Shown here: positions 1 through 61,602 of the stretch, in pieces | Numbering within the stretch: the first letter of the stretch is position 1 | Layout of the letters: every line of letters begins with the position of its first letter | DNA from: a virus | Lineage: Duplodnaviria > Caudoviricetes | IMG/VR virus record: IMGVR_UViG_3300042539_001687 | Span: 1-61,602 of that record | Reading direction: 5' to 3' (one strand) | DNA: 61,602 nucleotides | Program-made: the position numbers and the translations under genes | The notes under the pieces: model-generated | What the model saw: the letters and a program-made list of their open reading frames with translations, nothing else | Database searches by the model: none | What the model was told of the DNA's origin: nothing

Positions 1-127
1 CCGACGACCTGCGGTTCGTGGACCCGGACAAGCGGACGCAGCGATTCCCGCACCTGGACTTCCGCGAGGGCGACCCAGACCATCGTCCGCAGCGTACGGC
101 CAACTCGGAGGAGCGGCAGGAAAAGCA
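1..127. repeat. Terminal direct repeat, copy 1 (assembly overlap of a circular contig)
   Basis: 1-127 is identical to 61476-61602; 127 nt equals a common assembler k-mer size; an ORF reads in frame through the join. Confidence 0.95.
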
Positions 128-1331
128 GCCTGAGCCGAACGTGGTTCCCGTCATTTTGCCGCAACAGACGGACGCCAACTTCCGCGTTGCTCCGGGCTCG
201 CTCACAGACATTGCTGGCAACGGGCAGGCGGCGCAGGTCAACGTCAACAACGTCGTGGCGGCCCGGCCCGTTGCGGGCCTGCCGATTGCCATGCTGGACT
301 CGCAGGGCAATCGTCTTGTCGGAAAGGCGCCCCGCGCTCAGGTCGGCCAGAACGACGGCACCGCCCGAATGGACGTCCAGGAGACAGGCCGGGAGGTTCT
401 CTGGAACCTCCAGTTGCTGAACCGCTCGGACTACAACGTCGTCACCAAGATCGAGTACGTCACAGGCAAGGGGCTCGAGGTCACCTACGAACGCATCAAG
501 GCGTGGGATCAGCAGAAGAAAGAAGTGGACACCATCCCCGTCGAGGAACGGCCTGTAGTCACGGACATCATCGACGACGAACGGGGCCTGCGGGGCCGCC
601 GCCGAATCATTCCCGTATTCGAGTCGCGAGGGGAGTCGCACAGCTACTTCAACACGTACCGGATTGGGACGTTTGAGGATGACTGGCCGATCGGCGAGTC
701 CAAGGAAATCACGCAGGTTTGGCCAGAGTCCGGCCTCAAGGTCGATGTCTGGAACTACACGCACGCCATCGCGGACACTCCGGGCGAGAAGTACGTCCTG
801 TTCGCCGCCAGGACCGAGAGCAAGGTTCCTCCGGAGCCCGAAGACCCGGAAGCGCCGATACTGGACGCCACTCGCCTGGACGACCCACAGCCGAAGGTGA
901 CCGTCGGCCCATTGTTCGACGTCAATGGCGAGCTCGTAGAGAAAGAACCCGACGGAGTTCATGAGCCCCAAGTCGAGTACGTGGCCATCGAGATCCAGAA
1001 CGCCGAAGAATGCACGGCCTTCAGCTCGCTCAACGGCCTGACGGTGGACCTGCTGGACGGATTCGATGCCGACGTTCCTTCGGCTCTGTCCTACAAGACG
1101 AGCGAGGAAGGCGATGAGCCGTGCCTCATGTGGCGGTCGCATGAAGTTGATGTGCTGACCAACGTCACGCTGGAATCGGGCGGTCTAGTGTTTGAGCACA
1201 AGAAACTGTGGGTGCTTGCTGAGGAACTGCTGGATCCGATTGTGATCCCCGTCGATCCCTGCCCGCCGCCGGAGCCTGACCCGGAGCCGCCGCCCGAGCC
1301 CGACCCTGATCCACCGCCAGAGTACCCGTAG
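1..1331 (+). CDS. 3' part of a ~493-aa acidic virion/tail-associated protein that starts at 61325 and crosses the circular join
   Basis: ORF 18..1331 is in frame with the ATG at 61325; follows the nozzle-like gene; Pro/Glu-rich C-terminus. Confidence 0.7.
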   Translation, partial: DDLRFVDPDKRTQRFPHLDFREGDPDHRPQRTANSEERQEKQPEPNVVPVILPQQTDANFRVAPGSLTDIAGNGQAAQVNVNNVVAARPVAGLPIAMLDSQGNRLVGKAPRAQVGQNDGTARMDVQETGREVLWNLQLLNRSDYNVVTKIEYVTGKGLEVTYERIKAWDQQKKEVDTIPVEERPVVTDIIDDERGLRGRRRIIPVFESRGESHSYFNTYRIGTFEDDWPIGESKEITQVWPESGLKVDVWNYTHAIADTPGEKYVLFAARTESKVPPEPEDPEAPILDATRLDDPQPKVTVGPLFDVNGELVEKEPDGVHEPQVEYVAIEIQNAEECTAFSSLNGLTVDLLDGFDADVPSALSYKTSEEGDEPCLMWRSHEVDVLTNVTLESGGLVFEHKKLWVLAEELLDPIVIPVDPCPPPEPDPEPPPEPDPDPPPEYP

Positions 1332-1333
1332 GC

Positions 1334-1849
1334 ATGCCCCTTTATCTCAACAACGGAAGTCTGCTGCTGAGCCCTGGCGGCCTGGCCGCATCGTCGTCGT
1401 GCTGCTGCGACGATGTATGCTCTGAGACGGCCGACTGTCAGCAGCCAGAAGGAGATCCCGTCAACTGCGTAGACATCTTGCCTGAGGCGCCGGTTGTGTG
1501 CTGCAACGGCGTGTGCAAGCCATGGGCATGCTACCCGGGAGCATATATCAGGTTGCAGTTTCGCAAGAAAGTTGGATGCACAGCCGCCTTCTTGGCTGGC
1601 ATTGAAGAAGGCGAAGAGTTTGAGGTCGTTGTGATTGACGACGGGCTGATCTGCCCAGACTCACAGCGCAATTTTTCCGCACCATGCGATACAAGCTGGA
1701 CGACTTCCCGCCCAAACTGCGTGATTACAGATGTGGCGTTTTCTACTGTTGGCCTTCCGCTGTGCGCGGCGTGCTATGAGTTTCTCGGATGGTCGGCATG
1801 CCGCATCGACTGCCGCCCGGGAGCGGCGTTCGGAGACTGCTGGATATGA
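1334..1849 (+). CDS. Cys-rich hypothetical protein
   Basis: 171-aa ORF starting 2 nt after the upstream stop; SSSCCCDDVC and many CxxC/CC motifs. Confidence 0.7.
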   Translation: MPLYLNNGSLLLSPGGLAASSSCCCDDVCSETADCQQPEGDPVNCVDILPEAPVVCCNGVCKPWACYPGAYIRLQFRKKVGCTAAFLAGIEEGEEFEVVVIDDGLICPDSQRNFSAPCDTSWTTSRPNCVITDVAFSTVGLPLCAACYEFLGWSACRIDCRPGAAFGDCWI

Positions 1850-2274
1850 CTTCAAGCTCTGCAATCTATGGAACCAAATGCGATTGCCAGCCTGCTGGCG
1901 ATCTCTTTGAATGCACGTGCCAGTGCGGCGTGACCATCAAGTCCAAAAAGCGGCATGTGTTTCATATTTGCCCGGCCCCAGTTGAGCCGCTCGCAGGGAC
2001 GCTCGGCGAGCCGCCGCGTCCAGTCTCCCTGCTCCAGAAGGCCACAAACTTCGCCGCCTCCCTGGCGAGCCACGTAGCCGCCGGGATGCCGCAGGCCAGC
2101 GAGGAAGAGGTGGCCCGCCGGTTCGCCATCTGCGAGGGCTGCGAGCACTACGACGGCAAGGCGTGCAAGCAATGCGGGTGCCCGGTCGTCCGAGAAAAGC
2201 AGTTCATCAGCAAACTGGCGTGGGCGGATCAGTCCTGCCCGGTGGGGAAATGGGGGCCGGTCGCCGGAAAATAG
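1846..2274 (+). CDS. Cys-rich hypothetical protein (putative metal-binding)
   Basis: ATGA overlap at 1846; RFAICEGCEH..CKQCGC..KLAWADQSCPVGKW motif common in small phage proteins. Confidence 0.7.
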   Translation: MTSSSAIYGTKCDCQPAGDLFECTCQCGVTIKSKKRHVFHICPAPVEPLAGTLGEPPRPVSLLQKATNFAASLASHVAAGMPQASEEEVARRFAICEGCEHYDGKACKQCGCPVVREKQFISKLAWADQSCPVGKWGPVAGK

Positions 2275-2283
2275 CCCCCTGGC

Positions 2284-2292
2284 GGACATAAA
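2284..2292 (+). promoter_or_regulatory. GGACATAAA putative late-promoter motif
   Basis: Intergenic AT-rich motif that recurs ahead of several + strand gene blocks. Confidence 0.5.
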
Positions 2293-2341
2293 CCATACGG
2301 GCGCCCGCGTACGGCACCCGCCCCCCAAGAGATCGCTCGCC

Positions 2342-2794
2342 GTGACATCGTTCATGAACCCAGCCGGACCGCTCTCCAGGCTGAAGGGCGGCAGCTCGCG
2401 CCAGTCCGGAGAATCAAGCGAGACTTACGACCACTCTGGCCTGGCTGAGCACATCAAGCGCCAGGATGCCGTCGACTCGCTGCGGGGCTCCAAGTTCGCA
2501 GCAAACTACCAGGGGGACATCCCGTCCGCCGTAGAGGCCGGTAATCGCGTGCGCAACGCCGTCGCCGGCCTCCGGGAGGTCACGCCCGACGCCACCGAGC
2601 GCGATCCCCACAAGCTCAAAATGCCGCTCGTTCTCGTGCGCAGCCGGTCATCAAGCGGCTCTCTTAGCTCGGACGGCCCAGAGGCAGCTTGGGGCGACCC
2701 TGAGCAGGGGCCGCCGCTCCCGGGCGAGGGCGAGAAGCCGAAGGGCAACGGCCTGGTGTTTGGGCAGTTTGATCCGAAGTTTTTCCCCAAGTAG
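2342..2794 (+). CDS. Hypothetical protein
   Basis: 150-aa ORF in a tightly packed + strand operon. Confidence 0.65.
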   Translation: MTSFMNPAGPLSRLKGGSSRQSGESSETYDHSGLAEHIKRQDAVDSLRGSKFAANYQGDIPSAVEAGNRVRNAVAGLREVTPDATERDPHKLKMPLVLVRSRSSSGSLSSDGPEAAWGDPEQGPPLPGEGEKPKGNGLVFGQFDPKFFPK

Positions 2795-2811
2795 CTCGCG
2801 GAGTGACGCGG

Positions 2812-3156
2812 ATGGCATACGCATACGGCAACCAGTACGGCTTCGGCAGTGGAGAGCACGAATCCACGCGCACCCAAAAGGCCGCCTGGGGCCAGCAGCG
2901 CTCCATGGCCCAGCAGCAGGATCGTGACTCGTGGGAGCGCGGCCGGGAAATGTACGAGCGCGGCCTCCAGCAGCAGGAGCAGCAGCGCCGCCAGTACGAC
3001 TCCCAGACCGCTCGAGGCGTCGGCGAGAAAAAGTACGACGTCCTGGCTGGGCTTGCTAAGGGCATGAACCAAGGCGGCATGGGCCAGTTCTGGCCGTACG
3101 GCGGCAGCAATACGTTTATGTCGCGCCGGATTGGCGGACAGGGGATGCAGTCATGA
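2812..3156 (+). CDS. Gln/Gly-rich hypothetical protein (possible internal virion protein)
   Basis: ORF with ATGA overlap to the next gene; Q/G/M-rich composition. Confidence 0.65.
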   Translation: MAYAYGNQYGFGSGEHESTRTQKAAWGQQRSMAQQQDRDSWERGREMYERGLQQQEQQRRQYDSQTARGVGEKKYDVLAGLAKGMNQGGMGQFWPYGGSNTFMSRRIGGQGMQS

Positions 3157-3497
3157 ACGGCGTACTGTCGGGCCTGCGCGGTAACCCTAACGTCAGCGCC
3201 ATGCGCTCCGGCCTGGATGCGCAGGCCGACGCCAGTCGCGGCATGGAGTCTGCCAAGTTCGACCAAGACATGGGCATGCAGCGCGCCCAGCAGGACAGCC
3301 GTGAGCGTCAACAGCGTGCTCAGCTCAACGCCCAGAAAGCCACCTCTGACGCGGCGGCACGCACTCAGAATCGCGGCCTGGACGCTCGCATGGCCAACAT
3401 GAACATGAATCACGCCTTTAGCTACGCAGGCCTTCAGAAGCAGAACCAGCTCAAGTGGCAGCAGGCGCTGCTCAACAACCTGGCGGGTGAACTGTAG
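3153..3497 (+). CDS. Gln/Ala-rich helical hypothetical protein (possible internal virion protein)
   Basis: 114-aa ORF coupled to both neighbours. Confidence 0.65.
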   Translation: MNGVLSGLRGNPNVSAMRSGLDAQADASRGMESAKFDQDMGMQRAQQDSRERQQRAQLNAQKATSDAAARTQNRGLDARMANMNMNHAFSYAGLQKQNQLKWQQALLNNLAGEL

Positions 3498-4003
3498 TGG
3501 CCGTATCCATGGACAGATCGCTGCCGTCTAGCGCTCGCTCGCCGCTGCGCCCGCCGCCGGCGACCCAAAGCATGGCGCCCCAGATGGACGATCGTCGGGT
3601 CGCAGCTCAGACCAACAACCTCTATGCTCGAACTGGCGCTCGCGAGATGGGCCTGCAGGACATGGACCGAGCGGGCGTGTCGCGGGGCAAGGGCCAGCAG
3701 TTCCGGGCAGAAATGGCCGGCGCCGCCCAAGATAGCGCCAACCGCGCCGACGCCTTGCGGTCCGAGATGGGCGCCAGCCAAGCCAATGTTGCAGCAGCCC
3801 AGCAATATGACGCCATGCAGCGATCGGAGCGCCTTGCCAGCGAGGGCCTCCTGCAGAACCTCCGTGACTCCGAGCGCCAGGAGCGCCTGGCGCAGCGGGC
3901 CTCCGGGATGGACAGCTACGACGCCTGGATGCGCGGGCAGCTGGGCCTCGCTTCCATGCAGCTCGACTACACCCCGCTGCTGCGCCAGCTGTTTTCCAAC
4001 TAA
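3497..4003 (+). CDS. Gln/Ala-rich helical hypothetical protein (possible internal virion protein)
   Basis: 168-aa ORF overlapping the upstream stop. Confidence 0.65.
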   Translation: MAVSMDRSLPSSARSPLRPPPATQSMAPQMDDRRVAAQTNNLYARTGAREMGLQDMDRAGVSRGKGQQFRAEMAGAAQDSANRADALRSEMGASQANVAAAQQYDAMQRSERLASEGLLQNLRDSERQERLAQRASGMDSYDAWMRGQLGLASMQLDYTPLLRQLFSN

Positions 4004-4014
4004 GGAGCCCTTCC

Positions 4015-4317
4015 ATGTCCATTGACTCCGCCTCTGATCTCGCCGATCTGGCCGACAAGCTCGACGACGACGATGTTGCCAAGCTGCCCGCCAGCGTGCT
4101 CAAGAAGATGGTCCGCGCCCTCAAGGCCAAGCGGCTCGCCGAACGCGAGGCCGATGAGTCTGGGGAGGACAAGGCGGAAGAGGAGCGCGAAAAGCTCGCC
4201 AGCCTGCACGAGGAGCAGAAGGGCAAGGCCCCGAAGGTACCAGTCAGCAAGGACGACCTGCCGGAGGGCCTGGCCGAAGACGACGACGAAGACCCGAAGC
4301 CCAAGAAGAAGGGCTAG
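4015..4317 (+). CDS. Highly charged hypothetical protein
   Basis: TAAGGAG RBS before the ATG; D/E/K-rich 100 aa. Confidence 0.75.
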   Translation: MSIDSASDLADLADKLDDDDVAKLPASVLKKMVRALKAKRLAEREADESGEDKAEEEREKLASLHEEQKGKAPKVPVSKDDLPEGLAEDDDEDPKPKKKG

Positions 4318-4326
4318 GGTGGCGGC

Positions 4327-7300
4327 ATGGGTGCACTCGATCGCGTCCTGGCCAATGCCGCAGAGGCGGCCGCTGGGTCTCCCAGCAGTCGCGTGCGCGC
4401 AGCAATGCGGGCTCGCTCGACCGCCCGTAAGGGCTATGACCCGCAGGCTGCGGCCGACCTGAGTGTCAACGCTGCCGTGCGCCAGGCCGCTGGCGGGGAG
4501 CTGCCGGACGCGGGGCCCGCAGCGACCAGCGTCAGCGCTGATGCCGCTTGGGATCCAGCAGCCCGCAATCCCAATCGCGTCGGCCCCGTCAATCAGGCCC
4601 GCAGTACGCCTGTCGCCGTGCAGGTGGCAGACGACCTGGAGCAAACGCTGCTCGAGGCGATGGACATCGCCACCGACGCCGACGGCGTTTTGGGCGTCAA
4701 CGAGCAAGTGTTCGAGGACCTGGAGCGTCGCCTCAAGGTCATCGGCAGCGGCGGGCCGGTTGAGCAACAGGCAGTTCAGATCCTGGCGCAACGCTATGGC
4801 GTCCCGGCCGGGACCTCGCTGGACGAAGCTGTTACCACAATCTCAGAAGGTCTCGCCGGCCAGCGCATGTCGCTGTATCAGCGCGAGCCGAACGTGATCG
4901 ACTCTCGCCTGGAACGGGTCTCCGACAACCCGTTCCCTGAGCGCCCCAGCTCGCTGGAGGGATTCCCGACGGCCGACGAGAAGTTCGACCCCGTCGAGGT
5001 CGAGGAGGTGGTGCGCATCCCGCGCTTCGAGTACGACCAGCTTGGCCGGCTGAAGGTGGATGGCGACGGGAATCCGCTGCCGCGCATCGACCCAGAGACT
5101 AACCTGCCGACGTTCGAGCCGGTGCGACAACGGCGCCTGGTGCCGCAGCGCACCGTAGACGGCGTGTCAGCGGTGATGCCGTCGGGCGAGTTCACGACCA
5201 TCGGCCGGCGACGGTCGGGCTCGGACGGCAACCGTTCCGCCGAAGAGGTTGTGTTTGTCCTGGATCGCGGAGACGGCACCTACCAGCTGTCGCGGATCAC
5301 CGACTCTGGCGGATATGACAACCAGATCATCGACGAGGGCCAGCTTGGCCGCCTTCTCGTCGAGACCGGCTACGAGCGCATCTCTGGCCCCGAGCTGGGA
5401 TTCTCTGTCCAGGCGCCGACCGAAGGCGACGCAGACGCTCTCGGCAAGATGCTGTTCGAGTCTCTGCAGCCCGGAGCCGCTACTCCCGGCCAGGCCGCAG
5501 AGGTCGTGCGCCGGATCTCCGAAATCGGCCAGGTGTTCGATGGCGCTCTGGCCGAGCGGGCCTTGCGGGCGGCTGGCTTTCAGGACGTCGGCAACGAGCT
5601 CTCTACCGGCCTTCAGCTTCTGGAGCGGGCCCGAGAGATGGCGGCGTCGGAGGCGCTTCAGCGCGCAGCACCCGCGCCTGGTGCCGCCGCTGGGCCTGCA
5701 ACCACCACCTCCACCGTCGAGGTGCGGCCGCCCAGATCCGACCCCAGTCGCGGCGCCGTCACCATGGACGCCACGAGCGAGCCCTTGCGTCGCGCCAGGG
5801 ACCTTTCCCAAAACCAGCAGCTACTGACGCCGGATCAGCGCTCCGCCCAGGAGGCAGCGGAAGGCATTGTGTCCGGTCCGACTGGCGGCCAGGTAGACAT
5901 GGTGTCCGGCCCGGCTGACGCCACGACGTTTTTGGGTCCCGACGGCCAGCCTCTCACTGCGACCTTCGACCCGACCTCGTTGTTCTCGGATGCCGCGCCG
6001 CCGCTGTTCCCGCCCGCCGGTCGGTTCCAGCAAGGCATTCTGGGCGGCCTGCAACAGTACGGCATTCCGGCCAGTGGTCCGGGCTCCTCGTCCGTCTCGG
6101 TGGGCGGGGTCTTTGGCGACGGCACTGTGATGGACACGGGCACTCTGCCTGGCTCCGTCCCTGTCACGATGGACGCCAGCCTGTCGATGCCCGACCGCCT
6201 GGACGTGCTGCAGGGCCTCAGCGACGTGGCGACGCCAGCCACGCCGGTCATGAACTTTGATTTCTCCGGCGACTGGTCCCGAGCGGCAGGGCGCGGGTCG
6301 GCGGTGAATGCGACCTGGCGCAACAAGGACTACGACCAGCCCGTTCGGGTCACTGGCTTTGCTGGCGAGTTCGGCGGCGTGCGCTACTACACGATTGAGG
6401 GCAGCGGCACGGCCATTCCGGAGCCCGAGCTGGACTTTGGCGGCTCCGCTCCTCCCGGCGCGACTCGCTCTGGACCGACGGTCGCCGGCACTGTCGACGT
6501 CGGCGGCGTGGATTTCGCCCGTGCGGCTGACCCAGACTCTGCGGACGCCGCGCAACAGCAGTTCGCCGAGCTGGCCAATCGCGAGGCCGCCACGAAGGCT
6601 GCTCTCAACACATTCGCCGACGAACCAACAGATGACGTCGTGCAAATCTGGCGGCGCATGGAGGAGCTGCGTGCGTTCGAGCCGGCGTTTGCCGAGCTGG
6701 ACGTCACCGAGCAGTTTGAGATGGCGCGGATGAGCCGTGATCAGCTGCAGGAGCTGGCCGACGACATCTCGCTCGAGATCTCCGAAACCCCCAACCCGAA
6801 CACGTTCACGCAGTCGCAGAGCGTCGCCAGTCCGACCAGCGGCAATCAGTTCTCTACGGCCCAGAACCTGCCGCCCGTTACGCTGTCTCGCACCCAGCGC
6901 GTGCGCCAGGCAGCAGATCCCAGTGCCCCGCAGGCCACCGTCTCCGACGACCCCAGCGACGTCGCCTTTGGCATGAACCCCAGCCGACGGCCGCCGAGCA
7001 ATCGGCGCGCCACTGAGCAGCGCGCCACCATTCTCCAGGCCCGCCTCGAAGCCGCCGACCGGACCGAGCGTCTGCTGAATCAGGTCGAGAAGATGTACAG
7101 CCCGCCGCCGCTCCGGGCCGGCGAGGACCCGCCACTGCCCAGCACGCCCGAGCAGGTGGTGGCATTCGTGCGGGGCTCAGGAGACTTCTTCCGCCTGCCG
7201 AAGTCCGATCAGGCCACCGTGCTGGAGGCTGTCGCCTCGCCAGCGCAGGCGACCGCGCTGATGGACAGCACGATTGCCAGCAAGCGCGCCGTCCGCGACG

Positions 7301-9969
7301 AGCTTCGCGCTTTGGGGCCTGCTCCGGATCGTGCCGCCGGGACGGACAACGTAGGCTCAGATCCGCTCGATACGCCCGATGACGTCACCGACATCCCGCA
7401 GCAGCGCGACGAGGCGCAGGCAGAACTTGACGAGTCCACTGCCAACGCCCAGTTCTACAACGAGCAGCGCGCCAATGCTGGTGGTCGTCGTGCCCTGTCG
7501 CTGCGGCGGGCTCAAGATGTCGTTCGTCGGGTGCTGGGCATCAAGAGCCGCGATCGCCTGCCGCTGGCATTCCGCGACTACGACTCCCGGTTCGGCCGCC
7601 GGATCAGCGCCACCGACATCCAGCGCCTCGACAGCGCAGACGCCCTGATTCGGAAATACGGCAGCATGACCGACGAGCAGTACCAGGCGCTCGCGGCCCG
7701 CAACACCGACCTGCCCGCGAGCAGGGACGCTCATGTAGCCAAGCTGGCAAAAGAGTGGAGAGTCCTGGCGCGCCGTATCGGCAATGACACCGTGCAGGAC
7801 GCCGGATCCAGCGGCGAGAACCAGGCCCGCCTGGTCCAAAACCTGCTATCCGACAATCCGCAAACGCGCCTGCAAGCACTGCGCGAGCTGTTCTCTGTCA
7901 CGGGCGTACGCAACGAAGCCGGCGAGAGAGCCGGCGAGGACGGCCTGCAGGTCCTGCGCATGCTCGCCAACGACCCGGCGTACGGTTCCGTCGAGAACGT
8001 GCTGTATGACGTCCTGAATCGCGACCAGTCCATCCGCAACCCCGAGCTGTCCCGAGCTCCCGTTGTCGATGAATCGGGCGCCTCTCTGATGGATCGCCAG
8101 CGAGACCAGTCGTTCGTCGCGGACGAAGCCGACGTGAGAAGTCGCAACACTAACACCGGCGTCCCGCCTGCGGCAGGGCTGGGCCCTGAGTCCTTGCGCG
8201 AGGTGTCCCGCCGTCTGGCAGAAGACATCGGCCCGGCGGAGGGCCGTCAGCTTACGCGGGCCGATCTGCAGGAAGCCGGGCTGGAGCCGACGTTCTTGCC
8301 GGACGAAGGTCCTGCGGTGCGCCCCTCATTCATCGACCGCCTGCGCGGCTATCTGCCATTCCTGCGACGCCAGGCTGACGCGGCCCCCGCGAGCCCGCAG
8401 GTCGTCACGCGCCAGGGGCTGGACACCGCTGAGCAGGAGATTGCCGCCGCCTCCACTCCGGAGGAAATGAACGCAATCCTGGCGCGCATCAACAGCACCC
8501 GCGAACAGACACTCGCCAGGCTGGACGACACCAACGACCCGCCTGTGGCTGACGGCGACGGCGTCGAGCGCTCTGCACGCCAGCAGATCGAGGAGCGTGC
8601 CAATGCGCTGACTGCCACCTGGCGCCGCCGCATGGAGCGCATGCAGGCCGCAGAGGCGTCGCGCGTCGACGGCGATGCCGACGTGGAACCTGCAGAGGAG
8701 GGCCAGGACAGCGCCTTTGCGGCCGCTTACGGCGAGGCGATCGAGGCGGGCAGTGACATGCGCGAGGCGATCCGGGCCGGCCAGGCTGCCCAGCAGGCAG
8801 CTTCTGCTGCTGCGGGCGTGCTGCCGCGTAAGCCAGTTGCCGGCGTGGCGCAGGAGGCCGTCGAGCGCCTCCAGGAGCAAGCATTCCGAAACGCCAGCCT
8901 GCATCCGGTAACGGCCGAACAGGCCGCCGCCGACGGGCTGGAGATCGAGGTCCCAGAGCATGTGGCTGAACGAGTGGACTACGAGCTGCGCCGTCGAGCC
9001 ACCGCTCGCCAAATCGCTGCAGAGCGCGGCGAGGAGCCTGAGGAGTTCGCCACGCAGCTTCCAAGCCTAAGCGTCAACCTGAAGCAGAGGCGCGCCGGAG
9101 TTTCGTTCCTTGACGAAAATGAGAAGGTTGTTGTGCTTGAGGGGAGACTTCGCACAAAGGACGAGCCCGAGACGGACGGCCCGGCTCCGGTGCCGTTCCG
9201 CAACTCCGCGATCATCTCATGGAGCCCGGATGGGGGCGTGCAGATCCGCCAGCGACGTCTGTCGCGGAACGACCCGGACCCCGAGTGGGTGCGCCGCCAG
9301 AAGATCCACGAGGCTGCCAAGTCCGGCAACACGGCGCAGATCCTCGCCCTGATCCCGCCGGCTGCATCTGCAGACGATGTGGCTGAGGCGGCCGGTCGAG
9401 CGGCCGACGATGGCGCCGCTCCGGCCTCTCCAACTGCCCGCCCGCAAGAAGACGTCATGGAAGATTTCTCCCGCCCGCGAGACCCAGAGGGCGAGCTTGA
9501 AGAGCCCAAGCCCTACGATTCTGACGAGCTGGACTCTACCCCCGACGAGGATCGCATCGGCGACGACATCGAGGCCAGCCTTGAAGATCCGGTGCCTGGT
9601 CCGGGCCGCCGTCGTGCCGAAGAGGAGTACGAGGCCGAGCAGGCCCGCAAGGCTGGCAAGGGCAAGCGGGGCGGAAAGGACAGGGGCAGGCCTGGCCTCA
9701 CGGCTCGCCGGGCGGCAGCGGGCGCAGTCGGTGCCGGCGTCGTCGGCATTGGCGGCGGATCGGCCGTAAACACGGGCCTCAATGCTCTACTCGGCGGCGC
9801 CGGTGGTGGCGTCGGCATGGGCTTTGCCCCAGCCTCCGCTTACGGCGAAGAAGCCCCCATTGTGGCCGAACGGGACATAAATACCTCAGAGGAGCCGGCC
9901 GGCTCGCAGGTTCGCAGCGCCCGACAGCGGCTGCGATACCTGACTTCCCAGAACCCGCTCCCCTATTAG
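4327..9969 (+). CDS. 1880-aa protein, candidate internal virion/DNA-ejection protein
   Basis: Very long ORF with GC-rich third positions; Ala/Pro/acidic; Gly-rich hydrophobic stretch near the C-terminus; lies after the tail genes as ejection proteins do in podoviruses. Function is inferred. Confidence 0.6.
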   Translation: MGALDRVLANAAEAAAGSPSSRVRAAMRARSTARKGYDPQAAADLSVNAAVRQAAGGELPDAGPAATSVSADAAWDPAARNPNRVGPVNQARSTPVAVQVADDLEQTLLEAMDIATDADGVLGVNEQVFEDLERRLKVIGSGGPVEQQAVQILAQRYGVPAGTSLDEAVTTISEGLAGQRMSLYQREPNVIDSRLERVSDNPFPERPSSLEGFPTADEKFDPVEVEEVVRIPRFEYDQLGRLKVDGDGNPLPRIDPETNLPTFEPVRQRRLVPQRTVDGVSAVMPSGEFTTIGRRRSGSDGNRSAEEVVFVLDRGDGTYQLSRITDSGGYDNQIIDEGQLGRLLVETGYERISGPELGFSVQAPTEGDADALGKMLFESLQPGAATPGQAAEVVRRISEIGQVFDGALAERALRAAGFQDVGNELSTGLQLLERAREMAASEALQRAAPAPGAAAGPATTTSTVEVRPPRSDPSRGAVTMDATSEPLRRARDLSQNQQLLTPDQRSAQEAAEGIVSGPTGGQVDMVSGPADATTFLGPDGQPLTATFDPTSLFSDAAPPLFPPAGRFQQGILGGLQQYGIPASGPGSSSVSVGGVFGDGTVMDTGTLPGSVPVTMDASLSMPDRLDVLQGLSDVATPATPVMNFDFSGDWSRAAGRGSAVNATWRNKDYDQPVRVTGFAGEFGGVRYYTIEGSGTAIPEPELDFGGSAPPGATRSGPTVAGTVDVGGVDFARAADPDSADAAQQQFAELANREAATKAALNTFADEPTDDVVQIWRRMEELRAFEPAFAELDVTEQFEMARMSRDQLQELADDISLEISETPNPNTFTQSQSVASPTSGNQFSTAQNLPPVTLSRTQRVRQAADPSAPQATVSDDPSDVAFGMNPSRRPPSNRRATEQRATILQARLEAADRTERLLNQVEKMYSPPPLRAGEDPPLPSTPEQVVAFVRGSGDFFRLPKSDQATVLEAVASPAQATALMDSTIASKRAVRDELRALGPAPDRAAGTDNVGSDPLDTPDDVTDIPQQRDEAQAELDESTANAQFYNEQRANAGGRRALSLRRAQDVVRRVLGIKSRDRLPLAFRDYDSRFGRRISATDIQRLDSADALIRKYGSMTDEQYQALAARNTDLPASRDAHVAKLAKEWRVLARRIGNDTVQDAGSSGENQARLVQNLLSDNPQTRLQALRELFSVTGVRNEAGERAGEDGLQVLRMLANDPAYGSVENVLYDVLNRDQSIRNPELSRAPVVDESGASLMDRQRDQSFVADEADVRSRNTNTGVPPAAGLGPESLREVSRRLAEDIGPAEGRQLTRADLQEAGLEPTFLPDEGPAVRPSFIDRLRGYLPFLRRQADAAPASPQVVTRQGLDTAEQEIAAASTPEEMNAILARINSTREQTLARLDDTNDPPVADGDGVERSARQQIEERANALTATWRRRMERMQAAEASRVDGDADVEPAEEGQDSAFAAAYGEAIEAGSDMREAIRAGQAAQQAASAAAGVLPRKPVAGVAQEAVERLQEQAFRNASLHPVTAEQAAADGLEIEVPEHVAERVDYELRRRATARQIAAERGEEPEEFATQLPSLSVNLKQRRAGVSFLDENEKVVVLEGRLRTKDEPETDGPAPVPFRNSAIISWSPDGGVQIRQRRLSRNDPDPEWVRRQKIHEAAKSGNTAQILALIPPAASADDVAEAAGRAADDGAAPASPTARPQEDVMEDFSRPRDPEGELEEPKPYDSDELDSTPDEDRIGDDIEASLEDPVPGPGRRRAEEEYEAEQARKAGKGKRGGKDRGRPGLTARRAAAGAVGAGVVGIGGGSAVNTGLNALLGGAGGGVGMGFAPASAYGEEAPIVAERDINTSEEPAGSQVRSARQRLRYLTSQNPLPY

Positions 9970-9979
9970 GCAGCCTCAC

Positions 9980-12490
9980 ATGGACCCAGCAGATCAGATC
10001 AGGGCGCGGCTGCGTGAGATGCAGGGGCTGACGGGATTTCCGGCTGACCAGCTCGCTGGCGCCATGGGCCCTGACGTCGCAGAAGTGGAGTTCGTCGATC
10101 GGTTCAAGAGTCAGCTGCAGGCACGGGAGGCCAAGCAGGCTGCGGAGCGCCAGGAGGCCGACAGTCAGGCTCGCAAGGCCCGCTCCGAGCGCGAGGGGAT
10201 GGCCGCTGCCGTCGCCGATGCCGGGCCAGAGATGCGTCGCACGGACGCACTGTCGGCTCCTGGACTCGAGGACTCCGCCTGGCAGGAGAGCGACGAGCTT
10301 GTTCTTCCGGGCGTGCCTGCGGCCCCCGCGCCCACCGCTCCAGCCCAGCCCTCAAACCCGTTTAGTGTTGGTGCCAGACGACCGCCGTTCCGAGCGCCAA
10401 ACCCGGCGCAAGACATGGCGGACGATCGCCGCCGCTCGCGCGAAGCCGGTGCTGCTGCAGCTGCCTCTGCCGCGCCGGCAGCTACTGCGGCTCGGGCAGC
10501 CCAGCAGCGGAGGTCAGAGGAAAAGGGCCTGCAAGCGCGCGCCCGCGCTCCAGGCGGGCTGAACGTGCCTCCGGCGCGGGTGGAGGCGGACCGCGCTGCG
10601 GCACAAACTGCCACTGCCAGGCCCGCTCCGGCCCGCTCCGGGCCAGACGACCTGCGGGAGCGGAAGGATCGGGCCCGCGAGAGCAAGGAGCTCGCTCAAT
10701 ACCGCATCGACATGGATCGGTACGACGCCGAGCGCCTTGCCTGGCAGACCGAGTACGACAACGCCGTCGAGGCAGGCGACCTTCCCCGCGCCGAAACACT
10801 CGCCGCCGCCGAGCCGCAGCCTCCGACCCCGCCGCAGTCCGTGACCGGCGGCCTGGACGAGAACGAAGTCAAGGCGGTCTGGGACCACGACAACGACCCC
10901 GCCACGCCGCGCATTGCTGAGACTGCCGAGCAGTCTCTTGCCTGGCTGAAAGCAAACGACCCGAAGGCTTATGAGCGCCTGGCCCGCCAAGCACAGGCCG
11001 CCGTCGGGACCGACAAAGAGTCGCTCCGGGAGTGGGCGTCGGCGCAGTTTGGCGAGATGGAGCCGGGTGATCGTCGCAAGGCCATGCAGCGCTCTGGCTC
11101 CATGCTCAACGCCAACGACGAGCGCGTGAACTTCGTGATGCCGCAGGGCGCCAGGGGCGGCATCGGCGACAGCGGCAGGGGCCGAGCGCCCCGAGCGCCA
11201 GAGGGCCGCCAGGCACTGGACCCGCGCACCGGCCAGCCGATCATTGTGCGCGATCCCTTCAATCAGAATCGCGTCGAGCCGATCCCCGCTCCGCGTGGGG
11301 GCCTGCTCGGCACGCCAGGCGGTACGCGCATGCCGGCACCGCAGAACCAGGCGGCGCTGGGCGCAGGCGGGCTGGGGATTGAGAGCCTCGATAGCTTCCC
11401 CGTCAACCCGGAGGCCATGACGCCGCAGTGGCGCGAACAGATGATGGGCATTGGCCTGATGGCCTTCGGCCTGGATCGCGAAGACTTCGCCGAAGGACCT
11501 GAAGGCGACGATATGTTTATCGCCTCCACGCAGCGGCTGCTCGACCGACACCAGCAGAAGGTGGCGGCTGGCTTCGTGGTCCGGCCGTCGATCACCGGCG
11601 GATACACCTACGAGCCCGGCCAGGCCATGCAGGAACAGCGGGCCGCGAACGCCCGAGACAAGGACACGAACTCGTTCCTTGCGGCCAGGCCGGCGATCAA
11701 CGACACAGACGGTGCGGCCGAGCTCCAGGGCGCCGCCACCCCCGCCGAACGGCGCCAGATCAAGGCGCGCCTGCGGCAGCAGGACCAGGAGGAACGCCGC
11801 CAGGCACTCAACGACGCCCGCAGCAAAGAGGCGGACCAGAAGAACCGCAACAACCCCGCTCGCGCACCGGGCATGTTCCGTGATTCGCTGGCGGCGGCGG
11901 GCAACGACCCTCAGGCGCAGGCTGCCGTCTACCGCAACTTCGGCATGCCGCGCGAAGCCGAGCGCATTCTCGCCATGGAGAATCAGCGCTTTGCCGTCGA
12001 GCAGGCCGGGTTGACGGAGCGGGCAAAGGCAGATGCTGAGCGCGAGCCCAATGGCCTGGACCTCATGATCCAGGCTGACAACCAGATCGTAGGCGGTCTG
12101 CTCGACGAAGACCCCACGCAGCCTCTGAATGCCGACACGGCCATCGATATGTACGACAGGGTGCACAGTCCGGAGGGCAAGCCCATGGGCCCGGACAAGG
12201 CCCGTGACGGTGTCGGTCGGCTGCTTGTTCAGTCTGGTCGACCTGCGGCAATGGCGCACCCGATCGTTCAGGGTGTGCTGGACGACATCTACACAAACAT
12301 CGGGTGGGCTCGCAGCGACGAGCCGGACAACGTGGGCTTCGTTGGCAAGCGCGAGTTCTTCATCCTCGAGGCTCGCAGGCGGCTCAACATGGACGAGAAA
12401 ACCGCCGGCGCGATGTTTGATCGCCGCAAGGGTACGGCTGTGGAGCAGGCGCCAGCAGAAGGCCAAGTGGCGGCCGGAGCAGCGCAATGA
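9980..12490 (+). CDS. 836-aa Ala/Gln/Arg-rich protein, candidate ejection protein
   Basis: Long ORF in the same operon with helical, low-complexity composition. Confidence 0.55.
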   Translation: MDPADQIRARLREMQGLTGFPADQLAGAMGPDVAEVEFVDRFKSQLQAREAKQAAERQEADSQARKARSEREGMAAAVADAGPEMRRTDALSAPGLEDSAWQESDELVLPGVPAAPAPTAPAQPSNPFSVGARRPPFRAPNPAQDMADDRRRSREAGAAAAASAAPAATAARAAQQRRSEEKGLQARARAPGGLNVPPARVEADRAAAQTATARPAPARSGPDDLRERKDRARESKELAQYRIDMDRYDAERLAWQTEYDNAVEAGDLPRAETLAAAEPQPPTPPQSVTGGLDENEVKAVWDHDNDPATPRIAETAEQSLAWLKANDPKAYERLARQAQAAVGTDKESLREWASAQFGEMEPGDRRKAMQRSGSMLNANDERVNFVMPQGARGGIGDSGRGRAPRAPEGRQALDPRTGQPIIVRDPFNQNRVEPIPAPRGGLLGTPGGTRMPAPQNQAALGAGGLGIESLDSFPVNPEAMTPQWREQMMGIGLMAFGLDREDFAEGPEGDDMFIASTQRLLDRHQQKVAAGFVVRPSITGGYTYEPGQAMQEQRAANARDKDTNSFLAARPAINDTDGAAELQGAATPAERRQIKARLRQQDQEERRQALNDARSKEADQKNRNNPARAPGMFRDSLAAAGNDPQAQAAVYRNFGMPREAERILAMENQRFAVEQAGLTERAKADAEREPNGLDLMIQADNQIVGGLLDEDPTQPLNADTAIDMYDRVHSPEGKPMGPDKARDGVGRLLVQSGRPAAMAHPIVQGVLDDIYTNIGWARSDEPDNVGFVGKREFFILEARRRLNMDEKTAGAMFDRRKGTAVEQAPAEGQVAAGAAQ

Positions 12491-12508
12491 CCTTGCGCGA
12501 GGCCAGCC

Positions 12509-15500
12509 ATGGCAGACTTCCTGCGTAACTTCTACACGGGCCAGGACATTGCCGACGCTGCACTGTCTCCGGCCCGCAAGGCCCAGCTGCTCGCGCAGGT
12601 CGACGCTGGAGGCGGCGGCCTAGTCTCGGACATCGCCTGGCTGCTCGACACTCCGGGAGCCATGGTGCGCGGGGCGCTCTCGGGGACCGGTGCCCTGAAC
12701 GCCCTCTCCCAGACCTCTGAGGAGCGGACCGACGGGCGGGAGCTGCTGCGCCAGGCTGGCCTGGCTGGGAGCGAGGACAATTGGGGGAACTTTTTTGGGG
12801 GGCTCGCCACTGAGGTAGTCCTAGACCCCCTCTCCATGCTGTCTGGCCCAGTCAAGGCCCTGTCCCCAGCCGGCAAGCTGGCCGCCAAGTCAGGCCTGCT
12901 CCAGAGGGCGCCCGAGCTGCTGTCGCGCAAGTTCATCGCGACCGGCGGGGCTGGCATGGCGCCCGAGCTGGCGGAGCGGGCCGCCCGGTCAGCGGGCAAT
13001 CTGGCCGGCGAGGTGCCCAGCCGCACCAGCGTGGCCGGTAGGCCCCTTATTGGGCGCCGTGCGGCCCAGCGCTACGGGACCCTGCAGGACCTCCTGGACT
13101 ACGCCGACGACCCGGAGATGGCGCGCAAGAGCCTCCTGGACGCTGTCAGGGGTGACGAGGCTCGCCTGGATGCCCTGCTGCCACGCCGACTGGGCGGCGA
13201 TCTGGGGATCGGGCTGCCGCTGGGGGCCCCCAAGTTGTCGGTCAACCTGCCTGGTGGCGGCGCCTACACGGACGCCATGGACTCCCTGATGTCGACGATC
13301 CGGTGGAGTCCGGCTGGCCGGGCGGTCAGCGCCGTCTTCGACAACAAGGTGGGCCAGGCCACCGACGCCCAGTCGCAGGCGATCTACTCAGGTGCCGACC
13401 AGGCACGCCAGCGGGCCCAAGCCGAAGCCCGCCGCGAAGCCACGTACCAGGCTGCCCGCCTGTACCAAACTTCGCCAGAAACATTCACTGAAGAAGGGAA
13501 TCGGGCGCTCGGCCGGCTCATTGAGCAGCCCGCCGAGAACGCATTCCAGTCCGCCGACGACGTCTTCGCCTCAAACCACCCGGCCGCCAGGCAATACGTC
13601 CAGTGGTGGAAGGAGCGCGCCGACGAGCTGGCCGACGAGTTCACGGAAGCAGGCCTTCGGGGCGCCCGCTTCTCTGATCCCAACGTCTCTGGCTACCTTC
13701 CGCGCCGCGCCGACGGACTCCTTCAGCAGGCGGGCTACAACGACCCCAGTCTGGGTCGCGTGCTGAGCACGCTCACCAGCGACCAGGCGCAGCGCACCGG
13801 CGAGCTGATGGTGCCTGGCGGGCGTGACGTCATCTCCTTTGACTTGAGCCGCGATCCGTTTATTGCCGGCGGGAAGCGCCTGGCCAAGAACGACGAGGAG
13901 GCAGCGCAGTACATCGCCGAGAAGCTGTTCGGGAAGCGCTTTAACCCGGACGACGAAGGGATCCGCGCCTTCGACCAAGAGTACGCCTACGGCACGAAGT
14001 ACTGGTCGAAGACGCCTGACGGTCGCGATGTCTTCAGCCCGCGCGCCGGAGCTGCTCAGGAGTTTGAAGCCGGCGGAGTCGGGGACAACTGGGCAGATAC
14101 GCGAGACTGGCAGGACCTGTTCACCGAGCCAGGCTCCACTCCGTACTCGAAAGAGCAGCTCAAGCAAGCTCGCGGCCTGGCGCAGATCATGCACCGCCTG
14201 CCGGACAACGTCATCAAGGACGTGCCGCTCTTCGGCCAGCACCCCACGCAGACCATTGCGCGCTACATGGAGGGGCGGGCTGGTGCGAAGGCGACGATGA
14301 CGGCGATCTATGACTCGCTGGCCGCAAGCACCAACATGGATCCTGCCAACCTCGCCGATGGCGGGAAGCACATCTCGATGTCGGAAGCCCTGCAGCGGGT
14401 GGGCGGACGCAACACCGCTGACGATGTCGGCGAGGTAGGGGCGCGAGAGCAGATGCGCAGCCGGCTGGCGCAGCGCATCGGCGCCGACCCGGACAAGGTT
14501 GACCTGTCCAACCTCTCGGTTTCGGAGGATCTGGTCAACAAGCTCACTCGGGCCCGCGAAGGCTTTGAGCAGCCGCAGGTGGCGGCCGACTTTAACCGCG
14601 CCCTGTCGCAGTACTTCAGGGCACTCAAGAGCGGGCTGCTGTCCTGGCCGCGCCGGATCGTGCGCGACATGCTCAGCGGCGCCTACAGCAACTGGCTGGA
14701 GGGCGCCCTCGACGTGCGGGCCCTGCCGGTCGTAAAGCAGCTGTGGGGTGCGATTGCAGGAGGGCCGTTCGTCACCGGCAAGGACATCGCCCGCATCTCA
14801 GCGTTCGATCCTCAGGCTGTTGCGTACCTGAAGACCATGCCGCGCTACGCCTCGAAGGCGGCAGACGAGGTCGCTGCTGAGTTCTACGCCGACCTGTCTG
14901 CGTCTGGCTTGCTTGACGCCGGGCGCGCGATGGACCGTGAGGCCATCGTCTCGAGCGGGAACGTCGCCGACCTTCTTCCCGGCGTGGATCCGCAGACGTT
15001 CCTGTTCGGCCAGAACTCTGCCGTAAGGGAGCTGGCAAGCAGGAACTGGAATCCGTTCAGCACGAACTACCGCACTGGGTTCGTGAACCTGGACTTCTTC
15101 GACGCCGACAAGAACCCGATCTCGCGGGCCGGCACGAAGGCTGGAAACCTCTCCGACGCAATCAATCGACTCACTGGCTACCTGTCGCTGCTGCGGCAGG
15201 GTGTCGACCCGATGGAGGCGGCCCGCCGCATGAAGCGGGCGCACGTGGACTACGCCAGCCTCACGCCGGTGGAGCGGTACATCCGAGACAACTTCGTGCC
15301 GTTCTATGCCTATGCGCGAAACGTCACGCAGGAAGTTCTCCGCCAGATCGCCGAGCAGCCGGGTGGACGCTACGGGCAGGGGCTGCGTGCGTACGCGCGG
15401 GCCCAAGAGTCGGGCGACGAGTACGTGCCCGAGAACATCCGCATGCAGGGCGGCGTGGCCATCGACCCCGAAGACCCGATGCTGGGGTGGCTGACGGACC

Positions 15501-16141
15501 CCGATCGCACCACGACCACCTACTACACCGGCCTGAGCGATCTGCCTGGCATCAGCCAGCTCAACATGTTCGATCCGGATTCCCGCCAGCAGACCGCCAG
15601 CAATCTGTTGCAGATGCTGAATCCTCTCTATCGCACGGGCGGAGAGCTGCTGACGGGCGTCGACGCGTTCTACGGTGCGCCGATCAACGAGGTCTCGCGT
15701 GGTTATGGGCCAGTTAGCAAGCTGACACGCGCCGTCACGGGCGACGACGATGCCGGGTACGGCCTTTTGTCTGTCGGCCTAGACAAGGCCACCGACCTGA
15801 TCCCCTACGCGTCGCGGCCACTGCGCACGGCGACAGCCCTGTTCAACCCCGACACCAAGCTGCCGCTCTCCACGAACGCCTTCGTGACGTCCTTCAACGA
15901 GCTGGGCGCCGGACGGCTGAGGGACGCCACTGCCGAAGACGTCCGCCGGGACCAGATCCGGCGGCTGCAGAAGCTGGCCTCGCCCTACACCCGGGACATC
16001 ACCATCCCCACGATCCCGAAGGGCATGGAGGGGCGGGTACCGCAGAACGCCTCCGACGCCCTGGAACTGTCACGGGAGATCCAGGAGGAGGGACGGCAGC
16101 TCCGCCGCCGGCGACTCGAGGGTCGGTTCCAGGGCTACTGA
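12509..16141 (+). CDS. 1210-aa candidate internal virion/ejection protein (large polyvalent-type)
   Basis: N-terminal GGLATEVVLDPLS and C-terminal AARRMKRAHVDYASLTPVERYIRDNFVPFYAY segments resemble large podoviral virion proteins. Confidence 0.6.
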   Translation: MADFLRNFYTGQDIADAALSPARKAQLLAQVDAGGGGLVSDIAWLLDTPGAMVRGALSGTGALNALSQTSEERTDGRELLRQAGLAGSEDNWGNFFGGLATEVVLDPLSMLSGPVKALSPAGKLAAKSGLLQRAPELLSRKFIATGGAGMAPELAERAARSAGNLAGEVPSRTSVAGRPLIGRRAAQRYGTLQDLLDYADDPEMARKSLLDAVRGDEARLDALLPRRLGGDLGIGLPLGAPKLSVNLPGGGAYTDAMDSLMSTIRWSPAGRAVSAVFDNKVGQATDAQSQAIYSGADQARQRAQAEARREATYQAARLYQTSPETFTEEGNRALGRLIEQPAENAFQSADDVFASNHPAARQYVQWWKERADELADEFTEAGLRGARFSDPNVSGYLPRRADGLLQQAGYNDPSLGRVLSTLTSDQAQRTGELMVPGGRDVISFDLSRDPFIAGGKRLAKNDEEAAQYIAEKLFGKRFNPDDEGIRAFDQEYAYGTKYWSKTPDGRDVFSPRAGAAQEFEAGGVGDNWADTRDWQDLFTEPGSTPYSKEQLKQARGLAQIMHRLPDNVIKDVPLFGQHPTQTIARYMEGRAGAKATMTAIYDSLAASTNMDPANLADGGKHISMSEALQRVGGRNTADDVGEVGAREQMRSRLAQRIGADPDKVDLSNLSVSEDLVNKLTRAREGFEQPQVAADFNRALSQYFRALKSGLLSWPRRIVRDMLSGAYSNWLEGALDVRALPVVKQLWGAIAGGPFVTGKDIARISAFDPQAVAYLKTMPRYASKAADEVAAEFYADLSASGLLDAGRAMDREAIVSSGNVADLLPGVDPQTFLFGQNSAVRELASRNWNPFSTNYRTGFVNLDFFDADKNPISRAGTKAGNLSDAINRLTGYLSLLRQGVDPMEAARRMKRAHVDYASLTPVERYIRDNFVPFYAYARNVTQEVLRQIAEQPGGRYGQGLRAYARAQESGDEYVPENIRMQGGVAIDPEDPMLGWLTDPDRTTTTYYTGLSDLPGISQLNMFDPDSRQQTASNLLQMLNPLYRTGGELLTGVDAFYGAPINEVSRGYGPVSKLTRAVTGDDDAGYGLLSVGLDKATDLIPYASRPLRTATALFNPDTKLPLSTNAFVTSFNELGAGRLRDATAEDVRRDQIRRLQKLASPYTRDITIPTIPKGMEGRVPQNASDALELSREIQEEGRQLRRRRLEGRFQGY

Positions 16142-16953
16142 GACATGAGCGGCGGTGGCCCGGAGGCTGCCCCGACGAGCTGGGTCTGGTCCAGGTAGTG
16201 CCTGGCGGCCAGCCCTGGCGTCCTGTGCCCCAGGAACCACTGCGCCCGGCCGGGCTGGGTCATCTCGACGTGCGTCGCGGCGCTCCGGCGCAGCCACCGC
16301 CCGCTCCCGGCCGGCAGTCCGCAGCTGGCTATCAGCAGCCGCATGAACTTGAAGCTCTGCCGGCGACAGCACACCCACCCCAGAACCGTCCCATCCTTGC
16401 TTTCCTGAAACATTCGGTCCACGAGATCCCGAGTCGCCTGAGAGATCACCCTGGTGCAGGGTACGTTCGTTTTCGACGTGACCCAGCCGACGGCCAGCCC
16501 ATGGAAGTTCTCCTTCCTCCAGGAGAAAACGTCGCCGTACCGGGCTCCGGTTTCGTAGGCCAGCATGGTCCAGCACTGCAAGAACAGGCCGAGATTGGCG
16601 CCGTTGCGCAGGCGCTTGCGAGAAAATTTCTCCGCCCCCTTGACCAGCGCCCGGCACTCTGCCATAGTCCACGCCCGTACAGCCTTGGCAGGGACCTTGA
16701 TCCGCATGACGCCCCTTGGGGCATCGGCAATCAGGCCCTCCTCCCAGGCGTACCGCCAGAGAGTGAGCAGGACCCTTCGGTCATTGGCGACGCTCGACGG
16801 CGACAAGGATTCTTGGCGTGCACGGAGGTAGGAATTTACGGCCCGTGCCGTAAATGCGGGCATTTTCGCGGCAAGGTTGGTCATCTGCGCTGCGTACTTG
16901 GCGCAGCACTCACGCTCTGCCAGGTAGCGAGCGGCGACACACTTTGGACTCAC
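16135..16953 (-). CDS. int: Tyrosine recombinase / phage integrase
   Basis: LAYETGARYGD (catalytic R), KT, WLRRSAAT, FLGHRT, HY (catalytic Y); GTG start at 16953 with AAAGGGG upstream; adjacent to a tRNA fragment. Confidence 0.88.
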   Translation of the reverse strand: MSPKCVAARYLAERECCAKYAAQMTNLAAKMPAFTARAVNSYLRARQESLSPSSVANDRRVLLTLWRYAWEEGLIADAPRGVMRIKVPAKAVRAWTMAECRALVKGAEKFSRKRLRNGANLGLFLQCWTMLAYETGARYGDVFSWRKENFHGLAVGWVTSKTNVPCTRVISQATRDLVDRMFQESKDGTVLGWVCCRRQSFKFMRLLIASCGLPAGSGRWLRRSAATHVEMTQPGRAQWFLGHRTPGLAARHYLDQTQLVGAASGPPPLMSQ

Positions 16954-16995
16954 AGGCAAACCCCTTTGGTAGGTAGTATGCCCCACACTTTGGAC
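16938..16995. repeat. Direct repeats CACACTTTGGAC (16938-16949, 16984-16995) with a partial CTTTGG copy at 16964; candidate integrase arm-type/regulator sites
   Basis: Exact 12-mer repeated 46 bp apart immediately beside the att core. Confidence 0.5.
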
Positions 16996-17886
16996 CCAAT
17001 TGCCCCCAGCTCGACAAGCTGGGGGTCGCAGGTTCGAGTCCTGCATCGCCCATTGCCGTACGGATCGACCGCACGGGAGGGGGAGGGTAATTCCGATTAC
17101 CACTCCTCTCCCGGCTGGTCGAAGTCACAACTCTGGGACCACGCCAAACGGGGCTCTAGGTACTTCTACCTTCGCCACGTCGCAAAGTCCATAAAGTCGG
17201 AAGAATCCTCCGCCCTCTCGCACGGCACCCGGCTGCATCGGTGGCTGGAAGTCGGGGACAGGCTGTGGGACGAGCTGGTCGTCCCACCTTCCGAAGTCCT
17301 GACGGACACGGGACTTATCGGCAAGAAAGCCCTGGCGTGGGTGGCCGAGAATGCTCCCGGCCGCGAGCCCGTTTCCTCTAAGGAAATGGCCCAGCTCCGC
17401 TATGAGGCGGATGCCGTCATGGGCCACAAGGCCGCCCGGCGCCTGATCGAGGCGGCTGTCGCACACGAGGTCAGTGTTCGGTGGACAGGCCCGGATGGCG
17501 ACCTGCTTCGGTGCAGGCCGGACCTGGTCTCGGAAGAAGCGTGGGTCGACCTCAAGACCACGAGAGAAGAGGACATCCTCTCGAGCTTCTGGCAGTCCGT
17601 AAAGGACTACGGCTATCACGCGCAGGATGCGCATTACCAGTGGGGCATGGAAGGGCTGGGCATGGAGGCCCGCCCGCTGGTTTTCATCGTCGTCTCGACG
17701 GCGCCGTCTCACGACTGCTGCGTCGTCACGCTGCCTCAGGAGTGGGTCGCTGAAGGGCGACGCCGGCTCCTGAGATCTCTGGCGGACATTCGCGTCCGCA
17801 TGGACCTCGACTACTGGTTGCCGGACCAGCATGGCGAGGTCATTGAACTTCCAGTTCCGGCGCATGTCATGCGAGGGACCGTATGA
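16978..17886 (+). CDS. RecE/exonuclease VIII-like PD-(D/E)XK exonuclease (start uncertain: ATG 16978 or TTG 17053)
   Basis: DYHSSPGWSKSQL, HGTRLH, EVSVRW, LRCRPD, VDLKTT, YGYHAQDAHY motifs; followed by ERF. Confidence 0.85.
   Translation: MPHTLDPIAPSSTSWGSQVRVLHRPLPYGSTAREGEGNSDYHSSPGWSKSQLWDHAKRGSRYFYLRHVAKSIKSEESSALSHGTRLHRWLEVGDRLWDELVVPPSEVLTDTGLIGKKALAWVAENAPGREPVSSKEMAQLRYEADAVMGHKAARRLIEAAVAHEVSVRWTGPDGDLLRCRPDLVSEEAWVDLKTTREEDILSSFWQSVKDYGYHAQDAHYQWGMEGLGMEARPLVFIVVSTAPSHDCCVVTLPQEWVAEGRRRLLRSLADIRVRMDLDYWLPDQHGEVIELPVPAHVMRGTV
17006..17052 (+). other. attP core: 3' half of tRNA-Val(GAC), not a complete tRNA
   Basis: Anticodon arm CCAGC-TCGACAA-GCTGG, variable GGGTC, T arm GCAGG-TTCGAGT-CCTGC, acceptor 3' strand ATCGCCC-A; no D arm or 5' acceptor strand; next to the integrase. 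Confidence 0.88.
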
Positions 17887-18599
17887 GCGAGACCGCTGTT
17901 GCCTACAAGAAGATCTACACCGCCCTGAACCGCTGCCCCGACGGCACCGGCGAGCTGGCTGCCGCACTGGCGAAGGCCGTGCCTGGCTTTCTGCCGCTGG
18001 TCCGCAATCGGGTCAGCCACTTTGCCAAGAAGGGGCCGGACGGAAAGCCCATTCCTGACTACGCCGACCTGGCCCAGTGCCACAAGTCGGCGGCCAAGTC
18101 GCTGGCTGAGCAGGGGCTGGCGGTAGTCCAAACGCTGACGAACAACAGTGAGGGCGAGATGGTGCTGTGCACCCAGCTCCTGCACTCCAGCGGCCAGTAC
18201 ATCGAAAGCCTGATCCCGATCAAGCAGGCCACCAGCCCTCAGCAGATGGCGGCTTCGATTACCTACGCCCGCCGCACGGCGTACTGCGCAATGCTCGGCC
18301 TGGCTGCCGACGACGACGACGACGGGGCCACTGCAGAGCAGGCGTCTGCCGGCGCCGACCTGGCTGACACGGCCCGCGTTGGGTCCCTGGCGATGGCCGC
18401 ACTGGAAGCAGCCAAAAACCCGAACGATCGGGCTTCCGTGCTGGCGCGTGCCTCCAAGAGTGTGCAGGAGGGTCGCATGAACATGGCTCAGCTGCAGGCC
18501 ATGAAGGACCGGGCGGTCGAGATCGACGCCGACGAGGCCAAGAAACAGGGGTCCGCCCGTCGCCGACCCGCTGCCGTCGCCGCTGACGCCGGAACCTGA
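17883..18599 (+). CDS. erf: ERF-family single-strand annealing protein
   Basis: YADL..GLAVVQ..TQLLHSSGQYIES..PQQMAASITYARR..DDDDG. Confidence 0.9.
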   Translation: MSETAVAYKKIYTALNRCPDGTGELAAALAKAVPGFLPLVRNRVSHFAKKGPDGKPIPDYADLAQCHKSAAKSLAEQGLAVVQTLTNNSEGEMVLCTQLLHSSGQYIESLIPIKQATSPQQMAASITYARRTAYCAMLGLAADDDDDGATAEQASAGADLADTARVGSLAMAALEAAKNPNDRASVLARASKSVQEGRMNMAQLQAMKDRAVEIDADEAKKQGSARRRPAAVAADAGT

Positions 18600-18613
18600 G
18601 GAGGGCCGCCCCA

Positions 18614-18880
18614 GTGATCAACAAGGAACTCATCGACCTGTGCCGCACCGTCGTTGGTGCGATCCAGGAGAGCGACAGCTTTGACGCCAGCCAGCTCCGG
18701 AGGCTGCTGATCCACATCGTGCCTCAGCTGCTCGCCGAACTCGACATCCTGGCCAACGTGCTGGAGTCCGTCCTATCCCAACGGATGCCAGTCGTGCCTC
18801 CGGAGCGGGAGCCCGAGCCCGCTCCGGAGGCCTCTCCCAAGAAGCGGAAGAAGCACAAGAAGGGGAAGGGCCGGGCATGA
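18614..18880 (+). CDS. Hypothetical protein with basic C-terminus
   Basis: GAGGAGG RBS; ATGA overlap with the helicase gene. Confidence 0.7.
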   Translation: MINKELIDLCRTVVGAIQESDSFDASQLRRLLIHIVPQLLAELDILANVLESVLSQRMPVVPPEREPEPAPEASPKKRKKHKKGKGRA

Positions 18881-20436
18881 AGCTGCGAGAGAACCAACGG
18901 ACGGCGGTCTCTGCTGTGTGCCAGGCCGCCAAGCGCGGCGAGCGGCGGATCGTGGTGTGCCAGCCTGTCGGATCCGGCAAGACCGAGATCATTGCCGAGC
19001 TGTGCCGGCTCGGACGGAGGCCTCTTGTGGTGGCCCCGCTGTTGGACCTGATGCGTCAGGCCCGCGACCGGCTGGAGATGCGGCTGGGAGAGAAGTGCGA
19101 CATCGAGCAGGGGGCGATGGTTGCCGAGTCGGTGGAGGGGCTGCGACGCCGAGTTATCGTCGGCTCTCGTGACAGCCTGCTCTCCCGGTCCCGATACAAA
19201 GCCAAAGCCTACGACGACGTCAGCCTGGTCTGCATCGACGAGTGCCACGTCGGGATCACGCCTCGCCTGGAGGCCATGCTGGAGCACTTCCAGAATCGGG
19301 GCGCCACGATCGTTGGCTTCTCGGCCACGCCCTACAAGGGGAAGGGCAAGGCATTGCGCTGGTGGCCTCGCCCGCAGGTCGTCTACTCGCTGAGAGAGGG
19401 CATCGACGACGGCTATCTGGTCTCGCCCAAGTGCTTTCTTTCGCAATCGACAGCGCTCGATATGTCGGCGGTCGATGAGGTGGCCGGAGACTGGGACAAG
19501 AAGCAGCTTGCCGCTGTGCTGACGGCCGAGCATTTCGTCCAGGAAGTCAGCAGCCTCGTGCTGCAGACCCACGCCCAGCAGCCGTCGGTCGTGTATGCGG
19601 CCTGCGTCCGGCAGGCGGAGCTGTTGTCTGAGGTGTTCAGCCGCTACGGAGTGCCGGCTGCCATCGTCCACTCCCGCCAGAATCCGCTGGTGCGGAAGGA
19701 CAACATGACCGCCTTCCTGTCCGGGCAGGCCAAGATCATTGTCAATGTGGGCATTCTGGGGTACGGCTGGGACTTCCCCGAACTCCGCAATATCTATATG
19801 GCGACGCCCACTCGCTCGCTGTCCCGCTACGAGCAGCGGCTGGGGCGCGGGACACGGGCTCTGCATGGCGTGATCCAGGCGGACATGACCCGCGAGGAGC
19901 GACGGGCGGCGATCGCCGCCAGCGAGAAGCCGCACTTCAACGTCTGGGACGTCACTGACAGCAGCCGCAAGCACCAGCTTCTGTCGGCCCTCGATGTCCT
20001 GGACGCCAAGATCCTGGAGAGCAAACGTCGGCGGCAGCTCAGCAAGGACCTGGCCGCTTCCGACGAGGGCGTCGCCTTTGAGGATGCCGTCAGGGAGCTG
20101 GACGCGCTGGAGTCAGCAGAGCGCGAGCAGGAGCGTGAGGCGCTGCGCGAGAAGCGCAGGGGCCTGCTTGTCGGGGTCACCTTCGAGCACGACTCTCGTG
20201 ACCTGTTCGCCGAGCCGGTGGAGCAGAAGAAGAAGCGCGGCTGGCGCATGCTCTGGAACGGGAAGTATCGCGGCGAGCTGATCGAAAATATTCCGTCTGG
20301 CTACTTGCGCTTCGTCATGAAGAGCGCTAAAAAGAAGGACGCTTTCACGGACGCCGTTTCGCGAGAGCTTGCCCGAAGGGATGCGGGCGGCCCAGTCACG
20401 CAGGGCTCAGTCAATGGCGAGCGAAGGAGCGCTTGA
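18877..20436 (+). CDS. Superfamily II (DExH) helicase
   Basis: LRENQ Q-motif, PVGSGKT, DECH, SATP, GWDFP, QRLGRGTR; C-terminal GKYRG..IPSGYL domain. Confidence 0.93.
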   Translation: MKLRENQRTAVSAVCQAAKRGERRIVVCQPVGSGKTEIIAELCRLGRRPLVVAPLLDLMRQARDRLEMRLGEKCDIEQGAMVAESVEGLRRRVIVGSRDSLLSRSRYKAKAYDDVSLVCIDECHVGITPRLEAMLEHFQNRGATIVGFSATPYKGKGKALRWWPRPQVVYSLREGIDDGYLVSPKCFLSQSTALDMSAVDEVAGDWDKKQLAAVLTAEHFVQEVSSLVLQTHAQQPSVVYAACVRQAELLSEVFSRYGVPAAIVHSRQNPLVRKDNMTAFLSGQAKIIVNVGILGYGWDFPELRNIYMATPTRSLSRYEQRLGRGTRALHGVIQADMTREERRAAIAASEKPHFNVWDVTDSSRKHQLLSALDVLDAKILESKRRRQLSKDLAASDEGVAFEDAVRELDALESAEREQEREALREKRRGLLVGVTFEHDSRDLFAEPVEQKKKRGWRMLWNGKYRGELIENIPSGYLRFVMKSAKKKDAFTDAVSRELARRDAGGPVTQGSVNGERRSA

Positions 20437-20821
20437 TGGCCGCTACGTTTGCGAGATCGGCATGTCGATGGCTGTTGAGCGGCTGCTCCGCTCCGGCTAT
20501 CAAGTCGCTCTTCCGATCATTGACGACGGGTACGACATCCTGGCGTTGGATGGCCGGCGTTGCTGGCGGCTCCAAGTCAAGGCTACCGCCCGGACGGCCG
20601 GCAAGAACAAGACCCGAGTGCGGATCTCTCGCGGGGGGCGCAAGCAACTGCGCTACGACGCGAGTCAGGTCGACGCCTTCGTCATTGCGAACATATCGAC
20701 CGGGATGCTGCTCTGCGTTCCGTTCGGGAAGGCATCCGGCAAGAGCTGGATCAACTTCTCAATCGGCACCCAGTACGCCGACTTCCAAATCCTGAGGGGC
20801 ATCAAGCCACACAAGAACTGA
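20414..20821 (+). CDS. PD-(D/E)XK endonuclease (group I intron-associated type)
   Basis: GYQVALP..GYDIL..RLQVKAT..YDASQVDAF. Confidence 0.75.
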   Translation: MASEGALDGRYVCEIGMSMAVERLLRSGYQVALPIIDDGYDILALDGRRCWRLQVKATARTAGKNKTRVRISRGGRKQLRYDASQVDAFVIANISTGMLLCVPFGKASGKSWINFSIGTQYADFQILRGIKPHKN

Positions 20822-20835
20822 CCGACAACACGAAC

Positions 20836-21115
20836 GGCTGCGCGGGTTGGGTGAACCTCTGGCGCGCAGACGCATGACTCGCGACCAGAAGGGATTTGGA
20901 CGACAGCGAGTAGGCCAGCCGCAAGCGACAGGGCCAAGTCCGACGGTCAGCACTCATGGCCGTTAAGCAGGTCGTATGTCACCCGCCGGTGCGGCAGGGT
21001 GGCCACCCGAAAGCGTCCTAACGAGCAGCGGACAGGGTGGCGGCTAACCACAGCATCACGCTGGGGATTAGTCGCCGTCCACCCATTGCGAGCCTTCAAG
21101 CAACAGACAGGGTTG
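20836..21115 (+). ncRNA. Candidate ~280-nt structured non-coding RNA (unidentified)
   Basis: Gap without a convincing ORF, filled by at least six consecutive stems; several contain G-T pairs that are valid only on the + strand. Confidence 0.45.
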
Positions 21116-21129
21116 GGTAATAGGGGCTT

Positions 21130-21405
21130 ATGAGCACTGACTATCAGGTCTCTCTACTGAGAGTTACTGGGGCCAATGGAGAACAAGCCGTTGTGGCTTG
21201 CGTGAACGGCGACGCTGGTGGCGTGCTTGGCGTCGGCGATGAGGAAGGCTGGCTTGGTCCCTGCGAGGACGTACCCAGCGTTGTGCTTGACTGCACGGAG
21301 GTGATTCAGTTGACGAACCCGAAGGATGTCAGCGCCCTCGCGGCCTGGCTCTCTGCTGCTGCCGTGTGGCTGCAGGTTCAGCTTCTAACCAAGGAGACGC
21401 CATGA
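21130..21405 (+). CDS. Hypothetical protein
   Basis: AGGGG RBS; overlaps the next start. Confidence 0.6.
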   Translation: MSTDYQVSLLRVTGANGEQAVVACVNGDAGGVLGVGDEEGWLGPCEDVPSVVLDCTEVIQLTNPKDVSALAAWLSAAAVWLQVQLLTKETP

Positions 21406-21656
21406 GCAAGTTCATTGGCAAAGCCCTCAAAGCCATCTTCGAGGACGGCGTGGGGTGCAGGTCGATCGTGGAGGCTATCGGCGGGGCGATCCGTCGCCGG
21501 CCGGTTGTGATCCTGGAGATCCGGGATGTTCAGGCCGGGTCGGACCAGCGTGCGGTGTATCGCTGGGAGGCCAGCTTCTCCAGCTACGACGAGGCGATCG
21601 CATTTGATGAGGCGGTGCGTGCCGCCTGCGAGCATGTGTCCAGGGAGGAGGAATGA
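21402..21656 (+). CDS. Hypothetical protein
   Basis: AAGGAG RBS, ATG at 21402, coupled to the next gene. Confidence 0.65.
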   Translation: MSKFIGKALKAIFEDGVGCRSIVEAIGGAIRRRPVVILEIRDVQAGSDQRAVYRWEASFSSYDEAIAFDEAVRAACEHVSREEE

Positions 21657-22345
21657 GCAATGCAGTTCTTGGAGCCTTCGCCAGTGAGTTTCAGTTTTGC
21701 GCTGTCTGCTGGTCGCGAGCCAGCCTTCACATTCACCATCTCGTCGGGGGCGCCGGCCGGAAGCACGACCGCCGCAACCTGCTGCGCCTCTGCATGTGGT
21801 GCCACGACGGGCTCCACAGCGGCGGACAGCACGACCTCTCGAAGGGAATGTGCCTCACCGCCAAGCGAGAGGTGGACGACCAGCACTACGACCCAGAGTT
21901 CCTGGCTTCCCTCCGACTGCGACGACATTTGGGTTACGGGCCAGAGCCGTACCCCGAACGCGTTCTTCGGTTCCGGCGTCGCAACGGTTTCCCGGTGGAG
22001 CTTCTAGACATGGCCATCAATAGCCGTCGGAAAGGGAAGGTCGGGGAGCTGGAGGCTGCGGCCGAGCTGAATCGGGTTGCTCCGGGAGCCCATGCCCGGC
22101 GGTCCCAGCAGCACAGCGGGACGGAGAGCGCATCCGACCTCATTGCTCCTGGCCTGCCTGGCCTGTGGCTGGAGGTCAAGCGAGTTCAGTCCCTGAACAT
22201 TCAGGCGGTGATGGAGAAGTCGCTCGAGCAGTGCGGCTCGCTGGCCCCCGTGCTCCTGCACAGGAAGAACGGGACGGACTGGCTGGTGACCTGCCGGCTG
22301 AGCGACTTGGCAACGGTGGCCGGTGAGATCCTGAGGGCTGGGTGA
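21653..22345 (+). CDS. HNH-like domain fused to a Holliday junction resolvase-like PD-(D/E)XK domain
   Basis: CAVC..HIHH..NLLRLCMWCH..H, then NSRRKGKVGELE..SDL..LEVKR..PVLLHRKNG..W. Confidence 0.75.
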   Translation: MSNAVLGAFASEFQFCAVCWSRASLHIHHLVGGAGRKHDRRNLLRLCMWCHDGLHSGGQHDLSKGMCLTAKREVDDQHYDPEFLASLRLRRHLGYGPEPYPERVLRFRRRNGFPVELLDMAINSRRKGKVGELEAAAELNRVAPGAHARRSQQHSGTESASDLIAPGLPGLWLEVKRVQSLNIQAVMEKSLEQCGSLAPVLLHRKNGTDWLVTCRLSDLATVAGEILRAG

Positions 22346-22638
22346 TGGCAGGCGATCATCACTTTTCAATCAACGGAGTGAAGTGGCTATGGCGCTACAC
22401 GGTCCTTCGCGGAGCGGCCCAGGGGTGGACGTACATGCCAGACCCCAAGAACCTGTACGTCAAGAAAAAGGTGCTCGTCGACACGCGGCTCCAGGGCCGA
22501 GCTCGACTGAACACCGAGATCCACGAGTTCCTGCACGCCGCCAACCCGACGCAGAGCGAGGAGCACGTCACCCAGCAGGGCGACGACCTGACCCGGATCC
22601 TGTGGGCGCTGGGCTACCGGCTCAAGGAGGGCCGATGA
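22342..22638 (+). CDS. Small HExxH-containing protein (possible metallopeptidase)
   Basis: IHEFLHA..SEEHV motif. Confidence 0.6.
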   Translation: MMAGDHHFSINGVKWLWRYTVLRGAAQGWTYMPDPKNLYVKKKVLVDTRLQGRARLNTEIHEFLHAANPTQSEEHVTQQGDDLTRILWALGYRLKEGR

Positions 22639-23102
22639 CGGTCTCGCTGGAGTGGTACGAGCTGAGCCGAGCGGCGCTCGTGGGCGTGTCCCGGAACGTC
22701 GAGGCCATGCGCATGGGCTGCCAGAACCGGATGCCAATCAACGACGAGTGGTCAATTCATGTGCTCGGTGCTTGCGGCGAGTGCGCGTTCGCCAAAGCCA
22801 CAGGCCGCTACTGGAGCGGAGGGGTCAACACCTTCAAGGCGGCAGCCGATGTGGGGCGTGAGATCGAGGTGCGCACCCGCTCCAAGCACACCTACGACCT
22901 GATCGTCCGGCGCGACGACAGCGATTCGAGCGCTTTCGTGCTGGTCACTGGGGGGCCGAAGGACTTCGTGGTGCACGGGTGGATGCGAGGCGAAGACGCC
23001 AAGCGGCCTGAGTTCCTGGCTGATCACGGCAATCACGGGGCGGCGTTCTTTGTTCCCAAGAGCGCTCTGCGCCCCATGCACGAACTGGAGGGCCGACTGT
23101 GA
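22635..23102 (+). CDS. Hypothetical protein, possible PD-(D/E)XK fold
   Basis: AAGGAGG RBS; GACGECAFAK..ADVG..IEVRT. Confidence 0.6.
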   Translation: MTVSLEWYELSRAALVGVSRNVEAMRMGCQNRMPINDEWSIHVLGACGECAFAKATGRYWSGGVNTFKAAADVGREIEVRTRSKHTYDLIVRRDDSDSSAFVLVTGGPKDFVVHGWMRGEDAKRPEFLADHGNHGAAFFVPKSALRPMHELEGRL

Positions 23103-23614
23103 ACACCACCACCATGCAGACGTTCTCTGGCAAGCTCATCGACCTGGCCAAGTTCACGCACCTGGACGTCAGGCTGGCTGACATCTCTCACGCCCTGAGC
23201 ATGATCAACCGGTTCACTGGTCACAGCACCTCGCCCTACTCAGTGGCCCAGCACAGCGTCCACGTGAGCCGGCTGCTGCCCGACGACCTGGCACTCTGGG
23301 GCCTGCTGCATGACGCCAGCGAAGCCTACTTGGGAGATGTCGCCACGCCGCTCAAGTCCCTACTGCCGTGCTACCAGGAGATCGAGGAGCGGGTGCAGCG
23401 GGCCGTTGCTCGCGCCTTTGGTATGCGCTGGCCGATCCCGGAGCCGGTGAAGCTGGCGGACCGCGCGGCGCTCGCGGCAGAGAAGGCTGCCCTGTTTTCG
23501 GTGCAGCACGACTGGGGATTGGGTGAGTGCATGCCGGCCAGGATCGGCGTCCCGCTCCCCTGGTACGAAGCCAAGTCAGAGTTTGAGTCCCGGTTCAAGG
23601 AGATGGTGAAATGA
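23099..23614 (+). CDS. HD-domain 5'-deoxynucleotidase (YfbR/YfdR-like)
   Basis: DISHALSMINRFTGH..YSVAQHS..LLHDASEAYLGD..PLK..D. Confidence 0.9.
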   Translation: MNTTTMQTFSGKLIDLAKFTHLDVRLADISHALSMINRFTGHSTSPYSVAQHSVHVSRLLPDDLALWGLLHDASEAYLGDVATPLKSLLPCYQEIEERVQRAVARAFGMRWPIPEPVKLADRAALAAEKAALFSVQHDWGLGECMPARIGVPLPWYEAKSEFESRFKEMVK

Positions 23615-23976
23615 AGAGTGTTGTGCAGATGGAGAGCGAGCGAGTGAAGTACCAGAGCGGTGCGGTGCGGTCCTCCGATGCGGAGGCGACGCGGTACGAC
23701 CTGGTCAGTCCGATTGGCCTGGCTGCCGTAGCGCAGGCCTGCGCAGAGGGCGCGGAGAAATACGGCGACTACAACTGGGAGCGCGGCATGCCGGCTCGCG
23801 ACATGATCAACCACGCCCTGCGGCATGTGTACCTGTTTCTGGGAGGGGACAGGAACGAGGACCATCTGGGCCACGCCGCCTGGAATCTGATGGGCGCAAT
23901 TCACTCTCTTGAGGTGTGGCCGGAGCTCAATGAGGGGACTCTTCGTACCGGCTTTTGCGAGGCGCCAGTTAAGTGA
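23611..23976 (+). CDS. dATP/dGTP diphosphohydrolase domain protein (DUF5664-like)
   Basis: SGAVRS..RYDLVSP..GAEKYGDYNWERG..RH..DHLGHAAWNL. Confidence 0.85.
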   Translation: MKSVVQMESERVKYQSGAVRSSDAEATRYDLVSPIGLAAVAQACAEGAEKYGDYNWERGMPARDMINHALRHVYLFLGGDRNEDHLGHAAWNLMGAIHSLEVWPELNEGTLRTGFCEAPVK

Positions 23977-24593
23977 CCACAGAAACGAGGGAATGGAGTC
24001 CCTCTTTCGATGCCGAGCAGGCGTGGAAGGACTTCATGGTGGGCGTCATGGCCCACACGGTAACGCTGTGTAAGTGGCTGGGTAAAAAGCACTCGGCCCG
24101 CCGGATTGCGATGCGGCAAAACGGCCCCAGCCGGCAGCTCTACAACGCTGCCGTCGCCTGGAGGTGGGTGTTTTGGGGGCCCGAGAGCGAGCTGACTCTG
24201 GAGGAGGTCTGCCTGCATCTCGGAGTAAGCGCCCCCAGAGTGCGTTCCAGGATCATGGCAGAGAGTGGGGCGCACGGGGACATAAACCAAGTGGTGGCGA
24301 AAGTCCTGTACTTGGCGGAGGTGGAGTATGCCCAGCATTGCCGAAAAGCTCCGCGTTCTGGTGGAGTGGTCGCCGTTGATTGGGCTGGTCTCCGCCGTTA
24401 CCGGAGCGTCTACCCCGTTGGATCGAGCGTTGAAGATTTTTGCCGTGTTGCGCTGGGTCGCGGACAAGACGGACACGCAAATCGACGACCACGTAGTCGA
24501 TCTGCTCGAGGACATTCTCAAGACGCCAGAGGGCCAGGCCCTGTTCGAGTACGTGCAGGCGCTCGCCACAAACCTGGCCCAGCAGGAGGTTGA
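23973..24593 (+). CDS. Hypothetical protein (possible transcription regulator); 3' part overlaps the next gene
   Basis: GTGA overlap; WVF..LTLEEVCLHLGVS..VR HTH-like segment. Confidence 0.5.
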   Translation: MTTETREWSPSFDAEQAWKDFMVGVMAHTVTLCKWLGKKHSARRIAMRQNGPSRQLYNAAVAWRWVFWGPESELTLEEVCLHLGVSAPRVRSRIMAESGAHGDINQVVAKVLYLAEVEYAQHCRKAPRSGGVVAVDWAGLRRYRSVYPVGSSVEDFCRVALGRGQDGHANRRPRSRSARGHSQDARGPGPVRVRAGARHKPGPAGG

Positions 24594-24600
24594 GTCGTGA
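24328..24600 (+). CDS. Hypothetical protein, first gene of the putative lysis cassette
   Basis: GGAGGTGGAG RBS; GGACATAAA motif at 24278; ADKTDTQIDDHVVDLL. Confidence 0.7.
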   Translation: MPSIAEKLRVLVEWSPLIGLVSAVTGASTPLDRALKIFAVLRWVADKTDTQIDDHVVDLLEDILKTPEGQALFEYVQALATNLAQQEVES

Positions 24601-24842
24601 GCGTTCTGGGCTGGGTGGCCGTGCTGAGCTTGCTGGCGGCAGTGGGGACTGCGCTGGGGCCTGCGTTCGTCGCAGTCCGGCGCTCGCCCCTGGACGTTGC
24701 CAGCCGGGCCGGGTGGGTGAACCGCCTGCTGCAGCTGGCTGAGGATGCCACCGCCGCCGAGCAGGCGTCAGTCGCATCTGCGGCTCGCGCCCTGATCGAC
24801 GCGCTCGTGGAAGGACCGAAGCCGGCCGGGAAAGGGAAGTAG
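24597..24842 (+). CDS. Membrane-anchored small protein
   Basis: AGGAGG RBS; N-terminal hydrophobic helix. Confidence 0.65.
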   Translation: MSVLGWVAVLSLLAAVGTALGPAFVAVRRSPLDVASRAGWVNRLLQLAEDATAAEQASVASAARALIDALVEGPKPAGKGK

Positions 24843-24844
24843 CC

Positions 24845-25264
24845 ATGCCGGGTCGCCATGTTCTGTCCGCCGTCCTGCTTGCGGTGGCCGTGATCGCCGG
24901 CGCCGTGTCGGCGGTGGGGGTGCCCAAGCTGCCAGTCCCCGTCGCGCCGGAAGCTGAAGGCATTCTTGCTGGCGTCTCGCGCGGCGACGCCGCCAACATC
25001 CGGGCGTTCTACGAGGCGCTCGCCGACATCGTCGCGCGGGACGGGTCCAGCTCCAAGCCGCTGGTCTCGACCACCCTCCAGCTGCGCCAGCGGCATGAGC
25101 ACGCGCTCCGCATGGCGTTTGCTCACACCGGGATCGTGGGGAAGTACCCGCAGCTGGGCGAAAAGCTCGACGCCTATCTCCTTGAGGCGATCGGCAGCAC
25201 CGACGTGCCGCTGACTCCAGACCTGCGCGACAAAGCAGCCCGGGCATTCCTTGCCGTGAAGTAG
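24845..25264 (+). CDS. Signal/anchor-bearing protein
   Basis: N-terminal hydrophobic segment, Pro-rich linker, helical domain. Confidence 0.7.
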   Translation: MPGRHVLSAVLLAVAVIAGAVSAVGVPKLPVPVAPEAEGILAGVSRGDAANIRAFYEALADIVARDGSSSKPLVSTTLQLRQRHEHALRMAFAHTGIVGKYPQLGEKLDAYLLEAIGSTDVPLTPDLRDKAARAFLAVK

Positions 25265-25272
25265 GTGCCCGG

Positions 25273-26208
25273 ATGTCGGACGTGTATTCCCCAGAAGAAA
25301 TCGTCCGCCTGTACGACAACGGGCTGTTCGGGTCGTACTGCGACCCGGAGGATACGGCGCTTCTGGTGCGCTCGCTGCCGATGCCGTTCTTCGGCAACAC
25401 GCTGGCCGAGACGGGAGCCGGCAAGCTGAGCCTGCCCTTTCAGGCGGTCGTGTCGTTCGAGCAGGCCACCGGACGGAGGCCATACGACGAGGCGCAGACG
25501 ACGGGCGATTGCGTAAGTCATGCCCTGCGAAACGCCATCGACGTAGCCCGTGCCAACGACCCTGACCTGGCCTCGACTGAGGACTGGATCGACCGGACGG
25601 CGACCGAGCCGCTGTATGGTGCGCGCGGCCACGCCGGCCAGGGGGCGGTGTGCTCACAGCTGGTGCGCTGGGCCCACCGGACAGGCGGCTGCATGCTGCG
25701 CCGAAACTACCCCGAGCTCAACCTCGACCTGTCCAAGTACAACGCTCAGATCGGGATTCGGTGGGGCATTCCTGGCGTCCCGGCTCCAGTGACGGATGCC
25801 GCCGCCAAGCACCGAGTGGGGACCATCAGCCTGATCCAGGACTGGCATCAGGCGCGCGACGCCATCGCCAACGGGTATGGCGTGCTGTGCTGCTCGGACG
25901 TGGGCTTTCGCCATTCGCGAAACGCGGACGGCATGAGCAGCCCGCAGGGGACCTGGCATCACGCGATGGCCTGGACGGCGGCGGACGACACGCGCCCAGG
26001 CGACTGCCGGTTCCTGATCCAGAACAGCTGGGGCCTGAGCTGGATCCAGGGGCCGCTGGTGCACGGCCAACCAGGCGGTTCGTTCTGGGTTAGCCAGTCT
26101 GCGGCCCAGCGGATGATTGCGCAGGGAGGGACATGGGCCGTGAGCAACGTCAGCGGATTCCCTAGGCGGCAGCTTAAGGACTGGGGAGCAAAGGCGGTGC
26201 TCGGATGA
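25273..26208 (+). CDS. Papain-like (C1) cysteine peptidase, putative lysis enzyme
   Basis: Q-TTGDCVSHA (oxyanion Gln/catalytic Cys), HHAM (His), IQNSWG (Asn). Confidence 0.85.
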   Translation: MSDVYSPEEIVRLYDNGLFGSYCDPEDTALLVRSLPMPFFGNTLAETGAGKLSLPFQAVVSFEQATGRRPYDEAQTTGDCVSHALRNAIDVARANDPDLASTEDWIDRTATEPLYGARGHAGQGAVCSQLVRWAHRTGGCMLRRNYPELNLDLSKYNAQIGIRWGIPGVPAPVTDAAAKHRVGTISLIQDWHQARDAIANGYGVLCCSDVGFRHSRNADGMSSPQGTWHHAMAWTAADDTRPGDCRFLIQNSWGLSWIQGPLVHGQPGGSFWVSQSAAQRMIAQGGTWAVSNVSGFPRRQLKDWGAKAVLG

Positions 26209-26432
26209 AGATCTCAGTCCCGCTCGTGGCAGTGTGGCTGGCGTTCGCGCCGGCCTCTGATGCGCCGCCGCCCAAGCCAGTCCCGGTCAAGTGCTGCGGC
26301 AAGTGCGGCGGGACGGGCATGGTGCCTACCGGCGACGGGATCACGAGGGTCTGGTGCGAGTGCCCAGCCACCTGCCCATGCGCTGCCAAGAGGCCCAAGC
26401 CGCAGCGCTGCGAGAACGGGGTGTGCCGATGA
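26205..26432 (+). CDS. Secreted Cys-rich small protein with CxxCxGxG motif
   Basis: Signal-like N-terminus; CCGKCGGTG..GDG..CECPATCPC. Confidence 0.65.
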   Translation: MKISVPLVAVWLAFAPASDAPPPKPVPVKCCGKCGGTGMVPTGDGITRVWCECPATCPCAAKRPKPQRCENGVCR

Positions 26433-26740
26433 GCGACGAGCGCACGGAAGACCGAATCCGGAATCTACGGGATGCAGGCGAGGAGATCGGCATCTCGCAG
26501 GTTGGTCCACGCAAAAGGTCACAGCCCGCCTTAGGCCGTTCCCGGCTGCTGGCACCTGCTACGGACGGCATGATGCAGAGTGGCAACAAGGGCGGCAATG
26601 TCCGCACGGCTATCAAGAAGGAGCGCAACACGGGGATAGGCAGGCCCCCGCCTGGCCAGAAGCTCAGGCCAGACAAGGACGGGGCGTTGGAAGTGTGGGA
26701 TCCACGCGCGGAGTATGACGCCCGAGACCATCGGACCTAG
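26429..26740 (+). CDS. Hypothetical protein
   Basis: ATGA overlap at 26429. Confidence 0.55.
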   Translation: MSDERTEDRIRNLRDAGEEIGISQVGPRKRSQPALGRSRLLAPATDGMMQSGNKGGNVRTAIKKERNTGIGRPPPGQKLRPDKDGALEVWDPRAEYDARDHRT

Positions 26741-26743
26741 CCA

Positions 26744-27007
26744 ATGAGCATGCTCGAGGGGTTGCGCTGCAACCAGCCCAAGAAAACTCCCGGCCATGAC
26801 ACCAAGTCCCACGTCGTGCGGGCCTGCAAGGAGGGCGACGAGAAGGTCGTCCGCTTCGGGCAGCAGGGCGTCGAGGGGGCGGGCGCGAACCCGCAGTCCG
26901 CAGAAGAGAAGGCCAGGCGCAAGAGCTACTACGCCAGGCACAACGCCCAAGACTCGAACCCCGACAAGTTCTCGGCCCGGTACTGGTCGCACAAGGTGAA
27001 GTGGTGA
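26744..27007 (+). CDS. Small basic phage protein
   Basis: VRFGQQG..ARRKSYYARH..KFSARYWSHKVKW motif seen in many phages. Confidence 0.7.
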   Translation: MSMLEGLRCNQPKKTPGHDTKSHVVRACKEGDEKVVRFGQQGVEGAGANPQSAEEKARRKSYYARHNAQDSNPDKFSARYWSHKVKW

Positions 27008-27009
27008 TC

Positions 27010-27399
27010 ATGTCTGCTGCCTCCACTTCAAACCCGGACGAGCTGGTGCAGCACGTGCGGTCGCGGCTGCCGTTTCGCGCCAGGCTTGTTGGCGAGGAGC
27101 GGATCAGGGACATGGTCCTGCTGGCTGTGGCGGCCTGGCCGATCGACGACTTGCTGTCCGGCGACAGCTGGAAGGACGACCGCAAGCAGGCAATCCTTGA
27201 TGCCACGCAGGCGGATGTGAGTCGGATGTATGCCGCCCTGCACGGCGAGGCGAGGTCTGGCAGCGTGCTCCTGGCGATCATTCTCCCGGCCCTGCTGTCG
27301 GCCGTGATCCAGGTGATCCTCAAGTGGTGGCTGGAGAAGCGCAACCGCAGGACCAAGATGGCTCTATGGCAGCATGCACTAAAGGGGGGCGGCAGATGA
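27010..27399 (+). CDS. Membrane protein
   Basis: C-terminal TM helix VLLAIILPALLSAVIQVIL followed by basic residues. Confidence 0.6.
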   Translation: MSAASTSNPDELVQHVRSRLPFRARLVGEERIRDMVLLAVAAWPIDDLLSGDSWKDDRKQAILDATQADVSRMYAALHGEARSGSVLLAIILPALLSAVIQVILKWWLEKRNRRTKMALWQHALKGGGR

Positions 27400-27641
27400 G
27401 CAGCGTCGATGTGTACGAGACGGCCCTCAAGATGGTTGAGCGGTACGGGTTCGGGCTGGCGCTGGCAACCGCCGTGCTGTGGTTTGTGCGCGTGGACATC
27501 GTGATCCCGATGGTGGAGTCGCACCAGCAGTTCTTGCGCGACATGACGACCACCCAAAAAGAAATCACGTCTGCCGTCCAGGAGCAGACCAAGCTGCTGT
27601 GGGCCATGCAGCCAGAGCGATCCGGCCAGCCGCCCGAGTAG
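27396..27641 (+). CDS. Holin-like single-TM protein
   Basis: ERYGFGLALATAVLWFV TM segment plus coiled-coil tail; ends the lysis-like cassette. Confidence 0.55.
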   Translation: MSSVDVYETALKMVERYGFGLALATAVLWFVRVDIVIPMVESHQQFLRDMTTTQKEITSAVQEQTKLLWAMQPERSGQPPE

Positions 27642-27705
27642 TGTCGGGTCGCGCTCGGAGGCGGCCTGCTGGTAGGCTGAACTCCCGTACACGGGTGCGC
27701 GCGCG

Positions 27706-28353
27706 ATGCGAAAGATGAACAAGCGCCAGCGTCAGCTGGCCGAAGAGGCGATGGCCATCGTTCCGGTGGTGATCAATGCCATGGGTAGGTCGTACCCTGG
27801 TATCCGCAAGAGGATCGCCCGAATAGACGCCAGCTCGGTGGCGTATGTGGCTATCTGCCGGGCGGCACAGACCTACAATCCGGACAAGAGCAAGGTCACG
27901 ACCTACTTCTCTTCGGCTATCCGGAACGCGATCCTCAAGGAGCTGGCGAAATCCCAGCGGCAAAGATACGACAGCCCCGAGAGGGTGTCGCTTGAGCTGG
28001 CGGAGAGTGCCGCAAAGCCCCAGCGCGGCGAGGAACGGATGCTCCCCGCCGCACTGGAGTCTTTGCCGGCGCAGGAAAGAGCCCTGATTGCCAGCAGATA
28101 CTACGGACGCATGAGCGTCCGGGAAATCTCGGACAGCACCGGCCTGGCCCAGAAGGCAGTGAGGGCTAGGCTCAAGAGCGCCGTCGAGTTACTGGCCGGA
28201 TTTTTGGGAACCCAGCATGCGCAGCAGCCACCGCAGCCCGGGCGCTGTTGCGATTCCACAGATAGCCATTCGGCCTGCGCACCTTGTCCGCCCGGAGCCG
28301 CTCCACGAGATCCTCGTAGGACCAGCCACCGGCCCGCAGGCCGACAATCGTAA
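27706..28353 (+). CDS. Sigma70-family RNA polymerase sigma factor-like protein
   Basis: Region 2-like AYVAICRAAQTYNPDKSKVTTYFSSAIRNAILKEL and region 4 ALESLPAQERALIASRYYGRMSVREIS..G..AVRARL. Confidence 0.82.
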   Translation: MRKMNKRQRQLAEEAMAIVPVVINAMGRSYPGIRKRIARIDASSVAYVAICRAAQTYNPDKSKVTTYFSSAIRNAILKELAKSQRQRYDSPERVSLELAESAAKPQRGEERMLPAALESLPAQERALIASRYYGRMSVREISDSTGLAQKAVRARLKSAVELLAGFLGTQHAQQPPQPGRCCDSTDSHSACAPCPPGAAPRDPRRTSHRPAGRQS

Positions 28354-28894
28354 GCGCCTGGTCCCGATCGACCCCGCAGGGCTCGAACCGCGACTGCTTG
28401 CCGGTCCCTACCTTGCGCCACCCAATAGGGGCGGTGCCGTCGGTGGGGAGCCCAGCCTTGCGCTTCACCTCCATCGCATCACGTGTCCGCTCGGACGCCT
28501 GGTCCCGGTCCAGCTGGGCAAACGCCAGCGTGATCGTGACGGCTGCGCGTCCGATGGCAGTGCTCGTGTCCAGTTGCCGGTCGGCAGACTGAATGAACAC
28601 CCTCTTCGCCTCCAGCATCTCGAGGGACCGCAGCCCGTCGATGGTGCGGCGAAACGCACGGTCCAGTTTGGCAACCACAATGTGGTCGCCCGGCTGAACC
28701 AGTGCCCACAACTCACGCCCCTTCGGTCTCTCGAACAGGGGCTTGCTGCCGCTGACGGCGGTGTCGTATAGCCAGCCGCCGTACTGCTCGTCGGGCAGAT
28801 GCAGCTGGATATAGGACTCGACCTTCGTGCGCTGGGCCTGTTCGGTCAGGCCCTGCTTGTCGGTCGAGTGCCGTCCGTACCCGTAGACAATCAT
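28172..28894 (-). CDS. Serine recombinase (resolvase catalytic domain + short recombinase domain)
   Basis: YGYGRHSTDKQ, D.AVSGS..RP, GDHIVVAKLDRAFR, DTST.IGR, ERT; ATG at 28894. Confidence 0.92.
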   Translation of the reverse strand: MIVYGYGRHSTDKQGLTEQAQRTKVESYIQLHLPDEQYGGWLYDTAVSGSKPLFERPKGRELWALVQPGDHIVVAKLDRAFRRTIDGLRSLEMLEAKRVFIQSADRQLDTSTAIGRAAVTITLAFAQLDRDQASERTRDAMEVKRKAGLPTDGTAPIGWRKVGTGKQSRFEPCGVDRDQALTIVGLRAGGWSYEDLVERLRADKVRRPNGYLWNRNSARAAVAAAHAGFPKIRPVTRRRS

Positions 28895-28904
28895 GGTAGA
28901 TATC

Positions 28905-29183
28905 CTAGCACTCGCGCGCATCCTCCGGAACGATCTCGACGTGCCCGCAAAGCGCGCTGGCGCCGTGCTTGGCCAGCAACTCCTCGAGCTCGGCCCGCGC
29001 CGCCTGCACGAACAAGTCGGGCTCGCGATCGTAGGGGCCTTTAGGCCTGGCATCCGGGCCCTCTGTCGCATAGAAGGACCCATAGCGGGTTCTCCAGCCA
29101 CGCTTGTTGAGCAGCATCGGATCCAGGGTGTCCGGCAGCTCCAGGTTTTTCATGTAAAACCGGACCGTGACATTAACCTTCAT
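28905..29183 (-). CDS. Hypothetical protein
   Basis: AAGGAGGTG RBS before ATG 29183. Confidence 0.7.
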   Translation of the reverse strand: MKVNVTVRFYMKNLELPDTLDPMLLNKRGWRTRYGSFYATEGPDARPKGPYDREPDLFVQAARAELEELLAKHGASALCGHVEIVPEDAREC

Positions 29184-29194
29184 GGTGCACCTCC

Positions 29195-30190
29195 TTACAA
29201 TGCGGGAATGAAAACGCTGGCAGCAGAGAACTCGCGGGCCACGTGCAGCACATCGGACAGACTGGTCGTGAGCAGCTTGGCTGGCTGCTCGTCCTTGTTC
29301 CACATGCACTCGCCGCTGCTGCCGATGTGCATGCGGGAGAGGGAGTACATCACCTTCGGCCCGAAGCCGAGATCCTCTGGCTGCGGGATCACGCTGACGG
29401 CGAAGTCAGGGACGGACATGAACCCACGCTCGGTCTGCTCGAAGGGCCGACGCAGCCGGAGCGTGAACTGGTGCGTCACGATCAGTGACGTGCTTGCTCC
29501 GTGCTCGCGGTTCGGGCGGAGCGTGATGGTGTCCGGGTGCCGCTCGCGCGCGCGCAGCCCGTGCTCCTCAAACTTGAACCGCGTGTCCGCGAACGTGTCC
29601 TGCCAGCCGTCGAACGCCTCGAGCAGGCGCGTCGCTGCTGCGCGAAACTCATCGGACACCCACGCGCCGGCAGATGCCACGCGAGCCAGCATGTCCGAAG
29701 GCTTCTGCCGCAGGGCAGCGATGCCGCAGTCCAGGAGGACAGGCCCCACGCCCTCTTGGTACATGCCGCCCGCCCCCCACGCCCACTTCCAGTTCTTATA
29801 GCGGGACCTGATGGTGCGGTCTGAAGCGTTGAACGGCAGCCACCGATTCATGAAGTGGCCCCGCGCCGACTCGCAGACCTTGTACTGAGTGCGACCCCCA
29901 GCCGCCGGATAAACGAAGGCCAGGCCATGCTCCAGCTTGTCGTCGGCCAGAGTTGTGCCGGGACTGTGATACAGGTAGGCCAGCTCGATGCTTTCTCCGG
30001 ACCCGTGCGCCACCAGGCGGTCGTGAAGATGAGCCCAGTGCCTGTCGCCAAACCGCGCAGTCGCAATCTCCGCGCACCGCTCGCTCTCGGGCGTCGTGCG
30101 CGTGAGGCGACGCCGCTCCGTGACAGCCGCTTCGAGCTCGGCCCAATCCAGAACCGTCTTGTTCTTGTTCCGTGTCTGTGCAAGAAACAT
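29195..30190 (-). CDS. Hypothetical protein (331 aa)
   Basis: Long ORF in the leftward operon; ATG 30190. Confidence 0.65.
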   Translation of the reverse strand: MFLAQTRNKNKTVLDWAELEAAVTERRRLTRTTPESERCAEIATARFGDRHWAHLHDRLVAHGSGESIELAYLYHSPGTTLADDKLEHGLAFVYPAAGGRTQYKVCESARGHFMNRWLPFNASDRTIRSRYKNWKWAWGAGGMYQEGVGPVLLDCGIAALRQKPSDMLARVASAGAWVSDEFRAAATRLLEAFDGWQDTFADTRFKFEEHGLRARERHPDTITLRPNREHGASTSLIVTHQFTLRLRRPFEQTERGFMSVPDFAVSVIPQPEDLGFGPKVMYSLSRMHIGSSGECMWNKDEQPAKLLTTSLSDVLHVAREFSAASVFIPAL

Positions 30191-30200
30191 TGTTGACTCA

Positions 30201-30249
30201 CAAGAAAACAGGCCGGCCCGGCAGCGCAACGCACGCCACCGGGCCGGCC
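30201..30249 (-). terminator. Intrinsic terminator-like hairpin
   Basis: Perfect 11-bp inverted repeat GGCCGGCCCGG/CCGGGCCGGCC followed on the - strand by TGTTTTCTTG. Confidence 0.6.
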
Positions 30250-30274
30250 AAAGGGATTGAGAAACCAGGAATCG

Positions 30275-30580
30275 TCAGACCGTCACGACCCGCCCGTTGC
30301 GGTACGTCTCTGTGTCGTGCCGGTAGCTGGAGACCAGGGACTTGAGGTCCTGGATGTCCAGCTCCGAGCCGGAGCTGCCGCCGCGCGAGTTGCGCAGCGG
30401 GGGCAGGGCCACCCCCTTGCGCTTCAGGTAGTTGGTCTTCTGATGAACCTGCCTGGTGAGCAGGCCCACCCGATCCGCGAACTCCCGGGTCGTGTGACCC
30501 GCCGACCAGCTCTCCATGTAGAGCTGGGTAAACTGACGCCAGGTAATGACGGCCTGGCTCCGGCTACGCTTCCTTCTCAT
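30275..30580 (-). CDS. Small HTH-like DNA-binding protein
   Basis: AGGAG RBS; TREFADRVGLLTRQVHQKTNYLKRKGVALPPL. Confidence 0.6.
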   Translation of the reverse strand: MRRKRSRSQAVITWRQFTQLYMESWSAGHTTREFADRVGLLTRQVHQKTNYLKRKGVALPPLRNSRGGSSGSELDIQDLKSLVSSYRHDTETYRNGRVVTV

Positions 30581-31962
30581 ACTGCGGTCTCCTGATAAAG
30601 GGGAACTGTCTTGCACCAAGACGGGACCTGGTTGGCCCAGCCTGGATCCGTCAACGCAACGACCGTCCGGGCTCGCAGCTGGCGTTGCGGCCAGCCTGTG
30701 TACCCATCTGTGATGAGCACGATCGAGTCCGGATGGTCCTCCTTGTCCACCTGGATCAGGGCTGCGGCCATGTCCGTGCCGCCCCCGCCCGTCCATGTGA
30801 ACTTGTCGATGTTGGAGAGCTGCAGGGAGGAACGCACGTGCGTGTCCGCGCAGACAACCTTCACCGACTTCAGCTTCCGAAGACCGTCGGCGATCACGGT
30901 GAGCGCCTTGATCTTCGTCTCGCGGTCGCTCATGGACCCGGAGGTATCCACGATCACGACCGCACTGGCCTGCGTAGTCAGCTGACCACGCAGGCGACAC
31001 ACATCCTGCGGCTGCTTGCGAGACAGCCTGCGGTACGTCGCCAGCCGCCCGCCCAGTGGGTTGGCTGTGCTGGTAGCGACGACCGACTTGAGGTGCTGGA
31101 ACGGATCCGGCTGCGGTCGCAGCTGAATGTCCAGCGCCTGCTTGAGGATTCCTGGAACGGAGCCGGGCATCTTGTTCTCGTGCTCGCGGCAAGCGTTGTC
31201 CAGCTTGTGGGCGTACAGGTTCTCCTTGTACGCGCCCCAAGAATCATCCTCCTCTTCGTGCTGCCGGCGCACGCCGTCGGCTGCGGAGCCGCCAGTGCCC
31301 GGCACGCACGCCCGAGCGGCCAGTCCGTTCTTGCCTTCGCGCGAGCCCGGCTTGCCGGACTTCTGCTGGGGCTTGGACGCCTCCGCCCGGCTGTCGCCCG
31401 AACCGCCAGTCTCGCCGGCCTGCTCGGGCTCACCGTCCGGCTGTCCTTCGCCGCTGCCGCCACCGCCCTTGGGTCGGTTGCGCACAGCAGCAAGGATCAT
31501 GGAGTAGTACTCCAGCAACTCCTTGTTCTCCGGGAAGTCCAGCTTGATGCCGAGCTGCGGACACTCGGCACCAAGATGAACAGCCCCAGCCGGCCGCAGC
31601 GGGCGCATGAAAGCCAGGATCTGCTCGATGCAGAGATCGCCGGCGATGTTCATGACGAGCTGCAGGTTGGGCTCGGGGTGGTCCCCGTAAGCTTCCTGCG
31701 CACGGGCGTGGTGCCTGAGGATCAGGTGCAACGCTTCGTGCAGGATCACGTAGGCCAGCGTGTCCACGTCAAGGGCCTCGACGAACTCGGGGTCCCAGTG
31801 GATCACGCCGTCCATGCTCACGCCGCAGGTTCCCGAGCCAGGGCTCGGTTGCTCGCTGAGTGAGTAGATGTAGGTGGCCAGGTAGGGTGCGTACCCGAAG
31901 GTACGCACCCGCCCGGCCGCCAACGCCGCACGAGCTTGTGCGGCACGGACTTTGGATAACAT
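30577..31962 (-). CDS. DUF2201-like metallopeptidase + VWA domain protein
   Basis: HEALHLILRH..NIAGDLCI; acidic/Gly linker; VDTSGSMS MIDAS, GGGGTDM, ITDGY; AAAGGAG RBS before ATG 31962. Confidence 0.88.
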   Translation of the reverse strand: MLSKVRAAQARAALAAGRVRTFGYAPYLATYIYSLSEQPSPGSGTCGVSMDGVIHWDPEFVEALDVDTLAYVILHEALHLILRHHARAQEAYGDHPEPNLQLVMNIAGDLCIEQILAFMRPLRPAGAVHLGAECPQLGIKLDFPENKELLEYYSMILAAVRNRPKGGGGSGEGQPDGEPEQAGETGGSGDSRAEASKPQQKSGKPGSREGKNGLAARACVPGTGGSAADGVRRQHEEEDDSWGAYKENLYAHKLDNACREHENKMPGSVPGILKQALDIQLRPQPDPFQHLKSVVATSTANPLGGRLATYRRLSRKQPQDVCRLRGQLTTQASAVVIVDTSGSMSDRETKIKALTVIADGLRKLKSVKVVCADTHVRSSLQLSNIDKFTWTGGGGTDMAAALIQVDKEDHPDSIVLITDGYTGWPQRQLRARTVVALTDPGWANQVPSWCKTVPLYQETAV

Positions 31963-31972
31963 GGTCTCCTTT

Positions 31973-32332
31973 CTAGTCGTCGCCAAACGCGGCGACCTGA
32001 TTGGCGTTCTGATCTACGGCCTCCGCCCACGAGACGGCAGCCGCCACGAACATGGCCATCGAGTGATTGGCCAGAACCTCGATCTTCTCGTGCGCCTCGA
32101 GAGGGGACTCCTTCTTGGCCGCACGTACCGCTTTGCCGCACTCGATGGCGAGCTTGGCAATGACGGAGAACAACAGCCCGAACCGCATTGCGGAGTCGCC
32201 AGGGATCTGGCCCTCGCTCATCGCGTGAGCGGTGGCGCGGATGATCCGCATGCACGACTCCTTGCTGTCCGGCACCAGCCCGTTGTCCTCATCCGGATCG
32301 AACTCGTAAAAGTCCAGGTCTTTGACCTTCAT
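31973..32332 (-). CDS. Hypothetical protein
   Basis: GAGGAG RBS; lies between the AAA and VWA genes. Confidence 0.7.
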   Translation of the reverse strand: MKVKDLDFYEFDPDEDNGLVPDSKESCMRIIRATAHAMSEGQIPGDSAMRFGLLFSVIAKLAIECGKAVRAAKKESPLEAHEKIEVLANHSMAMFVAAAVSWAEAVDQNANQVAAFGDD

Positions 32333-32341
32333 GCTTTCTCC

Positions 32342-33460
32342 TCAGTCCTTGAGACCGCTCGGCACAAGCTTCATCAGCTTCTGCATGAGGGCCTGAGGGG
32401 GGGTCCAGCCATCGGGACGCACGCCGCCCTTCGCGACGGGCGCCCAAAGGCTCTTGAACTGGGTCAGGAACGTCTCGATCTCGTGCTCGCCGATCTCGAC
32501 GAACACCTTCGCAGCCCTGGCCCACCGCTCGGCGCTGGTCTGGGAGCGCAGCTCCTTGACCAGCCCAGTCAGCAGGCAGATCTGCAGGTCGGGGCGGCCG
32601 GCCTCGTACTTGTAGGCCTCCGTCCCTTCCAGGATTGCAGCCGGATCAATCAGATCCAGCTGGCTCATGTACCGCAGGAACTCAGCGCCGGCTGCGTCGC
32701 CGACGCACCCGACCACGAGGTCCGTGACCACCGAGCTGCCGAGCCGGTGGCCGACAGCCTCCGCCGCCGACAGGCACTTGACCACGTAGGACCAAGTGCG
32801 CGGGTTCGGAAACGAGAGGGTCTCGTCCGACTGCGGCAGCTTCTCCAGGCAGTCCGGCGCCGAGCGCAGGAACGCCTCCACGAGCGAGCCGTACTTGGGG
32901 TACAGCTCCCTGTGGCTCTCGGGCACGACCGGAAACGGAGGCGCGCTCCAGTTCAGGCCGTTGCGGTAACCCTTGTAGAGCTCCGCCTGGTCGATCTGCC
33001 ACTTGCAGTGGAAGAACCGCGACCGCATCGAGGGCGGGAGCGTGTTGCCTCCGGGAGCCAGCTCCGGCGGATTGGCCGCCGCCACGATGATGGTCGACTC
33101 CGGGAGAGTGACATCACCCACGCGTCGTTCCGTGATGAGCGACAGCTCCGCAGCCATCGTCGTCGGAGGCACGCACGTGAACTCGTCCAGCAGGAGGAAC
33201 CCGGCACCATCCTTGAACTTGTCCACCCATTGGGTGGGCAGCATCCGGATGACACCGAGCTGCCGGTCAGCATCGGGGTAGCCGGAGAAGTCCTCCGGCA
33301 GGTGGGTCGAACCGATCAGCAAGTGAAAGGTCCGGTCGAGTGCGCGGGCCAGCTGCCCGAGCACCGTCGTCTTGCCTACCCCAGTGCCGCCCCACACGAT
33401 GGTGGGCACGACCTGCAGGGCGATGAAACACGCTTCGTTCTTAGTCTGCTGAGTAGCCAT
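32342..33460 (-). CDS. MoxR-like AAA+ ATPase
   Basis: WGGTGVGKTT Walker A, PEDFSGYP, LLLDEF Walker B, AANPP, SRF, FPNPRTW. Confidence 0.92.
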   Translation of the reverse strand: MATQQTKNEACFIALQVVPTIVWGGTGVGKTTVLGQLARALDRTFHLLIGSTHLPEDFSGYPDADRQLGVIRMLPTQWVDKFKDGAGFLLLDEFTCVPPTTMAAELSLITERRVGDVTLPESTIIVAAANPPELAPGGNTLPPSMRSRFFHCKWQIDQAELYKGYRNGLNWSAPPFPVVPESHRELYPKYGSLVEAFLRSAPDCLEKLPQSDETLSFPNPRTWSYVVKCLSAAEAVGHRLGSSVVTDLVVGCVGDAAGAEFLRYMSQLDLIDPAAILEGTEAYKYEAGRPDLQICLLTGLVKELRSQTSAERWARAAKVFVEIGEHEIETFLTQFKSLWAPVAKGGVRPDGWTPPQALMQKLMKLVPSGLKD

Positions 33461-33513
33461 AAGGCCTCCTCAAGGAAAGAGACAGACGGAGCCACGCTGG
33501 CCCCGTCTAAAGA

Positions 33514-33539
33514 GAACTCGCCGACCCCTGAAATCAGGG
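33514..33539 (-). promoter_or_regulatory. Conserved ~27-bp intergenic motif, copy 1
   Basis: + strand GAACTCGCCGACCCCTGAAATCAGGG; six similar copies between 33.5 and 39.9 kb. Confidence 0.8.
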
Positions 33540-33755
33540 CAGGCTTGGATCGACCCGGACAATCACGTCCGGCGGCACCAGGCAGGACAGGCGACGCCCG
33601 TCATCCCAGTCCACTGACACCTGCAGCTGCGCGGGCCTTCCGAAAAAGCGCAGCTCTTCTACGTGCGTCACTGTGCCCTCAGTGCCCGGCTTCACTGGAT
33701 CTGGGTCATCGCCCATGTGGACGAGCATGACCCTGTCGCCCTTCCGGAATCTCAT
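33534..33755 (-). CDS. DUF4314-like protein
   Basis: GDRVMLVHMGDDPDPVKPGTEGTV..VDWDDGRRL. Confidence 0.8.
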   Translation of the reverse strand: MRFRKGDRVMLVHMGDDPDPVKPGTEGTVTHVEELRFFGRPAQLQVSVDWDDGRRLSCLVPPDVIVRVDPSLP

Positions 33756-34588
33756 ACAGAGACCTCGAGCAGGGAGCTGACAGCCAGGCCGTTCTCCGCA
33801 GCTTCGAGCGGCTCGCGCATCCAGTCGAGCTGCTGCCCGAGCGCCTCCTCGTAGCTGCGGATCTTGGACACAATCGCCTGGCACTTCTTTCGCAGAAGCT
33901 TGACCCGCTTCTCGTCGTCGATGCCAGTGGTGATCTCGTCGAGGATGCCCTGCGACTGAGAGGTCACCTCCTCGTGGAGCTGGTTGACGATGTGCTCCAC
34001 TGTCTTGGGATCAGACGCCACCTCGAACGGCACCATGTGGTACCGCCAGAGCTGGGCGTCGTCCCGCCACTGCGCGAACCGAGACACTGCGTCCGCCGGC
34101 AAGTAGTAGAGATTGCTACCGCCAAGCGCTACGCCATTGAGCCGCCGGACTACGCCCGCCACTGCGGTGCGCAGCTGGCCGGGCGACATCAGGTCGCGCC
34201 GCTGGTCGTACGCCTGCTGCAGGTGCGTGCCGATCACGCCCGCCGGCAGCTGGCCGTTGAGCTCCAGCAGCTGCACCTTGTGGCTTGCGTCCACCGCAGC
34301 GGACACCACGTGGATCGCATCGTTGCGGGTCGCACCCTTGCGGATGCGCACTGCCTCGAACGCCAGGTCGGCCGTGAGATTCCGAATCAGCAGCGGAAGC
34401 TCGGGCTCGACGGTGGTCATGCGAGCCACCTCCTTGATCGCCTCCTGAATGGCAGTCGACTGGCTCGGCGGTCGGTTGACCACGTTCTTCCAGCCCTGCT
34501 TCTCGCAGGCATCCTTCACGACCGACCGGGCGTGGGCCCGATTCGTACCGAACACGACGGCGGACTGGCCCGCCACTTGAATGCTCAT
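33752..34588 (-). CDS. Hypothetical helical protein (278 aa)
   Basis: AAAGGAG RBS before ATG 34588; GGSNLYYLP segment; located upstream of the AAA/VWA pair. Confidence 0.75.
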   Translation of the reverse strand: MSIQVAGQSAVVFGTNRAHARSVVKDACEKQGWKNVVNRPPSQSTAIQEAIKEVARMTTVEPELPLLIRNLTADLAFEAVRIRKGATRNDAIHVVSAAVDASHKVQLLELNGQLPAGVIGTHLQQAYDQRRDLMSPGQLRTAVAGVVRRLNGVALGGSNLYYLPADAVSRFAQWRDDAQLWRYHMVPFEVASDPKTVEHIVNQLHEEVTSQSQGILDEITTGIDDEKRVKLLRKKCQAIVSKIRSYEEALGQQLDWMREPLEAAENGLAVSSLLEVSV

Positions 34589-34607
34589 GGCATTCTCCTT
34601 TGGGGTG

Positions 34608-34656
34608 AAAAGAAACCGCCGGGCCAGCAGCCCGCAGGCAACTGCCAGCCCGGCGG
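34608..34656 (-). terminator. Strong intrinsic terminator-like hairpin
   Basis: - strand CCGCCGGGCTGGCAG...CTGCTGGCCCGGCGG (15 bp, 2 G-U) followed by TTTCTTTT. Confidence 0.7.
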
Positions 34657-34689
34657 CGGGAGGTGTACGAGTGTACACATTTCGGAGCG

Positions 34690-34902
34690 TCAGGTGTCGA
34701 CCATCAGCTCCCACTGATCCGCGATGGTCATCGAGTACGCCTGGTTGGCGCACGCAGTGATCGCATCGGCCTCGCTCGGGTAGGGGCCGCGCGGCTTGGG
34801 GTCGCGCGGGTCTTCGAGGAGGAAGTAGAAACAGCCATTGGCCCCGAACACCGACCCGACTGGTCGGCGGTCGAGGCGCACCGGTACCACATCACGTGCC
34901 AT
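34690..34902 (-). CDS. Hypothetical protein
   Basis: GGGAGG RBS; GPYPSEADA motif. Confidence 0.65.
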   Translation of the reverse strand: MARDVVPVRLDRRPVGSVFGANGCFYFLLEDPRDPKPRGPYPSEADAITACANQAYSMTIADQWELMVDT

Positions 34903-34951
34903 GGGAACCTCCCTGAACAGGGGTGAAGAGAAGGCAGGCCGGGCGGCCTGC

Positions 34952-35164
34952 TCAGTGGGGAGTCAGGGACTGCTCCAGCTTTCTGAGCTGGGTCGCAAGC
35001 GCCTGCACCACCGCCACGTCGTCTTCAGTGACGCCGTAGCCTGTGTCTGCCATCTCCATTGCTGCAGCTTCGTCAAGCCAGTCGTCCAGCACGTCGTGCA
35101 GGACCTGGATTTGCTTGGGCTTCAGCGGAAGGTGGACTGTCGGAACTTTGCGTGGCTGTGTCAC
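34952..35164 (-). CDS. Hypothetical protein
   Basis: AGGAG RBS; GTGA overlap. Confidence 0.6.
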   Translation of the reverse strand: MTQPRKVPTVHLPLKPKQIQVLHDVLDDWLDEAAAMEMADTGYGVTEDDVAVVQALATQLRKLEQSLTPH

Positions 35165-35316
35165 GACCTGCTCCTATACACCAGGGATCGCACCGCCATC
35201 AGGACAGCGCACCAAGCGATGGCCTGCAGCGGGTACGCATTGACAAACGACACGAGCGAATCGAGCTGGCCGGCAGTGGCCTGCACGGCGCGCTCAAAGT
35301 CGATGGCGTGCTTCAT
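35161..35316 (-). CDS. 51-aa membrane peptide (absent from the ORF track)
   Basis: Manual translation MKHAIDFERAVQATAGQLDSLVSFVNAYPLQAIAWCAVLMAVRSLVYRSRS; 4-nt overlaps with both neighbours. Confidence 0.6.
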   Translation of the reverse strand: MKHAIDFERAVQATAGQLDSLVSFVNAYPLQAIAWCAVLMAVRSLVYRSRS

Positions 35317-35528
35317 GAGTCGAGCCTCCGGAAGATCTCGACGGCCATGTCACCGCCGTCGCGCGGGGTCATCTCCCGCAAGGCTTCCGACAGCTCCGGG
35401 ACTGTGACAGCCAGCTGCGGGGGCAGCTCCTGCGACAGGGCAGTGGCCGCCCGAGCGAGAGACACGAACCGGAACTGGGGGGCAGCCTTCTTGTGGCTGC
35501 GGGTGGGAACACTCTTCTTCATCGACAT
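35313..35528 (-). CDS. Hypothetical protein
   Basis: GGGAGGTG RBS before ATG 35528. Confidence 0.65.
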   Translation of the reverse strand: MSMKKSVPTRSHKKAAPQFRFVSLARAATALSQELPPQLAVTVPELSEALREMTPRDGGDMAVEIFRRLDS

Positions 35529-35588
35529 GGGACACCTCCCGGGAAACAAGAAAGGCCGGCGCCAACGTGGCAACCGGCCGTCTACAAA

Positions 35589-35614
35589 GAACTCGCCAAC
35601 CCCTGAAATCAGGG
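35589..35614 (-). promoter_or_regulatory. Conserved ~27-bp intergenic motif, copy 2
   Basis: + strand GAACTCGCCAACCCCTGAAATCAGGG. Confidence 0.8.
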
Positions 35615-35615
35615 A

Positions 35616-35960
35616 CTATTCAGGGCAGCTGTCGAGCAGCGGCCCCAGATCCACATCGTCCGCCATTGCCTGGACTGCCAGGCGCAGGGCCTCGAGCTCG
35701 CGCACGGACTTGTCGAGCTGCAGCTTCATGATGGCCCGAAGCGAAGCCGACCTGGCCCTGACGTACGCCACCTGCGCTGGGTTGCGATTCTTCTTCTCCG
35801 CTGCCATCCGCAGCTCCTTGCGGAGACAGGTGCTGGACTTGGTGGCCGTGTCGTGGACCACGTTGCTCAGGTAGGCGGTGGCGCTCTGTGCCTTGCACTG
35901 CAGCTCCCACGCCCTGCGCTCCAGCGCCTCACACTTCTCGATATCTGATTGCGTAATCAC
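35616..35960 (-). CDS. Coiled-coil hypothetical protein
   Basis: AAAGGAG RBS, GTG start. Confidence 0.7.
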   Translation of the reverse strand: MITQSDIEKCEALERRAWELQCKAQSATAYLSNVVHDTATKSSTCLRKELRMAAEKKNRNPAQVAYVRARSASLRAIMKLQLDKSVRELEALRLAVQAMADDVDLGPLLDSCPE

Positions 35961-35971
35961 AGAATCTCCTT

Positions 35972-36286
35972 TCAGTCAGGACAAACCTCGAGCAGGGGAG
36001 CCGCCTCGAGCGAGGCGAGAAGCTCCTCTATCGACATCGAAAACTCACGCCACTCGGGACGGAACTGCTTGACTCCAAGCTCTAGCTTCGCGGCAGCGAG
36101 CTCCGACTCCGCCCTGCGAGTGCGCAGGCACTCCGACGCAGGGCCGAGCTTTCGGACTGCGTCTTCCGACTCTGACACCGTCGCGGCCAGCAGAGACAGG
36201 TTGCTCAGCAACCTGCCCATGCGCTCCGTCAAGCGCCCCAGCTGGTTGGCGCTTGCGGCCAGGCCCATCAGACTCATCGACTCCAT
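35972..36286 (-). CDS. Coiled-coil hypothetical protein
   Basis: 104-aa ORF overlapping the upstream gene end. Confidence 0.6.
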   Translation of the reverse strand: MESMSLMGLAASANQLGRLTERMGRLLSNLSLLAATVSESEDAVRKLGPASECLRTRRAESELAAAKLELGVKQFRPEWREFSMSIEELLASLEAAPLLEVCPD

Positions 36287-36594
36287 ACCCCGTACCCCTC
36301 CTTCCGGAGGGCAGCAGCCAGCGCAGCCTCAGCTGCCTCTGCCTCCTGCCGTGTCTGGTACGTGACGCTGGGCATGAGGTCCGTCCTCAACCCTGTCCCG
36401 TACTTGGTGACCCAGCCGCGATTGGCATGGACGCCGCTCTTGTGCTGGGCCAGCCGATGCTCTGCGGTGTGGGCTGTGCTGCCCACATACAGGCACCCCT
36501 TGCCACCGCCGGCATTGGCCCGGCGGAAGCGACCGCTCTGCTGCACATCGTCGGACAGGCCCACCACGTACAGCCGGAAGAGTGGCTTACTCAT
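36274..36594 (-). CDS. GIY-YIG-like nuclease domain protein
   Basis: LYVV..CLYVGST..RLAQHK..EAEAAE; GAGGAGG RBS. Confidence 0.75.
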   Translation of the reverse strand: MSKPLFRLYVVGLSDDVQQSGRFRRANAGGGKGCLYVGSTAHTAEHRLAQHKSGVHANRGWVTKYGTGLRTDLMPSVTYQTRQEAEAAEAALAAALRKEGYGVWSR

Positions 36595-36955
36595 CGTCGC
36601 CCTCCTCGTGGCAGCCACATTCAGGGTCGTCGCAGTCCTGGTCCCACAGCGCCGCCATCTCACGGGGCATGGCACGCGGGCCGTGATCCGTGATCACCAT
36701 GCGCATCGTCTTGGCAGTCAGCGCCGAGTGCACGGTCGACTGCCCGGTGAGGGTGTCGACCTCCTCGAGCGTGAGGAACTCGTGCTCCCCCAGCGGACGG
36801 TACATATTCAGGTGGCGGTGCGCCGCCTGCATGTCACGAAACATCGCGTCGATCTCAGGGGTTACCTTGTCGATCGCGCCATCCTGGTTGCGGTACAGGA
36901 CCACGAACGGGGGGACGGGAAGCTCCTTCAGTTCTCGATTCTGGCAATCGTCCAT
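36587..36955 (-). CDS. Hypothetical protein
   Basis: GGAGGTG RBS; C-terminal CDDPECGCH. Confidence 0.65.
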   Translation of the reverse strand: MDDCQNRELKELPVPPFVVLYRNQDGAIDKVTPEIDAMFRDMQAAHRHLNMYRPLGEHEFLTLEEVDTLTGQSTVHSALTAKTMRMVITDHGPRAMPREMAALWDQDCDDPECGCHEEGDDE

Positions 36956-37027
36956 CACGCACCTCCGACAGGCCGGTGGAAAAACACGAGGAGCCAGCAG
37001 CCCGGCCGACTGCTGGCCCCTCACAAA

Positions 37028-37054
37028 GAACTCGCCGGCCCCTGAAAACAAGGG
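37028..37054 (-). promoter_or_regulatory. Conserved ~27-bp intergenic motif, copy 3
   Basis: + strand GAACTCGCCGGCCCCTGAAAACAAGGG, abutting the stop at 37055. Confidence 0.8.
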
Positions 37055-37312
37055 TCATTCCAGGTCCCAAGCCTCAGCCTTTTCTAGGTGCTGTTGGGTG
37101 GGCACCGTGAGGCGCTCGCGGGCAGTCGCCAGCAGCAGCGCCGTCCGCAGCTTGCTGTGCAGTCCCGCAAGGGTTTCCATGTGGTCGTCGGTGAATCCAC
37201 CGCCGCCATCCTGGCTGTCGATGAGCGCGGCCAGCGCCTCGCCGAACAGCTCCAGCTCATCCGTGAGGAAAGCGACTGTCGCCCCTCGTGCATGCAGGGC
37301 GACGCGCTTCAC
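37055..37312 (-). CDS. Hypothetical protein
   Basis: AAAGGAGG RBS; GTGA overlap. Confidence 0.65.
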   Translation of the reverse strand: MKRVALHARGATVAFLTDELELFGEALAALIDSQDGGGGFTDDHMETLAGLHSKLRTALLLATARERLTVPTQQHLEKAEAWDLE

Positions 37313-37734
37313 TTGTCCCCTCCTTTCAGTCCCGACATCATGGATTGGATGGCCAGCCGAAAGCCGATGAGCACATGCTTGTACTCATGTTGCTCGCGCT
37401 CCCGGAACTCGCCCACGTCTTTGGCCTCTGTCCTGGCCATGAGGAGTTGCTCCTCCAGCTCGGACACCCTGCTCCGCAGATGCGACTCTTCCCCGAAGCG
37501 CCGGTAGGCGGCGGAGCTGTAGTCCGGCGGCTGGAACTCGGCGGACCACCCATCCGCCGGCGTCGTGCCATCGTGCCGCTCGTCCATCGCGATGTACCAG
37601 CTGTCGATGCCGGCCACTCCGGGATTGTCCTTGCAGTTGGGTAGCTGCGACATCAGCTGCCTCTGTGCCTGCTCCATGCCATCGGCGTTCACGGTGAACG
37701 CCACTAGAATCACGTGCGCTGGACTCTCCATCAC
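37309..37734 (-). CDS. Hypothetical protein
   Basis: GAGGAAGG upstream; 141 aa. Confidence 0.65.
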   Translation of the reverse strand: MMESPAHVILVAFTVNADGMEQAQRQLMSQLPNCKDNPGVAGIDSWYIAMDERHDGTTPADGWSAEFQPPDYSSAAYRRFGEESHLRSRVSELEEQLLMARTEAKDVGEFREREQHEYKHVLIGFRLAIQSMMSGLKGGDK

Positions 37735-37754
37735 CGAACCTCCTCATAGAAGAA

Positions 37755-37833
37755 CCTGCGGTCTACGCAGGCCTGCAACGGCGCAGGGGGAGCGGCAGTT
37801 AGTTACCTCCTGCCGCTGGACCTTGAGCCGTCA
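37755..37833 (-). ncRNA. Unrecognised structured RNA motif, copy B (loop GAGGUAACUAA)
   Basis: - strand AGCGGCAG-GAGGTAACTAA-CTGCCGCT plus GCCGTTGC; covaries with copy A. Confidence 0.6.
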
Positions 37834-38313
37834 CTCACGAACCAGCCCGGCGAGCGCATCGTCCCGCCCCAGATCCCGGATCCGAGAGACCAGCGCCTGG
37901 TAGCGGTGGTTCGTCTCCCGAATCACAGACTCCTGGCTGGCGAGCAGCTGCCCCTGGTGGGAGAGCTGCTGTTCCTGCGTGTCCCGCACCCGCTCGCTGT
38001 GGGCCAGCGCATCGGCCAGCTTGGCGACATGGGCGTCCGCCTCACCGACCTCCTGGATGCTGAGGTTCAGCGCTTCCCGCAGCTGACCCTGCACGTCCCG
38101 AGCTGCATCGAGCCGCCCCTCCAGCATGGCGATCTCGTTGGCCAGCTTGGCCTTGCTGGCGCCCGTCGCATCGGCCCATGCCTCCTCGACCTGGACGCAC
38201 AGCGGCGCCGTGTAGTGCCAGGTTCGCAGCGCCTTGATCGCGTCGCCCCAGTAGGCAACGACCACGCCGCCCAGAACAAACGCCCCGACAATCAACAGAT
38301 CACGCACCTTCAT
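37831..38313 (-). CDS. N-terminal TM + coiled-coil protein
   Basis: GGGAGGTG RBS; LLIVGAFVLGGVVVAYW followed by heptad-rich helix. Confidence 0.75.
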   Translation of the reverse strand: MKVRDLLIVGAFVLGGVVVAYWGDAIKALRTWHYTAPLCVQVEEAWADATGASKAKLANEIAMLEGRLDAARDVQGQLREALNLSIQEVGEADAHVAKLADALAHSERVRDTQEQQLSHQGQLLASQESVIRETNHRYQALVSRIRDLGRDDALAGLVRE

Positions 38314-38368
38314 CGCACACCTCCCACAGGAAAGAACGGGGAGCGGCAGAGTGCCGTCCCTCTAAAAA

Positions 38369-38396
38369 GAACTCGCCGACCCCTGAAAACAAGGGG
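38369..38396 (-). promoter_or_regulatory. Conserved ~27-bp intergenic motif, copy 4
   Basis: + strand GAACTCGCCGACCCCTGAAAACAAGGGG. Confidence 0.8.
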
Positions 38397-38405
38397 TTTT
38401 TGACG

Positions 38406-38465
38406 TCCAGGCAACGGCCCGGATTGAGTGGCGGTTAGTCACCTCCCGCCACCGGATCCGCGTCG
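38406..38465 (-). ncRNA. Unrecognised structured RNA motif, copy A (loop GAGGUGACUAA)
   Basis: - strand GGTGGCGG-GAGGTGACTAA-CCGCCACT plus GCCGTTGC; begins right after the stop at 38466. Confidence 0.6.
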
Positions 38466-38852
38466 TCAGGCCTCGATCCGATCCCAGCCTGCAGGCCCGT
38501 CGACCGGACTGAACCGCTCCCGCTCCGGGCGGTGCGCGAAGCCGATCAGCAGCTCGCTGCCCGCCTCGCCAGGGAACGCCTCCAGCAGTCGCTCATCCCT
38601 GTCGGCGTAGCTGCCGGTGCAGGTGAGCTTCTCGTAGAGCATCTTCGCCCCACCGGCGGCGTCGTCGTGCCTGAAGTCCACGAGCCGCCATTCGGGAAGG
38701 AACTCCGACAGGTAGTCGTCGAAGGTCTCGCCGATCGCCAGCTCCACCTGCATCTCCTCCGGTTTGACCGCGAACATCGTCGTGGTCCCAAGCGGGTTGC
38801 GGCGGCAGATCACCACAAACCCCAGCTGTGCCAACTTGTCGAAGTACCCCAT
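38466..38852 (-). CDS. Hypothetical protein
   Basis: GGAGGTG RBS before ATG 38852; immediately downstream of hammerhead 2. Confidence 0.7.
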   Translation of the reverse strand: MGYFDKLAQLGFVVICRRNPLGTTTMFAVKPEEMQVELAIGETFDDYLSEFLPEWRLVDFRHDDAAGGAKMLYEKLTCTGSYADRDERLLEAFPGEAGSELLIGFAHRPERERFSPVDGPAGWDRIEA

Positions 38853-38880
38853 CACACACCTCCATTCCTCGAGAGAAACT

Positions 38881-38932
38881 GCCCTCATCAGTCACCGCCA
38901 TACGGTGAGACCCGCCGAAGCGGGTTTCGGGC
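38881..38932 (-). ncRNA. Type II hammerhead ribozyme (downstream copy, HH2)
   Basis: - strand GCCC-GAAA-CCCGC-TTCG-GCGGG-TC^-TCACCG-TATGG-CGGTGA-CTGATGA-GGGC: intact CUGAUGA/GAAA/GUC core and three perfect stems; predicted cut between 38909 and 38908. Confidence 0.93.
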
Positions 38933-39112
38933 TTAAGCATTGGCCCAATACCACTCCGCCTCCGACTCCGCCTCTTCGCGTGTAGCGTGGGAGGATGCGG
39001 TGTCGTAGCCGGGCGGGAGCTCGAATTCCTTGAGCGCGTTGAAGCCCTCAGGAAACGGACCGACCACCACTGCGGGATAGTCGGGGCCGTAGATCACCAG
39101 GTAGCGATCCAT
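38933..39112 (-). CDS. 59-aa acidic protein bracketed by two hammerheads
   Basis: GGAGGTGA RBS before ATG 39112 (alternative GTG 39124); TAA directly abuts HH2. Confidence 0.75.
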   Translation of the reverse strand: MDRYLVIYGPDYPAVVVGPFPEGFNALKEFELPPGYDTASSHATREEAESEAEWYWANA

Positions 39113-39138
39113 ATTCACCTCCACGACTCAGGGAAACT

Positions 39139-39190
39139 GCCCTCATCAGCTGCCGCCATACGGCAGGACCGGCCGAAGCCGGTTTCGGGC
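39139..39190 (-). ncRNA. Type II hammerhead ribozyme (upstream copy, HH1)
   Basis: - strand GCCC-GAAA-CCGGC-TTCG-GCCGG-TC^-CTGCCG-TATGG-CGGCAG-CTGATGA-GGGC; compensatory changes versus HH2 in stems I and III; predicted cut between 39167 and 39166. Confidence 0.93.
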
Positions 39191-39459
39191 TAAGCGACCT
39201 TCGCGATCCGGACTTGGGCCTTGTCAGCGTCCCGCTTCTTGGAGCGGGCAGCGGCGTCCTCAAGGGACCGGACTCGCGTCTTGAGGGCGTCGATCTCGGC
39301 GTGGGCGTGAACCGCCATCCCGAGCGCCTGAGACGCATCGTCTGCGACCCACGAGATCGCATTGCTCATCACCCGCCAGGCGACGGCGACAGCGACCACA
39401 ACGCCGATCACCACCAGACCCTGAGCCGCATCAGCGCCGTGTTGCAGAACCCATTCCAT
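39190..39459 (-). CDS. Single-TM + coiled-coil protein
   Basis: GGGAGGTG RBS; GLVVIGVVVAVAVAW; the stop overlaps HH1. Confidence 0.7.
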   Translation of the reverse strand: MEWVLQHGADAAQGLVVIGVVVAVAVAWRVMSNAISWVADDASQALGMAVHAHAEIDALKTRVRSLEDAAARSKKRDADKAQVRIAKVA

Positions 39460-39521
39460 GACACACCTCCCAGAGAAAGAAACCACCGAACCAGGAACCA
39501 GGACCTCCCTGGCTCCAGAAA

Positions 39522-39548
39522 GAACTCGCCAGCCCCTGAAAACAGGGG
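39522..39548 (-). promoter_or_regulatory. Conserved ~27-bp intergenic motif, copy 5
   Basis: + strand GAACTCGCCAGCCCCTGAAAACAGGGG. Confidence 0.8.
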
Positions 39549-39552
39549 ACTT

Positions 39553-39846
39553 TCACTGCGGCTCAAGCACAGGGAACCAGCGCCGTCCGCCGCACTTGGA
39601 GCGCGTAGACTTCCAGATCACGGACAGCCCAGACGGGACAATGGCTTCGTGCATCTTGCGAAGCCGAGCGCCGTCCCACCTCCGCATGGTCTTCCAGGCG
39701 ATGTAAAAGCACGGCCCGAGAGCGCCGTCCTTGCGCAGCGCCGGCCCAACCATCGGGATCATCTTCTCCCAGTCGTCGACCGTCATGCGGAACGCATACG
39801 ATCCACCGTCCGGCTCGTAGCACTCAACTAGAAGCGTCTTGGCCAT
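39553..39846 (-). CDS. Hypothetical protein, first gene of the leftward operon
   Basis: GGAGGA RBS; 97 aa. Confidence 0.7.
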   Translation of the reverse strand: MAKTLLVECYEPDGGSYAFRMTVDDWEKMIPMVGPALRKDGALGPCFYIAWKTMRRWDGARLRKMHEAIVPSGLSVIWKSTRSKCGGRRWFPVLEPQ

Positions 39847-39905
39847 GGCGAGTCCTCCATGCCAGTCAGGCCACAGTCACTTGCTGTGGTTGCTGCTGAC
39901 ACTAA

Positions 39906-39933
39906 GAGCTCGCCGACCCCTGAAAACAAAGGG
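39906..39933 (-). promoter_or_regulatory. Conserved ~27-bp intergenic motif, copy 6
   Basis: + strand GAGCTCGCCGACCCCTGAAAACAAAGGG, upstream of the first leftward gene. Confidence 0.78.
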
Positions 39934-40156
39934 CCGGACGGCGGTGAAGCACGAGTGAAATGAGGAGGGGTCGACCCGGTTGTTTGGAGTTTCGGACAGG
40001 CCCTACCCGTTCGTGTTCCCGTGCGGGCGATGCAAGTCCTGCGGCAGCGCGGACTTACGACGCCAAGTTCAAAGGCCCCGAGCCCCCCAGTCGCGATCCG
40101 ATCATATATACGTACCCCCCCTGGATTTTTTCCCGATTTTGAGCGTCCCGGCCCAC

Positions 40157-40185
40157 TTGCGCGCCAGGCGCGATGGGTGTACAAC
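40157..40185 (+). promoter_or_regulatory. Sigma70-type promoter candidate for ssb
   Basis: TTGCGC-N17-TACAAC, followed by a GC hairpin and an AAAGGA RBS. Confidence 0.45.
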
Positions 40186-40240
40186 GGTGCGCATGCCCCG
40201 CCGGTTGGGCGGGGCTGTCTCCCAAGCAGAAAGGACTCGC

Positions 40241-40594
40241 ATGATCACTGCCACAGTGACCGGCAATGTGGGCAAAACACCCGAGCTCAGGACCACCTCT
40301 GGCGGCAAGCCGATGACCACCTTTGGGGTGGCGTCGACCTACAAGCGCAAGGGCGGTGAGCCCACGACGACGTGGGTGGATGTGGTGTGCTTCGACGAGT
40401 CGGCTGAGGCTGTCTGCGAAAGCCTGAACAAGGGCGATCGCGTGATGGTGACCGGCCGCGTCGAGCTGGAGAGGTACCAGAAGAAGGACGGCGGGGAGGG
40501 GCAGTCGCTGCGGATGATCGCCGATGACGTGGCCCTCAGTGTCCGCTTCCGCAAGCAGGAATCGGCACCCGCAGGAGGGTCGGAGCCATGGTAG
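40241..40594 (+). CDS. ssb: Single-stranded DNA-binding protein
   Basis: VTGNVGKTPELRTT..TTWVDVVCF..LNKGDRVMVTGR..YQKKDG; acidic EPW tail. Confidence 0.93.
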   Translation: MITATVTGNVGKTPELRTTSGGKPMTTFGVASTYKRKGGEPTTTWVDVVCFDESAEAVCESLNKGDRVMVTGRVELERYQKKDGGEGQSLRMIADDVALSVRFRKQESAPAGGSEPW

Positions 40595-40698
40595 GGGTGC
40601 CGGGCGGCGCGGACGAAATCACATGGCCAGTCGTCGCGATGATGGCGGTGCTGCTCGCAGGGCAGGCGCTCGTCGTCTGGATCGCCAGCAGACGCTAG
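40588..40698 (+). CDS. 36-aa membrane peptide
   Basis: Manual translation contains WPVVAMMAVLLAGQALVVWIA; overlaps the ssb stop. Confidence 0.35.
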   Translation: MVGVPGGADEITWPVVAMMAVLLAGQALVVWIASRR

Positions 40699-40921
40699 AG
40701 GCGGAAAGTAACGCCCCAACCGTAAGAAAAAAGCACCACTTTTCGTATCGTATTGGATATGATTTGGGCGACCGAAACTGCGTAATTGCCCACCGTCAGC
40801 CGACGCCGCGCCCTACGGCGTCTATGGGTGCTGTCGGCGGGCTGCCCCCAGGCGTAGCGCAGGTGGACAACACCCTGGCGACGATGGGACGGGGGCAGTG
40901 GCACATTCTGGAAACTGTAAA

Positions 40922-41161
40922 ATGAGCGACATCCTTGCCGACTACCGCGAGTGGCGTGACGCCCAGCCGGTGCGCGTCAGCACCCACAGCGACCGCTGCC
41001 ATATGTACCATGATCGGTGCATGATTCACCGGCTCGCGGATGCGCTGGAAAGGGCCACGCTCACCGACGAGGAGCGGGAGGCGATTGCCTACTACGTCGG
41101 CACGGGCGGCCCCGACGCGGTTGACGCCACGCTGCGGACGCTACTGGAGAGGACGACATGA
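40922..41161 (+). CDS. Hypothetical protein with TLTDEEREAI motif
   Basis: ATG 40922; motif shared with the next gene. Confidence 0.6.
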   Translation: MSDILADYREWRDAQPVRVSTHSDRCHMYHDRCMIHRLADALERATLTDEEREAIAYYVGTGGPDAVDATLRTLLERTT

Positions 41162-41712
41162 GGCACAACGAGCCGATAGCGTGGGCGGTCCTGCTCGCGG
41201 ACGGCGACCGCATCTACGATGTCTACGCCATCGAAGAGGAAGCCAAGGCGATTGACGAGGTTGTGACGGGCAATCACGGCATCATCCCGCTCTACCGTTC
41301 GCCCACGCTCGCCGACGCGGAGCGGGAGGCGATCTCCAGGGTGTACGATTTGCTGTGCGACCGCGCCCGCGAGCTGCAAAGCGCCACGCGGCTTGACGAG
41401 GCTCGCCCGCTGATTCAGTGGGCGAAGACACTGCAAGGTCTGTGGGAGCGGCTTTCGCCCGACCGGCCAGAGGCTATCGCAGGGGGCGATACTGCCACAC
41501 CACCCGAGCCTGCGATCCCGCCCGCGTGGCTGTCACGCCCGTACTGGGTCGATCCGGCAGGCGGCCACAGGTACGGGTTCCCGCGCCTCTACGATCCGGC
41601 GACGGACGGCGATATGACCGCGTGGCTGATCGCGAGCGGCTACCCGGAGTCGCTGGCGATGCAGGAGCTGGCGTGTACGTTCACGGCCTGCACACAAACT
41701 GTCGAAAAGTGA
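41158..41712 (+). CDS. Mosaic hypothetical protein (EPIAW..IIPLYRSP + TLADAEREAI + DPAGGHRYGFP segments)
   Basis: GAGGA RBS; ATGA overlap. Confidence 0.65.
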   Translation: MRHNEPIAWAVLLADGDRIYDVYAIEEEAKAIDEVVTGNHGIIPLYRSPTLADAEREAISRVYDLLCDRARELQSATRLDEARPLIQWAKTLQGLWERLSPDRPEAIAGGDTATPPEPAIPPAWLSRPYWVDPAGGHRYGFPRLYDPATDGDMTAWLIASGYPESLAMQELACTFTACTQTVEK

Positions 41713-41761
41713 CAGTTTCTGTGTCGCCAAAAACCCGCTCTCGCAACACATCACATCTGAT

Positions 41762-41971
41762 ATGTCTCCCGTAGCGACACTCCGATACCGACTCCCCGAC
41801 GAGCAGGGCGAGTTCGACGCCGCCCGGCTGGGCAGCCAGGCGTTGCTCGTTCTGTGGGAGATCGACCAGAAGTGCCGCAGCTTGCTGAAGCACGGCGACC
41901 CGACGCCAGAGCAGGCACGGCTGGCGCAGGATATCAGGGCGATGATTGACGGGGAGCTACTCGACACATGA
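41762..41971 (+). CDS. Hypothetical protein
   Basis: ATLRYRLPDEQGEF..LWEIDQKCRSLLKHG, a small-phage-protein-like pattern. Confidence 0.65.
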   Translation: MSPVATLRYRLPDEQGEFDAARLGSQALLVLWEIDQKCRSLLKHGDPTPEQARLAQDIRAMIDGELLDT

Positions 41972-42056
41972 GCGTCCGCGCATTTCTGATGTCTATGGCG
42001 ATATCGACGGCCCTGCTGGCGGCGATGCTGGTATCGGCCCTGATTTTCCTTAGGGG

Positions 42057-42320
42057 GTGAATGTGGCGGAGTTCTCCTGGCTCACGGCGGCGACGATTTT
42101 CGGCACCTACGTGCTGATTGACATGCTGTACGCCTGGTACGTGATGTGCGTAGGGGACCGACGCGCCTTCACGGCTGCATGCCTCACGGCCGTGATCTAC
42201 AGCCTGCTCGCGTACGGCGTTGTCAGCTACAGCCAGAACATCCTGTACCTGGTCCCTCTGGCCTCAGGTGCGTTTCTCGGCACTTACCTTACAGTGCGCC
42301 TTCACCCGGAGAAGCGCTAG
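42057..42320 (+). CDS. Small three-TM membrane protein
   Basis: Three hydrophobic segments ending GAFLGTYLTV. Confidence 0.7.
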   Translation: MNVAEFSWLTAATIFGTYVLIDMLYAWYVMCVGDRRAFTAACLTAVIYSLLAYGVVSYSQNILYLVPLASGAFLGTYLTVRLHPEKR

Positions 42321-42524
42321 GTGACCGAGAAGGAAGACCCGCTGGCCCGCATCCACCGGGAATACCGCCAGCAATGCAAGGAGTGGGGTACGTACCGGCC
42401 GCTAACTGAAAGCCAGATGGCCGGGTTCGCCGTGCGCTGGCGCCAGGAGTCCCAGCGCAAGCTCGAGGCCAGCCAGGCCAAGCCTCAGCGCCGCCGGCCC
42501 AATCGCACTGCACGGGAGACATAA
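42321..42524 (+). CDS. Hypothetical protein
   Basis: 67-aa ORF abutting the upstream stop. Confidence 0.5.
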   Translation: MTEKEDPLARIHREYRQQCKEWGTYRPLTESQMAGFAVRWRQESQRKLEASQAKPQRRRPNRTARET

Positions 42525-42549
42525 ATCCCTTAGAAACCAGGAGGCGGTC

Positions 42550-42897
42550 ATGCCAATGCCGAGCAAAAGCCCAGAGGATGGCATTCGCGAGCTGCTGAGG
42601 ATGCGGCGGCCAGTCGGCATCGACGGAGACGATGCCGCCAAGCCCGTGCCCCTTCCTGCGAGGGAATCCGCCGAGCTTGGGCGCGACCCGTTTGCCTCCG
42701 TGCCGCCCAAAGTCAAGCTGCCGCCGATGTACTCCGCCGGGCCGGTGTATGCAGGACTTCGCGATCCGGCGCCGCTGCAAATGCTGGTGCCTGAGGAGTA
42801 TGTCGAGGGCGTGACGTTTGATCCGCCGTCCAACCGGGAGCGCATCGCAGCGGCGCACCAGAAGCGAATCGCCCAGCAACGCGGCATGGGCCGCTAG
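42550..42897 (+). CDS. Hypothetical protein
   Basis: AGGAGG RBS; AGACATAAA motif at 42517. Confidence 0.65.
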   Translation: MPMPSKSPEDGIRELLRMRRPVGIDGDDAAKPVPLPARESAELGRDPFASVPPKVKLPPMYSAGPVYAGLRDPAPLQMLVPEEYVEGVTFDPPSNRERIAAAHQKRIAQQRGMGR

Positions 42898-42912
42898 GTC
42901 CGGGAGGGTCGC

Positions 42913-44580
42913 GTGGGCTTGTTCGACATGATCGGCGTGGACGGCCGTCGGCTTCCGGCCGCTCCGGAGCGCCCAGCCGGCCCCTCGACTGCGCAGCTAG
43001 AGGCCGAGCAGGCGGCCCTCTACGAGATGAACCGCCTCAGGGGTGCCGTGCCGCCGGTCCGCTTGCCAGCCGAAGAGGTGGGTGCGCTCCGGGCGTACAC
43101 GGAATTCCTGCCGGGCATGAGCGTCGATCGGCCCTCCGGGCTGCGGGTGGCGAAGGACGGCCAGACGCTGTACAGGCCGGCCGTGCCGCTCGCTAATCTC
43201 ATCGACACTCCCGAGCAGGCGGTGTACGGCGCAGCGCCAGGCTACGGTCCGGTCGTGGCCGCCGAGCAGCTAGAGACAGTGTTCGACCGCCTGGAGTCGA
43301 ATCCCGGCTGGTTCAATGCCAAGCAGTTCGGGCGGGAGGCCGCCAAGTATGCGCAGGAGCGCGGCGGGACGGAGCCGGCTCGGCGCGAGTCGCAGTTCCT
43401 GATGTCGCCGGAGCGATACGAGTACATGCAGGCGGGGCCCGGCCGGGCCGTCGACCTGCTCGGGCAACTGCGCGACGACCCTCAGACAGCCCTGCACTTC
43501 TGGAACAGGAGCAAGGATGCCAGAACGACCCGGGACGAGTACGGTGATCCGCTGATGCAGGGGGCCGGATCGAACTACGGCAGGTATCAAGGCGCGGGCG
43601 CTGGGGCACTCGAGCTGCTCGGAAGCCCGCTGTCGCCGATCGGGCGGTACTTGGGCACCCAGTCGATCGTGCCGGCGGCTCTTGCCCACGACACTCGCGG
43701 ATACCCGGGCGGTGCGCGAGACACGCTCGGCATCGCCTATGCGGCGGACCTGGCCAAGCAGCGCTACCGCACCGGCGAAAACCCAATCCTTGACGTGCCC
43801 GAGCGATTGCCTGGCGAGAGCGAGGCCGATCGTGCCGACCGCTGGCGCCGCCGCGAGTCGGAGGTCGTGGGTGACATCGTGGCAATGACACCGCCGGATG
43901 CGGCGGAGATGTCCCGGAACACCTTTGGGGCGGGCACGCCAGAGGTTTCCGGCCGCGTCCTGGAAACGCTGATGGGCTTTGCCGACGCCACCGCTCCCGT
44001 CAGCCTCGCCTCCGCAGCGAAGGCGGCTCCGGGAGCCTGGCTGGCCAAAGAAGCCACCCGAGCTGTCTCTCGCTCCACCGGCTTGCCGATGAACGCTGCC
44101 CGGGCGCAGATGGCAAGGGCTGCCCGGGCGCTGCCCGAGACCGGAATGCTTGGCCAGGGCGCTCGGGTAGCCGGCTACAGGGGCGTGCCGGCAGCGGCTT
44201 ACGCTGAGCAGCTGCGGCGCCCGGGCCTGACCAACTTCCTTCCTGGAGCTTCGGGGAGAGTCGCGAGAGAGGACCTGTTGCCTGACATGGGCGTCGAGGC
44301 CGCGATTAGCTCCACTCTGACACAGCCGCAGCGAACGTGGGGGCAGTTCCTGACCGACCCGGCCATGGACATGCCGGAGAGCGAGTACCAGCAGCTCCTG
44401 GCCGACAGGCGAGCCGCCGCAGAAGACGCTGCGAAGCGCACTGAACTGGCCACCTGGCAGAACCCCAACGAGATCTGGAACGAGTTCAGCAAGGCGCAAG
44501 GCCAGCTCGAGGTTCCTTCGTGGGCGCAAGGCGCGATGCGTGCAGCGCCTGACTCTCTGCGGCGCAAAGTCGCGCGCTAA
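42913..44580 (+). CDS. 555-aa Ala-rich hypothetical protein (possible virion protein)
   Basis: GGGAGG RBS; long ORF preceding the head genes. Confidence 0.65.
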   Translation: MGLFDMIGVDGRRLPAAPERPAGPSTAQLEAEQAALYEMNRLRGAVPPVRLPAEEVGALRAYTEFLPGMSVDRPSGLRVAKDGQTLYRPAVPLANLIDTPEQAVYGAAPGYGPVVAAEQLETVFDRLESNPGWFNAKQFGREAAKYAQERGGTEPARRESQFLMSPERYEYMQAGPGRAVDLLGQLRDDPQTALHFWNRSKDARTTRDEYGDPLMQGAGSNYGRYQGAGAGALELLGSPLSPIGRYLGTQSIVPAALAHDTRGYPGGARDTLGIAYAADLAKQRYRTGENPILDVPERLPGESEADRADRWRRRESEVVGDIVAMTPPDAAEMSRNTFGAGTPEVSGRVLETLMGFADATAPVSLASAAKAAPGAWLAKEATRAVSRSTGLPMNAARAQMARAARALPETGMLGQGARVAGYRGVPAAAYAEQLRRPGLTNFLPGASGRVAREDLLPDMGVEAAISSTLTQPQRTWGQFLTDPAMDMPESEYQQLLADRRAAAEDAAKRTELATWQNPNEIWNEFSKAQGQLEVPSWAQGAMRAAPDSLRRKVAR

Positions 44581-44636
44581 GGTGGCCGGGCGTACACTGG
44601 ACGCCAGCGCCCCATAAACCATTACGGAGTTCCGCC

Positions 44637-45698
44637 ATGAGCGAAGAGACCGTTCTCGATGCTTCCACTGCCGACGTCACTGCAAGCCCGGCAGAGGGCC
44701 AGTCGCCTGCAAGCGAGCCGGCGGCGGGCGGTTCCGGCAGTGCCGACATCTGGTCCTCCTTTCGCTCTCTGCCTGACTTCCAGGGGCAAGACGACACTCA
44801 AATTGCTGGCCGCCTGTACGCGTCGATGGAGCGAGAAAAAGCGGCAACAAAAGCTCTCCAGCAGTACCAGCAGCTCATCCCGTACGCGCAGGAATACCTG
44901 ACCCACCGCGATTCGTTCGACCAGTGGCGGCAGCACCAGAGCCGCGCCCAGCAGGCCCCTGCCCCCCAGGCAGCTCCGGCCTCGCCGCCTGAGCAGCACA
45001 AGTGGTGGAACCCTCCGGAAGTCCGCGACGCCGACCGGCGCTACCTGGTGAAGGACCCGAACGGCCGGGATGCCATCGCTGAGGATGCGCCGCTCCACGT
45101 GCGCGAGCGACTGCTCGAGTACATGCAGTACCGGGCCGACTTTGCCCAGAAGTTCCTCTCGGACCCGCAGGCTGCGCTCGGCCCGATGGTGGAGCAAGTG
45201 GCCGCCGACCGGGCCAGGGAAATCGTCCAGGAGCAAATCCGCGAGGTCAGCGAGGCCAGCTACGTCTCGACCCTAGAGCAGCAGAACCGCGACTGGCTCT
45301 ACGAACAGGACGGCAAGACGCCGTCGCGCGAAGGGCTGATGATTCAGAAGTACATCAATCAGGCCTCTCAGGCGGGCTACGGCACGCCGCAGGAACGCTG
45401 GCAGTTCGCCTGCGACATGGTCGAGCGCGACCTGCTTCGCGAGGTCGTTGAGCAGCGCCAGGCTGCTGCTTCGCGCCCTGCTGCGTTCGCTCCATCAGCG
45501 CCTGCGACTGCTCCATCTGCACCTCTGCAGGCAGCGCCGGCCCAAAATCGCGCCGAGAAGGACATAGAATATTTGAGAAGGGAAGCGAGCAGAAACCCAA
45601 GCAGGTCAGGACCTCCTTCGGATCCTCGAGTCCCTAAGGCTCCCATGACTTTCGAGCAACGTCTCCGGGCCCAGATGGCCCGGGACGGAATCGAGTGA
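44637..45698 (+). CDS. Putative capsid scaffolding protein
   Basis: Acidic disordered N-terminus, helical Q/A-rich body, directly upstream of the capsid gene. Confidence 0.7.
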   Translation: MSEETVLDASTADVTASPAEGQSPASEPAAGGSGSADIWSSFRSLPDFQGQDDTQIAGRLYASMEREKAATKALQQYQQLIPYAQEYLTHRDSFDQWRQHQSRAQQAPAPQAAPASPPEQHKWWNPPEVRDADRRYLVKDPNGRDAIAEDAPLHVRERLLEYMQYRADFAQKFLSDPQAALGPMVEQVAADRAREIVQEQIREVSEASYVSTLEQQNRDWLYEQDGKTPSREGLMIQKYINQASQAGYGTPQERWQFACDMVERDLLREVVEQRQAAASRPAAFAPSAPATAPSAPLQAAPAQNRAEKDIEYLRREASRNPSRSGPPSDPRVPKAPMTFEQRLRAQMARDGIE

Positions 45699-45708
45699 AA
45701 GGTAAACC

Positions 45709-46827
45709 ATGCCGTCGAGCACTGACTGGGCGAGGACAATTGGGACGACGCTGGTCACGCACCTCAAGGAAGAGGAGCAGACCACCTTCCGGAAGTTCAA
45801 GGTCTTCGCCGCCCTGGAGGCAAATGGCAAGGTTGCCATGAACCAGGGAGGTCGGGGCTTCGACTGGCAGGTGCGCTATCGCAACCAGCCTGTCACCTCG
45901 AATAACGGTGAGTCGCCGCGCGTCTTCGCGCGCCACAACCTGTGGCAGCGCGCCTACCTGCCCTATCGCGGCTACACCGTGACGGACCAGGTAACCAAGC
46001 GCGAGATGCTCGAGAATCGCGGCGCACAGGCGCTGATCGACGTCGCTGGCAAGATGGCGAGCCGGCTTCAGGAGTCGATGCAGGAGCACCTGAGCAAGGA
46101 GATCTACATCGACGGGAATGCGACCGGGAATGACAACCGGTGGCATGGCCTCGAGAGCATTTTCGCCATCAACGGCACGGTCAATGTCGGGACGGGTGCG
46201 CAGCGGACCGCCAACGCCGCCGACCCGTTCGGCTTCCCGGCCGATGAGTATGCCGGCCTGAATACCGGACTGGGCTACATCGCCGGCTCGCAGCTCGCGA
46301 CTGGCTCGTGGCCGTACGTCGCCGTCGATCCTGAGTACGACTACTACTCTCCCATCGTGTGCAACTACACGAGCACCTACTTCGGCGGTGCGACGGCGAC
46401 CTGGAAGGATCAGTGCGTCGAGGCGATTCGCGAGGCGGTCCATCACGCCAAGCGGAATGACACGCGCGAGAACCAGATCGACATGATCCTTCTCGACCGG
46501 ACGCTCTACATCCAGTTCCTCAACCGGCTCGACAGCCGGGAACGGGCGATCGTGACCAAGTCGTCCGGCCTTCGGTCCTACGGCTTCGGCGACGTCGTCG
46601 AAATCGACGGCATCGAGGTCTCGACTGAATACGCCGTGCCGTCAGGCGTGGGCTATGGTCTCTCCATCGGCAACATGGAGATGAAGTGCATGGAATCGCA
46701 ACTGATGGTCGCGGAGGGCCCCTACTACAACGAGGAGCTCCAGTCCCATCGGTATGCGGTCTCCGTCCTGGCCAACATCAAGATGAAGAGCCCGCGCAAC
46801 TTCGTGAAGTGGCAGGCCATCGCCTGA
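45709..46827 (+). CDS. Major capsid protein (HK97 fold, inferred)
   Basis: 372 aa; GGRGFDWQVRY, REMLENRGAQALIDV, IYIDG..GLES pattern of podoviral MCPs; strong codon bias; follows the scaffold. Confidence 0.85.
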   Translation: MPSSTDWARTIGTTLVTHLKEEEQTTFRKFKVFAALEANGKVAMNQGGRGFDWQVRYRNQPVTSNNGESPRVFARHNLWQRAYLPYRGYTVTDQVTKREMLENRGAQALIDVAGKMASRLQESMQEHLSKEIYIDGNATGNDNRWHGLESIFAINGTVNVGTGAQRTANAADPFGFPADEYAGLNTGLGYIAGSQLATGSWPYVAVDPEYDYYSPIVCNYTSTYFGGATATWKDQCVEAIREAVHHAKRNDTRENQIDMILLDRTLYIQFLNRLDSRERAIVTKSSGLRSYGFGDVVEIDGIEVSTEYAVPSGVGYGLSIGNMEMKCMESQLMVAEGPYYNEELQSHRYAVSVLANIKMKSPRNFVKWQAIA

Positions 46828-46845
46828 TCTCAAGGAAAGGAAAGC

Positions 46846-47385
46846 ATGAGCACCCTGACTGCTGATCCCGGATTCGCTCGCGGCCAAACGCTGGGCATTA
46901 CCAACACGAACGTCTATGACGCTCAGGTTGGTGATGGCTCCCATCTGCTGGGCGTCCGCAAGACCTTCCGGGACGAGAATCCCAAGACCGGCGCTCTCCT
47001 GAGCAACCACACGGTGGACTGCATCTGCGTCAAGAACACCAGCGGCTCGGCGATCCTGCCGGGCGCGGTGGTCAAGTTCGATGCCGATGCCATCCTCACG
47101 GAGGTGGACGGCGGCGCTGTCGCTGCCACCCTGCTTATGGGCGTGGCGGACGAATACCTCCCGTCGGCCGGTGTGCCGAACAACGAGGTGTTCTGGGTGG
47201 TGGTGAGCGGGCCCTCGACGGTCACCAAGACGGCGACCAGCGTGTCGGCAGGGGCCGCCTACGGCCCGTCGGCGACCGCTGGGTCGGCTGCTGCGCAGGG
47301 CTCCAACGCCCTGCTTGGGTTTGCCATCGCGACCAGCGCCACGACCTCCGGCCGGGTGCTAGTCAAGACGGCGGCCGGATTCTGA
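46846..47385 (+). CDS. Capsid decoration/cement protein (putative)
   Basis: Follows the MCP; VKNTSGSAILPG..GVADEYL..FWVVVSGP. Confidence 0.65.
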   Translation: MSTLTADPGFARGQTLGITNTNVYDAQVGDGSHLLGVRKTFRDENPKTGALLSNHTVDCICVKNTSGSAILPGAVVKFDADAILTEVDGGAVAATLLMGVADEYLPSAGVPNNEVFWVVVSGPSTVTKTATSVSAGAAYGPSATAGSAAAQGSNALLGFAIATSATTSGRVLVKTAAGF

Positions 47386-47410
47386 GTCGGGCCGAGCTGC
47401 AACGATCTGC

Positions 47411-47455
47411 GGGGGCGGGTGCGGCATACAGCCTCACCCGCCCCCTGTGGTTTTA
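47411..47455 (+). terminator. Intrinsic terminator after the capsid genes
   Basis: GGGGGCGGGTG...CACCCGCCCCC followed by TGTGGTTTT. Confidence 0.65.
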
Positions 47456-47479
47456 TGGTATGCTGTACGGCTGAACAGC

Positions 47480-48169
47480 ATGGATGCGCAGCAGGCCAAG
47501 ACGTGCAAGGATTGCGGGAAAAACCTGCCGGCCTCGACGCTGCACTTCCGCAAGCGGAAGGATGGCTCTCTCGACATTCGCTGCCTGGTCTGCCGGCGGT
47601 CAAAGCTGCGAGGGAAGCGCAAAAAAGAGGACGCCCGCTCCCTCCGGGACATCGAGGTGGGCGCAGTCGCCAGCTTCATGACGGCGGCCACGACCGGCGG
47701 GGAGAGCATTCCGCACAGCTGCGAGGTCCTGGAGCGGCTGATGGAGTACTTCGGGGGCGTCAGCGGATTCACCTCGCTCCTGGTCAAGCAGTACTTCGAC
47801 AGCCCGGCCGGCGGAGCCACCCGCACCAAGATGCTGGACTCCGTCCTGCGGCTGGTGGTGAAAAACACCGACCAGGGTGGAGCCAAGAAGCCGATGGGCC
47901 AGTGGACAGACGACGAGCTGGAGTCCGAGCTGGACGGCCGGCTGCGCGCCCTGGCGGCGCAGTTTCAGGGGAGGATCGTTGATGGCACGCTCTCGCAGGA
48001 AGAAGCCGCAGGCCCCGCCACCGCTGCCGTCCGTCGCGAAGCTCAGCGGCTTCCAGGCCCAGCAGCTGAAGGAAATCCAGGCCGAGCTGGCCGACCGAAG
48101 AGTCGAGGCCCTAAAGCTGTACGAACCGACGCCCCTGCAGGCGGAGATGCACGCCTGCCGGGCGAGTGA
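47480..48169 (+). CDS. terS: Putative terminase small subunit with N-terminal Zn finger
   Basis: CKDC..F..CLVC; WTDDELESEL motif; overlaps the start of terL. Confidence 0.6.
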   Translation: MDAQQAKTCKDCGKNLPASTLHFRKRKDGSLDIRCLVCRRSKLRGKRKKEDARSLRDIEVGAVASFMTAATTGGESIPHSCEVLERLMEYFGGVSGFTSLLVKQYFDSPAGGATRTKMLDSVLRLVVKNTDQGGAKKPMGQWTDDELESELDGRLRALAAQFQGRIVDGTLSQEEAAGPATAAVRREAQRLPGPAAEGNPGRAGRPKSRGPKAVRTDAPAGGDARLPGE

Positions 48170-49673
48170 GGTGATCGTGCTGGGCGGTAATCGCTCCGGC
48201 AAGTCCTTGTCCACGTTTGTCGAGGACGCCCGCGCCGTCACTGGCAACGACCCGCACAAGAAGTACCCCGAGCGGGACGGCAATCTGGTGATCATTGGCC
48301 GGGACTGGAAGCACATCGGCATGGTGGTCTATCCCATGCTGTTCCGGGCTGGCGCCTTCAAGATGATCAAGGACGAGAAGACGGGGGCCTGGCGGGCATA
48401 CAACCCGGCCCGCGACAAGGCCCGAGCCGCAGAGGCCAAGCTGGCGCCTCCCCTGATCCCGCCGCGCATGGTCAAGAAGATCAGCTGGCTGCTCAAGAGC
48501 GCCCGTTACGTCCAGAGCGCCGAGCTGACTAACGGCTGGACGATCTACTTCTTCAGCTCCGAAGGCGAGCCCCCGCAGGGCTTTCAGGCCGACCGCGTCC
48601 ACATCGACGAGGACTTGGCGTCAGAGGCCTGGCTTCCGGAAATGCAGGCCCGGCTGGCGGACCGCAAGGGGCGGCTGTGCTGGAGCGCGATGCCCCACAG
48701 CAAGAATGACTCGCTGGCCGGCCTGTCAGAGCGCGCCGACAACGCCGTCCAGGCCGGCAACCCCAACCCGGACATCGTCAAGTTCGTCCTCCGGTTCCTC
48801 GACAATCCCCATATTGACGAGGACGAGAAGCGCAAGAATATCGAGCGCTGGTCGGCGCTGGGCGAGGACGTGCTGCGGATGCGCAGTGAGGGCGAGTTCG
48901 TCACGGACTCGATCCTCTGCTACCCCACCTTCACCATGGCGGTCCATGGGTACGAGCGGTCGGAGCTACCCAAGAACGTCGTCCCGGACGACTGGACCCG
49001 CTATGCCGCTATCGACCCGGGTCACGTTGTGACATCGGTCATCTTTGGGGCCGTTCCGCCCGACGAGTCGATGCTCCTGGTCTACGACCAGCTCTACATC
49101 CGGCAGTGCAATGCCGTGATCTTCGGAGAAAAGTTCGCCGAGAAGACGAAGGGGCAGTCCTTCCACGCCTTCATCATTGACATGCACGGCGGGCGGATCC
49201 GGGAAATCGGCTCAGGCCGCCTCCCGGTCGAGCTGTACACCGAGCAGCTCCGCCAGCGCAATGTCGCTAGTGCTGTCACTGGCAGCAGTTTTCTTGCGGG
49301 CTGTGATGACATTCAGGCCCGGATGGCGGCCACCCAGAGCTACATGCACATCCGCCCGGAGGGCACGCCACAGCTGCGCATCCTGCGGGGCGCTGTGCCC
49401 GACCTGGAGCGGGAGATAAAGCGCTACAAGAAGAAGGTGAACTACCTGGCCGGCACCTACGTGGTCACTGACGAGCCGAACACGCGCGGCGAGGTCCACG
49501 CCTGCCAGTGCCTCGAGTATCTCTGCGCTTACAGGCCCCGATACCACAAGCCTAAGGTCGCGCTTGCAGAAGAGCCCTGGTACGTTGAGTGGAAGCGCCG
49601 GCGCGCTAAGCGACTCGGCGGAGAAGGCTTCGTCTATCTGGGTCCAACAACGGGAGTTCCTCATGGTCATTGA
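47982..49673 (+). CDS. terL: Terminase large subunit
   Basis: GGNRSGKS Walker A, VHIDED Walker B, SAMP, DNPHI, AIDPG nuclease motif. Confidence 0.93.
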   Translation: MARSRRKKPQAPPPLPSVAKLSGFQAQQLKEIQAELADRRVEALKLYEPTPLQAEMHACRASEVIVLGGNRSGKSLSTFVEDARAVTGNDPHKKYPERDGNLVIIGRDWKHIGMVVYPMLFRAGAFKMIKDEKTGAWRAYNPARDKARAAEAKLAPPLIPPRMVKKISWLLKSARYVQSAELTNGWTIYFFSSEGEPPQGFQADRVHIDEDLASEAWLPEMQARLADRKGRLCWSAMPHSKNDSLAGLSERADNAVQAGNPNPDIVKFVLRFLDNPHIDEDEKRKNIERWSALGEDVLRMRSEGEFVTDSILCYPTFTMAVHGYERSELPKNVVPDDWTRYAAIDPGHVVTSVIFGAVPPDESMLLVYDQLYIRQCNAVIFGEKFAEKTKGQSFHAFIIDMHGGRIREIGSGRLPVELYTEQLRQRNVASAVTGSSFLAGCDDIQARMAATQSYMHIRPEGTPQLRILRGAVPDLEREIKRYKKKVNYLAGTYVVTDEPNTRGEVHACQCLEYLCAYRPRYHKPKVALAEEPWYVEWKRRRAKRLGGEGFVYLGPTTGVPHGH

Positions 49674-50001
49674 CTACGCGCCGCCGACCGTCCGTCTCGG
49701 AGACACCGTCTACTGGTATCAGGATCCGGCCACGCTGGCCGAGCCGCAGCTGGGCTGGGTGTGCGCCCGCCCGGGCAGCGTGACGGTCACTCTGCTGGTG
49801 TTCGCTCCCGGAGTGGGCTTCGTGGAGAAGCCGAGCGTGCGCTACAAGGACGATCCGGGCCTGAAGGAGAACCCGGCCTGGCGCTCATGGGGATGCTGGG
49901 ACTTCAGCGAAGCGCACAAGGACCTGGCCCGCACCCAGCACGTAGCCACCCAGATGGCCATTTCCCACGAGCGCAAGGCGAAAACCGATGGCGGCAAATG
50001 A
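49663..50001 (+). CDS. Hypothetical protein
   Basis: GGGAG RBS; lies between terL and the portal. Confidence 0.7.
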   Translation: MVIDYAPPTVRLGDTVYWYQDPATLAEPQLGWVCARPGSVTVTLLVFAPGVGFVEKPSVRYKDDPGLKENPAWRSWGCWDFSEAHKDLARTQHVATQMAISHERKAKTDGGK

Positions 50002-52003
50002 CACCGGCGAAGACGTCCTGAAGGCCATTTCTTCCGGCTGGCTCAAGAAGATTGAGCTGGGCCTGAAGCACAAGCGCCCCTTTTCGCAGGACGCCCGCGA
50101 AGCCATGGACTTCTTCGATGGCCCGCACAACTGGTTTTGGAAGGAGGAGTACTCCCGGAGCGAGTACGGCTACAACCGCTCCATCTCTCCGCCGGGATTC
50201 CGGATGCAGCTAAACCGCGTGTTTGAGGTAGTCAAGCTGTTCGCCAGCGTGATCTACCACCGCAACCCGGTCCGGCAGGTTTCGCCCAAGAGCTTCCCGG
50301 AAGTCCCTCCGGAGGCGCTGGGGTTGGATCCCAACAACCCGGAGGTGGTGCAGCAGTTCCAGATGGCCCTTGAGGAGACGGCTACGCGCGATCAGATCCG
50401 GCGGGTCGTGGCCTCGCTCCTGTCGGCCTACCTGAACTACACACCGAACGAGCTGGGGCTGAAGACCCACAGCCGGCGGGCCGTCGACGAGTCGATCATC
50501 AAAGGCGGCGGGGTCTGGTGGACGGAGCTGGTGACCGATCCCGGCAACCAGCTGCGCTCGGTGGGGAGCTTTGCGGACTCGGTGGACAACCTGGTCCTGG
50601 ATCCCGACGCCACAGAGATCGAGGACATCACCTGGTGCGCCCGCAAGTGCGTGCACCCCATTGACGTCGTGGCGCGCCAATACGGCGTCGACCCGGAGCT
50701 GCTGCGCGGCAACCTCGAGGGCCGGACGTCCGCCCCGCTCGAGGACGCCTACGCAGACCGCCGGGCAGGCGACGATAAGGGCACGGGCCGCCGGGTCGGC
50801 AAGACCAACGACCTGATGACCTACTGGAAGGTCTGGAGCAAGACCGGCTTCGGCGACCGGCTCAAGGACGCCCCGAAGGAAAAGCGCGGCTTCTTCGATG
50901 CCGTCGGAGAAAACGCCTACATCGTGGTGGCGGACGGCGTGCCGTTTCCGCTCAACGTCTCGCCAGACATTCTGGCCGAGCAGGTAGATGAGGCAACCGG
51001 CCTGCCGGAGTCCATGTTCCGGGCCGTGCAGTGGCCGATCCCCTACTGGGCCGAAAGCAACGGCTGGCCCTTCACGATGCTGGCCTTCCACCGCAAGCCC
51101 GGCTACGTCTGGCCGGTGAGCCACATCAAGCCGGGCATTCCCGAGCTGCGCTTCCTGTGCTGGGCGTTTTCCTTCCTGGCGCAGCGCGTGGCCGTAAGCT
51201 GCGAGACCCTGATTGGCGTGTCGAAGGCCGCCGACCAGGACATCAAGGACCAGATCCTGTCGCAGTCGCAGGGCGGGTTCAAGATCGTGGAGCTGAGCGA
51301 GATTCTGGGGCGCAGCGTGTCCGACGTGATCTCGGTGTTCCAGCTGCCCAACGCCACCAACGAGATCTGGAACGTCATCAGCGCCGTCACGGACATGCTC
51401 GAGAAGCGGCTGGGCCTGACAGAGCTGGTCTACGGCATGACCAATACCCAGATCAGATCAGCCACAGAGGCTAACGTCCGCGCCGAGCAGATCAGCATCC
51501 GCCCGGACGACATGGCCGAGTGCGTCGAGAATGCCATGACAGAGCTGGCTCGCAAGGAGGCCCTGGCGGCCCGGTGGCTGCTGACGCCGCAGGACGTGGC
51601 TCCCATTGTGGGCCCGCTTGGCGCGGTGGCGTGGGAGCAGCACGTCATGGCAATGGAGCCCATCCAGGTCGCCCGGGAGTACGAATACCGGATCGAGTCT
51701 GGCAGCGCCCGGAAGCCCAACAAGGCTACCCGGGCGGAGCAAATGCAGGCGGCCCTGCAGAATCTGGGGCCGGTCCTGAGCGGCCTGATCGGCTCCGGGA
51801 TCGTGGATCCGTTCAACGCCCTCGTCAAAGACTGGGCCGACTCGCTGGACCTGGATGCCACGCCCTACCTGGTGCCGCCTCCCCCTCCACCACCTCCACC
51901 CCCAGAAATGATGCCGCCAGGCGCGCCGCCGCCAGAGGGACTACCGCCGGATGGCATGCCCCCAGAGGCCGTTCCGCAGCTCCCGCCGGAGATGATGGCA
52001 TGA
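49988..52003 (+). CDS. Portal protein
   Basis: 671 aa after terL; LVLDPDA, LGLTELVYG..RSATEA, EYEYRIESGS; Pro-rich tail. Confidence 0.85.
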   Translation: MAANDTGEDVLKAISSGWLKKIELGLKHKRPFSQDAREAMDFFDGPHNWFWKEEYSRSEYGYNRSISPPGFRMQLNRVFEVVKLFASVIYHRNPVRQVSPKSFPEVPPEALGLDPNNPEVVQQFQMALEETATRDQIRRVVASLLSAYLNYTPNELGLKTHSRRAVDESIIKGGGVWWTELVTDPGNQLRSVGSFADSVDNLVLDPDATEIEDITWCARKCVHPIDVVARQYGVDPELLRGNLEGRTSAPLEDAYADRRAGDDKGTGRRVGKTNDLMTYWKVWSKTGFGDRLKDAPKEKRGFFDAVGENAYIVVADGVPFPLNVSPDILAEQVDEATGLPESMFRAVQWPIPYWAESNGWPFTMLAFHRKPGYVWPVSHIKPGIPELRFLCWAFSFLAQRVAVSCETLIGVSKAADQDIKDQILSQSQGGFKIVELSEILGRSVSDVISVFQLPNATNEIWNVISAVTDMLEKRLGLTELVYGMTNTQIRSATEANVRAEQISIRPDDMAECVENAMTELARKEALAARWLLTPQDVAPIVGPLGAVAWEQHVMAMEPIQVAREYEYRIESGSARKPNKATRAEQMQAALQNLGPVLSGLIGSGIVDPFNALVKDWADSLDLDATPYLVPPPPPPPPPPEMMPPGAPPPEGLPPDGMPPEAVPQLPPEMMA

Positions 52004-52545
52004 GCGACCTCCCATACGACATCTCCGTAGCGGGCCCGGACGTCCAGGCGCACTACCGCAAGCTCGTCAGCGCCGGCCAGACCCCGCGCTTCGCCGAAAT
52101 GGCCGCCTTGCAGCAGCCACCCGGCACGCGAGGCACGGACAGGGCCTTCATGCAGGGCCGCCTCAATAACCAGCAGTTCGCCGACATGAACAGCCCGCTG
52201 GCCCAGCGGATGCTCCGCGAGGCCAAAGCCGCCGGAATCTCCACCAGCGGCCGGTTCTACATGGGCGGCCTGGCCGACAAGCGCGCGCATCTGGATCCAA
52301 AGGCGTGGGTCGACAGCGTGGCGGACATAAAGAAGGTGGCGCAGGAGCGCGACCTGCACGTGCAGGGCATCGTCGAATACACCCCGCCCGAGAAGCCGCC
52401 CAAGAAGAGTGTCGACATTGCCCCCGACATCCTCCGGGAGCAGGTCCGCAAGGAGATCAAGGCCAACCCCTCGCTCAAGCGCCAGGACGCGATCGAGCGG
52501 GTCAAGGACCGAATTGTTCCCCACTGGAAGCGCAAGGCTAGGTAG
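52000..52545 (+). CDS. Hypothetical protein
   Basis: ATGA overlap with the portal stop; 181 aa ending VKDRIVPHWKRKAR. Confidence 0.75.
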   Translation: MSDLPYDISVAGPDVQAHYRKLVSAGQTPRFAEMAALQQPPGTRGTDRAFMQGRLNNQQFADMNSPLAQRMLREAKAAGISTSGRFYMGGLADKRAHLDPKAWVDSVADIKKVAQERDLHVQGIVEYTPPEKPPKKSVDIAPDILREQVRKEIKANPSLKRQDAIERVKDRIVPHWKRKAR

Positions 52546-52548
52546 ACC

Positions 52549-52812
52549 GTGCAAGACAAGGACTTCAAGGCCGACATCCACAGCAGGACGGCGGCAGACT
52601 GGACGCTAGAGAATCCCTTCCTCCCCAAGAATGACCTTGGCGTCGAGATGGATACCGGCCGCATGAAGCTCGGAGTGGGCCAGCGATGGGCGTCCACGAA
52701 TCACCTTCCGCCGCCCGGGTTCGTGGGCTTCACGAACATCGTCGCCCTGACGCAGGCGGCGTACACCGCACTCGCCGTGAAAGACCCCCAGACCCTCTAC
52801 ATCATCACCTAG
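52549..52812 (+). CDS. Short fibre-associated protein (Mtd/hyaluronidase N-terminal-like motif + tail repeat)
   Basis: TAADWTLENP.L..DLGVEMDTGRMKLG.G..W and LTQAAYTALAVKDPQTLYII. Confidence 0.65.
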   Translation: MQDKDFKADIHSRTAADWTLENPFLPKNDLGVEMDTGRMKLGVGQRWASTNHLPPPGFVGFTNIVALTQAAYTALAVKDPQTLYIIT

Positions 52813-52813
52813 C

Positions 52814-53212
52814 ATGGCTGCGGCAGTCGGCACAACCAGCGTCCTTTTTCGCGTCGGCAGCGGCTCGCCGTCGAAGGTGTTCCTGGGCAGCGCGTCGGTG
52901 CAGAGCGTGCCAGGCGCGCCGGAAATGATCGAATGCTGTGCCGATGTCAACTCGCTGGTGGTGTTCTACCCGCCCACTGACGGTGGCTCCCCTATCTTGG
53001 ATTATGAAGTCTGGGTCGATAACGCACCGCTGGACGACTACGCCCAAGGCGCCGTTGTCACCGGCCCCGTGTACGACCCTAACTCTCCTGCTGGCTCGCT
53101 GACAATCACCGTTGAGGGCGAGTCCTTCGACGGCCTGGATGTGTCGGTGCGCGCCCGCAATGCTATCGGCTACGGCCCGCTGGCCGCTGACATTGTCGGC
53201 CAAGTCTGCTAA
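52814..53212 (+). CDS. FN3-like domain protein
   Basis: VPGAP..PPTDGGSPILDYEV..VSVRARNAIGYGP. Confidence 0.7.
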   Translation: MAAAVGTTSVLFRVGSGSPSKVFLGSASVQSVPGAPEMIECCADVNSLVVFYPPTDGGSPILDYEVWVDNAPLDDYAQGAVVTGPVYDPNSPAGSLTITVEGESFDGLDVSVRARNAIGYGPLAADIVGQVC

Positions 53213-53247
53213 CGGCTTCACATCACCCTACTCTTGCGACATTCACC

Positions 53248-56244
53248 ATGCCGATGAATCCGAGACTCCTGCGTCCGACCGCCAGCGGATTCAATCCCCG
53301 CCAGATCAGCGGTCTAGCCCTCTGGCTGGACGGTGCGGACGCCTCGTCGCTGTACACCACCGACGCGGGGCCGGTGACGGCAGTGGCGAGCCCGCTGGAG
53401 ATCAGCGGGTGTGCGTTGTGGCTGGATGCAAGTGATGCGGGGAGCATCACAGAGTCTGGCGGGCTGGTGAGCCAGTGGGCCGACAAGAGCGGCAATAGCC
53501 GCCACGCAACGGCCAGCACTACCGCACGGCCAACGACAGGGACGAGGACTGTTGGCGGCAGGAACGCTCTTGATTTTGACGGGGCTGCCAACTCAATGGC
53601 GACCGGCGGGTCGGCGTTCCCCACCGCTGCAACGCACACGGTGTTCCTTGTCTACCAACTGGACACCGCATCGCAATCGCGGACGAGTGTTCTCTTGACG
53701 GCGGCAACGATTGCTCACCAAGAAATCCGCGTGGCGGGATTCGGGTCAACCGCGATCAACTATATGTTCAACAACAATCTTGGGACTTCGATGACTTCAT
53801 CCGTCATCGGGCTTGGTCCCGTTGTTTTTTCGGCTCGGGAAGCATCAGCGTCGATGCGATCTGCTGGGGCGGGCGTGGTGTCTGCCACCAGCGGGAGCGC
53901 GGCTGCGTGGAGTTCCGGCTCAATGCTCATCGGCAGCCGCACGGCTGGCAACTTTGTCGATGGCCTGCTCTGCGAAATCATCATCTATCCGACAACGCTC
54001 ACTGATTCGCAGACCGCATCCGTCGAAGCCTACCTCGCCGCCAAGTGGGGCATCTCTGGCGTCCACGCCCCCGCCACCGCGACCAGCGATCCGGTGGGGT
54101 ACTGGGGCGACAAGTCAGGAACCGGGCATTTCTCTCAGGCTGTCGCGACGGCGAGGCCGGTTGTTGGAAGCCAGAATGGCCGGAAAACAGTTGCGCTTGA
54201 TGGCGTGAATGATTTCATGACCGCCGTCAATCCGTTGCCTACATCGATGCCGCTGACGTTTTTTGTTGCCCAGAGGATCGTCGCTGGCACATCGTTTGGG
54301 ATGACGTACACAATGGCGACAGAGTTCAACGTTCGGCAAGCCGGTGGGGGTGGCGTTCTTTCGATCATTCCCGGCACTGCCATCACAGGAACGTCCCGCA
54401 CTGGTTCAAGCGACATTCTGTCGATTACCTATCCATCCAGTGGCAGCAATACATTTTTTGTTAACGGCGCCCGTTTTCCTCTGGAGGATACAGGCACGCG
54501 GCCAGGGCTGACGGGCACACACGCGATTGGTGTCCGGCGGGCTACGGACGGGACGCTTACGTTTTACGCCAACGTGCAAGTGGCAGAGATACTTGCCTAC
54601 AACGCCGCCTTGACAGCCTCGCAGCGGCAGCAAGTGGAACGCTACCTCGCCGCCAAGTGGGGCATCACCCTCGCCCCGCAGGTCGCTGACGCCGATGCGC
54701 AGGCGTGGGTGAGCCGCGTCTACGCCGCTGGCTCTACGGTGTCGCAGCCGGTCGCTGACGCCGTCAATGACTTCGTTGTGGGCTGCAAGGCAGACGGCAT
54801 CTGGGATGCGATCAAGGCGTCCTGCATCCTGGCGGGTGCGGACACGCTGGCTGGGGCGTTGGTGCCTCTGAAGGGTGCCGCGCCGACGAATAACGGGCCA
54901 TTCGTCAGCGGCGACTACAACCGCAAGACGGGGCTGGTGGGCAATGCCTCCAGCAAGCACCTTGCGTCAGGATTCTTTACGGACTCGCTGACGGTAGGAA
55001 ATGGTCATCTGGCGGTTTACGCATCCACCGGCATGGGGGCCAGCGAAACAGCCATCGGCGCGAACGCAGGGGGCGGCGGGCTTATTATTCGCAACCTGTC
55101 TGGCAACATTGGCGTCCGGCTTTTTACCGGCGCGGACGGCGGGCCGTCGTCCGTTGGTGGGGCTACTGGATTTATCGGCGCGGCGAGGCCAGGAAGTCCT
55201 GAGTATTCCGTGCGGGCGAACGGCACCACTACGACGCACGGCGGGCTGATTAGCGGACTCAGTTCCAATCAAAACATCTCAGTTTTTGCGCTGAACAATG
55301 CTGGCGCAATCGCGGCGCGAACCGCTGCCCGGCTGGCGTTCTACTCCATTGGGGACAGCCTGAATCTTACGCAGTTGGACTCGCGTGTCTCGGCCCTCAT
55401 CACCGCCATTGGAGCGGCCCTTGTCCCGCAAGTCTCCAACGCCGATGCCCAGGATTGGCTGAACCGCGTGTATGACAACGGCGGCACCGTCAGCACCGGC
55501 ACGGCGAGCGCGGTCAATGAGTTCTGCAATGCCATCGACGCGGCTGGCATCCGCGACCGTTTCTACAGGCTCAACCTGTTCGCTGGGACGGGGCTGAACG
55601 CCGCACTGGTGCCGGTGTATCGGGGGCCGTCACGGACGGGGACGCAGTACGGCAACACCACCGACACCAATAACGGCCCGTTCGTCAGCGGCGACTACAC
55701 GCTGACCGGCGGGCTCAACGCGAACGGCTCTGCGGGCAGTAGTTCTAAGTACCTTGACACTGGGCTCGCGCCTGACGATTTGCCTGCACTGAGTTCAGTG
55801 CATCTGGCAGCATGGAAGGGCGCGGGCAGCATCGGCGGCAGCACTATAGCCCTCATTGGCAGTCGCACGTCTACGCAGTTCTGGTATGTCCGGCAAACCG
55901 CCCCCACCGATACCCTGGCTGGCAACATTGGGCATGGCGCGTTCGTTACTGGAGCCAGCGCAGATACCGCCGCCGGGCTAGTGACGATCACCCGCAACAC
56001 CAGCGGGCTTGTCATTTACAAAGATACCACCAGCGTTGCCACAGACGGTGCCCGCACGCCAACGGCGAACGCCAACGATTTCACAGTGTTTACGTTCCGC
56101 AACACTGACGGCACCGTCAGTTCAAACGTCGCCTGGCCCTATGCCATGTATGGCTATTCAGCGGGCGTGCATCTGTCATCCGCCGATGTGACCGCGTACC
56201 ACGCCGCGTTCGCCGCCTTCAACACCGCGATGGGTAGAGCATGA
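53248..56244 (+). CDS. Multi-domain tail fibre/adhesin with LamG/ConA-like repeats
   Basis: Repeated LWLD.DA.S, WADKSG, EIIIY/EILAY..VEAYLAAKWGI, and two ADAQ.W..RV..NNGPFVSGDY modules. Confidence 0.75.
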   Translation: MPMNPRLLRPTASGFNPRQISGLALWLDGADASSLYTTDAGPVTAVASPLEISGCALWLDASDAGSITESGGLVSQWADKSGNSRHATASTTARPTTGTRTVGGRNALDFDGAANSMATGGSAFPTAATHTVFLVYQLDTASQSRTSVLLTAATIAHQEIRVAGFGSTAINYMFNNNLGTSMTSSVIGLGPVVFSAREASASMRSAGAGVVSATSGSAAAWSSGSMLIGSRTAGNFVDGLLCEIIIYPTTLTDSQTASVEAYLAAKWGISGVHAPATATSDPVGYWGDKSGTGHFSQAVATARPVVGSQNGRKTVALDGVNDFMTAVNPLPTSMPLTFFVAQRIVAGTSFGMTYTMATEFNVRQAGGGGVLSIIPGTAITGTSRTGSSDILSITYPSSGSNTFFVNGARFPLEDTGTRPGLTGTHAIGVRRATDGTLTFYANVQVAEILAYNAALTASQRQQVERYLAAKWGITLAPQVADADAQAWVSRVYAAGSTVSQPVADAVNDFVVGCKADGIWDAIKASCILAGADTLAGALVPLKGAAPTNNGPFVSGDYNRKTGLVGNASSKHLASGFFTDSLTVGNGHLAVYASTGMGASETAIGANAGGGGLIIRNLSGNIGVRLFTGADGGPSSVGGATGFIGAARPGSPEYSVRANGTTTTHGGLISGLSSNQNISVFALNNAGAIAARTAARLAFYSIGDSLNLTQLDSRVSALITAIGAALVPQVSNADAQDWLNRVYDNGGTVSTGTASAVNEFCNAIDAAGIRDRFYRLNLFAGTGLNAALVPVYRGPSRTGTQYGNTTDTNNGPFVSGDYTLTGGLNANGSAGSSSKYLDTGLAPDDLPALSSVHLAAWKGAGSIGGSTIALIGSRTSTQFWYVRQTAPTDTLAGNIGHGAFVTGASADTAAGLVTITRNTSGLVIYKDTTSVATDGARTPTANANDFTVFTFRNTDGTVSSNVAWPYAMYGYSAGVHLSSADVTAYHAAFAAFNTAMGRA

Positions 56245-56543
56245 CTCTGGAGGAACTGGCACTGCCGGTGACTGTCGAATGGGGGCGTCAGAACGCCCTC
56301 GTCTTCGACGCCGCCCTGGCCCAGCGGCTCGCGGAGGTGCAGGCAGAGCATGGCGATCCCCGCCATGTGCCGGTCGCCGTCCCGCTATCCGGCGGGCGGT
56401 TCATGCTACTGGCCGACATCCTGACCGAGTGCCTGCCCGGCGGGCTGGTGTACGGGGGATTCTCGCAGTTGGACGCGGGTCGGTTCTCCGAGATCGCAGT
56501 GGTGCCGCTCGCGGATGCCCTGGCCCTGCTGCCGGGCGGATGA
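56241..56543 (+). CDS. Hypothetical protein coupled to the fibre gene
   Basis: ATGA overlap; PVPLSGGRFMLLADILTE. Confidence 0.65.
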   Translation: MTLEELALPVTVEWGRQNALVFDAALAQRLAEVQAEHGDPRHVPVAVPLSGGRFMLLADILTECLPGGLVYGGFSQLDAGRFSEIAVVPLADALALLPGG

Positions 56544-56707
56544 CCTGCGCGGCGTTAGACGCACTAATCTGCGGCCGGAACTATCCGGCGATTCCGGTTG
56601 GTTGCCGACGAAAGAGCGCATGCGTTGGGCCGGGAAAACAAGGCAAATGCTGGGTGATCCCGAAGCAGATTTCGGGATCATTAATTGAGCCGGAAGGCCG
56701 GTGCGGC

Positions 56708-56716
56708 GGACATAAA
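56708..56716 (+). promoter_or_regulatory. GGACATAAA putative late-promoter motif
   Basis: Intergenic; GGCGGACATAAA is identical to 2281-2292. Confidence 0.5.
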
Positions 56717-56723
56717 TACCAGT

Positions 56724-56771
56724 GAGAAGGTCAAGGGCCGGATCGTCCCGCACTGGAAAAGGAAGAAGTAA
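56724..56771 (+). pseudogene. Remnant duplicate of the 3' end of gene 52000..52545
   Basis: Translates EKVKGRIVPHWKRKK* versus ERVKDRIVPHWKRKAR* at 52495-52545. Confidence 0.75.
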
Positions 56772-57100
56772 TGCCTCAGAAGCTCGAGCGGCTGAACTCC
56801 GTGACTGGTTCCGTCACGGCCACCAACAGTGCGGCCACAAGCCCCAAGATTCCGTTCGGAGCGGTGGCGGGGGGCATGATCCATGTCAGTGCGGTGTCGA
56901 GCGCCACGACGATCACGTGGCACGTGGCATTTGGCCAGGAGGAGACCCCAGTGCCGCTGAACGCCGACGGCGCTGCGGTGACCACCACGATTGCCGCCAG
57001 CAACGCCTACGCACTGCCCGACGCTCTGTTTGGTGCGCCGTACATCGTGGCGGTTGTCAACGCAGGCACGGCCACGTTCCGGGCCAGCGTCAAGGGCTGA
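56771..57100 (+). CDS. Small beta-rich virion protein (putative)
   Basis: AAGGAAG RBS; TAATG overlap with the remnant. Confidence 0.7.
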   Translation: MPQKLERLNSVTGSVTATNSAATSPKIPFGAVAGGMIHVSAVSSATTITWHVAFGQEETPVPLNADGAAVTTTIAASNAYALPDALFGAPYIVAVVNAGTATFRASVKG

Positions 57101-57125
57101 TCGTCCAGGATCGCAGGGAGCGTCA

Positions 57126-57986
57126 ATGTACTACGCCGCCCAAGACATCGCCGAGTATCTCATGTCCTCGTACGGTGGCGGCGCTCAGGACAGTGAGCAT
57201 CGCGCCCTGCGGGCGGCCGTGCATCACGCCTACCGAGACCTGTGCACCTGCCGGGACTGGCTCTGGCACGTCACAGAGGGGTCAGTCACCGGCAGCGGGG
57301 ACTTCGTGCTGCCGGAGGGCGTTCGGAACCTCGATGCCCTGATTCCCCCAGACACGGTCTCGACGCCCACGATTCACGTGAGCCCGGCCGACTGGAACCG
57401 CATCGACACGAAGCTGCCCCAGCTTGACTCGCCCGTGTACTGGACGGTCCTGAAGTCGCCTCAGCACGCAGACCGCTGGCTGCTGAAGCTGGCCGGTGCC
57501 CCCGCCTCAGCGACCTACCGCTACACCTACCGCCGGCTGCCGACACCGCTGCGGTACATGGGGTACGAAGCCGCCAGCCGCGACGGCTCGCTCACCGCCA
57601 ATGGCCTGGTGCGGCGGTACGGCACGGCCACGACGTACCCCGAGTCCCACTACGGCATCCACCCCTACACGGCCCAAGAGGTCATCGGCCTTTCGGGCAG
57701 CCTGCAGGGCACTGCGCCAGCCAATGCCAAGACTGTCGTGTCCGACTACCTGGACATTTCGAGCACCATGTACACCCCGCTGCTGTCGGGCGCCGAGACG
57801 TGGATGGCTCGCCTGCTGGGCAAGAACGTCGAAGGCTCGATGACCGTCTACGCAAAAGACCTGCGCATGGCATTTGAGGCGGACGTTGTGGTGCCGCTGT
57901 CCGGCCTGCGCTCCGGAGCCTACGAGGTCAGTGTCGCCCGCGCACTGGGCTACTACTCGCCATCCGGCCCGGATACGGGGGTGTAG
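57126..57986 (+). CDS. Head-tail adaptor / tail tubular protein A-like
   Basis: GGGAG RBS, ATG 57126; AVHHAYRDL..DWLW..LP, PVYW, YTYRRLP pattern; precedes nozzle-like genes. Confidence 0.6.
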   Translation: MYYAAQDIAEYLMSSYGGGAQDSEHRALRAAVHHAYRDLCTCRDWLWHVTEGSVTGSGDFVLPEGVRNLDALIPPDTVSTPTIHVSPADWNRIDTKLPQLDSPVYWTVLKSPQHADRWLLKLAGAPASATYRYTYRRLPTPLRYMGYEAASRDGSLTANGLVRRYGTATTYPESHYGIHPYTAQEVIGLSGSLQGTAPANAKTVVSDYLDISSTMYTPLLSGAETWMARLLGKNVEGSMTVYAKDLRMAFEADVVVPLSGLRSGAYEVSVARALGYYSPSGPDTGV

Positions 57987-57988
57987 CT

Positions 57989-58354
57989 ATGGCAGAGCCC
58001 ATGTGGGCCGGGCTGGCCACAAACGCCAGCCCTTATGTCCTACCTCCCGGCGGAGCCGTCGAGCAGACGAATCTCGTCACCTCGACGCCCGGGCAGTTGA
58101 CGAGTCGCGATGGCATGCGGCCTGTCTCCTTCACGGCGGCGGCGCCAGAGATTCGGGACTGCTACCCCTACGTGTTCAGTAACTCCGTACGGCTGCTTGC
58201 GCTGAACGCCAGCGGGCAGATCGTGGTGCTGACCACGCCAGCGTACGGCACGGAGCTGTCCAGCCCCCTCGATCCATCCCTTAGCCCGACTGCCAACCAA
58301 GTGCAGAGCAGCTACACCGGCGACTTCTACGATCACGCAGGAGAGCCGCCGTGA
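57989..58354 (+). CDS. Tail protein resembling the N-terminal part of a nozzle/stabilisation protein
   Basis: WAGL.TNASPY.LPPG..N..GQLTSR.G. Confidence 0.55.
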   Translation: MAEPMWAGLATNASPYVLPPGGAVEQTNLVTSTPGQLTSRDGMRPVSFTAAAPEIRDCYPYVFSNSVRLLALNASGQIVVLTTPAYGTELSSPLDPSLSPTANQVQSSYTGDFYDHAGEPP

Positions 58355-61320
58355 CTGTGATTGCCTCTGGGTTCGCTGCCACCAAGCCAGTCTCCTGCGC
58401 ACAGGGAAGGTACGGAGAGCTCATCATTGCGCAGGGCGGTGGCGTGCAGCCCAAACGCTGGACGGGCTCTGGCACGGCCACGAATGCTGGCATTGAGAAG
58501 CCAGCGGCCGCTCCTGCCATCTCGCTCAACACCACCAAGCGGTACTACGTCGCCCGCACGGACGTCCACAAGCCAGGGGCCGTGTACAACGCGCCGCCGG
58601 AAGTCACGTTCACGACGCCCAGTTCGCCCCCCACTGGCTTCCGGGCCGCGAAGGCTCAGTCATATCTCAATCAGTCAGTGGTCGGGGAGATCTTGGTTAC
58701 GGACGGCGGCAAGCACTACCCAGCCTGTCCGTCCGTTGGCCTGAGCGCGACGCACGGTATTAACGCGGGCCTGACGGCGGTGCTGGATGGCACGCCCCCG
58801 CCAGCCGACGCCATCACGCACTACGAGATTATCCAGGGGCCGCCGTACGACGATGAGACGGACTACCCGACAAATCGGAAGACGCTGTGGTCGGCATGGG
58901 GCTCAATCGAGATCCCTATCGCGAACGTCTCGGGCACAATTGCCCGCACCATCTGGGTGTACCACAACGCATGCGGACTGGGCCCTGGCAACATCGCCAG
59001 CTACGTTTCGGTTTCGCTTTCCCAGTCGTACACCATCACTGGCGCCACCGGCTCCGGCGCCATTGCGCGGGTGAACTTTTACGGGCAGCGAGTTTTTGAG
59101 ACCAAGTGCGTCAACGGCACCGCTTTCTCTTGGTCGCACACTGCGTACATGGTGCGGTCAGTGACGGTCAAGGAGCGCGGATCTGGCTACAGCACGACCG
59201 ATCCCGTCGTGATCACGCTCCCTCCAGTCACGACGCTGGACACGGGCACTGGCCAGATGACGGGGACCGTGCCGTCATCAAAGAATCTCATCATCGAGGG
59301 CTATCCGCCCGGGCACGCCAATAACTCCTCGACGCCTCGCTTCGCCGTCAAGCAAATCAACATCACCAGCGGCGGCAGCGGCTACGTCGTGGCCCCCGAG
59401 ATCAAGATCAACTCCTCGTCGGGGTTTGGGGCGTACGCCACCAGCCGTGTCACCAACGGCGCCGTAACGCAAGTCACGCTTGAGTCGGGTGGCGGCGGAT
59501 ACAAACTGGTCCCTTCCGTGCAAGTTGTGGCGGGCGGGGCGGAGGCGTTTGCCGTCGCCCGGCCGCACTTGCGGGGCAAGTACCAGTGCTACTACCGGTA
59601 CGTTGACAACACCACTGCGGCCAACGGCGGGCCAATTCCCAGCAACCTGTCGCCCGTCCTGGAGGTAGACGCTGGAGATGGTGCGCAGTCCATGACCTGG
59701 ACGGCCACTGCACCATCAAACACTGACGGCCGCACCCTGACGGTGGAACTGTGGCGCACGACCGGCAACCAGGCGACGACCTTGTATCGCGTCGGCACGG
59801 GCGTGTCGCTGGTGGATGACCTGACCGACGAGGAGGTTCGCGATCCCAAGCGGGCTGGGTACGCCGCCATGCCGATCGTGCTGCCCAACGGCGAGCTGAA
59901 CGCCAATCGCTTCACCCCGCCGCCGAACAACAAGGCCGTTGTGGTTCGCTACCAGGACCGCTTCTGGTACGGCGTGGACACGGGGGGCTCGGAGCCCAAC
60001 TCGATCTACTTCTCGGAAGTGGACGAGCCGGAGAGCGTGCCTGACGTCAATGAGCTTGTCCTCCAACAGAACGCCCGAGACGGAGATGCTGTTACGGCGC
60101 TGGTGCCGTTTGGCGGCTCAATGCTCGTCATGCAGTCTCGGCACGCCTACTCGCTGTCGTTCAGCAAGCAGCCGCTCCGGGACGCAGACGTCTCGCCCAT
60201 CGCCAACAGGGGGTGCCTGGGGCAGCGGTGCTGGGACATCCACGAGGGCGTGTGCTACGTGCTGGACCAGTACGGCGTGTACTCCATCTCGCCGCAGGGG
60301 GAGATCCAGGACATCTCTTCCCCCATCAACGACATCGTCCGCACGCAACTGGACTGGGCCAACGCCGCCTGGAACTTCGTTCTGGTAGACGCCGTGCGCA
60401 AGGTGGTGCGGGTGTTCGTGGCCTTCAAGGCCGACGGCTCGACGGGCTATCCGACCCGTGCGTTGTGCTACTCCATCAGCACGGGCACGTGGTGGGTCGA
60501 ACGCTACCCGCATCGCATCTCGGCTGGCACCACGCTGCCGCTGTCGAACGGTGACTATCGCTGCGTGTATGGCGCTCAGGGCGGCGCCTTCCTGCTGGGC
60601 GAGGGCCACCTGGATGCGGCTCGCGGAGCGATCTCCACCGTCACCATCACCAACAAGGGGGCGGGATACCGCACGCCTCCGACCGTGACGGTCGCTGGCG
60701 GTGTGGGCGGCGAGCTCCAGGCGGCCATCAATGCCAGCGGGCAGGTCAGCGGCATCTGGATTATGCACTCGGGGCATGGGTACACCAGCGGCTCGCTGAC
60801 GATCTCGGCACCGGACGACCCCAACTGCGCTGCCCCAGTCCAGGCGACCGCTACGTTCACGGCCACGACCACCGCCAGCAACACGGCCATGTTTCCCGTG
60901 TACCGGTACAAGACAGGCAACCGTGCGTTCCCGACCGACGCCACCTCGAAGACCGGCGGTTCGGTGCAGCCTCGCGACATCAGCCTGACGTACCGGCCCC
61001 AGCCTGCCCGCTGCGACATCGCGGCCCGGCTGTACTACAACAACTCCCAGCACGCCCGGCCCAACGTGGCCCACCGCAATCGAGGCGTGGGCTTTGTGGC
61101 CAACACGGTGGACGGTGCGTCCCGGCTGGACATGGCCGCCCAGACCACCAAGACCGGCTACGACAGCGGGGTGGCGAAGGCTGTGTTTGCCAGCCGCAGC
61201 CTGGACGACATCCAGTCCTCAGACCGCCACGTAGCGGTGGAGCTGGTCGGTGCCCGCAAGAACGCCCAGCCGGTCGTGATCTACGCCCTCGACATCTACG
61301 GCACCGCCGAGAAGGGGTAG
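58351..61320 (+). CDS. Tail nozzle / tubular protein B-like with inserted (I/V)T.GGSGY..AP repeats
   Basis: YQDRFW..NSIYFSE.DEPES..DGDAVTAL..GC..DISSPI propeller-like pattern; repeated GxGY modules. Confidence 0.7.
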   Translation: MTVIASGFAATKPVSCAQGRYGELIIAQGGGVQPKRWTGSGTATNAGIEKPAAAPAISLNTTKRYYVARTDVHKPGAVYNAPPEVTFTTPSSPPTGFRAAKAQSYLNQSVVGEILVTDGGKHYPACPSVGLSATHGINAGLTAVLDGTPPPADAITHYEIIQGPPYDDETDYPTNRKTLWSAWGSIEIPIANVSGTIARTIWVYHNACGLGPGNIASYVSVSLSQSYTITGATGSGAIARVNFYGQRVFETKCVNGTAFSWSHTAYMVRSVTVKERGSGYSTTDPVVITLPPVTTLDTGTGQMTGTVPSSKNLIIEGYPPGHANNSSTPRFAVKQINITSGGSGYVVAPEIKINSSSGFGAYATSRVTNGAVTQVTLESGGGGYKLVPSVQVVAGGAEAFAVARPHLRGKYQCYYRYVDNTTAANGGPIPSNLSPVLEVDAGDGAQSMTWTATAPSNTDGRTLTVELWRTTGNQATTLYRVGTGVSLVDDLTDEEVRDPKRAGYAAMPIVLPNGELNANRFTPPPNNKAVVVRYQDRFWYGVDTGGSEPNSIYFSEVDEPESVPDVNELVLQQNARDGDAVTALVPFGGSMLVMQSRHAYSLSFSKQPLRDADVSPIANRGCLGQRCWDIHEGVCYVLDQYGVYSISPQGEIQDISSPINDIVRTQLDWANAAWNFVLVDAVRKVVRVFVAFKADGSTGYPTRALCYSISTGTWWVERYPHRISAGTTLPLSNGDYRCVYGAQGGAFLLGEGHLDAARGAISTVTITNKGAGYRTPPTVTVAGGVGGELQAAINASGQVSGIWIMHSGHGYTSGSLTISAPDDPNCAAPVQATATFTATTTASNTAMFPVYRYKTGNRAFPTDATSKTGGSVQPRDISLTYRPQPARCDIAARLYYNNSQHARPNVAHRNRGVGFVANTVDGASRLDMAAQTTKTGYDSGVAKAVFASRSLDDIQSSDRHVAVELVGARKNAQPVVIYALDIYGTAEKG

Positions 61321-61324
61321 TCGC

Positions 61325-61602
61325 ATGGCCGGATTCAGCAACCAGCGGCAGCAGTTGCGCAATGCTCTCCTCGCGGCGGGCCTGACGCCCGATGCTGCCA
61401 CGCAGATTGCCAGCATCTTGGGCAACAGTAGTCAGGGGATGTACCACGCCGGGCCAGTGGAGGTGGACAGCACCCCCGACGACCTGCGGTTCGTGGACCC
61501 GGACAAGCGGACGCAGCGATTCCCGCACCTGGACTTCCGCGAGGGCGACCCAGACCATCGTCCGCAGCGTACGGCCAACTCGGAGGAGCGGCAGGAAAAG
61601 CA
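61325..61602 (+). CDS. 5' part of the gene continuing at 1..1331
   Basis: AAGGGG RBS; ATG 61325 (MAGFSNQRQQLRNALL...) is open to the window end. Confidence 0.75.
   Translation, partial: MAGFSNQRQQLRNALLAAGLTPDAATQIASILGNSSQGMYHAGPVEVDSTPDDLRFVDPDKRTQRFPHLDFREGDPDHRPQRTANSEERQEK
61476..61602. repeat. Terminal direct repeat, copy 2
   Basis: Identical to 1-127. Confidence 0.95.

Follow-up and report, generated by a model that had tools for sequence, protein, structure and literature searches.

The window, i.e. the whole stretch of DNA analysed here, is a complete virus genome of 61,602 bp with direct terminal repeats and a G+C content of ~65%. None of the 50,697 deposited phages in INPHARED matches the region at the DNA level, and none has a match to the portal protein of the window. 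Its terminase is only 23-24% identical to the terminases of Arthrobacter phages in the same collection. The whole window or part of it is contained in 20 lake/freshwater DNA metagenome runs, and the 22 runs listed include no RNA run with this phage.

A leftward operon of small genes, mostly without a family (codon-position G+C filter), extends from ~39850 to ~29200. Several of its junctions that we examined are built in the same way: a structured module is followed by a pyrimidine-rich linker, the word GGAGGUG and a start codon. One junction consists instead of overlapping genes (GTGA at 37312). The intergenic module is one of three, namely a hammerhead, a hairpin element (the subject of this analysis) or a six-copy element with the consensus CCCyUGwUUUCAGGGGyyGGCGAG, which is followed by a terminator-like hairpin. 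Two genes of the operon, both on the minus strand, adjoin copies of the hairpin element. The 140-aa ORF (38466..38888) has its own stop codon inside the first copy, A, and the 160-aa ORF (37831..38313) is bracketed by copy A and a second copy, B. The 160-aa product has a predicted N-terminal hydrophobic stretch and coiled-coil-like sequence, and its single, weak match (E 0.0027) is to a PHROG family of unknown function. When the two proteins were used to search for related loci, the 160-aa protein retrieved nothing and the 140-aa protein retrieved only one close relative (L003), where an 82% identical homologue is followed by the same hairpin element.

Upstream of these genes lie two minus-strand type II hammerheads, one between the 98-aa and 63-aa genes (39131..39190; 30.4 bits) and one between the 63-aa and 140-aa genes (38873..38932; 31.1 bits). 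Both fall below the gathering score of the Rfam Hammerhead_II model (37). Despite these sub-threshold scores they look like real type II hammerheads from their sequence, in which the GAAA, GUC and CUGAUGA cores are intact. According to Perreault et al. (2011, PMC3088659), hammerheads that occur in multiples around a single phage gene presumably serve in the processing of long transcripts. The supplementary hammerhead alignments of that paper might also list the hammerheads of the window. In one strain, position 38922 is joined to 39181, and the 63-aa gene has gone through recombination between the two hammerheads; L003 likewise lacks a 63-aa gene between hammerheads. Because this gene was lost by recombination between hammerheads, cassettes are exchanged at the repeated RNA modules. 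The locus shows how lake phages assemble an early operon from gene cassettes split by a few exchangeable RNA modules.

Copy A of the hairpin element occupies 38400..38470 on the minus strand and scores 94.7 bits with a covariance model of the element; copy B occupies 37764..37835 on the same strand and scores 84.9 bits. Each lies directly 3' of a stop codon: the UGA at 38468-38466 that ends the 140-aa gene for copy A, and the UGA at 37833-37831 that ends the 160-aa gene for copy B. In copy A, the 5' strand of the basal helix P1, UGACG (38468-38464), includes the stop codon itself. Its apical stem P2 is formed by GGUGGCGG (38453-38446) and CCGCCACU (38434-38427), which enclose the 11-nt loop GAGGUGACUAA (38445-38435), and the 3' box GCCGUUGC follows at 38418-38411. 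In copy B, P1 pairs GUGACGGC (37834-37827, with the stop UGA inside) with GCCGUUGC (37782-37775), and P2 pairs AGCGGCAG (37817-37810) with CUGCCGCU (37798-37791) around the loop GAGGUAACUAA (37809-37799). Both copies have UCC 5' of an 8-bp, G+C-rich P2, and the 3' box begins exactly 16 nt after the loop in each. The two loops are identical at 10 of 11 positions. By comparison, three of the eight P2 pairs differ between the copies, two through double compensatory changes and one through a change from G.U to A-U. Within the window, the 13-mer GGAGGTRACTAAC that the two copies share is found at these two places only.

These observations bear out most of an earlier sequence-only reading of the region. 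That reading had described a two-copy minus-strand motif after the stops at 38466 and 37831, with covarying 8-bp stems and near-identical loops, which brackets a single gene (37831..38313) and shares the intercistronic slot of the hammerheads; every one of these points holds.

The copies stand well clear of the background. The best unrelated match of the covariance model in the 75 kb of the window plus L003, searched with filters off, scores 17.4 bits (E 0.25); on the reverse strand, the loci of the copies themselves score no more than 19.6-25.2 bits. Copy A folds with a z-score of -2.28 (2 of 200 shuffles fold as well), and copy B reaches a minimum free energy (MFE) of -42 kcal/mol and a z-score of -3.46 (1 of 200 shuffles as good). 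Copy B is followed by a small minus-strand hairpin, P4 (37755..37771), which reads CCUGCG-UAGAC-CGCAGG and then UUCUUCU and lies immediately upstream of the Shine-Dalgarno (SD) sequence and start of a 141-aa gene. P4 covaries, becoming CCUGAG/CUCAGG in the orthologue of a distant relative (G002). The stretch 3' of copy A (38314..38399, minus strand) shows, in order, a copy of the six-copy element (38385-38372), a GC hairpin, a pyrimidine run, an SD sequence and the ATG of the 160-aa gene.

Rfam 15 yields no gathering-threshold match in the window, and at E<=10 over 30000-46000 it finds only the two hammerheads, located elsewhere than the hairpins. At E<=1 in the relatives L010, L014, L062 and L003, only hammerheads and one unrelated sRNA are found. 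The expectation that the motif belongs to no known family is thus matched by the Rfam scan, which leaves the hairpins without a match.

Taken together, the aligned copies support a predicted architecture of one long interrupted hairpin of ~21-24 bp, stacked in the order P1-P1a-P1b-P2. Its parts measure 6-8 bp (P1), 2 bp (P1a), 3-4 bp (P1b) and 7-11 bp (P2). We tested the nested P1/P1b/P2 pairing on a MAFFT alignment of six copies that carry the 11-nt loop (hereafter loop-type copies). Standard pairs form in 90.2% of the cells, compared to 77.7% in shuffles. Pairs changed on both sides number 9 of 19, compared to 4.4+-1.5 in shuffles (2 of 500 reach this value), and the covariation score is 0.439 versus 0.194 in shuffles (0 of 500 as high) and 0.02-0.10 in slid controls. 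As no more than five phage records carry the element, the sequences behind this covariation are few and related. In P2, compensatory changes are found at six of the eight pairs. The MFE fold returns the same architecture in eight of the nine copies known in total (8 + 2 + 3 + 8-11 bp), with internal loops of 1x1, 1x1 and 2x2 or 3x3 that show little conservation.

The basal helix shows two further regularities. First, it contains a tandem U.G/G.U; the U.G is present in all six loop-type copies and the G.U in five, with A-U in the sixth. Second, P1 acts as a clamp on the end of the upstream gene. In six of the nine copies P1 includes the stop codon of the upstream gene (UGA or UAA) in its 5' strand, where an invariant UUG pairs with it; two copies have the stop 3-4 nt 5' of P1, and one copy does not follow a stop. 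With wobble pairing, this UUG can pair with any stop codon. On the other side, the hairpin usually ends 22-32 nt before the SD sequence of the next gene. Because the tandem G.U pairs of P1 are kept, the reverse strand scores poorly and some copies carry UUCG caps, the element is best read as a sense-strand RNA.

The sequence-only reading had also noted that CGUU of the 3' box can pair in two ways, either with the 5' GACG or within the loop of a second hairpin, and had suggested a pseudoknot or a switch. Both pairings exist in the sequence. The first is P1 itself and is supported by covariation in the homologues: pair 11-63 of P1 is C-G in five of the nine copies, A-U in two and G.U in two, with the change to A-U in G001 (another distant relative) and to G.U in G002. 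For the second hairpin, no covariation is seen, and copy A and L003 can form it only in another register. The box position that might pair with the loop covaries with P1 instead; the switch or pseudoknot is therefore not upheld. A specific pseudoknot between GUrAC of the loop and GUUGC of the box was likewise rejected, given that the box position opposite the loop C becomes U exactly where its partner in P1 changes to A or G.

Relatives were sought with exact-pattern scans, and the candidates were then scored with the covariance model. The search that had been proposed on the basis of the two copies did find homologues: four more loop-type copies in three related contigs, with covariation. In total, the hairpin family comprises nine copies in five phage records (the window, L003, G001, G002 and G003). 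Six are of the loop type (44.5-94.7 bits), i.e. copies A and B of the window, one in L003, two in G002 (59 and 44.5 bits) and one in G001 (52.9 bits). The L003 copy, found with strict pattern scans, is orthologous to copy A and likewise follows the orthologue of the 140-aa gene. Three further copies have the same basal helices and the same 3' box (CCUGCGCCkUUGCAGG), and their apical stem of 11 bp is capped by UUCG.

The distant relatives were drawn by scans of IMG/VR for the hammerhead tail and for the six-copy element. They span 27 kb (G001), 9 kb (G002) and 60.8 kb (G003, 99% complete), and their structural proteins are 60-93% identical to those of the window. G003, a complete relative, has only one family member and no loop-type copy, which shows the hairpin element to be dispensable. 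A relaxed viral scan for loop and box returned 27 stretches, only three already known records being real, and 1 of the 25 loci searched matched the model (G001). The viral scan for the six-copy element returned 60 stretches, and 1 of the 56 that were searched contained a member of the family (G003); a further record (G004) has none by model search. Four stretches from a metagenome pattern scan were chance matches, all in non-hairpin sequence and none scored with the model. Among the 185,579 species genomes of GTDB, ten stretches matched the pattern and none matched the model. The three Aquiluna matches read, of five, fall at the beginning of a single conserved coding gene. The bacterial genomes scanned thus gave no host or prophage copy.

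The genes that flank the nine copies, upstream and downstream, are unrelated to one another. The module in a given slot also changes. Upstream of the gene MTLVTLSAAQ..., G003 has a hammerhead and G001 a hairpin of the family; before the small gene MLWLLRAAM..., G001 has a loop-type copy where G003 has a UUCG-capped one. One G001 copy (4358-4427) follows the six-copy element and precedes a gene, and is not placed after a stop. The hairpin element is modular, and a hammerhead takes its place at one gene. Altogether, the copies are a small, previously undescribed RNA family of uncultivated freshwater phages. No account of such a motif turned up in the main text of the ribozyme and hammerhead literature searched; literature matches to the loop string are only primer-like among the matches listed, and RNA-letter forms give none.

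The apical loop is conserved in sequence. Across the six loop-type copies its consensus is G-R-R-G-U-R-A-C-U-A-A, with eight of the 11 positions invariant (G1, G4, U5 and A7-C-U-A-A11). The loops of G002 copy 1 and of G001 read GAAGUGACUAA and GGAGUGACUAA. A CsrA-type site, one of the options of the sequence-only reading, is a further candidate role for the loop. CsrA, in hosts that encode it, binds GGA in hairpin loops, usually at several sites that overlap an SD sequence. GGA is present in five of the six loops, and the hairpin sites do not overlap the downstream SD sequence. No conserved 7-mer complementary to the loop was found on the sense strand of the four records. The idea that the UGA/UAA of the loop serve as backup in-frame stops was dropped, as a hand count places them in different frames in the two copies.

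Words of the GGAGGU type are complementary to the 3' end of 16S rRNA. The closing G plus loop reads GGAGGU(G/A)A in four of the six copies, the real ribosome binding sites (RBSs) of the operon use the same word GGAGGUG, and no ATG, GTG or TTG lies at RBS spacing (ACC, ACU or AGU stand there instead). The loop could then be a mimic of an RBS without a start codon, which would hold a 30S subunit by pairing with the anti-SD. A subunit held in this way could shield the downstream message from 5'-to-3' decay or keep terminating ribosomes for re-initiation. A precedent for such shielding comes from a study in which ribosomes at a strong SD block RNase J1 (PMC5737220). A host ligand is also weakly favoured over a phage protein as reader of the loop, because no phage protein co-occurs with it in the records (partial contigs).

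We nevertheless regard this ribosome-directed reading as unlikely. The SD-like loop described in the sequence-only reading is indeed present in the window with no start codon after it, but it is not the conserved core: two of the six loops lack GGAGG and carry GAAGUGA or GGAGUGA (G002 and G001), so that the part complementary to the ribosome is the variable part. Only part of the invariant GU-ACUAA is complementary to the 3' end of 16S rRNA, and ACUAA has no partner in the anti-SD. Moreover, UUCG replaces the loop in three members, one of them at an orthologous slot, and copy A is separated from the next start codon by ~150 nt, which include an entire six-copy element. The element can also be compared with the STAB-SD of Bacillus mRNAs, reportedly described by Agaisse and Lereclus in 1996 as a ribosome-bound 5' stabiliser. 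In both, the untranslated region that precedes a gene contains an SD-like word but no start codon. In the hairpin, unlike in STAB-SD, this word sits in a loop, GGAGG is not conserved in the family and the loop is dispensable in the UUCG-capped members.

The same loop might instead be read by a protein. An 11-nt loop with eight invariant positions on a stem in which six of eight pairs covary is what an operator for a sequence-specific RNA-binding regulator could look like, be it a translational repressor or an antitermination factor of the nut/boxB kind. The window and G002 each have two such loops per genome. Several copies have a terminator-like hairpin further downstream (copy B and G002 copy 2 are followed by P4 + UUCU), and hairpins also follow the six-copy element below copy A. 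The boxB of the lambda nut sites, a 5-nt loop on a 5-bp stem, offers a parallel, with two near-identical loops per genome on differing stems in early operons. It differs from the present hairpin, which has an 11-nt loop on a helix of more than 20 bp and no boxA-like companion motif seen by reading. Nor did tblastn on the partial contigs, where absence counts for little, reveal a candidate for the arginine-rich, N-like antiterminator that goes with a lambda nut site: of the 20 proteins encoded by the minus-strand operon of the window, not one is matched in each of the three other records with the loop. Downstream hairpins are lacking at G001 copy 1 and at the UUCG copies, and G003 lacks the loop entirely. 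A regulator reading the loop is, on this evidence, also unlikely.

The company of hammerheads raises the question of self-cleavage. Several ribozyme classes were reportedly found by Weinberg and colleagues in 2015 by looking beside hammerhead and twister ribozymes. A new self-cleaving class doing the hammerheads' job would account for the shared post-stop slot, for the exchange with a hammerhead at one orthologous junction and for ~8 conserved nucleotides that are unpaired. The fold points the other way. Where a complex, ribozyme-like fold had been envisaged, the element proves to be a single interrupted hairpin without a junction or a supported pseudoknot (the GUrAC/GUUGC pairing is contradicted by the G/U of the box covarying with P1). 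Its internal loops, 1x1 to 3x3, are hardly conserved, UUCG can replace the whole conserved loop, and no Rfam ribozyme model matches the hairpins at E<=10 in the window or at E<=1 in the relatives. Because the hairpin is simple and its loop dispensable, we consider a self-cleaving class very improbable. Equally improbable is a variant in which the invariant GU-ACUAA loop would dock into the tandem G.U/stop-codon helix of its own hairpin and promote cleavage beside the stop, so that the hairpin would be a minimal catalytic or ribozyme-partner RNA replacing hammerheads.

Position alone would also suit a factor-independent terminator, or a pause hairpin without a U-tract, that marks the ends of cassettes. 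The copies typically sit immediately after stop codons, and copy A is followed by the six-copy element, a possible promoter. Yet no U-run follows P1 (AGG... or CUGG... is found there), and the 12 terminator-like sites flagged in 33300-40300 include neither copy. The concern that the motif might be a simple duplicated terminator is settled by these same two features. In addition, one G001 copy precedes a gene and does not come after a stop, and in most copies the RBS of the next gene comes directly after the hairpin, with no promoter-like element. Termination or pausing of this kind is improbable.

Further still from what we expect is a purely DNA-level repeat that does nothing as RNA, be it a cassette boundary, a recombination site or a neutral leftover of duplication. 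In its favour, recombination between intergenic repeats adds and removes cassettes (the 63-aa gene), and one gene is bracketed by two copies. However, pairing is preserved by compensatory changes while the loop stays fixed, the G.U pairs make the helix strand-specific and the UUCG caps are a feature of RNA. In run X14, the bins of the hammerheads and the six-copy element rise to ~6-18x the flank depth and the main motif bin to ~2x. Such a repeat seems to us the least credible of the explanations.

The account that we favour, tentatively and at rather less than an even chance, is that the copies are cis-acting punctuation hairpins of the leftward polycistronic transcript, which carries the small early or accessory genes. 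The helix would be a nuclease site and/or a barrier, and the loop an optional recognition module. The structure and the modular placement follow from the comparisons above; the nuclease step and the role of the loop are inferred. Specifically, the helix would separate and protect cistrons, like the neighbouring hammerheads, by serving as the substrate of a double-strand-specific endonuclease of the RNase III type and/or as a barrier to exonucleases. The upstream message would then end in a hairpin, and the downstream message would begin with a structured 5' end. Cutting or blocking alike would yield messages of gene length protected by a hairpin, the task proposed for hammerheads around single phage genes (PMC3088659). 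The 11-nt loop, conserved as it is, could be an optional add-on, and the trans factor that reads it might be a host protein or the 30S subunit. We propose punctuation because the helix is strand-specific and about two turns long, clamps the stop codon and is interchangeable in placement with a ribozyme, and because the loop is optional. Judging from MFE folds and covariation, the hairpin provides the interrupted double helix of at least ~20 bp that is a criterion for RNase III. What this account does not explain are the eight invariant loop positions above a covarying stem, which a nuclease or barrier role does not need. Also weighing against it are a strain variant that mismatches P1 of copy B, the terminal P2 pair that is broken in L003 and in one strain, and the dispensability of the element in G003.

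Among known systems, the intercistronic RNase III sites of phage T7 early mRNA (R1.1 type) span about two helical turns with small internal loops. The hairpin shares with them an early polycistronic operon, an intercistronic position, a helix of about two turns with small internal loops and several diverged copies per genome. Unlike the T7 sites, its base includes the upstream stop codon and its 11-nt apical loop is conserved in sequence. By analogy, the hairpin would work most like the RNase III hairpins of T7, with cleavage here being a prediction. The hammerheads that flank single genes in prophages (PMC3088659) make the second comparison. In the operon, the hairpin shares the slot of hammerheads and is interchangeable with one at an orthologous junction, and its purpose would presumably be the same, to divide long phage transcripts into gene-length mRNAs. 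In contrast to them, the hairpin lacks the hammerhead core and a three-way junction and matches nothing in Rfam. If the hairpin is cut at all, it is probably cut by a protein nuclease, unlike the hammerheads.

Structured RNAs beside self-cleaving ribozymes in phage operons are productive ground for new RNA functions. The hairpin is a clean case, since it shows covariation, belongs to no Rfam family and swaps with a hammerhead at one gene. If it is a nuclease site or a stabiliser, protein-dependent and ribozyme-dependent mRNA punctuation would exist side by side. Should the loop bind ribosomes or a regulator, the element would be a compact natural insulator part, and if it were self-cleaving it would represent a new ribozyme class.

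Natural variation adds a last view of the two copies. Strain variants were read from contigs of four lake metagenomes, in which the strains are ~2% diverged. Among the variants listed, copy A has none in any of the four metagenomes and copy B has three. A change of U>C at 37778, seen in two of the three runs that cover it, places an A.C mismatch in the middle of P1 and is evidence against strict constraint. At 37791, U>C in one strain breaks only the terminal pair of P2, which is also unpaired in L003. The third variant, C>U at 37771, retains a G.U pair in the small downstream hairpin P4.

Gene cassettes in the leftward operon (the small minus-strand genes of the window, from about 39850 down to about 29200) recombine at hammerhead copies. 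In the window, a 63-aa gene (38933-39124) lies between the two type II hammerheads (38873-38932 and 39131-39190, minus strand). A contig from the lake metagenome run X19 joins 38922 directly to 39181, skipping 258 nt, and the related phage record L003 has the same arrangement at the hammerhead pair. In both, the 63-aa gene has been lost and a single hybrid hammerhead is left, so the copies serve as recombination points. In L003, positions 2903-2977 (plus strand) gave a sub-threshold Rfam match to DUF3800-VIII RNA (E 0.018; 33.5 bits, where the gathering score is 40.2).

A second module, with the consensus CCCyUGwUUUCAGGGGyyGGCGAG, occurs six times on the minus strand of the window (39922-39909, 39538-39525, 38385-38372, 37044-37031, 35605-35592 and 33530-33517), and is common to the window and the related phage records L003, G001, G002 and G003. 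It consists of a small hairpin and a conserved tail, usually placed directly 3' of a stop codon, and every copy is followed by a GC-rich hairpin and then by a U/C-rich run, a Shine-Dalgarno sequence and a start codon. Several of these GC-rich hairpins were flagged as terminator-like, and 12 terminator-like sites were found in 33300-40300 of the window versus 3.7 expected. Candidate roles for the element are those of a phage promoter, of an attenuator/antitermination target and of some other kind of RNA module.

Read depth in the lake run X14 reached 135-197 in the hammerhead bins (within 38854-38967) and 69 in the bin of one copy of the six-copy element (38341-38397), whereas flanking depth was about 11, so these modules are present in multiple copies spread over many genomes of that lake metagenome. 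In the same run, the main bin of the two-copy hairpin motif (38398-38454) reached only 24. In three of four runs, depth was also raised over a 35-nt stretch (37974-38008) inside the 160-aa gene (37831-38313), and loose ends flanked it on either side; short contigs from other contexts share this stretch.

Between the leftward operon and the genes that run rightward lies a divergent control region (window about 40100-40240; related records L010, about 2270-2330, and L062, about 2480-2520), likely an early promoter or operator region. Its GGGAAAAAATCCAGGGG... block is conserved in the window, G002 and G003, and is followed in the window and G002 by an A+T-rich TACGTATATAT block; the matching stretch of G003 differs (TGCATTTACATGA). 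At the operon's far end sits a serine-recombinase-like gene (28172-29101, minus strand; PHROG integrase / DNA invertase, E 9e-40), and thus the phage may be temperate.

What the first reader, a model, noticed from the sequence alone, without database searches (positions are those of the whole stretch)
38875..39195. Two tandem type II hammerhead ribozymes bracket one small ORF: predicted 258-nt excised, circularisable phage mRNA
Seen: on the - strand, 39190-39139 and 38932-38881 each read GCCC-GAAA-[stem III, UUCG loop]-UC^-[stem I, UAUGG loop]-CUGAUGA-GGGC. All differences between the copies are compensatory (CCGGC/GCCGG vs CCCGC/GCGGG; CUGCCG/CGGCAG vs UCACCG/CGGUGA). The flanks GCUUA(A)..AGUUUC are conserved and could extend stem II around a bulge. 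Each ribozyme starts at the stop codon of the preceding gene, and between them lie only an RBS (GGAGGUGA) and a 59-aa ORF. Established: hammerheads cut after GUC, leaving a 5'-OH and a 2',3'-cyclic phosphate, and tandem copies give circular RNAs in retrozymes and viroid-like RNAs. Inference: double cleavage releases 39166..38909 (258 nt). Because stems I and III are self-contained hairpins in type II topology, joining the ends rebuilds a complete chimeric hammerhead, so the fragment could self-ligate or be ligated by host RtcB into a stable protein-coding circle. It could instead be a ribozyme-bounded mobile cassette, or simply mRNA processing.
Basis: partly seen in the sequence, partly recalled or inferred. 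Interest (0 to 1): 0.95.

Follow-up and report, generated by a model that had tools for sequence, protein, structure and literature searches.

The report
Two hammerhead ribozymes flanking a phage gene
Two genuine-looking self-cleaving hammerhead RNAs sit between three small genes of an uncultivated phage and most likely chop one transcript into single-gene messages, an arrangement already described in prophages; a circular message is possible but unsupported.

Summary
On the - strand, 39190-39139 and 38932-38881 are two complete type II hammerheads. Both have a perfect catalytic core. The 8 bases that differ between them form 4 compensatory pairs. Rfam RF02276 scores them at 30.4 and 31.1 bits, below its 37-bit cut-off. 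A model built from relatives gives 100% pairing in 365 cells, with 13 of 16 pairs covarying.

The window is a complete 61.6-kb virus record, and these are its only ribozyme matches. Double cleavage would release 39166-38909, which is 258 nt.

The arrangement is not new. Perreault et al. 2011 described clustered hammerheads flanking single genes in prophages. They proposed mRNA processing, and they looked for circular or spliced products without finding any.

In relatives the module is always stop codon, hammerhead, leader, ribosome-binding site, start (23 of 25 and 22 of 25). Homologues of gene B carry a hammerhead only upstream, or none at all. A relative without gene B has a single hammerhead. 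So the pair is not a conserved unit.

Best reading: intercistronic processing modules. A circular mRNA remains untested. This is a new member of a known kind, of moderate interest.

The parts
39139..39190 (-). HH1, a type II hammerhead. Stem II is GCCC/GGGC. Stem III has 6 pairs including A15.1-U16.1 and a UUCG loop. Stem I has 6 pairs and a UAUGG loop. The predicted cut is between 39167 and 39166.
   Evidence: 92.4 bits with model R1
38881..38932 (-). HH2, a type II hammerhead with the same core and loops as HH1. Four base pairs are changed compensatorily relative to HH1. The predicted cut is between 38909 and 38908.
   Evidence: 91.4 bits
38909..39166 (-). Predicted 258-nt product of double cleavage. 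In order: stem I hairpin of HH1, core strand, leader, ribosome-binding site, gene B, stem II strand, stem III hairpin of HH2.
   Evidence: Inferred from the cleavage sites; folded
39190..39459 (-). Gene A, 89 aa, with a hydrophobic N-terminal stretch followed by a charged helical tail. Its TAG stop overlaps the first base of HH1.
   Evidence: no family match; homologue in L004
38933..39112 (-). Gene B, 59 aa, of unknown function but a conserved protein. Its ribosome-binding site GGAGGTGA is at 39122-39115.
   Evidence: 6 homologues at 73-95% identity
38466..38852 (-). Gene C, 128 aa, of unknown function. Its ribosome-binding site GGAGGTG is at 38863-38857.
   Evidence: (GC3 0.86); homologue directly behind the single hammerhead of L004
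39113..39138 (-). Leader behind HH1: a pyrimidine-rich tract (AGUUUCCCUG) followed by the ribosome-binding site. CCCU can pair with AGGG of the core/stem II strand to form an alternative hairpin.
38853..38880 (-). Leader behind HH2: AGUUUCUCUC followed by the ribosome-binding site.
39520..39541 (-). Copy of a repeated intergenic motif (D1), followed by a variable hairpin, upstream of gene A. This is the likely start of the A-B-C transcription unit.
   Evidence: role inferred
38367..38388 (-). Next D1 motif copy, downstream of gene C and upstream of gene D. It bounds the A-B-C unit.
   Evidence: role inferred

Best explanation
Two active type II hammerhead ribozymes act independently as intercistronic processing modules in a leftward transcript that carries genes A, B and C.

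Each module is stop codon, hammerhead, pyrimidine-rich leader, ribosome-binding site, start. Co-transcriptional self-cleavage after GUC cuts the transcript into three single-gene mRNAs.

Because the open helix is stem II, the cut falls between two closed hairpins. The upstream message therefore ends in the GC-rich UUCG-capped stem III hairpin plus a 2',3'-cyclic phosphate. The downstream message begins with a 5'-OH flush on the stem I hairpin, 40-50 nt ahead of its ribosome-binding site. The only thing holding the products together is the 4-pair stem II, which a downstream CCCU can displace.

The result would be hairpin-capped, context-insulated messages whose stability and translation are uncoupled from their neighbours. 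This resembles the synthetic ribozyme insulator RiboJ.

Shown here: the sequences, folds, covariation, placement and comparative gene content. Inferred: cleavage in vivo, co-transcription of A-B-C, and the stabilising or insulating effect. The 258-nt gene B message is simply the middle product.
For: Ribozyme identity:
- The core is perfect and there are 4 compensatory pairs between the copies.
- RF02276 is the only family matched in the window.
- Model R1 finds 28 matches at E<=1 in 457,105 bases of 43 sources.
- On the 26 distinct rows, 100% of 365 cells pair and 13 of 16 pairs change on both sides. 0 of 500 shuffles reach this, and slid controls pair in 28-44% of cells.

Placement:
- I dropped 3 of the 28 matches: two duplicates (L024, L016) and one partial (L012:7636). 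That left 25.
- 23 of 25 have an upstream frame stop within -12 to +2 nt of the ribozyme's 5' edge.
- 22 of 25 have a ribosome-binding site and start 9-59 nt behind it.

Independence of the two copies:
- L004 has A, one hammerhead, then C.
- L013/L046/L050 and L048/L051 have a hammerhead, then B, then a D1 motif, with no second ribozyme.
- L049 has a gene B homologue with no ribozyme at all.

Leader equivalence: genes A, D and the gene starting at 33460 have D1 motif, hairpin, U/C-rich tract and GGAGGTG. B and C have a hammerhead hairpin, U/C-rich tract and GGAGGTG.

Literature:
- Clustered hammerheads flanking single genes in prophages cleaved in vitro, and one set cleaved in E. coli. Processing of long phage transcripts was the authors' reading (passages).
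- A 2019 review repeats this reading and calls the function unresolved (passages).
- RiboJ raised protein 2-10 fold and transcript about 2 fold (abstract).
Against: - No cleavage assay or RNA data exist for this phage.
- Rfam scores are below the curated cut-off (30.4 and 31.1 against 37).
- I could not find, by eye, the loop I to 3'-tail pseudoknot of 4 or more pairs that Perreault et al. report for many type II hammerheads. The UAUGG loop finds at best 2+2 pairs around a mismatch. Cleavage at cellular Mg2+ may therefore be slow.
- The alternative hairpin AGGG:CCCU could compete with the active fold before cleavage as well as after it.
- Co-transcription of A-B-C rests only on the absence of a D1 motif between them. 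No sigma-70-type promoter was found anywhere in 33000-41000.
- The covariation alignment was fitted to the model, and most loci were picked with a pattern that fixed the core and stem II.
- That 5'-OH and terminal hairpins protect bacterial mRNAs is recalled knowledge, not tested here.
Confidence: 0.6

Rival explanations
1. Circular mRNA. After double cleavage the 258-nt fragment is joined end to end, by the reassembled chimeric hammerhead or by a host RtcB ligase. The circle is exonuclease-resistant and is translated into the 59-aa protein.
For: - The chemistry fits. The fragment would carry a 5'-OH and a 2',3'-cyclic phosphate, and it holds both halves of a complete type II hammerhead.
- Constraining stem II to form costs only 0.5 kcal/mol in the linear fragment.
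- RtcB circularised hammerhead-excised retrozyme monomers at 30% to over 80% in vitro, against 1-3% self-ligation (passages).
- RtcB is common in prokaryotes, matching in 10 of 14 control genomes.
Against: - Gene B homologues elsewhere lack the second ribozyme or both, so a circle cannot be how gene B is generally expressed.
- Predicted probability of stem II is 0.12 in the linear fragment and 0.003 in the circle, with the competitor hairpin at 0.78-0.90.
- The phage has no RtcB, and the host is unknown.
- Perreault et al. could not detect circular or spliced products from comparable clusters.
- My searches of the held library found no report of hammerhead-derived circular mRNAs in phages.
Confidence: 0.1
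2. Recombination or cassette element. The near-identical hammerheads mainly matter at the DNA level, as portable homology at gene boundaries. Unequal crossing-over between copies adds or removes 'hammerhead plus gene' units. A rarer version is that the 258-nt unit entered at the scissile bond through an RNA intermediate.
For: - Relative to L004 (A, hammerhead, C), the window carries exactly one extra unit of 258 bp.
- L004's single ribozyme has the stem III of HH1 and the stem I of HH2. This places the junction within GGUC at the cleavage site.
- In 4 of the 5 pairs that share a homologous flank, only one side is homologous. Local alignment scores are 92-190 for the homologous side and 11-19 for the other.
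- Five loci share identical stems in non-homologous contexts, and all four combinations of the two stem III and two stem I variants occur.
Against: - Mosaic junctions in phages fall between genes anyway.
- If a crossover could fall anywhere in the three identical stretches that keep both stems intact (10, 4 and 17 nt), landing in the 4-nt stretch has a chance of about 0.13. That is not significant.
- L004 is 13-28% diverged, and its loop I differs.
- L013 carries HH2-type stems at the HH1 position, so stems do not track genes cleanly.
- The phage has no reverse transcriptase.
- This reading does not explain the strict maintenance of the catalytic core and the RNA-only G-U pairs, so it can only be an addition to RNA function.
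Confidence: 0.12
3. Regulated or down-regulating cleavage. The ribozymes are switches: the alternative hairpin, Mg2+ or a factor sets the cleaved fraction. Alternatively, cleavage marks the messages for decay and so tunes the ratio of A, B and C.
For: - A conserved CCC(U) lies 5-8 nt behind stem II in most members whose stem II is GGGC. It forms a competing hairpin predicted at 0.78 probability.
- Perreault et al. suggest that regulated cleavage is possible for phage hammerheads.
Against: - The same U/C-rich tract occurs in leaders that have no ribozyme, so it may simply be a translation leader.
- There is no aptamer-like extra domain; the elements are minimal at 52 nt.
- Both products keep terminal hairpins, which argues for stabilisation rather than decay.
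Confidence: 0.12
4. Inactive relics or a chance resemblance.
For: The sites are below the Rfam gathering score, and no tertiary contact was identified.
Against: - All core positions are intact in both copies.
- All 4 differences between the copies are compensatory.
- Pairing is 100% across 26 distinct relatives.
- The pattern gives 2 matches against 0.03 expected.
Confidence: 0.03

Closest known systems
Clustered hammerhead ribozymes flanking single genes in prophages (Perreault et al. 2011, PLoS Comput Biol, PMC3088659)
   Same: - Several hammerheads lie close together, including type II.
- They flank individual genes of varying identity in phage DNA.
- The authors' reading was processing of long phage transcripts into single-gene mRNAs.
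- Circular or spliced products were considered there too (passages read).
   Different: - This is a free, complete, uncultivated phage genome with no match among deposited phages.
- The unit is very small (258 nt, one 59-aa ORF).
- Relatives here show the unit present or absent.
- Their Figure 3, supplementary figures and alignment dataset were not visible to me, so I cannot say whether this subfamily is already in their set.
Rfam RF02276 Hammerhead_II
   Same: Same permutation (open stem II), same core, and a full-length match to model positions 1-66.
   Different: - Scores are 30.4 and 31.1 bits against the 37-bit gathering score.
- Stem II is longer (4 pairs), and the stem III and stem I loops are shorter.
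- The model's loop I UGG and tail GCCA pairing partners are not matched (alignment).
Retrozymes and viroid-like RNAs (tandem hammerheads giving circular RNAs)
   Same: - Two hammerheads of the same polarity bound a short unit.
- The excised RNA would have RtcB-compatible ends and both ribozyme halves.
   Different: - Those carry type I or III ribozymes on non-coding, multi-copy elements that fold into rods and move through reverse transcription.
- Here the ribozymes are type II, the unit is a single-copy protein-coding unit, and no reverse transcriptase is present.
- The extra fold stability is only modest (z = -1.78).
RiboJ synthetic ribozyme insulator
   Same: A self-cleaving hammerhead-type ribozyme placed ahead of a ribosome-binding site, which leaves a hairpin at the new 5' end and raises or insulates downstream expression (abstract; the anatomy of RiboJ is recalled).
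   Different: RiboJ is engineered and sits behind promoters. The elements here are natural, sit between cistrons, and also leave a hairpin on the upstream product.

Membership tests
Hammerhead ribozyme, type II | Conserved core: CUGANGA, GAAA, and an A15.1-U16.1 pair followed by H17 | tested here: met
   Both copies have CUGAUGA, GAAA, A-U closing stem III, and GUC with C17
Hammerhead ribozyme, type II | Three helices around the core, supported by covariation, with no mispair next to the core | tested here: met
   There are 4 compensatory pairs between the copies. Across 26 distinct relatives 100% of 365 cells pair and 13 of 16 pairs covary. The alignment was fitted to the model.
Hammerhead ribozyme, type II | Open helix is stem II; stems I and III are closed by loops | tested here: met
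Hammerhead ribozyme, type II | Score at or above the Rfam RF02276 gathering score (37 bits) | tested here: not met
   30.4 and 31.1 bits. This is a curation threshold, not a structural feature.
Hammerhead ribozyme, type II | Tertiary contact: a pseudoknot between loop I and the bases just 3' of stem II (many type II members) | tested here: inconclusive
   By eye, 4-pair pseudoknots are plausible in several relatives (L018, L009, L007, L008, L010, L006, L015). They are not plausible for the UAUGG loops of the window.
Hammerhead ribozyme, type II | Mg2+-dependent self-cleavage after H17 | not testable with these tools
   Needs in vitro transcription
Clustered phage/prophage hammerheads (Perreault 2011) | Two or more hammerheads close together flanking single genes or short gene blocks in phage DNA | tested here: met
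   The window is a complete virus record with two ribozymes 258 nt apart around one ORF. The same is seen in L018 (4 ribozymes), L009 (3) and L019 (2).
Retrozyme / viroid-like circular RNA | Circular RNA detected | not testable with these tools
Retrozyme / viroid-like circular RNA | Multi-copy, non-coding unit mobilised by reverse transcription or RNA replication | tested here: not met
   The unit is a single copy that encodes a conserved 59-aa protein. There is no reverse transcriptase in the genome.

The most novel reading that the evidence does not exclude
The 258-nt unit bounded by the two scissile bonds is a discrete RNA-defined cassette. It is released by double self-cleavage and closed by a host RtcB-type ligase (or by the reassembled chimeric hammerhead) into a small translated circular mRNA. 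The same boundaries mark where the cassette was gained relative to L004-like phages, whose single ribozyme is exactly the stem III(HH1)/stem I(HH2) chimera.
Probability: 0.08. Interest if true: 0.8.

Novelty: new member of a known kind. Interest (0 to 1): 0.35.

Why it matters
The biological role of bacterial and phage hammerheads is still described as largely unknown. This locus is a compact, clean test case for three reasons.
- It has two minimal 52-nt ribozymes, three tiny genes, and natural relatives with one, or zero, ribozymes at the same genes.
- It shows that automated Rfam annotation at the gathering score misses this subfamily entirely.
- It offers a concrete, testable rationale for the type II permutation in phages: both cleavage products keep a flush terminal hairpin.

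If the circle or cassette reading were true, it would be the first protein-coding ribozyme-made circular mRNA in a phage. Nothing here supports that beyond chemical plausibility.

Tried and rejected
**What led nowhere or was rejected**
- Deposited phages: no DNA match for 38000-40000 or 37500-40500 and no protein match for the portal-like ORF. Lineage and host remain unknown.
- Pfam and PHROGs gave nothing usable for genes A-D.
- Rfam in E-value mode over 33000-41000 and over the whole window showed no second ribozyme class. The repeated D1 motif is therefore not a known ribozyme.
- A genome-contig scan with the core pattern gave 8 loci. Only one (L055, an acidobacterial MAG) is a good match to model R1, so it gives no clue to the host.
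Its 5' flank is not conserved in relatives. Rejected.
- I looked by eye for a loop I to tail pseudoknot in the window copies. It was not convincing.
- The whole-precursor minimum-energy fold (411 nt) does not show the hammerheads. I take this as a limit of global folding, not as evidence.
I used one metagenome-contig scan instead. It returned only 4 gene B loci, 3 of them on short contigs.
- Supplements of Perreault et al. (their figures of tandem arrangements and the full alignment) could not be seen, and they may already contain this subfamily.

Full report
**What is there**

The window is a complete virus record of 61,602 bp with direct terminal repeats and 65% G+C. It has no DNA or portal-protein match among deposited phages.

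Two 52-nt elements lie on the - strand, at 39190-39139 (HH1) and 38932-38881 (HH2). Each reads GCCC, GAAA, a 5-pair hairpin with a UUCG loop that the A-U pair extends, UC, a 6-pair hairpin with a UAUGG loop, CUGAUGA, then GGGC. This is the full hammerhead core in the type II permutation.

The copies differ at 8 bases, and all 8 form 4 compensatory pairs. A loose core pattern matches twice against 0.03 expected. Each element folds into the three-way junction as its minimum-energy structure.

Rfam reports nothing at gathering score. In E-value mode the only credible matches in the whole genome are these two sites. Both match RF02276 Hammerhead_II over the full length of the model, at 30.4 and 31.1 bits against a cut-off of 37.

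**Gene setting**

- Gene A's TAG stop overlaps the first G of HH1.
- Gene B's TAA stop abuts HH2.
- Between the ribozymes lie a 26-nt leader with GGAGGTGA and a 59-aa ORF.
- Behind HH2 lie a 28-nt leader with GGAGGTG and the 128-aa gene C.
- The predicted cuts at 39167|39166 and 38909|38908 release 258 nt.

That extension is not conserved.

**Relatives support real ribozymes**

A pattern with the same stem II found 17 IMG/VR loci. I built model R1 from 9 of these sequences. It found 28 matches at E<=1 in 43 sources totalling 457,105 bases.

On the 26 distinct rows, all 365 cells form standard pairs and 13 of 16 pairs change on both sides. No shuffle out of 500 reaches this. Sliding the partners drops pairing to 28-44%.

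Two caveats apply. The alignment is fitted to the model. Most loci were selected with a pattern that fixed the core and stem II. Stems I and III were free, however, and they carry most of the covariation, including G-U pairs that only make sense in RNA.

**The module is a gene separator, not a pair**

I dropped three of the 28 matches: two duplicates (L024, L016) and one partial (L012:7636). Of the remaining 25:
- 23 have an upstream frame stop within -12 to +2 nt of the ribozyme's 5' edge.
- 22 have a ribosome-binding site and start 9-59 nt behind it.
- The misses are two weak hits (L005, L012) and one locus that ends too early (L020).

Clusters occur elsewhere: L018 has four ribozymes in about 2 kb, L009 has three and L019 has two. 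That is 3 of the 17 pattern-selected loci.

Close relatives of this phage share 68-87% DNA identity in shared genes. They show the following arrangements:

| Locus | Arrangement |
|---|---|
| Window | A, hammerhead, B, hammerhead, C |
| L004 | A, one hammerhead, C (no gene B) |
| L013/L046/L050 and L048/L051 | hammerhead, B, repeated intergenic motif, a different gene (no second ribozyme) |
| L049 (gene B homologue, 76% identity) | no ribozyme on either side |

Each ribozyme therefore goes with a gene junction. The bracketing of gene B is peculiar to this genome.

**Leaders**

In the same leftward block, genes A, D and others are preceded by a repeated motif (D1, six copies). After it come a variable GC-rich hairpin, a U/C-rich tract and GGAGGTG.

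Genes B and C have the stem I hairpin of a hammerhead, a U/C-rich tract (AGUUUCCCUG or AGUUUCUCUC) and GGAGGTG.

The A-B-C unit lies between two D1 copies (39541-39520 and 38388-38367). I infer one transcript that the ribozymes divide. This is not shown: no sigma-70-type promoter was found in 33000-41000.

**Mechanism proposed**

Cleavage in a type II hammerhead falls between two closed hairpins.
- The upstream mRNA ends in the UUCG-capped stem III plus UC with a cyclic phosphate.
- The downstream mRNA starts with a 5'-OH at the base of stem I.
- Only the 4-pair stem II links the products.
- The downstream CCCU can pair with AGGG, with probability 0.78 in the excised fragment. This would favour release and disfavour re-ligation.

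That terminal hairpins, 5'-OH and cyclic phosphate slow bacterial RNases is recalled knowledge. RiboJ, a synthetic ribozyme insulator, raised protein 2-10 fold and transcript about 2 fold (abstract).

**What is known**

Perreault et al. 2011 wrote that multiple hammerheads often flank individual genes or short gene blocks in prophages, and that the gene identities vary. They suggested that long phage transcripts may be processed into single-gene mRNAs. They also noted that spliced or circular products were conceivable but were not detected. Three tandem sets cleaved in vitro, and one set cleaved in E. coli (passages read; their figures and supplements were not seen).

A 2019 review repeats the processing idea and calls the function unresolved (passages). 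My searches of the held library found no report of a hammerhead-made circular mRNA in a phage.

**The circle**

The idea is chemically sound.
- RtcB circularised hammerhead-excised retrozyme RNAs at 30% to over 80%, against 1-3% self-ligation.
- RtcB is common, matching in 10 of 14 control genomes.

Several things count against it as the selected function.
- The phage has no RtcB and no reverse transcriptase.
- The predicted probability that stem II re-forms is 0.12 in the linear fragment and 0.003 in the circle.
- The fragment is only modestly structured (z = -1.78).
- The comparative data show that gene B does not need a second ribozyme.

No RNA reads could be consulted.

**The cassette idea**

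L004's single ribozyme combines the stem III of HH1 with the stem I of HH2. The 258-bp difference between the two phages therefore has its junction inside GGUC at the cleavage site.

In 4 of the 5 pairs that share a homologous flank, homology holds on only one side of the ribozyme. All four combinations of the two stem III and two stem I variants occur, and five loci share identical stems in unrelated contexts.

This fits hammerheads acting as portable homology for unequal crossing-over. The junction position has a chance probability of about 0.13 under a simple model. L004 is diverged, and L013 breaks the pattern. I rate it as a secondary, DNA-level consequence.

**Verdict**

These are real type II hammerheads and a new member of the known class of clustered phage hammerheads. 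The most likely role is intercistronic processing (0.6). The circular-mRNA reading is not excluded but is unsupported (about 0.1). Interest is moderate.

Noticed in passing
window - strand: 39925-39904, 39541-39520, 38388-38367, 37047-37026, 35608-35587, 33533-33512: Six copies of a conserved intergenic motif of about 37 nt (a small hairpin followed by GGCGAGTTCTT). Each is followed by a variable GC-rich hairpin, a U/C-rich tract and the ribosome-binding site of the next gene. The same motif occurs in related phages L004, L006, L011, L013, L015 and L020. It is not a known Rfam family and not sigma-70-like. It could be a phage-specific promoter with a 5' stabilising hairpin, or an operator/terminator unit.
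   Followed up: partly
window - strand 38445-38435 and 37809-37799; also L004 near 345 and L013 near 380 and 1590: Hairpins with variable, covarying stems and a conserved loop GAGGTRACTAA, lying shortly after stop codons and upstream of the D1 motif. There are 3 matches with up to 1 mismatch, against 0.41 expected.
   Followed up: partly
L018 (IMG/VR contig, 12,815 bp) 416-2464 - strand; L009 5687-7348 - strand: Four and three type II hammerheads in a row, each in front of a separate small gene. Several have 4-pair loop I to tail pseudoknots that change together between copies.
   Followed up: partly
window 38909-39166: The hammerhead-bounded unit is 258 nt, exactly 86 codons. Gene B's in-frame TAA would stop any rolling-circle translation, so this is probably coincidence.
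   Followed up: no
window 29195-34753 - strand: The leftward block also encodes an AAA-type ATPase (32342-33460, phrog_1297) and a DUF2201 metallopeptidase/VWA-like protein (30577-31986). These are MoxR/VWA-style partners of unknown role in this phage.
   Followed up: no
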